NCBI GenBank assembly: GCA_965153455.1
Contig: OZ234493.1
Location: 14,126,213-14,190,212 of the forward strand
Length of the DNA stretch: 64,000 nucleotides
Direction of reading: 5' to 3'
DNA from: Sphagnum compactum
Taxonomy: Eukaryota
A program made the translations under genes and the position numbers. Of the stretch, positions 1 through 64,000 are shown piece by piece (within the stretch, counting starts at the first letter, position 1; every line of letters begins with the position of its first letter). The notes below the pieces were generated by a model. The model did not search any database and was not told the DNA's origin. It saw nothing but the letters and a program-made list of their open reading frames with translations.

Positions 1-1184
1 CTTGTGTTGAGACTTTGAACTTCAAATTTCTTCCTTCCTATTGTGCATATATTGTAGCCTTTTTGTCAATTTTTATACATTGTGATTCATGTGATAAGCA
101 TTTTTTCATAGCCTTTCATGTGAGCGGCACTTCCTTTTTTTTTTGCCTTTATGATGATAGGCAAAAAAAAATTTAATTCCTTTCATTTGACATGCAAGTT
201 TCCTTTTGACCTTCTTTGCATGTTAAAATGCATGTGATAGGAAGTGATAGACAAAAATTCCTACCTTGCATTATAGAAAACATTTAAGGCATAACTAAAG
301 GATCCATTTGGGCTTCATCATGCTAACCACCAAATGTTTTCAATTTAGTATGTTGAATATTTGTCATTTAAAAGGGAAAGCCATTATGTAACAGGTCACT
401 TAGATGTTAAAATAAGTGTTTGCTTGGATGTCATCACATTGTAACCCTCCCAAACCATGGGGTTTCTTGATGCCATTGGAAGGCCCTCAACAAAACAATG
501 AGCATGTCTATCATTTCAGAATTTTTGAACCCATGGAGCAAAAGTTATTGAATTTAAAACAATTTTTGTCTTTGGAAATCAATCAAATCTTTTTAAAAGT
601 TTGTTTTTTCACTTTAACTCTAAAGTTAAACCCATTTTAACTTGAATAGTATTGGTATGGGTGACCTTACAAGAACAAGTTTACCATATTAGGAACAATG
701 GCACAAGGCCCATTAGCATTCAAGAAATTTTCCAAAAGTGAACTCACGGTTCATGATCGTAATAACTATTAGAAGTGTTAATTTAGTTGTCTAGTTAAGT
801 TATAATTAAATTAGACTTAAATTGGATTAGTGTAATTAAATATCTTTTAGTTTAAAATTATTTCAAGTGTGAATTGAATTTGAAATATTTGATGTTTGAA
901 ATATCATTTTGTGATTTGTGATTTTAAACATTTTTGTGAATTCAAAAAATCTACTCATCTATAATAAACAAGAATCCAAACCCAAAACATGTCACATGTA
1001 GATGTAAAATGTGTATCAGAACACTAAAAAAACTTGCATAAACAAATTTTGATTTGAACATGATGCATCATTTAGGGTATTTTGTGTTGTTTGTTCATAT
1101 GTGTATGAATAGTGATAGTTATAGGTGATGACATGATAGTGTACAACATAACACCTAATGAATTGATGATTCACTTTTTTTCAA

Positions 1185-1420
1185 CTAGGAAAATACAATT
1201 TCAACAAACAAAGGATTTTGGTGAAATGACCCTAATTTGCCAGATTTTGAAAAAATAAAAATAAAAATAAAAATCACCAATTTTTTCGCAAAAGGTTCCA
1301 AGCAAAGTAGCCAAAATATAAAAGGATTCGTAAAATTTTCTACTTTCATAGTTGGTCGATAGCCAAATTTGGCTAAATCTTCTTGTGGATGGACGAAAAA
1401 ACTTTGCTTTGCAAACATAA
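1185..1420. repeat. Short interspersed repeat (non-autonomous element) with core GCCAAATTTGGCTAAATCTTCTTGTGGATG
   Basis: Core at ~1362-1391 recurs almost identically at ~2405-2432 (CAAATTTGGCTAAGTCTTCTTGTGGATG). No credible coding frame. Confidence 0.55.
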
Positions 1421-1586
1421 CTCAAAATATGGGACCAAATGAAAACTAAGTACTTACATCATTGCATTGCATTGCATAGTCATGTCATGTTTCTTTTCCT
1501 CTCCTTCTCCTCTCGTTCTGTCCTGCTGCTGCAACTCTTCGTCTTGGCCGATACCTCTTCAGATCAGTCATGTTGAATAACAAGCT

Positions 1587-1641
1587 CCTCCCTCCCTCCC
1601 TCCCTCCACCACCACCCTCCTCCTCCTCCTCCTCCTCCTCC
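1587..1641 (+). repeat. (CCCT)n/(CCT)n pyrimidine microsatellite, probably in the promoter or 5' UTR of the downstream gene
   Basis: Seen directly in the sequence. Confidence 0.8.
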
Positions 1642-2182
1642 AACAAAATTGTCGCTCCCATTACAATATCAAGTTGCCTATCGATTGCGGGATTTTTTTA
1701 TCCTAAGGAGGCGACGACTGACTGAACGGTGCAACAATCTGTGGAGGCGTGGTGCATTTCAGATCCAAATGAAAATTTGCAGTGAAAATGCTGAAAGAAA
1801 GAAAGCCATTACTACTTTTCATGTGATGATGACGACCAAAGCTTCAGCGAGTTGAATACTGTTGATGCTGCTGTTGTGGGGCCCCCGTAGTAGCATTCAT
1901 GTCGTAACCACGCCTCGGTCTGCAAAATGGAGAAGAAGGGATGGCAGATTGAATCAAGAAGATCGAGGGTTTCAATCGCTTGCTGCTTCCAAACGCACAA
2001 TATTGTAGCTGTTCTGATTCCTCATCAAGCTCCCAAGTGTTCCGAGTCATTGTGGGTAGTGCCCAGGCCGCCATTCGTTACACGATCGACAAGTGCGAAC
2101 ACCTAATGAGGCTGCCATTGCAGGGGGGGATCTTGTAGCACTTCTGTTGCATAAGAATTAGGGACCTGCGTGGTGGTATTAT

Positions 2183-2465
2183 AGGGTTTCAGGATCGTGC
2201 GAAACAGAGCTCACGGCAACAGAGATTTGGCCAAAAAAACAAGCAAGCAAAGTTCACCAGTTTGCGAAATTTCGCCAAAAACAGTAAACACTGATTGCAA
2301 CTTGCGAGGGAAATCACCAGATTTAGACGTTTTATTTATCATGTCTTCAAAACATACAATAGCACGATTCATTAGCTTTTCTACTTTCCTCTCTGAACTC
2401 TAGACAAATTTGGCTAAGTCTTCTTGTGGATGATCACCAACCCAACATACCTCACAAATTTGAGG
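2183..2465. repeat. Second short interspersed repeat related to the one at 1185-1420, upstream of the 2632 ORF
   Basis: Shares the CAAATTTGGCTAA.TCTTCTTGTGGATG core. Boundaries approximate. Confidence 0.5.
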
Positions 2466-2631
2466 CTCGAGTAAACTTGAGTTTTGGCTGACATCCATGT
2501 TCCGGCAACAACGCGCAAGTCAGAAGTCGCTGGGTAAGACGAAAACTCGCCTCCCCGTGTACTACACTGCGGAGAAAGCAAACCATGTACCATCATCATC
2601 ATCATCACCATCATCATCAAGAAGATCGGAT

Positions 2632-3657
2632 ATGAAAGGAGGCCGCACGCCTTCTTCTCCCGCGACCAGTGCAGCTGCCCGCCAAAACAAGCAGCATGCT
2701 CATCATCAAGCGGCTCATGTCAAGAACGTCGCATTTGCAATTCCAGAGTCATTTGCCGCTGTCAAGGGCGTAGACCCCAATGCAGCGGTCAAGAGCGTAG
2801 ATTCCAATGCAGCCGTCAAGGGCGTAGACCCCAATGCAGCGATCAAGAGCGTAGATTCCAAGAACAAGAAACGTCGTATCCCTCCTCCTCCTCCTACTCG
2901 GAAGAAAACTACTCAACTGATTCCGACTGGTGCTACTGTTGTTGTTCCAGGTTTTTCTTCCTCCCTGTCTACCTTGCCCTTGAAAAAATCTCTTCCAACA
3001 ACACAAGCTCCACCACCTGATGATCATCATCACACCCTCGCTTCCGTCTCTTTGGAGTCCAGTAATCTTGTGAAAGTGGAGGTACCCATTGCTTCTTCGA
3101 TCTTGACTGCTAATGAGACCCAAACGGATCTGTATCTCGTCGGGAAGAAACTACCCACCAAGTTTGAATTTCCTGCCTCAAATGGCAGCGAGCTCCTGCT
3201 GTGGACTGAACCTGGCAGTCAGGTGGAGTCGTCAAGTGTGCAATCTGCCAGTAGCTGCAAAAGTTTGGGAGATGAGCGTCACTCACAACTGTGCTCCTCC
3301 TCTGCAGTCGGAAGTGACGGTGATCATGAGAAGCAGCTGCCCGGGGATGGGGGACTAATTCTTCTGAGCACGTCCAAAAGAAAATTCACTATGGCTATCG
3401 AGTTTTGTTTGCTTTTGGCGCTTGGCGGAATTCTCGCCATTGGAATGATACCTTATTTCGAGTCTGCAATGCGGTCGTACCTTGCAAACACCTGTAGTTG
3501 TCTTGATCATCATTCTCCCCAAAACCTGCTTTTGGATGGTTCTTTCTCAGAGCAACAACAACAACAAGGAGGAGGAGGTGGAGGCCTCTTCCACTGGTCT
3601 AAATGCCCTCTTCTGGCAAACCTCTCTCTCGGATTTCCCTCCAAGAACAACAAGTAA
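2632..3657 (+). CDS. Hypothetical Ser/Pro-rich low-complexity protein with tandem 10-aa repeats and one C-proximal transmembrane helix
   Basis: Open frame 2497-3657; ATG at 2632 (MKGGRTPSS) is the more plausible start. Hydrophobic stretch MAIEFCLLLALGGILAIGMIPYF. The stop overlaps a GTAAGC donor-like motif, so the 3' end may be spliced. Confidence 0.6.
   Translation: MKGGRTPSSPATSAAARQNKQHAHHQAAHVKNVAFAIPESFAAVKGVDPNAAVKSVDSNAAVKGVDPNAAIKSVDSKNKKRRIPPPPPTRKKTTQLIPTGATVVVPGFSSSLSTLPLKKSLPTTQAPPPDDHHHTLASVSLESSNLVKVEVPIASSILTANETQTDLYLVGKKLPTKFEFPASNGSELLLWTEPGSQVESSSVQSASSCKSLGDERHSQLCSSSAVGSDGDHEKQLPGDGGLILLSTSKRKFTMAIEFCLLLALGGILAIGMIPYFESAMRSYLANTCSCLDHHSPQNLLLDGSFSEQQQQQGGGGGGLFHWSKCPLLANLSLGFPSKNNK
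2755..2860 (+). repeat. In-frame 30-bp tandem repeat (60-bp higher-order unit) encoding AAVKGVDPNA/AVKSVDSNA
   Basis: GTCAAGGGCGTAGACCCCAATGCAGCG alternates with (G/A)TCAAGAGCGTAGATTCCAA; about 3.5 units. Confidence 0.9.
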
Positions 3658-3849
3658 GCACCCCTGCAGGGGATGATGAACAGATCTCTATTATCTCCTT
3701 CCATCTTTCTCAGGCACCATGGTCTCTTATCTTGCAGCCATGATGATCATCTTGTAACTTCCCAAAGAACTTGCAATGTCAAAGGTTTTGAGTACCACGG
3801 ATTTAATGAGTTAGTCAATGGAAGGGGCCCATTTTGTAAGAATGGGTTT

Positions 3850-4450
3850 AAATGGGTTTTTTTTTTTGTTTTTGACCATCAATGCATTTGTTTTCATCTT
3901 TTGGGTATTTGGGTTTTCTTTGTTCTTGAGTTGCAATCCATTGGCGATGGGAACGGTTCCATTGACCCATCTATGATATTGCCTTTGTCCTCCATATGTT
4001 ATGAAGGCATGAAGAGGGTTCCTTGGCACTATACTTATAGGAAAGGTGAATCTCTTATGTTGTGGATATTTTTTCGCAAGCTATTGATCAAAATGCAAGA
4101 GAAGATTAGGTGATGAATTTATTTAGAAATGGACATTTTGGTAGAGAAAATGTTTTATTCAAAGAACCAATGTTGTAACCCCTTTCATGGTGGGAAAAAA
4201 TTGGTATAAGTTTTTACCATCACATGCCTAGAGTGCAATGTGTCTTTTCATAAGATTGTAGTGTTCCAATTTGCAAAAAGGAACTAAATAATATGGGATC
4301 AAGTGTAGACCAAGAAGAGGAATCTAGGTTATTTGATCAAATAGGTGGAAAGATTAGTTTTTGTTTTAACCAATTTGCAAGTCATTAGAGTCTTGGAGTT
4401 GGAGTGCCTTTGGATCAACTCAATCCTAATAATATTGACATCACCAAAAC
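3850..4450 (+). mobile_element. Degenerate hAT transposase fragment (C-terminal dimerisation region)
   Basis: Manual translation gives P.SWWEKIG (~4180-4205) and WDQV*TKKRN...*VERLVFVLTNL (~4294-4378), resembling the hAT dimerisation motif. Stops and frameshifts present. Confidence 0.6.
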
Positions 4451-5814
4451 TCTAACTGCGCCTTTATGAAACAAAGAGGAAAAGAAACCACTAAGATGTT
4501 TTGTGGCAACAAGTTGAAAGCCATCCTCAAAGGAAATGGAGACACGTCCATGTCATCCCCTTTGTTAAAGTAATAAAATATCGATCAAAATTATAGGATT
4601 CTTCAAGTTCTAAATCTTGCATGAACCCTCTTTTGGAATTGAAGATCAAGGTACTCAAATTAAGGAGGAAGACGAAACAACACAACATAAAGTCAACAGG
4701 GAAGAGTGGCAACAAGGAACATTATCACAAGACCCCAATGATGATGAGTTTAAAAATGGCCAATGTGTGTGTCAAAGATTCAATAATTTATCTCAAATAT
4801 TGTCTTAGTGACGTTTTGTATTTGGTTTTGTCCCAAATTCTTCTTTTTTCCTTTTGTGGTACTTATTGATCAAATGGACATTTGCCACTTAGATAGGAAT
4901 CCAAGTGATAGAGAGGATTTGGGAAGGAGTTGCCCCAAAGGAGTGAAATATGATTGCAAAGAAATTGCATTTTGGGACATGTGTCTCACAATCCAAATTC
5001 AAGACCCAAGCTCCTACAGATGTAAACCAATTCCCCACAGAATATCCAACTTCACCCCAGCCATCAGTTTTGTAAAAGATCAATGCAAAAGCCATTGTCT
5101 TACATTGGTGTTGGCAGCAATAGAAATCAATTCTCTCTTCATTGTGAACATCAATTGAGCAAAAGAAAAGTTTGATTCAATGTACCAAACGTCAATGTGG
5201 ATCTGGCAGTCAAGGAGTTCAAACTCTTGCCAGACTGCATATATCACTTTTATTGAAATGTTCATGTGTTACAGCTTCTCCCAAGACTTTATAGCACAAA
5301 TTCAATTTATGTTTTGGGTGAAGAATTCAACTCGTGAAGTTCGAGCTGGTCACTTCTGATTATGGTTTTCAGATTTGGGAAGACAAAATGGGCTTCTGTA
5401 AATGGGTACAATATGCTAATAAACAATGTTATTTACTGGGAACTATTTGTTCATTCTTTGTTGATCAAACAAGCATTAGAAAAACTTTAAGAGAAGAATA
5501 TGGTGTGAATCATGAATGGCAGTGACTCGCTGCTATTTCTTCCCACTGATAGTGCGATAGTGGGTGATGATCAGTAATACAAAATGAAGTAGTCAGAACT
5601 TAGGATCCTCAGTCTCTGTTACATTTGGAAGCAACAGAAGACTCATTCATGATGTCACTAGCAGTCACACACATGTAGTGACCATTTTATCAACATGCAC
5701 TCGCATTGCAGAGACCAATGTGGGGAAAGGAGTGAGAGATTAAATGATATATTGAACCTCAAAGACTCTGCATGGCACCAGTGTACTATGAGACATGGAC
5801 CCTCATAGTATAAG

Positions 5815-6150
5815 TCACCAAAAATCAACAGAAGTAAGACGCCCCATTCTGCAACTGATCCGAGCATCTGACATCCCTAGCAACTTCTCGCCCAACAATC
5901 TGGCTAAACTTTTTGGCGGTATGGCATACCTGCATATTTCAAAGGTCGTTGATGATGCAGATAGGTGTCCCAGGTGGTGAATTATGAGCCCCAACAGCGA
6001 CAGCTGACTTCTCAGTCTGGAGCCAGAGAGCACATTCCTTCTCCAGCTCATCCACATGATGCATGACAAAGTGTGTTGGGTAAATACCCAGTTTCTTTTG
6101 CCAGATGACCTACTGTTGAAGTTCAGCAATTATCTATTTGTTGAGGATTG
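5815..6150 (-). pseudogene. Decayed DYW cytidine-deaminase domain immediately downstream of the PPR gene stop
   Basis: Across frameshifts it reads ...KETGYLPNT / FVMHHVDELEKECALWLQTEKSAVAVGAHNSPPGTPICIINDL*NMQVCHTAKKFSQIVGREVARD... / SVDFW*, colinear with the DYW consensus (GYVPDT..VLHDVEEEEKE..L..HSEKLA....PPGTPI.I.KNLRVC.DCHTA.K.ISKIVGREI..RD...DYW). Confidence 0.85.
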
Positions 6151-6174
6151 TATCTATCTATCTATCTATCTATC
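6151..6174. repeat. (TATC)6 / (GATA)6 microsatellite containing the PPR stop codon
   Basis: The minus strand reads GAA GAT AGA TAG within the array. Confidence 0.95.
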
Positions 6175-9100
6175 TTCTGCAACAAATTCATGTGACTTAT
6201 TTTCAGTTCTTATCCAGCTACACCCACCTCCTTTCTTAACGCCTCTGTCCTTCATCAAATATCTTACCTTCTCAACCTTTTCCCACATTCCAGCTGCAGC
6301 ATACATGTTTGAAAGCAGCACATATACAGCAGCATCTTGTGAGTCCAGCTTCAAAGTCCATTCAGCAACATGCTCTACAACCTCTACTTTACCATAGCGG
6401 TGGCAAGCACCAAGCAAAGGACTCCAGATTGAGGCATCTGGCTCAAATGGCATTCTTTGGATGAAGTCCTCTGCCTCCTGTAAGCATCCTGTGCGGCCAA
6501 GAAGGTCAACCATGCAGCAATAGTGATCCAGTGTGGGCATGACCTTGTAGTCCTGATCCATGGAACTAAAGTGTTGATGACCTTCATCCACAAGACCTGC
6601 ATGGTTGCAAGCAGAGAGGACATTGACAAATGTGATTCGATCTGGTTTGAAACCTTCTGTTTTCATCTGCTTAAAGAGTTCAAGGGCTTTATTCCCATAT
6701 CCATGCTGAGCATATCCACCAATCATGGCATTCCAAGACACTACATCTCGTGCAGGCATTTGGTCAAAGACTCTGCATGCACCCTCAATATTACCACTCT
6801 TTGTATACATGTCAATAAGGGCATTCCCCACACAGACATCTGCCTCAAGTCCAGCTTCACATATTTCTCTGTGGAATTCCATCCCTTCCACTAGGGCTGC
6901 TAGATTTGCACATGCATTGAGGATGCTGACAAATGTGATTTTATTTGGCTTTACACCTTCTCCTTTCATTTGCCGATAGAGATTAAAAGCTTCCTCACCA
7001 TATCCATGTTGAGCATATCCTCCAATTATCGCATTCCATGAAACCACATCCCGCGATTGCATATCATCAAAGACCTGCCGTGCAGCTGATATGCTTCCAC
7101 ACTTAATATACATGGTGATTAGGGCATTCCTCAAATTAACATCAGACCCAAATCCAGCATCAGTGATTTGGGCATGCACCTGCATTCCCTGTTTCAAAGA
7201 AGCTGGGCTGGTGCAAGCATTGAGAATGCTTATGTATGTGACCCTATTTGGTTCCACAAGTTCTTGTTGCATTTGATGAAAGACTTGAAAGGCCTCATCA
7301 TGGAGATCATGCTCAGCATATGCTGAAATCATTGCAGTCCATGCAACAACATTGCGGTTACTCAATTTGTCAAACACGTGGCGTGCCTCCTTGATACTTC
7401 CACACTGAGCATACATGGTGATGAGTGCAGGGCCCACATGAACATCAGACTCAAATCCACAACTGGTAATATAGGCATGTACCTGCTTCCCCTGCTCCAA
7501 AGCCACTGGGCTGGAGCATGCACTCACAATGCAAGTGAACAGAATGCGATCTGGCTTCACTGGTTCTTGTTGCATCTGACGAAAAACTTCCAAAGCTTCC
7601 TCAAAGAGACCATGCTCAACATACCCTTCAATCATAGCAGTCCATGAGATAACATTCCGGATTCTCATTCTGTTGAAAACTTGCCACGCATCCTCTATGC
7701 TTCCACACTTGCTGTACATTCTGACAAGGGCTGTCTGTATACGAACATCAAACTCAAATCCAGCTTTTATAATTTCAGCATGAACCCATTTCCCCTGTTC
7801 CAAAGCTTTTGGACTGCAACACGATTTCACAATGTTGAGGAAGGTTATGATGTCCGGTTTCACACCTTGGTGATGCATTTGGTTGAATATTCCAAAAGCT
7901 TCCTCATATTGACCATGGGCAGCATATCCACCAATCATTGCATTCCATGACACCACATTCCTATTTGGCATTTGGTCAAACACTTGGCATGCACTTTCCA
8001 CACTCCCACATTTGGCATACATGCTAACAAGGGCATTGTTCACATGAGCATCTGACAATTCATGTCCAGCCTGGATGATGTAAGAATGCACCAGTTTGCC
8101 CTGTTCCAGAGCTTCTGGACTAGCAGATGCATTTAAAATGCCTAGTAATGTGACCTTGTCTGGCATCATGCCTTCCCGCTGCATCTGCAAAAAGAGTTCA
8201 AATGCCTCCTCGCCACACTTGTGCTGTGCTAATCCTGCAATCATTACATTCCACGAGACCACATTCCGATCAGCCATGTTGTCAAACACCTGACATGCAT
8301 GCTTTATGCTCCCACATTTTGCATACATGTCAACGAGTGCATTATCCAAAATGGTGTCTGATCTGATCCTGCTTCTGATAATGTTGGCATGCACCTTTTT
8401 TCCCTTCTCTAGAGATCTAAGGGAAGTACATGCATTGACAACCCTGGTATAGATTATCCTGTCAGGTGTCACCCCTTGTGATAGCATTTGCTCATACAGA
8501 TTGAAAGTCTCCAGAAACTCCCCATTGCTGCTGTATCCTGCCAACATTGTAGTCCAGGTAAACATATCTCGTTTGCACAATTGGTCAAATACCTTACGAG
8601 CTTCCACCAAAGTCCCACACTTGACATACATAAGCAGAAGAGTGTTGGCTAAATACAGGCTCGGCTTGAACCCTGTCTGAATCATGTGGGTCTGGACCTG
8701 CTTTCCTGTTACCAGATCTTTCTTGTCAATACACCTGCGCAAGAGACTGAGATACGAATGGGAGCTCGCCTGTACACCCCATTGACTGCTGCATGGTTCC
8801 TTTTCTAGTTGTCCCTTGACAATCTGAAGAAGCCTCTCATCACCAGCCATGTCAGAAAAGCTCCTAAAAGCTCCCTGTTTTGACCATCCTTCAAAGCAGG
8901 CAACAACCATGATACTGGCCCCAGTACGATCTCCACTGTCAGTAACTGCCCATGTTGTCCTGCACACCTTCAGAGCTCCACTTACAAGATTTCAATAACA
9001 ATCTTCATGGCCAACTGTGGGAGGGAGTTCATTTAGACCAACATTACTATACAAAGAGATACCTTCAGAAATGCATGAGTGTGTGCATGTGAGCAACAAA

Positions 9101-9878
9101 CATAGAGGAAAAAAGCATTACCTTTTTGTTTGGCGATCCATGAAAATGGGAACCATGACCCGGTTGTGGTTCACATTGTGTTTCCACAGCCACTTCTGTC
9201 TGTCAACATAGAGAGATGCCATTAACCCATTCTCATGGACAACATTATTTTGTAAGTACGCAAGCTTCAAATTGGTCTTTGAGTGGTTTCCCCTTCCCAC
9301 CCTGTTTCCACATGAAGGAGCAGAAGCCTTGAAGAGCTCTTGTTGAAGCCATTCCGTGCTCAATGGTTGCCCTGAAAAACATCACCAGTCCATCATTGGA
9401 TATCAAGCCAGTTCTGCTGAAGCCAAAACAATTCTACCAACCCTTCCATCTGATTCCAAATCTGTGAGTGATGTTTCTTTCAAGCTTTTCAGATCCCTGG
9501 GAGGAAAAGAATTAGGTCCACAGATTGCTCCTAAGCCCACCTCAGAAGCAATGGGACCCACAGGTTGACCAGTGAGCTGCCAAAATTTACAAGAAACAGC
9601 AACCAATCTGCTTCTTCTTCTTCTTCATCTATTTGCGCCTGTCTTTTCTCAAGCTGCATGGAGAGATGAGAAAACATACCAGGAGCTGCAGATGCCGCTG
9701 GAGACGCCAGGGTAGGTGACAAAGGGCAACAACCCTGCTGCCACTGCATTCTCATTCCATCACAAGGGGAAACTCTGAACTTGGACTTGGTGTAGTTTCT
9801 GCTCGTACCGAGAATAATGAGCTTCAAGCCATGACAACGGCTGCATACATCACCGAACAAAGACTGCGAGATTGCCAT
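6166..9878 (-). CDS. PLS-class pentatricopeptide-repeat protein with E domains, truncated before DYW (organellar RNA-editing factor type). Proposed exons 9878-9680, 9371-9122, 8959-6166 (~1080 aa)
   Basis: Seven ~101-aa P-L-S triplets (MY.KCG....A..VF..M..R.VVSW). C-terminal E region (YVLLSNMYAAAG.WE, KKGGGCSWI, HEFVAEDR). The upstream exons join in frame via G|GTATG...TTTTTCAG|GG (phase 1) and AG|GTAATG...TGCAG|G (phase 2); spliced length 3243 nt is divisible by 3. Main exon certain, 5' exons inferred. Confidence 0.9.
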
Positions 9879-10294
9879 TCTCCTTCTAAAAATACTAACA
9901 GGACCTCACCAAGAAAGCATTTTTGCAAAGTCTCATGTCTCCCTTGTTCGGACTTGCTCCTGCTGCTGCTGGAGGAGCTAGCTAATAAGAGTAATTGAAT
10001 CACAGCAGAATTCTAAACCAGTTTAGAGATAGCTCCTCTCTATTGCAACACTCCAAACCTACACCCTGCATCAAGACAACAAAACAACACCATGGTGGTT
10101 AGTGCGGTGAAGCCCAAGTGGATCCTTGAGTTTAGCTGGCCAGAAATATTTCTATAGTGGACTCCACATGACCTCAGGTGTAGGGATACCAAACCTTTGG
10201 CCCGTTTCTTTCTGGGTGCGTCACAATAATATCTCTAGTCCCTGAAGGGAAGAGGGAGAGCTGAAAAAACAACAGGATAGGAACACTTCTCCTG

Positions 10295-10586
10295 AGGGGA
10301 TCATGCATCCTCCAACCTAAGAATTTGCTGGAGGCAACATGCCACTTGCTGCCAAAGAATTGCTGGAGATGCATCTTGTTTCCTAAGAATTTGCCGGAGG
10401 CATTGTCTTCTTGGTTCATTAAAGTCTGCTGGAGAGATCATGCCTCATGCCTCCTAAGAATTTGCTGTACACATCATACATTTGGCTTCCTACGAATCTG
10501 CTGGTGAGATCACTCTTCTTCCTTCCTAAAAATTTGATGGAGACATCATACATCTTGCTTCCTAAGAATCTGCTGGAGAGATCATG
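10295..10586. repeat. Degenerate ~36-bp minisatellite with core CCTAAGAAT(T/C)TGCTGGAG, about 8 units
   Basis: Core recurs at ~10316, 10352, 10382, 10418, 10453, 10489, 10525 and 10561. Confidence 0.85.
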
Positions 10587-11089
10587 ACCGCAGCAGCATC
10601 TTCACGATCTCCCCCTTGGGGAGCAAAGACGTTTGGTTCCAAATGCCACAATTTGCAACATGAGAAACAGACTTGCAAAAGAGGGCGTGTTCAAACAACC
10701 TGAAACATAATGGAAGCTAGCTGTCAAACTGAGGCTCTCAACATCTGCCTTGGTCAGCTTTTGCTTTCAAAACCTCCTCCATTGCAGCAACAGCATCATC
10801 ATCATCATAAAGACAGCAAAACATTCACGAACTCTCAGTATGTCTGCCGTCTGCAGCTCCAGGAAATTGGGCTTGTGCAACCTGCATTACCACATCATCA
10901 CTGTAAAACAATAGGAGATTGTTTTGACCATGCAGCACAAAGCCAATCTGAACTGTGCTTCTTCAAACCCTAGAATGCCGATCTGCCCGTGTGGAAAGTA
11001 GGGTATCCTGTCCTGGTTGCTGCAGGCCAAGAGAGAAGAGAGAGAGGGAGCTGCAAGGAAGGGTGGCCAACGGCGATGGAGGCGTGGCG

Positions 11090-14000
11090 ATGGACGTAGC
11101 AGCAGCAGCAGTGCATGTGCCTGCCATGCACTTCTCTCTCCCCGCGTCCTCGCGCTTGCACCCATTGCTGCTTCTCCCCACAGGAGCGTCGTCCTCCTTG
11201 CTGACCTCCACTTGCGCCGCAATCTCTCGAGGATTGCCCGTTCATCATGGTCTAGGGCGGACTGCTGTCCTCGTCGGGGGCTGCTGGGGACGACGAGTAT
11301 TCCCTCGCTTTTGGAGCGTGGTGATCACCAACCCCAAGGATCCTTTCCTAGCCGCAAGGAATGTCGGCTCCACTGCAGCGGTAGCCTCGGCGTCCGGTGC
11401 CGCTAGCTCTGCTTCTGGTTCAAGGAACGCGAATGTGGTCAGACGCTGGCGACCATCCACAGTCGTCGCAGGTGGTGAGTTTCTCCTCCGTTGTATGTAT
11501 GTGGGTTGTGTTTCTTTTGTGTTTTGGTCGCAACCGACACCTTCAAAACCCTAGACATTGTGGAGTTTTTCTTTCTCTGCAGTCATCACATAGATATGTA
11601 CTTGGACTAGCAGCAGCAACAACAACAACAAACTGTCCATCATCCTGAACTGTTCTGTTTTCTCTTCAATAGGTGATCTTGAAGGAGAGAGTTCAGCTGC
11701 TGCGAAGTCTCAGAGAAGTGGTGAAAGGGAAGAAGATTCTTTGCACACAAGTTCACAGGAGAAAAAAAGAGAGGGATACAGCAAAGCTGATAAAGCAGCT
11801 AGGAGCAACTCAGTTACAGCTGATGCTGGGAAGGGTGGTGGTGCATTCAACAAATTCAGAACCAAGTACCAGGCTTCTGCAATTGGACAGACCAAGTCGT
11901 ATTCTTCTTCAACTTGCAGCACACAACAACGTTCTTCTGGTGGAGGTCGTCGCACTTATGTCTCTGGCAGTAAATTCCTTAGTTCTGGTACACATGCAAA
12001 ACACATCTCTAGTGATGAAAAACTTGGTGCAGTTTCTTTTCATAAGAAAGAGAAAAAGGGTGGTGGCATTTTCATCACACATTGGCAAGTAGAAATCGGC
12101 TCACAATTTCTGATTGGAATGCCAGGTGCACATGTTTAGTCAATGCCTTTCATGATGCTGTCAAAGATCTCTGAACATGTGTGTGATTGTACAGTCAGTT
12201 ACACTTTGTTGGATGACACTGAGGCAGGACAATGCTGTGGGTTGTTACAGTGAGCTTGCAGGAAACAGTCAGTAAGAGCCGTTTGGCTCAGGAACACGAG
12301 GAGAAGATGCAGAATGGGGGTGATAGTCGCAAGCGAACTGGACCCAATATGAAGCCTGGAGTTATGGAGGAACCTAAAGTCAAGAGGAGAAAAGATCCAG
12401 CAGCATCTGACCTGCGACACTCGCTTGACATGTGCTCCAAGCATGCAAACGTCATGCAGGCACTTGAGCTTTATGACAAGGTGGTGGCAGAAGGGGCTCT
12501 GAGTTTCAACCAGTATAGTTTCAACGTTGTTTTGTATCTTTGCTCATCAGCTGCCACAGGTGTACTGAAGCGAGGGAAGAGCGGCAATGAGCGCAGTCAG
12601 CAAGGTCTTTGGTTGCTACCTTGCAGAAATTTAATGTTGGATTTCTAGTATTACTATTGGATGGAGTTGCCAAATTTGACACTTGTGAATCAGTTCCTTA
12701 CTGCACTCTTGAGACAAAGACACTCAGCAAGTTGTCAGTCATGGTATGCTGACATGCACACAAACGATAGCTGTTGCTAGAAGGATGTCTGGCAATACAT
12801 GAGAAGTCTAGTTGTCATGAGTTTAGAAGATGATGAACACAACCAGAAGCAATGGGGCTTGTGTTACCCAGCAGTTATGGACTTATGCTTACTGCTGACC
12901 TTTACAGGTGATGGAAAGGAACTGATTGGTGATCAAAATGCTGAAGAAGTTGTAGTTCTCTCAGATGATCAGAAAGCGTTGTGCTTGAAACGAGGTTTTG
13001 AGATTTATGAGGTAATGAAGTTGCAAGGGGTGCCACCTAATGAAGCCACTTTCACTGCTGTTGCCCGCTTGGCTGTTGCCAAAGGAGATGGGGATCTTGC
13101 CTTTGATATGGTCAAGCAGATGGCTGAGGCAAAGATCACTCCCAGGTAGAATATCTCCTGGTGCCTTAAATGTTTCATTATCTCTTGTATTTGATTGTTT
13201 GAGAGTCATCCATTGTGAGATCTGCCATATGATCATATCTCATTCTGCACTTTTCTGAAGTTGTCTGTCTGTACACTTCAGTTTTCTTTAAGCCATTCCT
13301 TGTGTAATGGGCACTGCATAGACGTGTAGAGACTGATTGCATGTTTCATGATTCTCTTAACCAGTAGAAGCTTATGTTTACTGCCTGCTTCTGAGCATCT
13401 TGTCATCTCTTTTATGCAGTATTTGAATTTGTGGTTTTTTCAGACTTAGGTCATACGGCCCAGCTCTTTACACTTACTGCAAAATGAAGGTTGTGGACAA
13501 GGCATTTGAGGTTGATGAGCACATGCGTGCAGCCGGTGTTCAACCAGAAGAAGCTGAATTGGAAGCCCTGCTGAAACTAAGTGTTGAAATGGGCTTAGAA
13601 GAAAAAGTGTACAGTTTACTCCATAGACTTCGCACCACTGTGAGAGAGTTTTCAGCATCAACAGTTGGAGTGGTGGAGCAGTGGTTTACTAGCAGTGCTG
13701 CTGAAAATGCTGGAAAATCAAAATGGGCAAACTTACCAGGAACAGATCTGGTGAAGGAAGCTGTGCAAAGGGGGGGAGGTGGCTGGCATGGGTTGGGATG
13801 GCTTGGAAAGGGATCATGGGAAGTAAAATCTAGCCAGCTTGACAAAGAAGGTGTATGTCAAACTTGTGGGGAGCATCTTGTGACTATTGACATTGATCCG
13901 AGAGAAACAGAGATGTTTGCAGAGTCCTTGTTCACATTGGCGTGTCAGCGGGAGGCCAAGAATAACGAGTTTAGAAAGTTTCAGGTGAGATTATGTGCTG

Positions 14001-16958
14001 TCTACATAGGTGGATTATAGCTTGACAGTCATCAGTCAGTGACGGAAGATATCATGCTTATGCTAGGGGACTTGGAAGTGTGGGTTATGATTGCTGGAGT
14101 GTTTTTGTGCTCAAATGGGAATACACAGGCTTGGCTTGATCGGCATGGCCCATTTGATGCCATTGTGGATGCTGCAAATGTAGGACTTTATAACCAAAAC
14201 TTTGGGGATGGAGGCTTCAATTTTTTTCAGGTAAACTTATGTCTACCTTATTTCCATGCTTGCAGCTTGCTTCAATTTAAGATTATATGAGATTATGAAG
14301 CTTGATGCTGTTGGCACAATTGAGGTACAAACAAAAATCAAAACTGTCCATAAAAAACCATTGATACATGCGGTGCATGACAATGCACAAAGAATGACGA
14401 GTGTCCACAAGTAGCATGTGTTCAGTTATCTCATGTTTTTGTTGAGCTTCTCTCCATGATCACATTGATGTATGTGTAGTGGATTGAGTCTGAGCTAGTG
14501 TCCTATGACTTGCATGCATTCACCATGCTAGCGGGTATCATTTTATGGCATTTCAGTCTTACCAGTTATTTCTACAGCTGATATTTGCAGCTAAGGTCTG
14601 AGAGAGCAAGTTGGTTTGTTAGAAATTTCTCAAGTTTAATATGGAGGAGCAGGGCTTCCAGTTTTTTTGAAACCGGATGTCTGATGTTTCTTCGATGTGC
14701 AGCTCAATGCTGTGGTAAATGGTATCCAGAAGAAGATTGGTTCCAAAAGAGAACCTCTTGTACTATTGCATCATAGACGTACCAAAGGGGGTGCTGCTGC
14801 TACACCAAATGCTTTGAGCTTGCTGAACCGATGGCAAAATGCAAACTGCATCTACACTACACCAACTGGCTCTAATGATGATTGGTATGTGCCAAGCTGG
14901 ACTAGTAAGTGGCAAAGTTGTACACTGATCCTCTGTGTAATTTGGTCTCTGTTACATTATTTTATGTGCATTTTGATGCTGTTGATGTAATTGTAATTTT
15001 GAACAAATTTAGATGAATGTGAACTGTTACTTTTGAAGAATGAAACCTGTAATGCATTTATGACATCTCACATTGGTTTGTTTCTCATTTTTCATAATTG
15101 ATAGTGTGGGATTGTTGTACATAAGACAGCCAAATAATTTTTGTTGTGAATCTGTAATTGCACAGTGATGGTTGGACTGATGATAGCCTTTTCAATGGCA
15201 CACCCTGCAGGTACTGGCTGTATGCAGCAGTAAGGTACAAGTGTTTGCTTGTCACTAATGATGAGATGCGGGATCATTTGTTCCAGCTGCTTGGGAATGA
15301 GTTCTTTCCCAAGTGGAAGGAGCGCCACCAGGTGGGATGTTGTCAGCTTCGAAGAGAGATCCAATTTGTCAGATTTTTTGTCTGGTCCATTTGGGGAATG
15401 GAATAATTGACTTATTTTATGTTTCTCTGCTGGATTTTGCCAGGTCCGCTTCACTCTAAACAGGAAGGATCCAGTATTTCACATGCCCCCACCATATTCT
15501 ATTGTGATCCAGGTGGGTCCAAAAAGCTACAGAACAACACCCCCCCAAAACAGGGTGTCTTGATGATATGTGAAGAGTGTCTGTCACAACAGTCAGAAGC
15601 TTCTGAAGTTAGTGGGGAGTCATGGCAGCCAGTCAGTGATATTGATGGTGAAGGAGATACTGTGTGTGAGTCACACATAGTCTTGGTGATGTATAAGTTT
15701 GTACTCCTCAATATGTGTTCTTATTGTATTTTGGCTAAGCATCAGGCAAATAGCCCAAGTAGTTGGAACTAATGGCTACCTTGCATATGGTGGCGTGGGT
15801 TCAAATCACCACTAGAGCATGGTAGATGTAACCTAATATATAGCAACCCAACTATAATAGGGATCACAGGGTCAGCTGATTGCTGAAAACCATGTGGGTA
15901 CATGGGGTCAAATCTTGGGGGAGGGTTGGGCAACTGCATCGTCCGTAGTACTGGAGTTTTGAATGTGATCACCACTGAAATGAAACAGTAGCCTGTGAGC
16001 TGTCATGCAGGTTAATGATCACTCAGACTAGATGCCTCCATTTTTTCCTTGTTTGCCATGCATGTTGCCTAGTCTTTGCATCTGACAAGGCAATGTTTGA
16101 TAAGCTATTTTGTTTGCGAAAGAGGCTCCCTATTTTTCTGGCTTCCTCAACTATGTGGTGGTGCTTCAGGAATCGGAAACAGGATCATGGCACATACCCA
16201 AGAGTGGTGGTGATGACATCACAACACCACGGGAATGGCTCTGTGTAACTAGAACTGGGCAAGTAGGTCTGAAAACTCTTCAGTCTGAGCAAGCATCAGA
16301 AAGCTTGAATTCAAGGCCTAAAGTGGATAGTGAGTTTGGGCCAGTTAGCCTGACCTGCCCACCCCAGAAAGTGGAGGTTCCAGAGCTTGAAGAGCAGCAA
16401 ACTTCTTCAAAGGGAGTATGTCCGCCAAACTTGCTGCAGTCCTTCAAAAGTCTCGACACTGAAGTAGTGCAAGAAAGTTTAAACACAAAGCCTGAAGTGG
16501 AGGATGAGTACAAGCCTGAGGATCCAGAACCATCTTCTCCAAAGAAAGTTCGGTCACCAAGGAGATCATTCATGTCCAAACCATTAGAAAGTTCAGGCAG
16601 AAAGTCTGAATTGGATGAAGTGTGCATGCCAGTTGGCCTGATTTCCCCACCACTGGAAGTTGAGGTTAAAGAGCCTGAAGAGCAGCCTTCTCCAAAGAAA
16701 GTACGATCACCAAGGAAATCTCATGTGACCAAATTGTCAGAAAGTTCAAGGCCTGAATTGGTTGTGGAGTGCAGGCCAGGTGGCCTGATCTCCTCAGCAG
16801 AGAGAGGAGAGGTTCCAGAGCCTGAAGAGCAGTCTCCTTCTCCAACCAAAGTCCGTTCAACAAGGAGATCTGGCTCACCCAATTCCTCAACACTTCTGCA
16901 GAAGCTCAAGACTGCAGAGAGAACTTGTACTGAAAAACCAATTGATTTTCAGATTTGA
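11090..16958 (+). CDS. PRORP: Proteinaceous RNase P (PPR + Zn-binding + NYN metallonuclease). Exons approx. 11090-11474, 11673-~12000/12090, ~12255-12604, 12908-13145, 13444-13984, 14129-14230, 14703-14884, 15211-15331, 15444-15512, 16170-16958
   Basis: Diagnostic motifs LDMCSK, PNEATFTAVARLA, PRLRSYGPAL, GGGWHGLGWLGKG, CQTC, DAIVDAANVG, TPTGSNDDWYWLYAA, VTNDEMRDH, KWKERHQV, MPPPYSIVIQES..GSWHIP. GT-AG junctions are phase-consistent, except the exon 2/3 boundary, which is uncertain. The Ala/Ser/Arg-rich N-terminus looks like a transit peptide. Confidence 0.93.
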
Positions 16959-17013
16959 TAAGTCATAGACTCTGTTTGATACTCTGTTTTGCCAGAGCAT
17001 AGGGCTGCTAATG

Positions 17014-17138
17014 AATATTTGTCTGTGTCTTAGATGCAAGAGGAGAGTGTAACCTTTGAGAAGAGGGAGATTGCTAGTGGATATTTGTCTGAGTCTTAGA
17101 TGCAAGAGGAGGGTGTAACCTTTGAGAAGAGGGAGATT
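17014..17138 (+). repeat. ~67-bp tandem duplication in the PRORP 3' UTR
   Basis: ATATTTGTCTG(T/A)GTCTTAGATGCAAGAGGAG..GTGTAACCTTTGAGAAGAGGGAGATT occurs twice. Confidence 0.9.
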
Positions 17139-18249
17139 TCCTCACTTACACATGTAAACCATTTGGAGGGCAGTGGTGGGCACTTGAATTCCATTTTCTG
17201 CTTTTCTTTTTAGGTCTTGTCTCGCTAATCATGTGATTGCTTGGACCTGTGCATTTGAATAGGGAAATTTACTTTACTCCGATTTGTTTCCCGACATAGC
17301 TGGCCTCATTCTCTTGTCAAATTGTCTGGACAAAGCACAGTTTTGGCAGCTGTATAGAATCCTGAAAGCATGTCATGCTGGGGTGCTTGCAGGTAAGTGG
17401 GTCTTTGGTTCAAAGTTCAAACCCGAAAACAGGAAGAGGAGTAGGACATATGTCCTGGCCTCAGTTATTTCAAAGACATGTCTTTGGTACCCTTTTGGGT
17501 ACAAAGTGATTGTATGCATTGTTCCTGATTGTGTGAGCAAGTGTGTACTCAAAACTAGATCCCACAAAACTGGATTCCCACTGGTATACTCAATGTGTAC
17601 TCCTACTTCCCCTCGCACTTTCTATGTAAGAATGTACTCGGAATGTAAATGTCTATTATGTAGGTAGCTAATGAGGTAAGGAACTTGATGGCTACAAGGC
17701 ATGTCAATTGGTAGTGCATAGTTAACCACCATGGTTAGAGCCATAGTTGAAATTCCTTGAGGTTACAATCTTCCAAACCAAACCCTATAATCTTTGCTGG
17801 GGTTTATAGGTAATATCCAGACATTATAACTGGGAATCGCAAAACTCAAATAGGTAGTTTGTAACCAGTGCTTTTCTTTTGGGTGGAAGTTTGCATTAAT
17901 TTGACCTGAATTTTGGCTGGTGAATCACAAAAGGCTATGTAATGAAAAAGTGGCTCTAAATCACAGAAGGGTCAAAAAGAAACTTTCAATGTTGCCATGA
18001 CAAGGACAATAGGAGGACATGTATTGCCTCCGTGCCATTGAGGGAAATTCCTCATTTCACAAATGACACACCCATTTTGAACATGATCTTTGCCTTAATG
18101 GCCATTGATTTGAACCAAAGACCCACTTACCTGCAACCTTAATGCATTCCCTGAAACTTGTTTCACTAGTTTATTGTCTCTCTCTAACCTATTTTTCACT
18201 AGGAATGTGAAAGCACACTATAGTATGAACACCAAGACTCAGTTGAAAG

Positions 18250-20700
18250 TGCAAGCCTCATTGCCTCAAAGCTCTAGCAACAAAGTCTAGTTTACAATTT
18301 GTTAATTGTTTAGGGTCTAGGATCTTTGTTGCACAACGCATGTGCATCATGCACTTTGAATTTGCAACAATTGGAATTTGGTGTTCGTTCCTTCATGCAT
18401 GTTTTTCTATCAATTTGGCCAATCAATATTAGAGTTGTCGAAATCGAGCTATTGCTTGCAAGTTGTCAACAAGGTGGTGTTTCAACGATTATTGCTCAAT
18501 GTTCAAATTTCTAAACCCTCAAGGATTGTTCATTTCATGGTCTTGAATCTTGATTCTTTAAATGTGCTTGACGATTGCCTTTGTTCATCTTGTTCATACT
18601 AATAACTTCATTTGTTTAACTATGTATCCACTTGTCAGGAAAGACCAATTTGTTGGAACTTTGCAATTCAACTTCTATAAGTATTTGTTGTAATTCAAAC
18701 CTCCTAGTTCACATTATTATTATTTTAAATGTTTAATTATGTGTGTTTTGTGGTGTGGAGCACCTTGATGCTCCTTGGTTTTGTGTAGTTTGCATTATGT
18801 ATGTTATATGTGCACAAATTACAACTCCTTGGCATTTGCAATTGTGTAATGTGTGTACATTATGTGTGCAATGTATTGGCATGCTTGTGTGACTTGTCTA
18901 AACAACACTAGATAGACTTGGAATTGTGTGTATTTTGTAATGTACTTCAATGTGCCTTGCTTATGTGCACTATCTACATTGTGAGTGTGCAAGTTGTGAC
19001 TCATCAACATTTGCAATTGTGCAATGTGTGCACATTGCATGTATAGCATGTATAAATTGTTTGTGTGCTTATGTGACTTGTTTAGACTCCAAAAAAGATT
19101 GGATACACTTGGAATTTCAAACACATTTTGTTTGAATAACATTGCATACACTTGAACCTTGTTGCACATCTAGAATTTAGATTCTACTTTTGAGGTGGGC
19201 CTTTTGAACTTTTTATTGAACCTCCAAAGTTTAAAATCAAATTTGTTACTTTTGAATTTGTGCTTTGGGAATTGTTCTAAACATTTGGTTTTAACCATGT
19301 TTTTATGCCTTCAAATTCCAAATCGTTTTAAGTACAAGTGGTTCTTTACTTGCACCCATTGGGTCTTTTGCAATGTACTTGAATGTAGTAACATTGGTGC
19401 ACAAAGAAATCATATGCCTAACCTTAAATTGTAGATATTCCACCTTTAAATTGTGACATGAACATTTCCTTTCTTTTGAACCTTTTAAAACCCAAGTTGT
19501 TATTGAAGATGGGTTTACCTTACAAGGCTTCAAATTTGGAATTAAAGTTCAAGTCCAACACCAATAGGCTTCATTTGTCATTGGTGTGCATTGTATTGTT
19601 CATTGGACAAATTTTGCAATATAAACCTTTTCAAACCTACCTTTAGTGTTTCACATTAAGGTTTTTTACAATGTTTGCATATTTATTTTAGACATAGTTT
19701 CAAGATACATTTGGAGTTTATTAAATTGGTAAAAATCAATGAAATGAAGGACTACAAAAGATTGTGGGAACATCCAAACTAAATGGATATCCATGATTAG
19801 GCTTGTCAAACATGTGTTGTTTAAATATCACATTCTTTTCATGATGACATTGGATGCACCCATAATAGCCTTTACCAAATCTAACTTGTGTTTGTTGATC
19901 GATGTAGAAATATTGTTAGGGTTTGAATGTGATTATGTGATTCTTGAAAGCAATCCATTTTTTAATCAAAATTGCAAAACTATGTGACATTTTTTAATGT
20001 GATTTCATAACAATCGTCAAAATTTGTGAAGGGGAGGTATATTGGATGTATTGTGACAACCACTTTGGTTTCCAAAGTGATCATTCTTTGATCAATTTTG
20101 CTCATGAGAACATAACTTTTCATTGGATGACAAATTTTAATATAGGAACAAATCAATTGGCTTTTGAGCTCGTTGGGCATCATATTTGAGCCACATTTGT
20201 AGATTAGATGAAGGTAGTTGGTTTTGTTACAAAATATGTGTATGAAAACATTGTGACATTTGTGGAACAACAATGTGTAAAAGCTACCAGTAAGTTTATT
20301 ATAAAGTTGTAAGACTAATTCCTAGCCCAAGATTTGATGGGTGCATTTGGGGTTGTGTATTTTCAATCTTGGTTGCAACCAAAACCTAAAGTAAGGTTTG
20401 TTGCTAATTTTGCAATTTTCAAAGTTACCCATGAAGAACAATGTTGAATTAACAATACAAAAACCATTTGATATGGACCCACCTACCAAGTTGCGGAGGA
20501 TTTTTTTCTCATCACAAATTCTAGAATAAAAAATCCTTAAAAGTTTTTCACCATGCATATTTCTTTTTTGGAGTAACAATTTAAAATTGGAACGAAAGTA
20601 GAACCTAGTATGGTGTGGAAGCTTGAAATTGGATTTAAATTTTACAACTGCCTTTTGCATGATCCATGCGTTTTTGGATATGGTGATTTCATAAACATAA
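18250..20700 (+). mobile_element. Highly degenerate hAT-like DNA transposon relic
   Basis: The ~19680-19930 segment translates with frameshifts to YF.HS.K.HLEF.KL...WISMIRLVKHVL..Y.....SNLCLLIDVEILLG, similar to the hAT TRW-motif region. AT-rich, many stops; boundaries approximate. Confidence 0.45.
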
Positions 20701-23700
20701 AGCACCATCATTTTTCCTTTTTGTATTTTTAGTACCCTCTCTTGGCTGAAAAAATTCTTTGATAGCCTATCAAAAATAACTTACATGGGGCACAAGGTAC
20801 TTGCCGGGCTGTTTTTTTAATTTAAAATTTAATTCTTTTCTTTTTTTATTTTTATTTTTCTTTTAAATTTTTATAATAAATAGTTTTATTTTTCTGTAAT
20901 TACTATTAAGCAATTACATTTTTTAAAAATGTCCATTTTTTATTCATTTAACTAATTCAATTCTCCATTTTTTTTTCTTATATATGTATATATATATTTA
21001 CAATTATTTCTACAATGTTTCATTTCTATTTCAGGGTATGAAAATATTCTTCAAAGGCAACAAAACTTCAAAGCAAAATAGATAGAAACAAAATCCTTTA
21101 ATTTGTCAAAGTGGCAAAATTACAAATTCAACATCATAAGGTCAAAATATCGAATCTATAGTCAAATGTTAAAATCAAATGCAAAAAGGATTCATAAGAG
21201 GAAAGTTATGAATCACCTATTGAAATCAAATGTTCATCCATAAAATGAAATGTTGTGGATTAGTTCTTTCAATGTTCATGTGTCTTGGATACCATTCATT
21301 TAATCCCCTTTCGTGAGCAAACACCATGGCAACCCCAACTCCCAACAACCCAACACAAGACCTTGGGCATCTTCATGGATCGAAGACATTAACCTAATTT
21401 TTACATCCTTCCCACAACTTTTCTCCCTAATCCTCTATTATGCAAGTGTTACAAATAATAATCAAAAGTTATCAAATGAAGTTTGTCAAAAGTATGAAAC
21501 ATCCAAAAATGAACCAAAATTAAATCTTATCTCCTACATTTGGTATTCCTAACTAGCTTGGAAAAGAGTTAGGATCAACTACATATGTAATGTTAATAGG
21601 GCAATTCTGCAAATGATTAAAGACATGGTTGGAAGTAGTGTTAACATTCATTATCTCAAGAGGGTGACGCAAAAAAATGGTATCCAACCGATCCTTATAC
21701 TTGTGTAGTTCTTTCTCAAACATGGTGTTCCAAAATGAATCTCTTAAATCCATCACAAATCTAGATCCGCCAAATTCGCCAATGCCAAGAATCTCCAACT
21801 TGCACCACATTCTTCCTTCAATCCATAGAACCAACACCAAATGCCAAAAACTTGACTAGCAATCTTCTCCTGATTAATAGAGCCAATGTTACTAATCAAC
21901 AATAACATTATATCTAGAATATGGAACCCTAGTAATGATGTCAAAAAGAGGTCTTCCAAATGTAATAACAATGGAAGAATCATGAACTCAAAGTACAGGA
22001 GAACCTCCAACCACACCATCAGACACGACGCCAATACTACCAACAATCATAGCACTAGTAACACCAAAAATATCAAAATGCCTTTCTCCAACAAAATCAT
22101 TATAAACCTCCAAAATCAAAAATTATATAAAGAAAGAAAACACACAAAAAACTAGAAACAAAAGATAATAAGTCACTTACCATTTCATCCACCTACATTA
22201 GTATTTTCATACGTAACCTTCTCCTCGCTGAAAACCTCTTCAAAATGCAGTGATCAACCAAATCTGAACTCACTAGAAATAATCTACTACATCGCTTTAT
22301 GACGTAATGCTTGTCAATCTAGTTATACCTACAAAAACAAGTTGCCACTTCAAAAAAACATCAAACAAATTCAAATTAAAAAAAGGTTCAGAAACTTACT
22401 TGCCATATGAAATAGGGTCCATGTGGCCTATTACCTCCACACCATATTCACAAGGTACAAGTGCCTCTTCCATTCTTGTAATTCCAACACCTCGGCTAGT
22501 CTTGTTTGACAACATTTTTTTGCATAAATCATGGACATTGATAGTTAACTTGTCCAAAATCAAACAAAGTTAATTATAACCAATACGAATAGTCATAAAC
22601 CATACCTCATCAGAAGCCTTCCACTTAGGACGTCCATGTTTAAAACGTAGAAATAGTGGATGTGGACCTAATTTTTCACCAGACCACTGATGTAAACGTT
22701 AATGAACAAGTTTTAAGAAGTCTCAATCACATCAGAAATTGGGCAATCAATTACAGGTCAATGCCAATTTGTAGAACAACAAGATATGTCTATTTTCAAG
22801 TTTTTGGAAATGCATCGACAAAACCTTATAACAATGTTAGTTGGTAAAAACAACAAACCAAACTCATCAAAATCCACAATGCAAAATTTAGAACACCCTT
22901 TTATGAAAAACAAATGCATGCAAAAATATTCAAATCGCTGGTTTAAGCCAAATGGGAAGGTAGGCTAATACATTGTTTGTGCCAGCATTCTGCATTTTTT
23001 TTTAATAGACAAAACATCTGATTTTTTGATAGTTTTACTAAGACCTGCTATTGAAAATCACAAACCTACTTCATCACCAACAACTTTCACTCGCTGATAC
23101 CTTGCATCTATGAAGATATTAAATGGAATAATAAATGTTTTACCTAATTCCACAATGCATTATTATTGCCTTAGCCTTATCAGATGTCCAATTTACCTCT
23201 TGTAAAATTGGATACTTCAAAAAGAAAAAAAATCAAAATGTAAACAACATGACTCCTAAAAAATAGAAAAACTAATTAAAACAATAAATAATAATTGGAA
23301 AGTTAAAAATAATAAAGAAAATAATTAGGTTTAGGGTTTTAAATTTAGGTTCAAAGTCATAGCAACTACAACATAGAAGGTGGCAACACACCTTACATAA
23401 CTCAACAAACTTTAAAATAATAAATCAAAACAAAAAAAAGGTGGAAGCAAAAAAAATGTTGTGATTTATGTAGAAGAAAGTTTTGTTTGATTTTCCAAGT
23501 AGAAAAACTACAAAGGCAAAAAATAATTAAAATGAAAAAAACCTATAAAAATTTATTTACACAAGTTTAGGATTTGGGAAATTTTCATAAAACCCTAAAA
23601 CACAATTGCAAAAAACAAAACAATAATTTAATTTAAAACATAGGTGGGTAAAAGTTACCTAGTTGGAAGATACATGTTACCATCTTTTTTTACAACTTGC

Positions 23701-23989
23701 AAAACAAAAGATGAAAGCATATCAACCAGATCTTTTATAAAAGATTCATCTTTTGAAAGATATGTGATTGATCTTGTTGTATCAAAACCATGAAAAACTT
23801 TCTAATCATCAAATGCATTTTTCGCCCAAATTTCAACGTGCTTGTTGATTCTCTGACCTTTGTTTACAATTTCAACATCCCTCTCATCAAAATCTAAAAA
23901 ACAATTTTTTAGAGGAAGATCCCTAATAAAAAAATCATGGTTTGTCCTTTCCCCACCATGAAGTCTTAGGTAATAGTCAACTGATAATC

Positions 23990-24185
23990 ATATGGACAAG
24001 AAACACAGACAAAGGTAGGACAGAAGATGGAATCAGATGCAAAACACACACTCACAGAAGTAAGAGATAGAACGGAATCAAATGTACAAGACACAATAAC
24101 ATAAGTAAGACAAAGAATGGAATTAGATGAAGAAGACACATTGACAGAAGTGAGACAAAGAACAAAATTAGATGTAGAAGAAACA
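23990..24185 (-). repeat. ~42-bp tandem repeats (14-aa S.S.SILCLT.V.V units) inside the Crypton-like element
   Basis: Periodic in ORF 23966-24490. Further 42-bp (24614-24701) and ~60-bp (25150-25380) tandem repeats lie nearby. Confidence 0.7.
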
Positions 24186-25641
24186 ACATTAATTATTGAA
24201 GGACGCATAAAAGAATCAATTGAAAAACATGAACTAGAAGGAACATCATATTCATCAAGGTTTAGAAAAATGTAAGGATTAAAAAAATGACCAAATAGAT
24301 TAGGATTACATTTAGGAGGAGACAACACATGAAATTGAGAAACATTTTCTATCAGAGAACAAGAATTGATAAACAATTCATCACCACAATGATAATCAAC
24401 AAAGATGTTAGAACCATCAGTTGACCACACTAAATTATTAACATAAAAAATAGAACCAGAAGGAAGACTAATAAGAGGACCATTAAACATTGTACAAAAA
24501 CAAAAATATATATAAAAAAGGGAAAGAATACTTTATAAGACAATGTTCGTGGTTGTAACCACACCAACACCTACGCCATAGAAATACACATTGAATATGA
24601 AATATAAATATTCTACAAAACAAAATAAATCGACATTAAAATCAATGTACACAACAAAACAAAACAAATCGACATTAAAATCAATGTACACGACAAAACA
24701 AATAGAACCCATAAAAAAAAAAACAAGGTATACATCCCTATAGGACATAATCGCACACATGATGTTTGTGTGGTTGTAATCACAAAATTGAGAAACTTGT
24801 AAAAAACACAAAAACACAAGAATTAAAAACAACACAAGTTGCACAAAAAAAAAGATTTCATGTTGTAAAAAAATTAGCAATGCAAGATCATTTGTGATGT
24901 AGAAAAATCAATGATGCACGAGCAATTGCAATGCAAAAAAATCAATGATGTAACAACAATTGCAATGTAAGAATATATGATGCAAAAGAATTAGCGATGC
25001 AACAACAATTGTAATGCCCGCGAGAACACTTGTGATGCAAAAGAAGTTGCAATTGAATTGAACCCATGGAGATTGCACAATTAAACATAAACATGGCTAT
25101 AATATTGAAACCTAGAGGACAACGGTGTGGCAAGAGATGTTGAGTGAAAACTCACAAACAAACAACAATAGTAGAAATATATAAAACATGACAAAACAAC
25201 AAAATTACTGCACGCACAACCAAAAACAAACAATAGAAATCTTTGAAACACAATAAAGCAACAACACTATTGTGCACACAACCAAAAAACAAACAATAGA
25301 AACCTCCAAAGCACGATGAAGCAGTAACAGTACTTTGTGCACAACCAAAAACAAAGACGCAACACTGAGAAAACAAAAAGAGATGCAACACCTAAAGATA
25401 GAAAGACAATGCAATTGACATAAATGAGTTCCATTCCAAACTCAAAACCTTTTGCATCATGGGATCCACTTTTGCAAATGTTGTGCGATCCATTTTCGAC
25501 AAAAGCGATGCAAAGGACTTTCCATTTTTGGTGGAACAGCAAAGGTTGTGAAATGATGGAATCTGACAATGAAAAGGTGATGACAAACAAGAGTTGTCGA
25601 ATCTTACAATCTATAAAAAATGGACAACACTTTACATACGT

Positions 25642-25743
25642 GAAGGGCTTGTGTATGGGACCTTCCAGATTTTCACCCTGATCCTTGACCTCCTAGCCTC
25701 GGGCAGGATCTCAAATTCGATAGGTCCCATACACAGGCCCTTC
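25642..25743. repeat. 22-bp inverted repeat (1 mismatch) with a 58-nt loop
   Basis: GAAGGGCTTGTGTATGGGACCT (25642-25663) pairs with AGGTCCCATACACAGGCCCTTC (25722-25743). Confidence 0.9.
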
Positions 25744-26479
25744 TTCTATACCTTGAAACAATTTTTGGGTCTACAAAACCTATTAGTTATTCAAAAAATA
25801 CTTGAAAGCTTGTAGCCCTGAAACTTACTCAAACAACTCTCCTATAACAAATCATATCCAACCAACTTTTTCCCCTAATTGCTGAAGAACTACATACTTC
25901 TTCCTTACAATGCAGTTGGGCAATTTGACAAGCAAGATGCCCATGTGGCAATTCCAAGTCAATGAGGGGCTAATGTATAGCCAACTCAGCTAAAATGGAG
26001 AAGCGAAAAAAAAAAACACATAACATGTGCCCATTGCATTGATCATCAAAACCATAAGGAAATCATGCAAAGAATCAAAATGCATGGTACCAACTTTGTC
26101 GATTCCCCTTTTGCATCAAAGGGTATGGTGCTAATTGTTGATCAAAGTTGTTCTACCTCACATTGCTCAGTAGGCTATTCAAGTCTATTGCATACAATGT
26201 ACTCATACACACAACTATCATGATTCCAATTGATAGGTATACATTTGTTTGTAAGTTGTACTTTGAAATTTGAGAGGTCATTTCCCTGCAATGGTTTATT
26301 CTTTGCTTAGTTAAAGCCCTTGGCCATGGGCATTACCAAAATAAGGGCCCTTGTGAGGTGGAGCTGAGTAGAGGCCCAATTCTAGTAAAGCCAATGGTCG
26401 AGAGCTCTAACCGAGCATAAAAAACCTGCTCTAATATATATACTCTCCCATAATACCCATAATGCCCAGTACTGTAAAA

Positions 26480-27342
26480 CTTACTCTAGGAACATGATGA
26501 GAATTTCAAAAGCCAAAAAAAAAAAAAAAGCTTTCAACATGTACTTTTTTGGGAGTATTAATACCTAAATAGTAAATGCCAAACAAAAATACCATTGAAT
26601 CATAATTTAGTATATAATAATACCTAAATTGTAACATTATTCTTACTACTGAACATAATTGACAAAACTTAATTAAGTAATCCCCAAGCACATGTGGAAG
26701 GGAAGCTTGCCTGTGAGTGCAATTCTTTCATACACCAAATTTGGAGGAAACATTGGTGGGAACACTTGTCGGTTTTGAAAATAATAATACCCAATAGTGT
26801 AACTTAGAGAGCATCTCCTGCGGTGCTCAGTAAAATTGGATAAAGAAAATCCGCCCTATATCAAGAAAATCCACTGTTCGAGTGTAATACTTATGATCTA
26901 ACTGCTGCTCAGTGTTTCTGATTGGCTCATCATAATGATTGGTCCGGGTGGTTTGCTATTAGTAGTCCCCCACCTGTTTGCTGTCGCAGTTTCTGTTTTA
27001 TGGGTGGGGTTGCAAAAGAGTACGTACATAACTAAACTTGGATGTGAAATATATATTCGCAGGGTCACATACTTAGCACTGCTGCTGTAGATGCTCTTTT
27101 TTACTCTAGAAACAAACATGATGAGAATTTCAAAAGCAAACAAAATTGTAATTTTGTTTTCAACATGTAAGTAAGTACCTTTTTTGGGGAGTATTAATAA
27201 AAAAATGCTAAACAAAATAGCATTGAATCATTATTTAGTATATAATAATGCCAAGTTGTAGAAAAAAATTCTTATTTACTGAACATAACTGACAAAACTT
27301 TAATTAATTAATTAATTAATTAATCCACAGGCAGCATGTGGT
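26480..27342 (+). repeat. ~230-bp imperfect direct repeat (26480-26700 and 27100-27342)
   Basis: Shared TTACTCTAG..AACATGATGAGAATTTCAAAAGC ... CATTGAATCAT ... ACTGAACATAA.TGACAAAACTT ... CATGTGG. Confidence 0.8.
26808..27097. mobile_element. Tourist/PIF-Harbinger-like MITE (~290 bp)
   Basis: Imperfect TIRs AGAGCATCTCCTGCGGTGCTCAGTA and TACTTAGCACTGCTGCTGTAGATGCTCT. A canonical TAA/TTA TSD is not clean. Confidence 0.6.
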
Positions 27343-27443
27343 GAAGCTGCCCCTGTGTACTGTGTGTAATGAGAGGGTGAAAGAAAAAGACGGTGTTCAT
27401 ATCATCTCTCATTTACAAAGCCCAAATGATGGGCACACTTGCA

Positions 27444-27500
27444 TTTGAATTTTAAAGGCGGGGAAAGAAAAAGAAAGACGAAGAAGAAAAGAAGGCGGGA
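27444..27500. promoter_or_regulatory. Candidate cell-cycle promoter elements upstream of CDKB: E2F-like GGCGGGGAAA (27457-27466), GGCGGGA (27494-27500), CHR-like TTTGAAT (27444-27450)
   Basis: Match to the plant E2F consensus WTTSSCSS on the reverse strand, upstream of a CT/TTG-rich 5' UTR. Motif match only. Confidence 0.4.
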
Positions 27501-28837
27501 TTGGAACATACGCGAGAGTCCTTAATCTTGATTAGGGCACTAATCTTAATACTAATCTTTGTATATTATGCTAATCCTGTTTTTGTTCATCCCCGTCTGC
27601 CTCTGTCGTTGTGGTAATCTCTTTCTTCTTCTTCACGTGTGTGTTTTTGTTTCCACCAAGACGCTGCCTGCTTCCCCGGCAAGCATTTTGTGCCTTGTGA
27701 GTTCTTTCTCCCTGTTGTTGTTGTTGTTGTTGTTGTCGTTTTGTGTTTTTGGCCTCCTTTTATGTCACCAACAACGCCTTAAAACACTAGGAAAGCCTTT
27801 CTTGTATTTGTGTTGTTGGCCTCTCTCTCTCTCTCTCTCTCTTGTCTTGTTTTTTGTGTTTTCCTGTTTTTTTCCGCCACGGCTGCCTGTTGCTCCTGCC
27901 AGGCTATTTGTGGAAGCGTCACAAGGGAGGGGGAGGGGCTGGAATATAGAACTGAGATGGCATCAAGCTTCTACGGCTTTAATTCCTTGCGATGGTTTTA
28001 TCTCTGGAAACAGGGAATTTGAAGAAGTGTATTAATCCGTTTATTTGATAATCATCGACATTCAGCATCACGTAATGGTCTTCTCCTCTCTTCCTGATGT
28101 CTTCGTTGTTCACCATCTGTGGAATAATCTCTCTGTGGCAGTTGCAAGATTCTAGCTCTGGGCTCTGTGCACCTCCGTCTCTTCTTTCAATTAAGCTTCC
28201 GAGACTTTTGACAAGCTCTATTTGCAGAAAGAAAGAGCGATCGATACACACCAGGAAATGGCAATCTGTTATTGTCACTCTTCAGAAGCGCCTATGTGGT
28301 AGTAGAAGGAAAACACGAAGAAGCTCTACAACATAGGAAGAAAGATCATCAAGAAACAGAAACTCGATGATGCTGTCGGTGGTACTGGCTCTGGTTCTTC
28401 TCTCCCTGTATATGTCATCGAATTTCTCCTTGCGTCGTCTCTAGGGAATCCGATTCCCAGCATCTTCTTCATTCGCGTTTCTTTCTTCTTTGTCTGTGCG
28501 AGGAGTTTCTTTCCTTCTTCGTTGTATCGGTGAAGCTTGTTACAGTCTTTTATGTATTGGCGGAGTGTTTCCTTTCTTCTCCAGACATGCGTTTACTCAC
28601 GAAAGCGTTCTGAAGCTCGTCAGTGCGGCATTCGTAGCCATATCTCTGCTTTGCGTTGTCAAGAACGGCGATCATGTTAGGCATTGCGTCTCCAGAGGAA
28701 GTCGACCAGAAGTCGTCCTCCAAGCTGCATGAGAGAATTTGGTCCTACCGTGCATTCATCGTGACAACACATCCGTGAAGCAAAGCGTCCCGGGCCGTGT
28801 CAATATCTCCTGGGCTTCTAGACCTTTCAGTTCCACG

Positions 28838-30984
<2,147 letters not shown>

Positions 30985-33316
30985 CATCATGCCATCCTTA
31001 TGAACTACTTGAGACATACAGATAGAAAATGTGCAACTGGATCTTGAACTGCTAGAATATTTTTTGTCCATGAGCTGGTGAACTAAGAGGACACTGATTT
31101 GCTCAAATCTCTTATCGGATTGCAGATCACTCTCTTGTCATCTGCTGTAGTCCTCTTTTCTGGTGGGCTTGCTCTTGATCCTGCCACTAATGTTTAAGTG
31201 AGAAATAATGCACATCATAGCTGACATGCTTTTGCAATCTACAGTTCTACCGCTGTAATAGTTTTAGAGACCTTTTAGTACCACCAAGCAATCTTTGTGT
31301 TCTCAGTCAATCATTCAGCCTTTTAGGTGATGTCAGAATTCTATCCCAAATTTTCCTCATACAATCAGTGATGCATAGCAGAAGGTAATTTGTGTCTGCT
31401 AGTCACTTCAGTCAGAGCCCGTCAGTTTGCGCTGCAGTGAAGTTTCTTGAAGTTCCGATCCCCTCGCCCAACCAACACTAATGTAACCCTAATTCCTTGC
31501 GCACTGGAGCAAGGGGTATTCATCTTTCACAGGAAGGGAGGATGGGTGGGGATCGAGCACTTGTGCCAGGTTGAGAAACAACATGGTCAGCAGTAGGAGG
31601 GAGTTCGGTACGGCACCATGACTGCCTAAAGGGTTTGGTTCCAGATACTGAAGCTTCAATGCAGCGCAAACCAAAGCTGGACACTGGTTGGTGGCAGGCA
31701 GCCAGACTGGAAATGGTAGGGGAGTGAAAGTTCAAAGAGGGGAAGCCATCACTGGTATGTTTTCTGGCCACCCACGCATTCCATTGGTTTGCAGTTAGCA
31801 CTAATTTCCCCTTTATATCATTCTGAAACCTTGAAACTTGAAAGGGAGAAGAATTTGTCATATTCGAATCTGTATTATATTCGAATGAATGTTAATTTTC
31901 GAAATTATATTATTTAATCATTTCATATCACAATATAATATTGATATATATATATTAAGGCTTGTTCCATGTAGGAATGCGGTAAGCTTGGTAGTAGGAA
32001 TTTTCATTTCCTTTAACGATAATGGGTTGATGAAGGCTTATTATAACAAAGCATAAATAGTTGTTCTCACTAAGGATTCATCAATTGTGCAAATCTTTCC
32101 TAAAATGTGAATAGGCAACACTTGTTTATTTGTTTCATTTTTGTTGAAATAAGATTGGTATAAGACAACAAAACCAATTACAGAATAATTAGTATTATTA
32201 TCCATGTTTTAAAATGTTCGGACCATTAGTCAATGTCTATTAAATAAAATTTTTTTTAATGAATTTCTTGTTATAGCATCATTAACTATCATCCTTGGAG
32301 AGATCTAGCATTAATTGATGGCAATTGTCTGAACTACAAATTGATTTCAGGCACTTTTCTATAGTTTATGAATTTCTAATGATATTTTTCAAAATATAAT
32401 TCTTAAAAAATTCAATAAAACATTTCTTTGTATTTTTATTGTTTTGAAAAAAAAATCCATGAAAATACTGTTGATGAAATGTTGAACACAATGAACCTTA
32501 ACTAATATCACTGAAAAAATGTGATTAAGAAAATGTATGTGTTACCATCAAGGTTTATTTCTTTAGATTTATGAAATTATTTTAGTAATTGGGTTTTTAA
32601 AAAATATAGCAATAAGTGTCAAAATGTTCAAGCATTATATTATTTTTCAAGACTGTTATTATAATTGGAAATTTTATACAACTCAAGAGCATTATTTCAT
32701 TTATTTTATTGAAAAAGTAACCAAGGTGCTTAAATTCACCATTAAACAGAAAAATACTAACCATTTATTGAATAATGGTCAATTCAAAATATATGTGGTG
32801 AATTTGAAATGTTTTTCAAGGCATGTGTGTTTGAAGGAATTTTTTGGTGCAATATATGTCATATGTTTTTATATATTCTGAAATGTAGACGTCATTTATT
32901 TCAAAAAAATTGAATAAGTAAGATAAATTTTTAATCTTTTCAAATATGTGGCATTAAATTGAAATTTTTGGGAAATACATGTCATTATTTTTCTATTGTT
33001 AACAAATATGTGTTGTGTTAAAACTTATGTTTATTTTTTGTGTTAAGTGAAATATCATTTGCTATGTGTATGTAACAATGTTTTTTTTAGAAAAAAGTGA
33101 TATTGCATTAATTATGAATAACCCAAGAAGGATTCAAGATGAAATGATGAAAACAAATTAGAACATGCTAAAAATGTGATATTTGTTTTTGAAATTTTGC
33201 AAAAATAAGATCCAAATTAAAATGTGATGAAATTTTTTTTTGCACATTTATTATGAGTTTCACACAAAAAAACAATTAACATACATGTTGGATGTTCCAC
33301 CACCCATCTTTTGTGT

Positions 33317-33950
33317 GAAGTTTTACACAATTAAAATATATGATGAAAATAAATATTACATTGTAAATTTTTTACTTTTCAAAAATAAAATCCTTATAGT
33401 TTGAAAAAAATTGGAAAACATTTTGCCTCTACTTGTTATTTGGTAGTAGTTTTTGTGCATATTTTTTAAATGCTGAAATAGGTCTTTAAAAACTTGTACC
33501 ATTTAATGTGAAATCTCTCTTAACATGTTTGTAATTGATTTTATATCAAAATAAAAAATCATGGTTTCATTAATGTTTATTGAATTTTTATTGGATTATT
33601 AATGTGGTGTGTTCTATTTATAATGCAAGTTTTGTAGTATCAAAAGATGTAAATTTAATGGAAAATGATGTTTTTTTAAATTTGTTTTAAAAAAATTATC
33701 ATTTAAAAAATATGTAAGACACATGCATATTTTTCAATCCCATTTTCAATAGTACATTTATCACGTAATTTTTGAAATGTGTTTGTAAATATTGGTCAAT
33801 TATTGGTGACCATATTAAATGTTATGAAATAGTTTAGAAGTATAAATTGTATATTGAGAAAAATATATATGTATATAAGACAATATGTTTTTTTCATATA
33901 TTCATTATAGTAGGTTTGCACATCAAATTTTAAATGAAGTATAACATTTA
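33317..33950 (+). repeat. ~630-bp AT-rich segment directly repeated at 43464-44095
   Basis: TGAAGTTTTA(C/G)ACAATTAAAATATATGATGAAAATAAATATTACATTG ... GAAGTATAACATTTAT at both sites, with a few substitutions. Confidence 0.9.
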
Positions 33951-34339
33951 TGTTTTGATGGTCTCTTGCTTTCAATAGCCTCTTTTTTGATCTCTTGCTT
34001 AGTCAAAAGTCTCACAATTTATTGCTTTCTAGGTCTACTAATTAGTCGTTTCTCTTTTCGCACAATTGATGACTTTGCATGGTTGCTACCACTTTCTTTC
34101 ATTTCTACAAGCTTTTTTTCACAATTTACATTCTTTCTTCCCTTGGAATTTTTTGAAATGAACTAGTGTTGAATATTTATCCTTTATTGTTAGTCATTTT
34201 GCACAAGTTTTGAAGCAAAATTTTTAAGAAAAATAAGCTAGGGAAAAAAACAAGTGCAATGTGAGAATGAGATTAAAACATTGCGAACGAATGCTACAGT
34301 TCAAGAACAAGAAATTTTTACAAGCATAACCAACCTTAT

Positions 34340-35159
34340 TGACGCGCTCCTTGGTTCCGGGGTGAACCCACTTGAGGGTTCACCAATGTGAAATTGCGGA
34401 AAATGGGGACCGAAGGGCACGCTCCCGACTTCCAACTCTAGAAAGGGGTAGAGGGTCGAGTTGGAAGCCCCGGGATTAGACTAGGAAGATGGACTAGTAG
34501 ATCAAGCACGAATCTGCATCCAAAACCAACCACAAATGGGTTAGTTCACATTCGGGAACACCCTTGGGTGTTGGGACAAGTCACGGGCACTTTGGACTAC
34601 TTGACTCACCACGGCCCGGACTTGGGGGAAGCCACCACCTTCCCCTTTATAGTTATCTCTGCAGCTCACCACGGAGGCTACATCCAAATGGCACATTTTG
34701 TTGGGACTCTCGAAATGGAGTCCCGAAACTGTCTCGGCGGGACTCCCGGGACTTTGAACGGTCATAACTCTCGATTCCGAAGTCCGATCGCGACGAGGTC
34801 TGAACCAAAGTTGTAGCCCTCGTCGAGATCTTTTCAACGCCATGTCGCACTCCCTGAGGCGACGTCGGGAAAGGGTCGATTCCCGACTTTTAGTGGTCGG
34901 GAGTCAAATTGCCAGTTTGACTCCCGGCCCTTCTTTTGCCCATAACTTGGGCTGCAAATGTCCAAATGGCCAATGCGAGGCCATTTTCGATATCTACGTT
35001 TCAAGACCTTTCCAATGACACCAAGAACACCCCAATGCGAGGTGTTTTGCCCCTTGCTGTCGAGCTCTAAACATTCGGGAGTCCCGGAAGACTCCAAACC
35101 TCCAACTTTTCCAAGTGTTGGGCTTCACCCCCACACTTGGACAAAGTGGGGTTGCGACA
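34340..35159. mobile_element. Solo LTR (820 bp) of an LTR retrotransposon
   Basis: GC-rich island starting TGACGC and ending GCGACA (TG...CA with short inverted termini). Perfect 5-bp TSD CTTAT at 34335-34339 and 35160-35164. Confidence 0.9.
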
Positions 35160-36316
35160 CTTATCATTTTTTAAACACAACATCATCATTTTTTAACCAT
35201 ATCCGACACTTAATTTATTAAAATTTTTTTTTTTCACATTTACTAGAACCAACCCGCTGTAGAAGCTTTTACTCAGGGGTACATATTCATTTATTTAATT
35301 AAAAATAAAAGAAAATTTCAACATTTTGAAAAATTAAAAACAATTTATAGATGTCAAATCCAATGTCAAAATGCAAGAATCAAACATTTACCACATGTTG
35401 CACTTTTACCACATGTTAACTAACCGTTCTAAATTTTATCTCAAATGATTTGCGTAAAGTTTTCACCTTCTCACCTATATACTTGGCACAAAGGGATGGC
35501 TCTACACCTCCCCATAGATAAATATATATTTGCGGAGCTTTTAAAGTTATAGTTTTGTTTTTATTTTCTATTTTTGATGATGGGCCAATCATATTGGTTA
35601 ATTGTAAACACTTGGGAGCTACCCCACTTCATTACTAGAATGTTAAACAAAGTTAAGGTTTAAGTTATACTTTAAAAAATTAAAATAAAAATACTTGCAT
35701 ATCAAAACATATCCAACTTCGGTATGGGTATTTCTTATATATAGATTTAGAGTTATGAATGTAAGATATAATTTTTCACATTGTTGTCCTATCAATGCAT
35801 AAGCTTTCACTTATGTTTTCAAAAAGAAAGAAGTAAAGAAAAAAAACGCTGCAGGAGCGGCTCCTTTTCAAAGTAGGCTACTGCTCCAATTAATGGTTTT
35901 CTTGGAGTCCCGGGTTCAAATTCAGGTAGCTAAACAAATTAAGAAAATAAATAAATGTTTCGTGATAACAATTTTAAATTTTTTAGTAAAGTGGGTCGGG
36001 ACCAGTGTTCGCCGGTTATTTCTTTTTGACCCGGTTATCATCCTGGGTACGGATCCGGGTACCAAAATAACCTACCTACCACGTCTGAGATTTAGGAATA
36101 CATGGGTAGGAACCTACCCGGCTCAGTATGAACTTTCAATACCCATTACTACCCTGTTGATAGGGTATGACTTTGGGAAAAAAAAGCACCCAACTTATAC
36201 CCTAATTAATGGGTTCAGGTGAAAAACACCTGGGTCAGTTATTCATCCAATCTTCATCCATGTATATTTGTTCATCCAAAAAGTTCCGTCCATTTAGGTT
36301 TTGTCTTTTTTGGCCT

Positions 36317-36325
36317 AAACCCTAA
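36317..36325 (+). promoter_or_regulatory. Telo-box AAACCCTAA upstream of SMC6 (mirror copy at 54838-54846)
   Basis: Motif match ~450 bp upstream of the ATG. A pyrimidine tract plus CAG acceptor ending at 36772 suggests an intron just before the start. Confidence 0.5.
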
Positions 36326-36773
36326 ACCTAAAGCGGCAAATCTATCATTCACAAGCTTGTTTGTTCAACAACTTTGTTTTTCGGCAATGACATTATGTAG
36401 CATTCACATCTTGTAGCACTATGGTTTATGAGTGAATGGTCATCATCTTCGACAATGTTATTTTTCTTCAGTGTTGTGAGTTCGAAGCGTTGGGATTTAC
36501 TTTCAATGCTATGAGTACGAATTTGGAGTGCAAGATTCACGAACACACAAAGGTGGGATTTGTGTCGGGACTTGGAATAGATTCAACCGTCCTCAACAAT
36601 CAATTCGTCAAGCTTTCCAAGAAATGTTTCTTTCTTATATTGTAAATGTGTGTGCAGAAGCTTAAGATTCCAGCAAGATCATAGCAGGAATGTTCGCCTT
36701 TTTGGGGGTTAGGAGAAGAGGTTTTCTAGATGGTGTTGCATGACACCATGCATTGGATCTTTTTTCTGGCAGG

Positions 36774-39700
36774 ATGGAAGAAATTGCAGAGAAGGCAGGG
36801 TCAATCAAGAGGATAAAACTGCAAAACTTCATGTGCCATAGTAGCTTGATCATTGAGCTTGAGGACCACGTGAATTTCATCACAGGGCAGAATGGGAGTG
36901 GCAAGAGCGCCATCCTCACTGCTCTCTGTGTTGCATTTGGAATCAAAGCACGGGGCACACAGCGGGCATCCTCCTTGAAGGATTTTATCAAGAATGGATG
37001 TGGCTATGGTTCTGTGTCGGTTGACATTAAGAATGAAGGAGAGGATGCCTTCAAACCTTCCTTGTATGGTAAGGTCATCACAGTGGAGCGCCGAATCACA
37101 GAGACCACCCAGACCTTCTGTATGAAGGATGAGAAGGGCAAGAAAGTTGCCGGCAAGAGGGAGGACCTTCAAGAGCTTTTGGACCATTTCAACATCGAGG
37201 TGGACAATCCTTGTGTCATCATGACACAAGACAAAAGCCGAGAGTTCCTCCATGCCGGGAGTGGCAAGGAAAAATTCAAGTTTTACTTTAAAGCTACACT
37301 GCTGCAGCAAGTGGCAGAGCTCCTGATGACAATACGGGAGAAAATTGAGAATGCAGGTGCTGTGGTTGAAGAGCTCAAACAGGAGATGGTGCCATTCATT
37401 GAGGAGCTCAAAACTCTAGATGAGCAGATCAGGAATGCGCAGGAAATTGAAGAGATGGCACAGCAGGTTGGTGTTCTAAAGAAGAAACTTGCTTGGTGTT
37501 GGGTATATGATACACAGAAGAAGCTCCAACTAGAAGCACAAAACCTTGAGAAGTTTCAGAGCCGCATTCCAACCTGCCAGAGAAAGATTGATGAAGCTGA
37601 GGAGGTGACCAAAAATGTGCAGGAGGCCATCCGCCTGAAGCGAGCTTCAATTGCTAGCCTACTTGAAACATCTAATCAACAGAGGAATTCCCAAAATGAG
37701 CTTCAGCAAGCACTCTCCCTAGCAACTCGGGAAAAAGCAGGATTGGAAGAGGACTTGAACAACAAGCAGCGTCAGATTGCAAGGCAGATGGAGCAGTTGC
37801 AAACACTTGAGCAACATGTTACAGAAGTTCGCAATCGTCATGTCCAGGATACTCAAGCTGAAGAGGCAGTAAGACAGGAGCAGTTTGAAAAGCTTAACCT
37901 GAATGTTGAAGCTGCGCAAAGTGAGCTCAGACAGATTCGAGAAGAGGAAGCAAACCTGCAAGGACAAGTTGATGCCATGAATCAGCAAGTCAATGGGATC
38001 AAGTCAGAAATGGAAGAGCTTGGAGCCAAGCTTCGAGATACACAGGGCTACATTCGGCGGCTCAAGTCCCAGCAGTCCAATGTGATGACCACGTTTGGAG
38101 GAGACAAAGTCCTGAAGCTGCTCCAAACAGTGGAGGCTCAGTCCCGTGGGTTTACAAGCCCACCAGTTGGCCCTCTTGGTTCACACACCGCACTGGTTGG
38201 AAATGATAAATGGTCACTTGCAATCGAAGTAGCGGTTGGCAAGCTCCTGAATGCTTTTATTGTCACCAATCAGAAGGATATGCTACTACTTCGTAAATGT
38301 GCCCAATGGTCAAACTATGGTTATGTTCAGATCATCATATATGATTTTGATCGGCCTCCTTTGCAGTTGCCACCACATCTGTTGCCTGACTCTAGTCTCA
38401 GGACTGTTATGTCAGTTCTTCAGTCTGATAATCATGTTGTCATGAATGTCCTGGTGGACCAGGGAAGCATTGAAAGGCAAGTCCTGGCAAAAGACTACAA
38501 CGAAGGGAAGCTCATTGCCTTTGGTAATTCTCATCTCAGTAACAATGTGAAGGAGGTTTTGACTGCAGATGGAATAAAACTGTTTTCTCGAAATGGTAGT
38601 GAGACTATACTGAACAGGGATCGGCGAGTCCAAGGGCGACTTGGGGTTCATGTTGGCCATCAATTGGAGACGGCAGAGGTTGAGGCCTCTGCACTGCAGG
38701 GAACTATCCATTCAGCTGAGAACCGCAAGAGAGCTGCTGCTGATTCTGCTCACAACTTCCAGATGCAATTACAGGCTACGAGAAGGAGACGACAGGACTT
38801 CCAGCGGAACATCACTGGGCTTGAGTTGCAATTGCGAGACATGCAAAATGCTGCTCAAGCAGAGTCGGCCATGGATGTGGAGCCTGATGTCAACGAGCTT
38901 GAAGGGGAGATTTCAAAGGCGAGGGAAGGGATACAGGCAAATGAAGACATGCTGGTGAAGTTGACATTCAGTCTTCAGAGGGCCCAAGAAAAGGTTGATG
39001 CAGCAAAAGCTCATTTTGATGCACTCCGGGAGTCAGCAAGAGGAGACATTGAAGCCACCGAGGTGGCTGAAGAAGAACTTCTTACCCTTGAGGAGGAACT
39101 CAGAACAGCTGTCCTCGCTTTAGAGCATTTTCAGAAAATCATGCAAACCAGGGTTTTACCGGACATATGTGAAGCTGAGAAAGCAGTTGAGAATCTCCGC
39201 CAGGAGTTAGAGGAAACCACTGGCAAAGCATCCCAAGTTTGTCCAGAGGAGGAGGTGACAGGTCTTGGTGGAGTTGATAAAAGCCCTCAGGAGTACAGCA
39301 TCATTCTTTGTCGCCTTCAAGATCAGGTGCGTAGGGAAGAGCGAAACAATGAGCCTCTAGAAGATCTTGAAAACAAGCGCCAGAAAATTGAGCGCCGTGT
39401 GGTGAAGAAAGAGCTCACGTATAAAAGCCTCAAAGGGAAGCTTGAACTTTTGGACGGAACTTATCAGATCCGATTAAAAAAGTTCCAAAAGAATGCTATT
39501 CGGCTTCGACAGCAGCTTACATGGCAATTTAATGGGCACTTACGAAAAAAGGGCTTCAGTGGGAGTGTCAAAGTGGACTACTCTACTGAGACGCTCTCGT
39601 TAGAAGTGCAGATGCCTCAGGATGTCTCTAACAGTGCTGTCAGGGACACCCGAGCTCTATCAGGTGGTGAGAGATCCTACTCCACATTGTCTTTTGCGTT

Positions 39701-39914
39701 GGCTCTTCATGAGATGACTGAAGCACCATTTCGTGCCATGGATGAGTTTGATGTCTTCATGGATGCAATCAGTAGAAAAATCAGCCTTGATACTGTTGTG
39801 GATTTTGCTGTCCAGCAAGGATCTCAGTGGATTTTCATCACACCTCATGACATCTCCTCAGTGAAAGCAGGGCCATTTGTAAGGAAGCAGCAAATGTCTG
39901 CACCCCGCCCTTGA
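36774..39914 (+). CDS. SMC6: Structural maintenance of chromosomes protein 6, single coding exon, 1046 aa from ATG 36774
   Basis: IKLQNFMCH, Walker A GQNGSGKS, Q-loop IMTQDKSREFL, coiled coils, hinge (PPVGPLG), signature LSGGERS, Walker B/D-loop RAMDEFDVFMD, FITPH and C-terminal APRP. Confidence 0.96.
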   Translation: MEEIAEKAGSIKRIKLQNFMCHSSLIIELEDHVNFITGQNGSGKSAILTALCVAFGIKARGTQRASSLKDFIKNGCGYGSVSVDIKNEGEDAFKPSLYGKVITVERRITETTQTFCMKDEKGKKVAGKREDLQELLDHFNIEVDNPCVIMTQDKSREFLHAGSGKEKFKFYFKATLLQQVAELLMTIREKIENAGAVVEELKQEMVPFIEELKTLDEQIRNAQEIEEMAQQVGVLKKKLAWCWVYDTQKKLQLEAQNLEKFQSRIPTCQRKIDEAEEVTKNVQEAIRLKRASIASLLETSNQQRNSQNELQQALSLATREKAGLEEDLNNKQRQIARQMEQLQTLEQHVTEVRNRHVQDTQAEEAVRQEQFEKLNLNVEAAQSELRQIREEEANLQGQVDAMNQQVNGIKSEMEELGAKLRDTQGYIRRLKSQQSNVMTTFGGDKVLKLLQTVEAQSRGFTSPPVGPLGSHTALVGNDKWSLAIEVAVGKLLNAFIVTNQKDMLLLRKCAQWSNYGYVQIIIYDFDRPPLQLPPHLLPDSSLRTVMSVLQSDNHVVMNVLVDQGSIERQVLAKDYNEGKLIAFGNSHLSNNVKEVLTADGIKLFSRNGSETILNRDRRVQGRLGVHVGHQLETAEVEASALQGTIHSAENRKRAAADSAHNFQMQLQATRRRRQDFQRNITGLELQLRDMQNAAQAESAMDVEPDVNELEGEISKAREGIQANEDMLVKLTFSLQRAQEKVDAAKAHFDALRESARGDIEATEVAEEELLTLEEELRTAVLALEHFQKIMQTRVLPDICEAEKAVENLRQELEETTGKASQVCPEEEVTGLGGVDKSPQEYSIILCRLQDQVRREERNNEPLEDLENKRQKIERRVVKKELTYKSLKGKLELLDGTYQIRLKKFQKNAIRLRQQLTWQFNGHLRKKGFSGSVKVDYSTETLSLEVQMPQDVSNSAVRDTRALSGGERSYSTLSFALALHEMTEAPFRAMDEFDVFMDAISRKISLDTVVDFAVQQGSQWIFITPHDISSVKAGPFVRKQQMSAPRP

Positions 39915-42782
39915 GTCTTGTCTTGCAAGAAGGCAACCCACAAATATCATTGGGACAACAATGCTAGAACTTTCCTCCAGAACTTGCATTGCTTTATCAT
40001 TGTGATCATAAAAGTGGGTATTGATACAAAAGTGCCCCATAGGACTTCTTGATTTGTGCCACATCAGGTGACAAACACTGAGAGTTCCAGGGAGATTGCA
40101 CTACTCGTTCTCTTATGTGTGTATAACAGCTGACCCAGAGGTTATTGAGGGAAATTTGGCTAGCTCTGCCTACTAATTTGCATGCAGTCATTGCATCTTA
40201 CAGCCAGTAGGGCTTATTGGTCAATGGGTGTGAGAATGGTTTACCTTCTTTCTGCAGGGCTCTGGATTCACCTGTATGATCACATGAACTGCAGGCTGAT
40301 GGAGTTGATCATTCATGTACAGAAGCTGTTGTTCAAGTCTTGCGTTTGCCATGAATGCACTGCTTGTCACCCACTGGAAGCCTGAAATGGGACCTCACTT
40401 GTCAATACTTCAACGATTTCAAAGTCTTGTCAAGTCTCCAGTTGGCAGTGAACAGCAATGGTGTAACAGTCTACTCACATCACAAACATTGCCAATAGCA
40501 GGATGCCCTTGGAGCACATAACAGGTTGGATATGGGATCTCAGGACAAATACAATGAACATAGTTTTTTCATAGTAATTTCATAATTTACACTTTCATGG
40601 ATTTTATCACAATGGTAACTTCTTTGTGTGGGCATGGGAAGTGGGTGCACTATAAGCACGTGTACTACATTTTGTAACATGTAATGGGCAAATGAAAATT
40701 CAATCATCATCCAACTTGTAGTTGGAATAAAATTCAACACTTGACAAATTGTGTTAAGTGAATTGATTTTAATTGTTTAATGTAGAAAATGAAGCATAAT
40801 CCAAATCGACAAACTCGTAATGTTTGTAGATGGAATATTATATTTGTTTTATTTTTTTCATTCACTTTTATTCATGAATGTGAAGTGCAAAAAAATCCAT
40901 CTCATTTATATTGTTGAGTTTTGTGAAAAAGTAAATTGAAATTAAATATACAACATCGATGTACCTCAATTGAAAATAATGTTTCCCTTATTCAATTTAT
41001 TCCATAATCCAATTTCAAGAATTATGTAAAGCCTTTCAACAAATGCCACCTCCTATACAACTTTTATTCATTTCCAAATCTCATTGTATTCAAATGTTAC
41101 AAAAGTTTTGATTCATTGTCAAATTTCATCCACGTTTAAAAGATTGTCATGTGGCAGAATAAATATGTTTCGATGTCATTAAATATTTGATGTGGCAAGG
41201 TATATTTCAAGAATATTTTATATTTGTGGCAAAAAATATTTTGAAAAGATTCTTGTACGCTCACATGTTTACCCTCATGTGATCACAAGTTAACATTTAG
41301 TTGTAGAAAAACCTTCTTGTAAAAATAATAATGGACAACAATAATGATAATAATCATGTGAGGGAACAACAACACTTGATTATTATTGACACTATTGTAA
41401 TACCTTTTCAAGTTTGGCATCTTATTGTTGAAAAAATATATATTTATTTTGAAAAAATTATTTCGATGCAATTTTTTTTTAATTATTTAAATTAAAAAAT
41501 ATCGGCATGTTTTTCATCACTAATGTTCTATACAAACATTTTGCGTCACAATCGAGGTTTTGATCCCAAAACCTCCATTGCAGGAAACATGGCACCAACC
41601 ATTGACATTCCATCAATCACTAAAGAGTAGGGTTTATTTTTTAGATTTATTACATACACAATTTTTTTTTAAAAACGAAAAAAACCATGTGATAGAATAA
41701 CACAATTCTTTACAAAACTAAACTATCATGCCCATAAAAAAACGTCGGTAAACAAATTTTGGTTTCATAATTGTTTTTTAAATTTTCAATACAAAGGGAT
41801 CGTCGAACCTAGAAATGTATTATGGTATTGTTGGAATAGCTTAAATAGGTACAAAAGATGATGACGAATGGAAATTGAAAAGCACAAGTTTCAAACTTTT
41901 GTCTCAACTCTTACCTCATTGACATTATAAAACATTGTCACAAGGAAACCATATTGTAAGGACAACAATTCTTTCACATCCTATAAAGCATTTGGATTTG
42001 CAAAATTTTAATTTTAATTTTTTCATAACTAGTAATAAATTCCAATTTAACAATGTTTTGAAAGGTTAATAGTTGTATTATTACATGTAAATGAATTTTT
42101 TCCCTTGGAGGTCATACATGAATTAGTTAGTTGTAATCAATAATTTTTTAAAACAAATAATATTTTTTAATTAAAAAAACTAATTTCAAATTTTAAAAAA
42201 TGTTATTTTTTTTATTGATATAATTTTCAAATTTATGGTTAATGTAATTATGTATATGACATTAAACATTTAATTTTAAGGGCATGACTTTCCATTTTAA
42301 AACATCATATCATGTTGGTGAATATTTGACAATTTAACATTTATTCTTCAATGATCATATATATCGGTTGGTTTAGGTGCTTCACTATTCAAAGGTTATA
42401 GCTTTTTATTATTTCAAGTTCATGTTTATTGGTGAAGGTTGGAGTCAATAACCGAATTATAATATTTGGAGGGTAAAAAATATTGTTGTAAGGTTAAATA
42501 ACAACTATGGGGTGAACCTACTATTAGTTTATATGTTGAATTTTTAATAATAATTTATTAAAAATAATAAGATTTTTAAAATGAAGATTATATATATATA
42601 TATATCATTTTTTTCAAAAACATTCACATTTGATTTTAAATGCATTACAACTTAAACAACATTTAAAACATCGTATGTGTAAACAATATACAAAATTGCA
42701 ATAACATTATTGATCACACTATGATAATGTGAAATTTTTTAAAATATGCTTAAAATGGGTTTTGATAATAATGTGAATTAAA

Positions 42783-43143
42783 GATTGCCAAAGAAATTGT
42801 AGACAATTGGCTAGAAAAGCATGGATATCGCTGTTGCCATCAAATCTCTCTCAAGCTCTGGAATCAAGTCTATTCTCGAAAGAAGAACAAGAAACAACAA
42901 CAAGAACACGAAACAAGAACAAGAACAAGACCAAGAAACAGCAACAAAAACAAGAACAAGAAACAGCAATAAGAAAAAGAAACAAGAACACGAAACAAGA
43001 ACACAAAACAAAAACAAGAAACTATCAAGCTATCACATCTCTATCAATCTGTCGATGGATCAAGTCTATTCTCGAAACAAGAACAAGAACAAGACGGGGA
43101 ATTCAGTAGCGAATAGCGAGAGCATGAGAAAAGAAGTATGGAA
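42783..43143. repeat. ~360-bp (ACAAGA)n-rich insertion present only next to the left arm
   Basis: Interrupts the homology with 48374-48381. Internal repeat ATCAAGTCTATTCTCGAAA at ~42863 and ~43059. Confidence 0.8.
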
Positions 43144-43195
43144 AAGTTACAATACAATGTAACATTTCAAATGTTTTTCCCCAGTTTGTAGTTGA

Positions 43196-44095
<900 letters not shown>

Positions 44096-46079
44096 ATATG
44101 TTTTTAAGGTTAATAAATGTTGTTTGAATTAATAAACTTACATAGGATCCAATGCTTTTAAATGACATTGCACATTAAAGTGATTGTTTTTTATTCAATG
44201 CCAAAATGCATGGCTTTAAATATTTTTCATTTTTTAATACACAATTTTGCATGTTTAATGGTGAAAATTCAAAAACAAATGTTCATCATATGAATGTAAT
44301 AAACAATATTATAATCCCAAATCTTGAGGTTTTTTTAGTGACCTTCATTTTGTTTCAAATTTTATAATCATTTATATAAAATGATTATTATATATTTTAT
44401 TTTATAAAATATATTTATTTTATTTATAAAATTATTTTCTAATTTTATTCACAATGAATATTTTCATCATTTTAAAAAATAATTTTCTTTTAATATTGTG
44501 ACTTTTTAAAATATTTATTTATTTTGTTTTATTTTTAATGGGCTAAACTCATTATTTCACATTTATTATTTTTTTCCCCATTTTCACATTACTATTTTTA
44601 ACATATTTAAATTTATTCCTTCATATGTTGACTATTGATCCATTTTCAAAATCACATTTTCATCAACATTTTTTTTTTTAACATTATTTTTTCCACCCAT
44701 CTACATAATCACATTGATCATTTTATTGACAAAAAAATTCGAACCATTTTTTTTTTTAAGCATAAATTTTTAAATTCATCGACAAATAATTCATGTATAA
44801 ATATTTAGGCATCATATTCATTTGGGCACAACTATCACAATGTTAATGGGGTTATATTGTTTAACATGTAAATATAAATGTAAAAAATGCAAAGTGTTAG
44901 ACTTCCTATTTCATTTTAAGTATATTTTTTTTACAACACCATTTATTTTCATGTCATTTACTTCAATCATTAAAAGGTGTTAAGTTTCAACATTTTTTAT
45001 TTAACTTTTTTGTTAATTCTTTAAATATTAAATATGTAAATCATGGGTGAAAACACATTAAAATGAAACCAAAATAATAATTGAAAGTTCATTTCAAATG
45101 TATTTAAACTTATCTTAAAATACGAATGTTTGATTTTTTTTTTAAATCCACTTTTAAACCTTTTCAAAATTCAAAACATTTGTTACAAGTTAGCAAATCA
45201 AATGAAGGTGTTCAAAACTTTGAATTTTTTTGAAAACCTTATCACCACAAAACAAAATGGGGTGCTTTAAATATGACATTTTTTAATAAAATCAAGATAT
45301 ATCAATAAAATAATTAGAGAATTATGCAAGGTCAATGAAATAATCACATCACATTTAATTTCTAAAATTCAATCTTATCACTTTTAAGAATGTAACATAA
45401 AACTATGAAGCTTGTAAATCACAAGCAAGTTTAAGATCAAAACTATGTATATTTATTACATAGTTATAGAAATTTATGTTTTTGTTTGCATAAATATTTT
45501 TTCACCTCTTTAGTGGCTATGTATAACTAATATGGCACCAATTTTCCTGCCATGGATTTCACATAAACTATATCAAAACTTTTCAAAACTAAAATTTCAA
45601 TTACCTTCACAATTATATTTCGTGAAGTTTTACATTCATACAATTTATTTCTATCAAATGAATATGTTTACAAAGGTCACAAACATTTTTTTATATATTA
45701 ACTAAAATGAAATTAAACAAGAAATTTTCTAAAGTTTACACATACAAATAAAATGATAAATTTTTTCCATATGAACTATCATATGCGAATCAATGCATCT
45801 TAATGTGACAAAGAATTTTCACATAAATTATCATGTGTGAAGCAATGCATTTTAATGTGCCAAAAGACTTATCACATGATTTTTCACATAAATTATCATG
45901 TGATAGTCAATGCACCTTATTGTGTCAAAAACTTATCATATGACTATTTGTATCAAATCAGCTTGTCCGCATCTCGGACTCTGAGCGTAAATTCTGGAAC
46001 TGTTGATACCGTACAGACACCCCCTTATACCAGTTCGTATTCGTATTCGTACTCGTATTTGTATATGTATAATTGAATA

Positions 46080-47050
46080 GTTGTGACTGCAATCTTTGCC
46101 CATTGATTTTGTCAGCTCCCCAAAGTGGGTAGGTGCACATGGACTCTCAAGCCTTAAACGTTGAAGTGCATGATAAGGATGGAAAAGCACAGGCTCCTCA
46201 AGGCAGAAAACATATTTGAGGTTTTGTGATATGAAAACAAAAAACTGGAATTTCTTTGGTACCTAAACATGGACTCTTGCCATAAACAATGACCATGAAA
46301 TTTCACTGAATGAAAGGCAACACAGAACCCAGTGATGAAACTGCATACATTTCAACTCATGTGCCCAAAACTTGAGAACAAAATTCACCTAGGAGCACGC
46401 CAAATTTAAGGGAAATCAACCCATCAGGATGAAAAAAGGGTCCAGCATGACCTGCAACAGAAAGTGGAGAAATATCTACGTGGGTAGGAGAAGGTGGTGA
46501 CATCAACTTCTTTGTAAGGCAAACAACTCTAGGTCACAACACAAGGAAATAAAAAATAAAAAACTCCTTCCAGGAGGCCAATTTGAAGCGAAAACCCATG
46601 GATATAAGTGCATCGAAAAGAAGACAAACCTGACCTAACCCGCAAACTCGGAGGATGAGGTAGACGAGTGGGAACACCCAAACCCTAGAACCCAAAATGC
46701 TCTTCTGGAGTTCAAATTCAAGGGGGGGGGAAACAGTAACAAAAACATGAGAAAGGATCCCGGAAGGTGGAGACGGTTTGGGAGGTGAAGAGAGAGCGAG
46801 AGAGAGGAGAAGATCGCACTTGCACAGAACGAATCGATGGAGATCGGGAGACTCGCGTTGAGCTTGCCTCCAAACACTTTCGCGAGATGACAAAGCGGAA
46901 AGGAACCTGCACCCACAATCCGAACTCAAGACGGCGGGAAATCTCATCGTCTAGCCAACAGCCGAGATCTCAATCGAAATCTCAAAACGAGGGGCCTATG
47001 TTTTCGCTCATTGACAAAAAAGAAGTGGGTGGCGGGACGAACTCTTGAAG
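46080..47050 (-). promoter_or_regulatory. Orphan GC-rich promoter/5'-UTR-like block with a canonical E2F site TTTCCCGCC (46933-46941, minus strand); copy at ~59335-60340
   Basis: E2F motif, CT-rich tract, telo-box-like AAACCCTAG and splice-site-like motifs, but no convincing CDS. Confidence 0.45.
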
Positions 47051-47059
47051 CCACATTAT

Positions 47060-47355
47060 TAACTCCCTCAAACATTCCTCCTTTGGGATATGGAAGAATT
47101 TATCGCCTCCTTTTAGGACCGCCATAAAACCATAAGCAATATGAGGTAATGATTAATGATTATCCGACTTGTAGTTGGGTGGATTTTGCTTCCATGATGG
47201 CTTCGTCCTTGGGCAAGCAGGGGTCGTGGGTGCCCTGTAAGCACATTTCATTTTGCAATATGCCATGTATTTTGGGATTAAAGAACCATTCATCCACTAT
47301 CCATCCTAGAGCTCGAATGAGGTTCATAAATTATTATATCGAGCCAAAGTCGTGA
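47060..47355 (+). pseudogene. SWIM-type zinc-finger fragment (MULE-related), degenerate
   Basis: YEVMINDYPTCSWVDF...WVPCKHI resembles the CxC-xn-CxH motif, with the second C changed to W. Confidence 0.55.
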
Positions 47356-47890
47356 AGGTAATTTTGGTTATAGAGTCATTAGATTGTTGTTAAATAGGAC
47401 TATTACGGGTCTAATTCGACAAATAATGTTGAAAAATATTTTCATTTTTGCTATCATCCAAAACGTTCTTGATGTTCAACTTTCATCCATGTACATGTGG
47501 AAAAATATTTTCCATGTCATTTCTATGTGGCATAAGGATATTATAGTAATCACTAAAAGAAAAACATGTATTTTTTACTAGTCTTTGCGACTAAATTTTA
47601 GTTGCAAGAAACATTTTGCAACTAAAATCCCTTTAGTCGCCTACGACAAGTCGCATGTGATAAATTAGTCATAAATGACAAAGGGTATTATATGAAAGAA
47701 AAAGTCAACAAATACATTTCATCCTTTGACTCCATTGTATACGTATTGTCACATGCGACTAAGATGCAACTATTTTGGTCACAATTGAGGGCAAATGATG
47801 TGTTGCCACGTGTTTTAATATTTTAATATTTAAATTATTATTATTATTAATTGAATGGCTAAGTCTTTGGTGGACATCCTTCTGGGTTGC

Positions 47891-48296
47891 CTATGTGTTG
47901 ATATTACATTTGCCTGGATGTTTGACACACCAAAGAGGCTGGAAAGGTTCAGCACCGATACCACTGGACACTAACCGGAATCTCCAATCATTCAACCTGT
48001 CAATAGCCTGTGCATATCGTTTTTTCCCATCAGGGTGCTTGTTGCCTGACCAAAGTGATTCAGCCAAAGTTGCAGTACGGGGCCACAGACGGTTGCCAAG
48101 AACTGTAGCATCTGCTTGTTCAGACCAGAGGCTCACCTCTGCACCAATCACAAGAGCAGCTTCAGAAGTTGTCAAATTGAAAGTGATATCATAGTCATAA
48201 ATTTTTGCCCATGTTTTGAAAGGTCCGCACCAGGATCCACCATTGCCACCAGGGTAGTTAAACAGATTCCCTGGGTCATTGCTATCTTCATCATAC
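47891..48296 (-). pseudogene. Complete orphan terminal exon of GH20 beta-hexosaminidase (HEXO2-like)
   Basis: [11 protein letters not shown]...[10 protein letters not shown]...RLWPR...LWSGN...[25 protein letters not shown]. Acceptor at 48298-48297. No upstream exons recognised. Confidence 0.88.
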
Positions 48297-48380
48297 CTAT
48301 ACAAGACCAACTTAAGGTCATGTCAACTACAAACTGTGGAAAAACATTTGAAATGTTACATTGTATTGTAACTTGTTATG

Positions 48381-51300
48381 TTTAATTCACATTATTATCA
48401 AAACCCATTTTAAGCATATTTTAAAATTTTTCACATTATCATAGTGTGATCAATAATGTTATTGCAATTTTGTATATTGTTTACACATACGATGTTTTAA
48501 ATGTTGTTTAAGTTGTAATGCATTTAAAATCAAATGTGAATGTTTTTGAAAAAAATGATATATATATATATATAATCTTCATTTTAAAAATCTTATTATT
48601 TTTAATAAATTATTATTAAAAATTCAACATATAAACTAATAGTAGGTTCACCCCATAGTTGTTATTTAACCTTACAACAATATTTTTTACCCTCCAAATA
48701 TTATAATTCGGTTATTGACTCCAACCTTCACCAATAAACATGAACTTGAAATAATAAAAAGCTATAACCTTTGAATAGTGAAGCACCTAAACCAACCGAT
48801 ATATATGATCATTGAAGAATAAATGTTAAATTGTCAAATATTCACCAACATGATATGATGTTTTAAAATGGAAAGTCATGCCCTTAAAATTAAATGTTTA
48901 ATGTCATATACATAATTACATTAACCATAAATTTGAAAATTATATCAATAAAAAAAATAACATTTTTTAAAATTTGAAATTAGTTTTTTTAATTAAAAAA
49001 TATTATTTGTTTTAAAAAATTATTGATTACAACTAACTAATTCATGTATGACCTCCAAGGGGAAAAATTCATTTACATGTAATAATACAACTATTAACCT
49101 TTCAAAACATTGTTAAATTGGAATTTATTACTAGTTATGAAAAAATTAAAATTAAAATTTTGCAAATCCAAATGCTTTATAGGATGTGAAAGAATTGTTG
49201 TCCTTACAATATGGTTTCCTTGTGACAATGTTTTATAATGTCAATGAGGTAAGAGTTGAGACAAAAGTTTGAAACTTGTGCTTTTCAATTTCCATTCGTC
49301 ATCATCTTTTGTACCTATTTAAGCTATTCCAACAATACCATAATACATTTCTAGGTTCGACGATCCCTTTGTATTGAAAATTTAAAAAACAATTATGAAA
49401 CCAAAATTTGTTTACCGACGTTTTTTTATGGGCATGATAGTTTAGTTTTGTAAAGAATTGTGTTATTCTATCACATGGTTTTTTTCGTTTTTTAAAAAAA
49501 ATTGTGTATGTAATAAATCTAAAAAATAAACCCTACTCTTTAGTGATTGATGGAATGTCAATGGTTGGTGCCATGTTTCCTGCAATGGAGGTTTTGGGAT
49601 CAAAACCTCGATTGTGACGCAAAATGTTTGTATAGAACATTAGTGATGAAAAACATGCCGATATTTTTTAATTTAAATAATTAAAAAAAAATTGCATCGA
49701 AATAATTTTTTCAAAATAAATATATATTTTTTCAACAATAAGATGCCAAACTTGAAAAGGTATTACAATAGTGTCAATAATAATCAAGTGTTGTTGTTCC
49801 CTCACATGATTATTATCATTATTGTTGTCCATTATTATTTTTACAAGAAGGTTTTTCTACAACTAAATGTTAACTTGTGATCACATGAGGGTAAACATGT
49901 GAGCGTACAAGAATCTTTTCAAAATATTTTTTGCCACAAATATAAAATATTCTTGAAATATACCTTGCCACATCAAATATTTAATGACATCGAAACATAT
50001 TTATTCTGCCACATGACAATCTTTTAAACGTGGATGAAATTTGACAATGAATCAAAACTTTTGTAACATTTGAATACAATGAGATTTGGAAATGAATAAA
50101 AGTTGTATAGGAGGTGGCATTTGTTGAAAGGCTTTACATAATTCTTGAAATTGGATTATGGAATAAATTGAATAAGGGAAACATTATTTTCAATTGAGGT
50201 ACATCGATGTTGTATATTTAATTTCAATTTACTTTTTCACAAAACTCAACAATATAAATGAGATGGATTTTTTTGCACTTCACATTCATGAATAAAAGTG
50301 AATGAAAAAAATAAAACAAATATAATATTCCATCTACAAACATTACGAGTTTGTCGATTTGGATTATGCTTCATTTTCTACATTAAACAATTAAAATCAA
50401 TTCACTTAACACAATTTGTCAAGTGTTGAATTTTATTCCAACTACAAGTTGGATGATGATTGAATTTTCATTTGCCCATTACATGTTACAAAATGTAGTA
50501 CACGTGCTTATAGTGCACCCACTTCCCATGCCCACACAAAGAAGTTACCATTGTGATAAAATCCATGAAAGTGTAAATTATGAAATTACTATGAAAAAAC
50601 TATGTTCATTGTATTTGTCCTGAGATCCCATATCCAACCTGTTATGTGCTCCAAGGGCATCCTGCTATTGGCAATGTTTGTGATGTGAGTAGACTGTTAC
50701 ACCATTGCTGTTCACTGCCAACTGGAGACTTGACAAGACTTTGAAATCGTTGAAGTATTGACAAGTGAGGTCCCATTTCAGGCTTCCAGTGGGTGACAAG
50801 CAGTGCATTCATGGCAAACGCAAGACTTGAACAACAGCTTCTGTACATGAATGATCAACTCCATCAGCCTGCAGTTCATGTGATCATACAGGTGAATCCA
50901 GAGCCCTGCAGAAAGAAGGTAAACCATTCTCACACCCATTGACCAATAAGCCCTACTGGCTGTAAGATGCAATGACTGCATGCAAATTAGTAGGCAGAGC
51001 TAGCCAAATTTCCCTCAATAACCTCTGGGTCAGCTGTTATACACACATAAGAGAACGAGTAGTGCAATCTCCCTGGAACTCTCAGTGTTTGTCACCTGAT
51101 GTGGCACAAATCAAGAAGTCCTATGGGGCACTTTTGTATCAATACCCACTTTTATGATCACAATGATAAAGCAATGCAAGTTCTGGAGGAAAGTTCTAGC
51201 ATTGTTGTCCCAATGATATTTGTGGGTTGCCTTCTTGCAAGACAAGACTCAAGGGCGGGGTGCAGACATTTGCTGCTTCCTTACAAATGGCCCTGCTTTC

Positions 51301-54300
51301 ACTGAGGAGATGTCATGAGGTGTGATGAAAATCCACTGAGATCCTTGCTGGACAGCAAAATCCACAACAGTATCAAGGCTGATTTTTCTACTGATTGCAT
51401 CCATGAAGACATCAAACTCATCCATGGCACGAAATGGTGCTTCAGTCATCTCATGAAGAGCCAACGCAAAAGACAATGTGGAGTAGGATCTCTCACCACC
51501 TGATAGAGCTCGGGTGTCCCTGACAGCACTGTTAGAGACATCCTGAGGCATCTGCACTTCTAACGAGAGCGTCTCAGTAGAGTAGTCCACTTTGACACTC
51601 CCACTGAAGCCCTTTTTTCGTAAGTGCCCATTAAATTGCCATGTAAGCTGCTGTCGAAGCCGAATAGCATTCTTTTGGAACTTTTTTAATCGGATCTGAT
51701 AAGTTCCGTCCAAAAGTTCAAGCTTCCCTTTGAGGCTTTTATACGTGAGCTCTTTCTTCACCACACGGCGCTCAATTTTCTGGCGCTTGTTTTCAAGATC
51801 TTCTAGAGGCTCATTGTTTCGCTCTTCCCTACGCACCTGATCTTGAAGGCGACAAAGAATGATGCTGTACTCCTGAGGGCTTTTATCAACTCCACCAAGA
51901 CCTGTCACCTCCTCCTCTGGACAAACTTGGGATGCTTTGCCAGTGGTTTCCTCTAACTCCTGGCGGAGATTCTCAACTGCTTTCTCAGCTTCACATATGT
52001 CCGGTAAAACCCTGGTTTGCATGATTTTCTGAAAATGCTCTAAAGCGAGGACAGCTGTTCTGAGTTCCTCCTCAAGGGTAAGAAGTTCTTCTTCAGCCAC
52101 CTCGGTGGCTTCAATGTCTCCTCTTGCTGACTCCCGGAGTGCATCAAAATGAGCTTTTGCTGCATCAACCTTTTCTTGGGCCCTCTGAAGACTGAATGTC
52201 AACTTCACCAGCATGTCTTCATTTGCCTGTATCCCTTCCCTCGCCTTTGAAATCTCCCCTTCAAGCTCGTTGACATCAGGCTCCACATCCATGGCCGACT
52301 CTGCTTGAGCAGCATTTTGCATGTCTCGCAATTGCAACTCAAGCCCAGTGATGTTCCGCTGGAAGTCCTGTCGTCTCCTTCTCGTAGCCTGTAATTGCAT
52401 CTGGAAGTTGTGAGCAGAATCAGCAGCAGCTCTCTTGCGGTTCTCAGCTGAATGGATAGTTCCCTGCAGTGCAGAGGCCTCAACCTCTGCCGTCTCCAAT
52501 TGATGGCCAACATGAACCCCAAGTCGCCCTTGGACTCGCCGATCCCTGTTCAGTATAGTCTCACTACCATTTCGAGAAAACAGTTTTATTCCATCTGCAG
52601 TCAAAACCTCCTTCACATTGTTACTGAGATGAGAATTACCAAAGGCAATGAGCTTCCCTTCGTTGTAGTCTTTTGCCAGGACTTGCCTTTCAATGCTTCC
52701 CTGGTCCACCAGGACATTCATGACAACATGATTATCAGACTGAAGAACTGACATAACAGTCCTGAGACTAGAGTCAGGCAACAGATGTGGTGGCAACTGC
52801 AAAGGAGGCCGATCAAAATCATATATGATGATCTGAACATAACCATAGTTTGACCATTGGGCACATTTACGAAGTAGTAGCATATCCTTCTGATTGGTGA
52901 CAATAAAAGCATTCAGGAGCTTGCCAACCGCTACTTCGATTGCAAGTGACCATTTATCATTTCCAACCAGTGCGGTGTGTGAACCAAGAGGGCCAACTGG
53001 TGGGCTTGTAAACCCACGGGACTGAGCCTCCACTGTTTGGAGCAGCTTCAGGACTTTGTCTCCTCCAAACGTGGTCATCACATTGGACTGCTGGGACTTG
53101 AGCCGCCGAATGTAGCCCTGTGTATCTCGAAGCTTGGCTCCAAGCTCTTCCATTTCTGACTTGATCCCATTGACTTGCTGATTCATGGCATCAACTTGTC
53201 CTTGCAGGTTTGCTTCCTCTTCTCGAATCTGTCTGAGCTCACTTTGCGCAGCTTCAACATTCAGGTTAAGCTTTTCAAACTGCTCCTGTCTTACTGCCTC
53301 TTCAGCTTGAGTATCCTGGACATGACGATTGCGAACTTCTGTAACATGTTGCTCAAGTGTTTGCAACTGCTCCATCTGCCTTGCAATCTGACGCTGCTTG
53401 TTGTTCAAGTCCTCTTCCAATCCTGCTTTTTCCCGAGTTGCTAGGGAGAGTGCTTGCTGAAGCTCATTTTGGGAATTCCTCTGTTGATTAGATGTTTCAA
53501 GTAGGCTAGCAATTGAAGCTCGCTTCAGGCGGATGGCCTCCTGCACATTTTTGGTCACCTCCTCAGCTTCATCAATCTTTCTCTGGCAGGTTGGAATGCG
53601 GCTCTGAAACTTCTCAAGGTTTTGTGCTTCTAGTTGGAGCTTCTTCTGTGTATCATATACCCAACACCAAGCAAGTTTCTTCTTTAGAACACCAACCTGC
53701 TGTGCCATCTCTTCAATTTCCTGCGCATTCCTGATCTGCTCATCTAGAGTTTTGAGCTCCTCAATGAATGGCACCATCTCCTGTTTGAGCTCTTCAACCA
53801 CAGCACCTGCATTCTCAATTTTCTCCCGTATTGTCATCAGGAGCTCTGCCACTTGCTGCAGCAGTGTAGCTTTAAAGTAAAACTTGAATTTTTCCTTGCC
53901 ACTCCCGGCATGGAGGAACTCTCGGCTTTTGTCTTGTGTCATGATGACACAAGGATTGTCCACCTCGATGTTGAAATGGTCCAAAAGCTCTTGAAGGTCC
54001 TCCCTCTTGCCGGCAACTTTCTTGCCCTTCTCATCCTTCATACAGAAGGTCTGGGTGGTCTCTGTGATTCGGCGCTCCACTGTGATGACCTTACCATACA
54101 AGGAAGGTTTGAAGGCATCCTCTCCTTCATTCTTAATGTCAACCGACACAGAACCATAGCCACATCCATTCTTGATAAAATCCTTCAAGGAGGATGCCCG
54201 CTGTGTGCCCCGTGCTTTGATTCCAAATGCAACACAGAGAGCAGTGAGGATGGCGCTCTTGCCACTCCCATTCTGCCCTGTGATGAAATTCACGTGGTCC

Positions 54301-55886
54301 TCAAGCTCAATGATCAAGCTACTATGGCACATGAAGTTTTGCAGTTTTATCCTCTTGATTGACCCTGCCTTCTCTGCAATTTCTTCCATCCTGCCAGAAA
54401 AAAGATCCAATGCATGGTGTCATGCAACACCATCTAGAAAACCTCTTCTCCTAACCCCCAAAAAGGCGAACATTCCTGCTATGATCTTGCTGGAATCTTA
54501 AGCTTCTGCACACACATTTACAATATAAGAAAGAAACATTTCTTGGAAAGCTTGACGAATTGATTGTTGAGGACGGTTGAATCTATTCCAAGTCCCGACA
54601 CAAATCCCACCTTTGTGTGTTCGTGAATCTTGCACTCCAAATTCGTACTCATAGCATTGAAAGTAAATCCCAACGCTTCGAACTCACAACACTGAAGAAA
54701 AATAACATTGTCGAAGATGATGACCATTCACTCATAAACCATAGTGCTACAAGATGTGAATGCTACATAATGTCATTGCCGAAAAACAAAGTTGTTGAAC
54801 AAACAAGCTTGTGAATGATAGATTTGCCGCTTTAGGTTTAGGGTTTAGGCCAAAAAAGACAAAACCTAAATGGACGGAACTTTTTGGATGAACAAATATA
54901 CATGGATGAAGATTGGATGAATAACTGACCCAGGTGTTTTTCACCTGAACCCATTAATTAGGGTATAAGTTGGGTGCTTTTTTTTCCCAAAGTCATACCC
55001 TATCAACAGGGTAGTAATGGGTATTGAAAGTTCATACTGAGCCGGGTAGGTTCCTACCCATGTATTCCTAAATCTCAGACGTGGTAGGTAGGTTATTTTG
55101 GTACCCGGATCCGTACCCAGGATGATAACCGGGTCAAAAAGAAATAACCGGCGAACACTGGTCCCGACCCACTTTACTAAAAAATTTAAAATTGTTATCA
55201 CGAAACATTTATTTATTTTCTTAATTTGTTTAGCTACCTGAATTTGAACCCGGGACTCCAAGAAAACCATTAATTGGAGCAGTAGCCTACTTTGAAAAGG
55301 AGCCGCTCCTGCAGCGTTTTTTTTCTTTACTTCTTTCTTTTTGAAAACATAAGTGAAAGCTTATGCATTGATAGGACAACAATGTGAAAAATTATATCTT
55401 ACATTCATAACTCTAAATCTATATATAAGAAATACCCATACCGAAGTTGGATATGTTTTGATATGCAAGTATTTTTATTTTAATTTTTTAAAGTATAACT
55501 TAAACCTTAACTTTGTTTAACATTCTAGTAATGAAGTGGGGTAGCTCCCAAGTGTTTACAATTAACCAATATGATTGGCCCATCATCAAAAATAGAAAAT
55601 AAAAACAAAACTATAACTTTAAAAGCTCCGCAAATATATATTTATCTATGGGGAGGTGTAGAGCCATCCCTTTGTGCCAAGTATATAGGTGAGAAGGTGA
55701 AAACTTTACGCAAATCATTTGAGATAAAATTTAGAACGGTTAGTTAACATGTGGTAAAAGTGCAACATGTGGTAAATGTTTGATTCTTGCATTTTGACAT
55801 TGGATTTGACATCTATAAATTGTTTTTAATTTTTCAAAATGTTGAAATTTTCTTTTATTTTTAATTAAATAAATGAATATGTACCC
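48381..55886 (-). repeat. Right arm of the 7.5-kb inverted duplication
   Basis: Reverse complement of 35277-42782. Confidence 0.97.
51249..54389 (-). CDS. SMC6: SMC6, second intronless copy
   Basis: Translation appears identical to 36774-39914. Confidence 0.96.
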   Translation of the reverse strand: MEEIAEKAGSIKRIKLQNFMCHSSLIIELEDHVNFITGQNGSGKSAILTALCVAFGIKARGTQRASSLKDFIKNGCGYGSVSVDIKNEGEDAFKPSLYGKVITVERRITETTQTFCMKDEKGKKVAGKREDLQELLDHFNIEVDNPCVIMTQDKSREFLHAGSGKEKFKFYFKATLLQQVAELLMTIREKIENAGAVVEELKQEMVPFIEELKTLDEQIRNAQEIEEMAQQVGVLKKKLAWCWVYDTQKKLQLEAQNLEKFQSRIPTCQRKIDEAEEVTKNVQEAIRLKRASIASLLETSNQQRNSQNELQQALSLATREKAGLEEDLNNKQRQIARQMEQLQTLEQHVTEVRNRHVQDTQAEEAVRQEQFEKLNLNVEAAQSELRQIREEEANLQGQVDAMNQQVNGIKSEMEELGAKLRDTQGYIRRLKSQQSNVMTTFGGDKVLKLLQTVEAQSRGFTSPPVGPLGSHTALVGNDKWSLAIEVAVGKLLNAFIVTNQKDMLLLRKCAQWSNYGYVQIIIYDFDRPPLQLPPHLLPDSSLRTVMSVLQSDNHVVMNVLVDQGSIERQVLAKDYNEGKLIAFGNSHLSNNVKEVLTADGIKLFSRNGSETILNRDRRVQGRLGVHVGHQLETAEVEASALQGTIHSAENRKRAAADSAHNFQMQLQATRRRRQDFQRNITGLELQLRDMQNAAQAESAMDVEPDVNELEGEISKAREGIQANEDMLVKLTFSLQRAQEKVDAAKAHFDALRESARGDIEATEVAEEELLTLEEELRTAVLALEHFQKIMQTRVLPDICEAEKAVENLRQELEETTGKASQVCPEEEVTGLGGVDKSPQEYSIILCRLQDQVRREERNNEPLEDLENKRQKIERRVVKKELTYKSLKGKLELLDGTYQIRLKKFQKNAIRLRQQLTWQFNGHLRKKGFSGSVKVDYSTETLSLEVQMPQDVSNSAVRDTRALSGGERSYSTLSFALALHEMTEAPFRAMDEFDVFMDAISRKISLDTVVDFAVQQGSQWIFITPHDISSVKAGPFVRKQQMSAPRP

Positions 55887-56599
55887 TTTTTTTTAGCCCA
55901 AAAGGTGTATATGATAAAAAGGTACAAATATCCTACCCATCTACAAAACTAATAATTTTCGTATGCCCAGACCTTAATCTAATGAAACTTTTTAAGTGTG
56001 TTAATATACCCTTATGCAATGGATAAATAAATTGAATATATACATAGTCTTATTCAAGGGTACATCAAAATTCAATATCTCCCCTACCTTTAAGTCTAAA
56101 AATTAGAGAATGGCCTCCAAGAAAGCCCACTCGTGGAGGGCTTTCCAACAAGTAAAAAAATACCAAAAGATTACCCCAATTTCCCTAAAAAAATGTGTTT
56201 TGATTTGTTGAATTTGATTTGTAAAATTTGTTCAATAATCAATATATTGTCTACCGTATGTCCAAACATTACAAAATCACCTTGCTGCACCCCTTACTCA
56301 TTAAGGGATTTTCAACAACACCGAGGGCATGGTGGGGGGTGCCATGGTTTGGGAGATCTCAACATCACAAACAAAATAAACAAACTACCCTCCTTAGAGA
56401 TAGATTGATGTGAACCTTACATTTTCTAAACTTTTAAAATTTTCTAACCTTCCAACTTAAAAAATTCCTTGTGTTGAGAAAGAAGACTTGTTAACACCAT
56501 ATCTCACACCCTAATTCCAAATTCCATTCTTAAGACTTTACTCACATTTCTCACTTCCGTATAAAACAACAAACAAATATGGAGGAGGTCGGTTGATTG

Positions 56600-58236
56600 G
56601 ACACCTTTATGTAAATAAGAAAGAAGAAATTCTATGGGGTCCAACATTTCTCTTGAGCAACCTATTGAATTGAGGCGCATGTTCTTTTGTCAAAGTCCTC
56701 AAATCGTGTTTCCAAATCAGAAACAAGTGGTTCAACATGTCATTCCTAAATCGGTTGCCAAAACCATGGAAAATTTTGTGATGTCAACTTTAAAATCTTG
56801 TATCACAACAACTTTTTTTGATTTGTGGATGTCCAGATCTGGACATGACACATTTGCTCTTGTAATTAATTTCATAAACTCACATTGGGTGCCTTGCCAT
56901 GTGATAATGGGCCTTTTTGAAGCTATTGATACATCTAGAGTTGCGATGGCTGCACAAATGAAGGAACTATAGTCGTCTTACAATTTATTGGACAAATTAA
57001 TTGCATACGTGAAAGACAAAGGGGGCAATCTATCCACCCTTGCAAGAACTTTAAGTTATGTGGTTAATTGTGCTCCTTTGAAACTTGTAACTCTTTGGCA
57101 AGGTTCTTGTTTTGGCCACGTTTTTAACAAAGCATGCCAATATGCTTGCAATGATGTAATAATATGTCTTGGTTTTTAAGAGGTTTATTTGAAAGCCACA
57201 TAGTCAGCCTTGCAAAAAATAATTTGGTGGACTAAGAAGTCCAACAAAGGTCAGAGTGAATGGAAGAGGGCATGCCTTGATGCAAGCTTTTGCCATCAAA
57301 AATTGAAGACCCCGATGAAGACTGGGTTCGCTAGCAAGGTTATTTTGTTCTAAGAAACGCTGGAGTATAGGGATGCCATAAATCTATGCTATGGCAAGCA
57401 TGAAACTTTGGAGTTACAGGGACATGTACCAGATGCCTAGATGTGGGTAGTTTGGAAAGCACTCACTAATACTATGCTTCCTATTGTGAAGAAGTGTATT
57501 TTGAACCAAACCTACGGCTATTGGTTAATCTTTAACATTTACATGTTGCATTTTCAATTAGTGTGAGTATGCAAATGGAGATTTAACAATCTAAAACCAC
57601 TTCCAACAATTGTATTAAGGGGGAATTTGAGTATGAGTTGCAAGCATCGCACTTGCGTATGATGGCAAAAGTGATGGCAATCCTAGTTCCTTTTTTGTCA
57701 TTTGCAACTACTTGCAATCCTAGCAAGGCACATAACATGCTTGCATTGATGTTGGACTAGCATTTCAAATGCCTAGATGTGGTCAAAGCTTTTGTGCGAT
57801 CGGCAAAAGTTATGGAGATGGTGGTAGAATATGATATTAAGTCTTTGATGTCGTTGGTGGTGGTAGCTTTTCACCTCCAAAATCCAGGTTCTATTGACCC
57901 TATTGATGCACTAGTGGTTGCCAATGAAGATTCCATTCTTGGCCCAGTGACTTCAAACGAAGCTACTTTGCAAGGGTTATTAAAGAATGAACTATCTTTA
58001 TTCCACCATTTGCATGTGAAGCCTAAACACTGCTTATTGCCCTTAACTTGGTGGAAGTCCCATGAATTGCAATTTCCCAACATATCCTTTGTTGCAAGGC
58101 AAATTTTTTGGATTCTTAAAAATATTCAATATTGTTGGAGTTTTGACAAGTTTACATCGTTGTAAACTAGGAGTGGAGAATCTAGATAAGCTTGTCATGC
58201 ATATGGAGAATCTAGATAAGCTTGTCATGCATATGG
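56600..58236 (+). mobile_element. Degenerate hAT transposase pseudogene
   Basis: FDLWMS (first D), YVKD.G.NL (second D), CFGH (CxxH), PLTWWKSHELQFPNISFVARQI and RCKLGVENLDKLV (dimerisation domain). Multiple stops and frameshifts. Confidence 0.85.
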
Positions 58237-60349
58237 TACCCATTTTATTTAACATTTTTTTGTTAATTCTTTAAATATTAAATATGTAAATCATGGGTGA
58301 AAACACATTAAAATGAAACCAAAATAATAATTGAAAGTTCATTTCAAACGTATTTAAACTTATCTTACAATACAAATGCTTGATTTTTTTTTAAAAATCC
58401 ACTTTTAAACCCTTTCAAAATTTGAAACATTTGTTATAAGTTAACAAATCAAATGAAGGTGTTCAAAACTTTGAAATTTTTTGAAAACCCTATCACCACA
58501 AAAAATAAAATGGGGTGCTTTAAATATGACATTTTTAAATAAAATCAAGATATATCAATAAAATAATCAGAGAATTATCCAAGGTCAATGAAATAATCAT
58601 AGCACATTTAATTTCTAAAATTCAATCTTATCACTTTTAAGAATGTAACATAAAACTATGAAGCTTGTAAATCACAAGCAAGTTTAAGATCAAAACTATG
58701 TATATTTATTACATAGTTATAGAAATCTATGTTTTTGTTCGCATAAATATTTTTTCACCTTTTTATTGGCTATGTATAAATAATATGGCACCCATTTTCC
58801 TGCCATGGATTTCACATAAACTATATCAAAGCTTTTCAAAACTAAAATTTCAATTACCTTCACAATTATGTTTCGTGAAGTTTTACATTCCTACAATTCA
58901 TTTCTATCAAATGAATATGTTTACAAAGGTCACAAACATTTTTTTATATATTAACTAAAATGAAATTAAACAAGAAATTTTCTAAAGTTTACACATACAA
59001 ATAAAATGATAATTTTTTTCCATATGAACTATCATATGCAAATCAATGCATCTTAATGTGACAAACAAATTTCACATAAATTATCATGTGTGAAGCAATG
59101 CATTTTAATGTGCCAAAAGATTTATCACATGAGTTTTCACATAAATTATCATGTGATAGTCAATGCACCTTAATGTGTCAAAAATTTATCATATAACTAT
59201 TTGTATCAAATCAGCTTGTCCGCATCTCGGACTCTGAACGCAAATTTTGGAACTGCTGATACCGTACAGACACCCCCCTTATACCAGTTCGTATTCCTAT
59301 TCGTACTTGTATTTGTATATGTATAGTTGAATAGTTGTGACTGCAATCTTTGCCCATTGATTTTGTCACCTCCCCAAAGTGGGTAGGTGCACATGGATTC
59401 TCAAGCCCTAAACGCTGAAGTGCATGATAAAGATGGAAAAGCACGGGCTCCTCAAGGCAGAAAACATATTTAAGGTTTTGTGATATGAAAACAAAAAACT
59501 GGAGTTCTTTGGTACCTATACATGGACTCTTGCCATAAACAATGACCATGAAATTTCACTGAATGAGAGGCAACACAGAACCCAGTGATGAAACTGCATA
59601 CATTTCAACTCATGTGCCCAAAACTGGAGAACAAAATTCACCCAGGAGCACGCCAAATTTAAGGGAAATCAACCCATCAGGATGAAAAAAAGGGTCCAGC
59701 ATGACCTGCAACAGAAAGTGGAGAAATATCTACGTGGGCAGGAGAAGGTGGTGACATCAACTTCTTTGTAAGGCAAACAGCTCTAGGTCACAACACAAGG
59801 AAATAAAAAATAAAAACTCCTTCCAGGAGGCCAATTTGAAGCAAAAACCCATGGATATAAGTGCACCGATCCGAGATTGAGTCACCTGGAAAACCGCTGG
59901 ACTCTGCAAAGAAGACAAACCTGACCTAACCCGCAAACTCGGAGGATGAGGCAGACGAGTGGGAACACCCAAACCCTAGAACCCAAAATGCTCTTCTGGA
60001 GTTCAAATTCAAAGGGGGGAAAACAGTAACAAAAACATGAGAAAGGATCCCTGAAGGTGGAGACGGTTTGGGAGGTGAAGAGAGAGAGCGAGAGAGAGGA
60101 GAAGATCGCACCGGCATAGAATGAATCGATGGAGATCGAGATACTCGCGTTGAGCTTGCCTCCAAACACTTCTGCGAGATGACAAAGCGGAAAGGAACCT
60201 ACACCCACAATCCGAACTCAAGACGGCGGGAAATCTCATCGTCCAGCCAGCAGTCGATATCTCAATCGAAATCTCAAAACGAGGGGCCTATGTTTTCGCT
60301 CATTGACAAAAAAGAAGTGGGTGGTGGGACGAACTCTTGAACCCACATT

Positions 60350-60647
60350 ATTAACTCCCTCAAACATTCCTCCTTTGGGATATGGACGAATTTACCGCCT
60401 CCTTTTAGGAACGCCATATAACCATAAGCAATATGAGGAAATGATTAATGATTATCCAGCTTGTAGTTGGGTGGATTTTGCTTCCATGATGGCTTCGTCC
60501 TTTGGCAAGCAGGGGTCGTGGGTGCCTTGTATGCACATTTCATTTTGCAATATGCCATGTATTTTGGGATTAAAGAACCATTCATCCACTATCCATCCTA
60601 GAGCTGGAATGAGGTTCATAGATTATTATATCGAGCCAAAGTCGTGA
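60350..60647 (+). pseudogene. Second SWIM-finger fragment
   Basis: YEEMINDYPACSWVDF...WVPCMHI; paralogue of 47060-47355. Confidence 0.5.
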
Positions 60648-61653
60648 AGGTAATTTTGGTTATAGAATCATTAGATTGTTGTTAAATAGGACTATTACGG
60701 GTCTATTCGACAAATAATTTGGATGAAAATTTTGACAGGTTGAAATGCATGGATGGAACTAATTCCAAAACATTTATGATGGATGAAGACCACATATACA
60801 TGGATGAAAATTACAAGCAGGATGAAATATTAATGTGAACGTGGAACATGAATGGACTTTTCGATGATAATTAAAAGTAGACAAGTTGTTTGGATAAATT
60901 TTTTGGCTGGTTGAATGTATGGATGAAAGTAATTCCAAAACAATTATGACAAATGAAAATTACTGGATTCACATAATTTTCATGTCTAACTTGTCCACAA
61001 AGGCAAAACTTGATGGAATCACTTTACAATGTAAACAGGGGAAACAATAACTTGTGTAAGTTAAATCAAGTCACATAATAAGTTAAAGGTAGGAAGTCCA
61101 CATAATAATGCAATGGGAAAATGCTTGGAAAATTAGTGAATAATGCACTACACACATAATGTTGAAAAATATTTTCATTTTTGCTATCATCCAAAACGTT
61201 CTGGATGTTCAACTTTCATCCAAACATTTCATCCACTTTGTGATTTTCATCCATGTACATGTGGAAAAATATTTTCCATGTCATTTTTATGTGGCATAAG
61301 GATATTATAGTAATCACTAAAAGAAAAACATGTATTTTTACTAGTCTTTGCGACTAAATTTTAGTCGCAAGAAACATTTTGCAACTAAAATCCCTTTAGT
61401 CGCCTACGACAAGTTGCATGTGATAAATTAGTCACAAATGACAAAGGGTATTATATGAAAGAAAAAGTCAACAAATACATTTCATCCTTTGACTCCATTG
61501 TATACGTATTGTCACATGCGATTAAGATGCAACTATTTTGGTCACAATTGAGGGCAAATGATGTGTTGCCACGTGTTTTAATATTTTATTATTTAAATTA
61601 TTATTATTATTAATTGAATGGCTAAGTCTTTGGTGGACATCCTTTTGGGTTGC

Positions 61654-62059
61654 CTATGTGTTGATATTACATTGGCCTGGATGTTTGACACACCAAAGAG
61701 GCTGCAAAGGTTCAGCACCGATACCCCTGGACACTAACCGGAATCTCGAGTCATTCAACCTGTCAATAGCCTGTGCATATCCTTTTTTCCCATCAGGGTG
61801 CTTGTTGCCTGACCAAAGCGACTCAGCCAAAGCTGCAGTACGGGCCCACAGACGGCTGTCAAGAACTGTAGCATCTGCTTGTTCAGACCAGAGGCTCACC
61901 TCTGCACCAATCACAAGAGCAACTTCAGAACTTGTCAAATTGAAAGTGATATCATAATCATAAATTCTTGCCCATGTTTTGAAAGGTTTGCACCAGGATC
62001 CACCACTGCCACCAGGGTAGTTAAACGGATTCCCTGGGTCATTGCTGTCTTCATCATAC
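61654..62059 (-). pseudogene. Third orphan terminal exon of GH20 beta-hexosaminidase
   Basis: Same motifs as 47891-48296, with private substitutions. Acceptor at 62061-62060. Confidence 0.88.
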
Positions 62060-64000
62060 CTATACAAGACCAACCCAAGGTCATGTCAACTACAAACTGG
62101 GGAAAAACATTTGAAATGTTACATTGTATTGTAACTTGTTGTGTTTAATTCACATTATTATCAAAACCCATTTAAAGCATATTTTTAAATTTTTCACATT
62201 ATCATTGTGTGATCAATAATGTTATTGCAATTTTGTATATTGTTTACACATACGATGTTTAAAATGTTGTTTAAGTTGTAATGCATTTAAAATCAAATGT
62301 GAATGTTTTTGAAAAAACATGATATACATATTTTTATAATCTTCATTTTAAAAATCTTATTATTTTTAATAAATTATTATTAGAAATTCAACATATGAAC
62401 TAATAATAGGTTCACCCCATAGTTGTTATTTAACCTTACAACAATATTTTTTACCCTCCAAATATTATAATTCGGTTATTGACTCCAACCTTCACCAATA
62501 AACATGAACTTGAAATAATAAAAAACTATAACCTTTGAATAGTGAAGCACCTAAACCAATCGATATATATGATCATTGAAGAATAAATGTTAAATTGTCA
62601 AATATTCACCAACATGATATGCTGTTTTAAAATGGAAAGTCATGCCCTTAAAATTAAATGTTTAATGTCATATACATAATTGCATTAACCATAAATTTGA
62701 AAATTATATCAATAAAAAATAATAACATTTTTCAAATTTTGAAATTAGTTTTTTTAATTAAAAAATATTATTTGTTTAAAAAAATTATTGATTACATCTA
62801 ACTAATTCATGTATGACCTCCAAGGGAAAAAAATCATTTACATGTAATAATACAACTATTAACCTTTCAAAATATTGTTAAATTGGAATTTATTACTAAT
62901 TATGAAAAATTATAATTATAATTTTGCAAATCCAAATGCTTTATAGGATGTGAAAGAATTGTTGTCCTTACAATATGGTTTCCTTGTGACAATGTTTTAT
63001 AATGTCAATGAGGTAAGAGTTGAGACAAAAGTTTGAAACTTGTGCTTTTCAATTTCCATTCGTCATCATCTTTTGTATCTTTTTAAGCTATTCCAACAAT
63101 ACCATAATACATTTCTAGGTTCGACATCCCTTTGTATTGAAGGTTTAAAAAACAATTATGAAGCCAAAATTTGTTTACCCGACGTTTTTTTATGGGCATG
63201 ATAGTTTAGTTTTGTAAAGAATTGTGTTATTCTATCACATGTTTTTTTTCGTTTTTAAAAAAAATTTGTGTATGTAATAAATCTAAAAAATAAGCCCTAC
63301 TCTTTAGTGATTGATGGAATGTCAATGGTTGGTGCCATGTTTCCTGCAATGGAGGTTTTGGGATCAAAACCTCGATTGTGACGCAAAATGTTTGTATAGA
63401 ACATTAGTGATGAAAAAATGCCGATATTTTTTAATTTAAATAAATTTTTGTTGAAAATTCAAAAACAACTGCATCGAAATAAATTTTTCAAAATAAATAT
63501 ATTTCAACAATAAGATGCCAAACTTGAAAAGGTATTACAATAGTGTCAATAATAATCAAGTGTCGTTGTTCCCTCACATGATTATTATCATTATTGTTGT
63601 CCATTATTATTTTTACAAGAAGGTTTTTTTACAACTAAATGTTAACTTGTGATCACATGAGGGTAAACATGTGAGCGTACAAGAATCTTTTCAAAATATT
63701 TTTTGCCACAAATATAAAATATTCTTGAAATATGCCTTGCCACATCAAATATTTAATTGACATCGAAACATATTTATTCTGCCACATGACAATCTTTTAA
63801 ACATGGATGAAATTTGACAATGAATCAAAACTTTTGTAACATTTGAATACAATGAGATTTGGAAATGAATAAAGTTTGTATAGGAGGTGGCATTTGTTGA
63901 AAGGCTTTACATAATTCTTGAAATTGGAATATGGAATAAATTGAATAAGGGAAACATTATTTTTAATTGAGGCACATCAATGTTGTATATTTAATTTCAA

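What the first reader, a model, noticed from the sequence alone, without database searches (positions are those of the whole stretch)
22320..23150. Intron-containing tyrosine-recombinase (Crypton-like) transposon relic in a land-plant genome
Not visible in the ORF track. Seen: the minus strand reads PFGLNQRFEYFCMHLFFIKG, then in one frame LFLRFK..EVWFMTIRIGYN*L...LSNKTSRGVGITRMEEALVPCEYGVEVIGHMDPISYGK. A 71-nt GT-AG intron (AA|GTAAGT ... TTTTGTAG|G, 22399-22329) splices exactly to give K-Y-N. Known: Crypton/DUF3504 recombinases show the layout F.LRG..E / WY...P.G.N.L / NHSLRAT..TRL / TGHRS..SL..Y, and Cryptons characteristically contain introns; they are described mainly from fungi, animals and stramenopiles. 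Inference: a decayed member of a plant Crypton-like family with a variant NKT(S)R box and the catalytic Tyr on a separate exon.
Basis: partly seen in the sequence, partly recalled or inferred. Interest (0 to 1): 0.8.

Follow-up and report, generated by a model that had tools for sequence, protein, structure and literature searches.

The report
Dead Crypton-type transposon in a land plant
This is a decayed copy of a roughly 5-kb mobile element whose only gene is a Cre-like tyrosine recombinase of the Crypton/DUF3504 type, a kind of transposon described from animals and fungi but, as far as I could find, not yet from land plants.

Summary
They are part of a larger relic. A family profile lies collinearly on the minus strand from 23921 to 22182 (three main pieces, E 1.9e-16, 2e-40, 4.8e-27). 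It is broken by two GT-AG introns, about 14 in-frame stops and two frameshifts.

The window pieces hit no recombinase family in Pfam. Relatives tie them to one: 238 proteins at E<=1e-3, named ones from the liverworts Riccia and the moss Physcomitrium. Three of these pass Pfam's DUF3504 cut-off. Their profile matches a canonical DUF3504/QRICH1/Phage_integrase protein (hhalign 98.8%, E 5.5e-17). An intact 551-aa Riccia member folds like Cre (Foldseek E 6.5e-7).

Metagenome contigs hold 70 decayed copies (about 42 distinct places). These fix the element at about 20695-25751, with an inverted repeat and a subterminal palindrome. No reverse transcriptase is consistently linked.

The family carries Lys where recombinases have the His of HxxR (145 of 159 sequences; His in none).

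This locus is dead. The family is a plant branch of a known kind of element, undescribed in the papers I could search.

The parts
20695..25751 (-). Whole repeat unit (decayed Crypton-like element), about 5.06 kb
   Evidence: Homology to paralogous copies with unrelated flanks starts at ACATAAAGCAC (20695) and ends at ...CTTCTATAC (25751). Depth of matching loci is 25-48 over 21300-24500 and about 10 at both extremities.
25642..25743 (.). Subterminal imperfect palindrome at the element's 5' end: arms 25642-25672 and 25713-25743, 40-nt spacer
   Evidence: the repeat finder pair I2, 31 nt, 84% complementary. The same arrangement is seen in the paralogs aligned.
25612..25637 (.). Right arm of an inverted repeat, lying about 115 nt inside the right end
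   Evidence: Its reverse complement aligns with the left terminus in the window and in 7 further locus rows, which come from about 4 distinct copies: A(T/C)GTAAAGCAC..ATTTTTTT.
20695..20720 (.). Left arm of the inverted repeat, exactly at the element's 3' terminus
23659..23921 (-). Exon with the N-terminal (core-binding, QRICH1-like) domain: ...INKHVEIWAKNAFDD*KVFHGFD...LVDMLSSFVLQVVKKDGNMYLPT, one in-frame stop
   Evidence: Family profile positions 30-116, 48.3 bits, E 1.9e-16. tblastn with P0129 and P0152.
23215..23658 (-). Intron 1, 444 nt, GT..AG, phase 2. AG|T restores the conserved Ser of S(L/I)QGLLRA
   Evidence: Read. The profile breaks at position 116 on both sides. The same gap is present in the related loci. 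P0152 reads ...YPPRSLQGLL... without a break, while P0158-P0160 carry extra residues there.
22717..23214 (-). Catalytic domain, first part: box I (HLFFIKG, Lys 22901-22899 in place of Arg) and the hairpin Lys of ISKN (22805-22803); 7 in-frame stops
   Evidence: Profile positions 116-285, 127.3 bits, E 2e-40. hhalign equivalences to P0162.
22400..22716 (-). Catalytic domain, second part, after a frameshift near 22716: VWFMTIRIGYN*L, NKTSR (N 22506-22504, K 22503-22501, R 22494-22492), IGHMD (H 22425-22423); 2 in-frame stops
   Evidence: Profile positions 283-385, 83.2 bits, E 4.8e-27, in another frame than the piece before. tblastn.
22329..22399 (-). Intron 2, 71 nt, GTAAGT...TTTTTGTAG, phase 2, directly before the Tyr codon
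   Evidence: In the alignment of 21 distinct copies, GT is kept in 18 of 21, and AG in 17 of the 20 that cover it (my count).
22182..22328 (-). Last exon: (K)-Y-N-stop (Tyr codon 22327-22325), a 1-nt deletion near 22308/22307, then the conserved tail ALRHKAM**IISSEFRFG*SLHFEEVFSEEK
   Evidence: Profile positions 391-433 in a shifted frame. Paralogs have CATTTAC where the window has CATTAC. TAT is kept in 17 of 20 copies.

Best explanation
Window 20695-25751 (minus strand) is an old, dead copy of a multi-copy DNA element. Its only recognisable gene encodes a two-domain tyrosine recombinase of the DUF3504/CryptonA type.

In working members the mechanism is inferred by homology to Cre and other tyrosine recombinases. 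The protein clamps DNA with an N-terminal core-binding domain and a C-terminal catalytic domain. The Tyr of the K-Y motif attacks the phosphodiester and forms a 3'-phosphotyrosyl link. The supporting residues are Arg (box I), Lys (hairpin), Lys-x-x-Arg (in place of His-x-x-Arg) and His (GH). The element would be cut out as a circle and re-inserted by site-specific recombination without target duplication. The inverted repeat and the subterminal palindrome are the likely binding sites.

Shown: homology, fold of an intact relative, copy number, element ends, conserved intron sites, absence of a linked RT.

Inferred: catalysis, the circular intermediate, the role of the repeats, and real use of the 71-nt intron.

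The window copy can make no protein. It has about 14 stops and 2 frameshifts, box I Arg is Lys, and the Arg after GH is Met. It also sits at the same place in a related genome at about 85% identity, so it is neutral old DNA.
For: Family size: a profile of the window piece plus P0001 finds 238 proteins at E<=1e-3 and 74 at E<=1e-10 among 1.84 billion representatives. Named members are Riccia sorocarpa, R. fluitans and Physcomitrium patens hypothetical proteins.

Pfam DUF3504:
- 17 plant-family proteins were scanned; PF12012 is listed for 11.
- 3 pass the 29.7-bit cut-off: P0044 31.7, P0105 30.1, P0159 32.7. P0105 and P0159 are 91% identical, so not independent.
- Weak Phage_integrase hits lie over the NK..R/GH/Y stretch.

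Links to canonical members:
- hhalign of 14 plant members against P0162 gives 98.8%, E 5.5e-17, 301 columns. P0162 scores PF12012 116.6 bits, QRICH1 54 bits and Phage_integrase 24.6 bits. All motifs are in register.
- phmmer of P0152 against P0162: E 1.9e-11.
- AlphaFold model of the intact P0196 (mean pLDDT 72.3): the best PDB matches are Cre/Tre (E 6.5e-7 to 1e-5, about 360 columns), then QRICH1 9hjt_H (1.8e-5), Tn1549 and integron integrases, and XerA.
- ESM Atlas: the nearest clusters are DUF3504/Phage_integrase/QRICH1 (0.98).

In the window: four collinear profile pieces and nowhere else.

Copies elsewhere: 70 confirmed loci of 203 candidate stretches, falling into 42 clusters at >=96% identity. 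They share non-coding ends with unrelated flanks. All 70 have at least 3 stops in the aligned parts.

No RT: 0 Pfam families in 9 read-through frames of the rest of the element. Among 33 ORFs of 200 aa or more in the 70 loci, 10 of 24 distinct ones were scanned. RT was found only in L002, and RNase H plus an rve integrase (LTR type) only in L058.
Against: - None of the window's own pieces hits a recombinase family in Pfam, even at E<=10. The assignment rests on relatives.
- The Pfam hits of relatives are only just above the cut-off. The intact P0196 scores 19.9 bits.
- Foldseek TM-scores are low (0.30-0.33 by query length, 0.44-0.50 by target length; rmsd 8-11 A).
- Profile against PDB sequences is not significant. 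The best match is an integrase, 3nkh_A, at E 0.28.
- No intact copy was found among the 70 loci.
- I recognised no target-site feature or short terminal direct repeat.
- The ends carry an inverted repeat, which published CryptonA elements are said to lack (PMC3212892, passages read).
- The absence of RT in a decayed copy is weak evidence, since the recombinase itself is invisible to Pfam there.
- Transposition, excision circles and catalysis with Lys in place of His are untested.
Confidence: 0.85

Rival explanations
1. It is a pseudogene of a host gene family that was domesticated from a recombinase long ago. Copies would be spread by ordinary duplication, not by transposition.
For: - Physcomitrium has a gene model joining a Coilin_N domain (41.8 bits) to 291 residues of this recombinase (42% identity to P0196, E 2e-67). 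It lacks the NK..R, GH and Y motifs, as domesticated animal DUF3504 genes do.
- Riccia members are annotated as ordinary genes.
- No intact copy and no target-site signature was found among the 70 loci.
Against: - About 42 distinct loci share about 5 kb, including 1.5-1.8 kb of non-coding DNA on each side of the gene. Homology stops at the same two points next to unrelated flanks.
- Flanking genes differ between loci: WRKY, kinase, ankyrin, DTW.
- Intact members keep Arg, Lys, Lys-x-x-Arg, His and Tyr.
Confidence: 0.08
2. It is the recombinase end of a DIRS/Ngaro/PAT-type retroelement whose reverse transcriptase part has been lost or lies outside the repeat.
For: - Such elements also encode a tyrosine recombinase and have inverted or split repeats with internal complementary regions (background passages of PMC13465315 read).
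- The terminal/subterminal inverted repeat here is not typical of described Cryptons.
Against: - No RT, RNase H or methyltransferase in any frame of the 5-kb unit.
- Only 2 of the 70 loci have retroelement ORFs in up to 8 kb of flank. One of them carries an rve integrase, which marks an LTR element.
- Copies keep introns at fixed places.
- The protein matches DUF3504. Kojima and Jurka report that DIRS and Ngaro recombinases do not match it (PMC3212892, passage read).
Confidence: 0.05
3. It is a chance resemblance of short motifs in AT-rich non-coding DNA.
For: - No direct Pfam hit on the window pieces.
- A language-model look-up of the 108-aa part of P0001 pointed to Cation_ATPase_N (0.93, 162 shared features), a motif-level look-alike.
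Against: - Collinear profile hits at E 2e-40, 4.8e-27 and 1.9e-16 over 1.7 kb, in this place only.
- 64% identical P0001.
- 70 related loci.
Confidence: 0.01

Closest known systems
CryptonA elements / transposon-borne DUF3504 recombinases (animals; 'Glomhoppers' of Glomeromycota)
   Same: - The only gene is a two-domain tyrosine recombinase with the layout F.(L/I)RG..E, SKN, (W)(Y/F)..PVG.N.L, N-x-S/T-x-R...T.(L/M), TGHR...Y.
- N-terminal QRICH1-like domain.
- Introns present; many truncated or decayed copies; no RT.
   Different: - The host is a land plant. The papers I read give Opisthokonta, or animals, fungi and stramenopiles, as the range (PMC13465315 section 5; PMC3212892 passages).
- Lys replaces the His of HxxR family-wide.
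- The ends carry an inverted repeat of about 25-30 nt plus a palindrome of about 100 nt. Animal Cryptons are reported without terminal repeats.
- Pfam scores are marginal.
Domesticated DUF3504 genes (ZMYM2-4, QRICH1, KCTD1, KIAA1958, WOC)
   Same: Same domain pair. The QRICH1 structure 9hjt_H is a fold match (E 1.8e-5). The Physcomitrium coilin-fusion model has likewise lost the catalytic end.
   Different: Those are single-copy conserved host genes without catalytic residues (PMC3212892 abstract and passages). This is a multi-copy repeat with defined ends, and its intact members keep the residues.
Cre recombinase (phage P1)
   Same: Best structural match of the intact relative over both domains. 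Presumed same chemistry.
   Different: 13-14% identity. Cre has His in HxxR. Cre acts on 34-bp loxP, and no such site is defined here.
DIRS / Ngaro / PAT retroelements
   Same: Eukaryotic mobile elements with a tyrosine recombinase and unusual repeats.
   Different: They carry RT/RNase H. None is linked here.
Type IB topoisomerases and telomere resolvases (recalled, not tested here)
   Same: From memory, vaccinia topoisomerase has Lys at the place of the recombinases' HxxR His (pentad R-K-K-R-H plus Tyr). A Lys there need not abolish cleavage. Human topoisomerase I appears as a weak fold match (1sc7_A, E 0.01).
   Different: No sequence relation beyond the shared catalytic fold. The equivalence of the Lys was not checked on structures here.
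ALOG domain proteins of plants
   Same: The only recombinase-derived plant domain I found in print. [quoted passage not shown]
   Different: ALOG is a solo DNA-binding domain with a zinc ribbon. Here the whole recombinase is present and of the DUF3504 type.

Membership tests
Tyrosine recombinase superfamily (Cre/Int fold) | Two-domain fold: helical core-binding domain plus catalytic domain | tested here: met
   Tested on the intact relative P0196, not on the window copy. AF2 pLDDT 72.3; Foldseek top hits are Cre/Tre at E 6.5e-7 with about 360 aligned columns; Tn1549, integron and XerA integrases follow.
Tyrosine recombinase superfamily (Cre/Int fold) | Catalytic residues R, K, H-x-x-R, H/W, Y | tested here: inconclusive
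   Family counts:
- box I: Arg 9 and Lys 9 of 19 (the Lys count is inflated by Physcomitrium isoforms)
- hairpin Lys: 19 of 26
- HxxR position: Lys 145 of 159, His 0 of 159
- second Arg: 63 of 154
- His of GH: 109 of 122
- Tyr: 43 of 53
Window copy: K, K, K-x-x-R, H, and Y only after splicing, followed by a stop.
Tyrosine recombinase superfamily (Cre/Int fold) | DNA cleavage through a 3'-phosphotyrosine intermediate | not testable with these tools
   Needs biochemistry.
DUF3504 (PF12012) / CryptonA recombinases | Pfam PF12012 hit at or above the gathering score (29.7 bits) | tested here: inconclusive
   Window pieces: no hit. Relatives: 3 of 17 are above the cut-off (31.7, 30.1, 32.7) and 8 more are listed below it. 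P0196 scores 19.9 and P0152 28.2.
DUF3504 (PF12012) / CryptonA recombinases | Significant homology over both domains to a canonical member | tested here: met
   hhalign of A2 against P0162: 98.8%, E 5.5e-17, 301 columns, covering P0162 residues 109-424. This range includes its QRICH1, DUF3504 and Phage_integrase regions. phmmer E 1.9e-11.
Crypton DNA transposons | Multi-copy element with common ends, whose only enzyme is the recombinase (no RT) | tested here: met
   70 loci in 42 clusters; common ends at 20695 and 25751; no other Pfam domain in the unit. Caveat: all copies seen are decayed.
Crypton DNA transposons | No TIRs; short (4-6 bp) direct repeats at the termini (as described for fungal and stramenopile Cryptons) | tested here: not met
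   An inverted repeat of about 25-30 nt (terminal on one side, subterminal on the other) and a palindrome are present. I saw no short direct repeat at the ends (by eye, 4 flank classes).
Crypton DNA transposons | Excision as a circle and re-integration | not testable with these tools
   Two DNA runs of the same organism label both hold the copy, so no polymorphism was seen.
DIRS/Ngaro/PAT retroelements | Reverse transcriptase and RNase H in the same unit | tested here: not met

The most novel reading that the evidence does not exclude
Bryophytes carry their own, so far undescribed lineage of Crypton-type DNA transposons. Its recombinase uses a topoisomerase-IB-like Lys in place of the canonical His (an R-K-R-Y tetrad) and acts on ends built from an inverted repeat plus a palindrome. 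The lineage would still have intact, possibly active members in liverworts (the 551-aa Riccia protein). It would have been domesticated at least once in a moss, as a catalytically truncated domain joined to the coilin N-terminus.
Probability: 0.3. Interest if true: 0.7.

Novelty: new variant of a known kind. Interest (0 to 1): 0.55.

Why it matters
Cryptons are among the least understood eukaryotic DNA transposons. In the papers I could read, they and the DUF3504 domain are treated as a matter of animals, fungi and stramenopiles.

A land-plant branch would do four things:
- widen the known host range;
- supply a natural His-to-Lys variant of the catalytic tetrad, with which to test what that residue does;
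- provide defined ends (inverted repeat plus palindrome) for a first biochemical look at Crypton recombination sites;
- offer a plant parallel to the ZMYM/QRICH1 domestications, through the Physcomitrium coilin fusion.

The window locus itself has no function. Its value is as a pointer to the family.

Tried and rejected
- Pfam on the six window pieces: only unrelated weak hits (E 0.11-0.24), no recombinase family.
- The window's own genome is not held, so no genome-wide copy count or search for an intact copy in the same organism.
- The search of earlier findings by place and by sequence: nothing.
- ESM Atlas on the 108-aa part of P0001 gave Cation_ATPase_N (0.93, 162 shared features). I rejected it as a motif look-alike.
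- Family profile against PDB sequences: nothing significant. An integrase (3nkh_A) at E 0.28 and QRICH1 at E 1.
A 7-sequence alignment of the window's subfamily worked. The loci therefore sample only that subfamily.
- Expression: no RNA holder listed. The one RNA run laid (X22) gave 0 reads on 20500-26000, which the tool calls no test. The splice therefore has no transcript support.
- I looked for target-site duplications or short terminal direct repeats at the ends of copies in 4 flank classes and saw none.
- No phylogeny against CryptonA/F/S/I, Glomhopper or DIRS recombinases.
- Literature: 19 papers hold 'DUF3504', none on plants by title. Searches for Crypton with plants, moss, liverwort, Physcomitrella and Sphagnum and passages of PMC11630846, PMC10288648 and PMC3537659 gave no description of such elements in land plants. 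One search was too loosely set and uninformative.
- Supplements (species tables of PMC3212892 and PMC13465315), Repbase and the repeat tables of genome papers could not be seen and may list plant hits.
Full report
**Observation**

The proposed intron is exact. The exon ends with AA at 22401-22400, GTAAGT begins at 22399, and AG lies at 22330-22329. The join gives AAG-TAT-AAC, that is K-Y-N, followed at once by TAG.

Pfam sees no recombinase family in six translated pieces of the window, even at E<=10.

**Relatives**

A word-index search with the 101-residue read-through piece (X at the stop) found one 191-aa hypothetical protein, P0001. It is 64% identical, and its gene model runs through the intron.

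A profile of these two sequences (A1) was searched against 1.84 billion representatives. It found 238 proteins at E<=1e-3, 74 at E<=1e-10 and 1 at E<=1e-30. Most are short ORFs.

The long or named members are:
- hypothetical proteins of Riccia sorocarpa (P0044, P0129, and the intact 551-aa P0196);
- hypothetical proteins of R. fluitans (P0078, P0064);
- Physcomitrium patens LOC112277641 (P0161 and its isoforms);
- unnamed assembly products (P0152, P0159).

UniRef already labels P0196 'DUF3504 domain-containing protein'. Automatic annotation has therefore touched the family.

**What the family is**

Four lines of evidence agree.

- *Pfam.* I scanned 17 plant-family proteins. PF12012 (DUF3504) is listed for 11 and passes the 29.7-bit cut-off for three: P0044 31.7, P0105 30.1 and P0159 32.7. 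The last two are 91% identical. P0152 scores 28.2 and P0196 only 19.9.
- *Profile against a canonical protein.* P0162 scores DUF3504 116.6 bits, QRICH1 54 bits and Phage_integrase 24.6 bits. It matches P0152 at E 1.9e-11. It matches the 14-sequence plant profile at hhalign probability 98.8%, E 5.5e-17, over 301 columns covering both domains.
- *Fold.* An AlphaFold model of P0196 was made with a 52-sequence alignment (mean pLDDT 72.3, pTM 0.56). It matches Cre/Tre-DNA complexes best (Foldseek E 6.5e-7 to about 1e-5, about 360 columns). Next come QRICH1 (9hjt_H, 1.8e-5), Tn1549 and integron integrases, and XerA. TM-scores are modest (0.30-0.33 by query length, 0.44-0.50 by target length).
- *ESM Atlas.* The nearest clusters are DUF3504/Phage_integrase/QRICH1 clusters of molluscs and cnidarians (0.98).

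A sequence-only search of the PDB is not significant.

**Motif equivalences**

| Plant family | Canonical P0162 |
|---|---|
| F(L/I)IRG..ELR | FALRGGKEHR |
| SKN | SKN |
| VWF..PVG.NTL | CWYAPVPVGHTKL |
| ITNKSGR..GITRM | RTNHSLRATAATRL |
| TGHRD.KSY.KY | TGHRSVEGVRSYKR |

Among the stored family sequences that cover each column:
- the His of HxxR is Lys in 145 of 159 and His in none;
- the following Arg is kept in 63 of 154, and many ORFs there come from decayed copies;
- the His of GH is kept in 109 of 122;
- the Tyr is kept in 43 of 53.

**Anatomy of the window copy**

A profile of 15 long members lies on the minus strand in four collinear pieces:
- 23921-23661: positions 30-116;
- 23219-22707: positions 116-285;
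- 22716-22396: positions 283-385, in another frame;
- 22310-22182: positions 391-433, in a shifted frame.

Reading the junctions gives these features.
- Intron 1 is 23658-23215 (444 nt, GT..AG). Its split codon AG|T restores the conserved Ser of S(L/I)QGLL.
- There is a frameshift near 22716.
- Intron 2 is 22399-22329.
- After K-Y-N there is a stop and then a 1-nt deletion: CATTAC where paralogs have CATTTAC. The tail ...AM**IISSEF... follows, in register with the family's ...RAMQR(I/C)ISGE....

I count about 14 in-frame stops and two frameshifts.

**Copies elsewhere**

A scan of metagenome contigs with the window's subfamily gave 70 confirmed loci out of 203 candidate stretches. They fall into 42 clusters at >=96% identity over >=800 bp. 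One flank holds a WRKY ORF, so these are plant contigs.

All 70 are decayed, with at least 3 stops in the aligned parts. Both intron gaps recur at the same profile positions.

Among 21 distinct sequences across intron 2 (my count):
- GT is kept in 18 of 21;
- AG is kept in 17 of the 20 that cover it;
- the TAT codon is kept in 17 of 20.

Three loci (L007, L008, L036) are the same genomic place in a related genome. They show about 85% identity through the element and 89-95% in the flanks. The insertion is therefore older than that split.

Two DNA runs of the coded organism A hold the copy. One is identical, the other differs at about 1% of sites.

**Element ends**

Paralogs with unrelated flanks stop matching at 20695 (A(T/C)(G/A)TAAAGCAC...) and at 25751 (...CTTCTATAC).

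The left terminal 25-30 nt is an inverted copy of 25612-25637. That stretch lies just inside a 31/40/31-nt palindrome at 25642-25743.

I saw no target duplication.

**RT linkage**

No Pfam family appears in any of nine read-through frames of the rest of the unit. This is weak evidence in decayed DNA.

In the 70 loci with up to 8 kb of flank there are 33 ORFs of 200 aa or more, 24 of them distinct. I scanned ten. RVT_1 is present only in L002. RNase H plus an rve integrase, the mark of an LTR element, is present only in L058. The rest are host genes or give nothing.

**Other subfamilies**

ORFs such as P0025, P0063, P0065, P0082 and P0036 read ...GHRD.KS(Y/F)..Y(N/S)... without a break. They start near the KN.K.D motif. 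Intron positions therefore differ between subfamilies.

**What is known**

- Kojima and Jurka (PMC3212892; abstract and passages) derive DUF3504 from Crypton recombinases. They list animals, fungi, oomycetes and a diatom as hosts, with Chlamydomonas listed under plants in a figure legend. They report no terminal repeats in animal Cryptons.
- The Glomhopper paper (PMC13465315; section 5 and passages) calls DUF3504 widespread in Opisthokonta.
- My searches found no paper on such elements in land plants.
- Supplements and Repbase were not visible.

**Verdict**

The locus is a dead relic. The family behind it is a plant branch of the DUF3504/CryptonA kind, with a family-wide Lys-for-His change and unusual ends.

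Noticed in passing
P0183, P0186, P0161 (Physcomitrium patens proteins; not in the window): Some gene models join a Coilin_N domain (PF15862, 41.8 bits) to 291 residues of this recombinase (42% identity to P0196, E 2e-67). They end before the NK..R, GH and Y motifs, which suggests a possible domestication. Newer NCBI models split the two parts, so the fusion is uncertain.
   Followed up: partly
window 35277-42785 and 48378-55886: A 7.5-kb inverted duplication at 99.93% identity. Each arm holds an intronless 1056-aa ORF (36744-39911 + and 51252-54419 -) with SMC_N / AAA_23 matches. Further 95-98% repeats lie around it.
   Followed up: partly
window 6169-8991 (-), 13427-16955 (+): An intact 941-aa PPR protein with an E motif, and pieces of a PRORP (protein-only RNase P) gene. 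These mark the window as land-plant nuclear DNA.
   Followed up: no
window 22321-22319 and loci L008, L022, L024, L026, L014, L016, L050: The TAG stop right after K-Y-N is shared by several paralogs, while others have CAA (Gln). Copies may have multiplied after the gene was already broken (moved in trans or duplicated), or there was gene conversion.
   Followed up: no
window 24846-25347: Two tandem arrays lie inside the element upstream of the gene: units of about 34 nt (24846-25016) and about 63 nt (25160-25347). Many paralogs lack 24520-25615.
   Followed up: no
L018/L013 and L010/L011, left flank of the element: Two distinct copies share about 140 nt beyond the common left terminus, including a short hairpin. 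Either that subfamily is longer or the copies arose by segmental duplication.
   Followed up: no
window 23966-24532 (-); L007 6303-6914, L008 6291-6902: A 188-aa open frame just upstream of the recombinase homology stays open (204 aa) in the orthologous loci. It has no Pfam match. It may be a poorly conserved N-terminal exon, or chance.
   Followed up: partly
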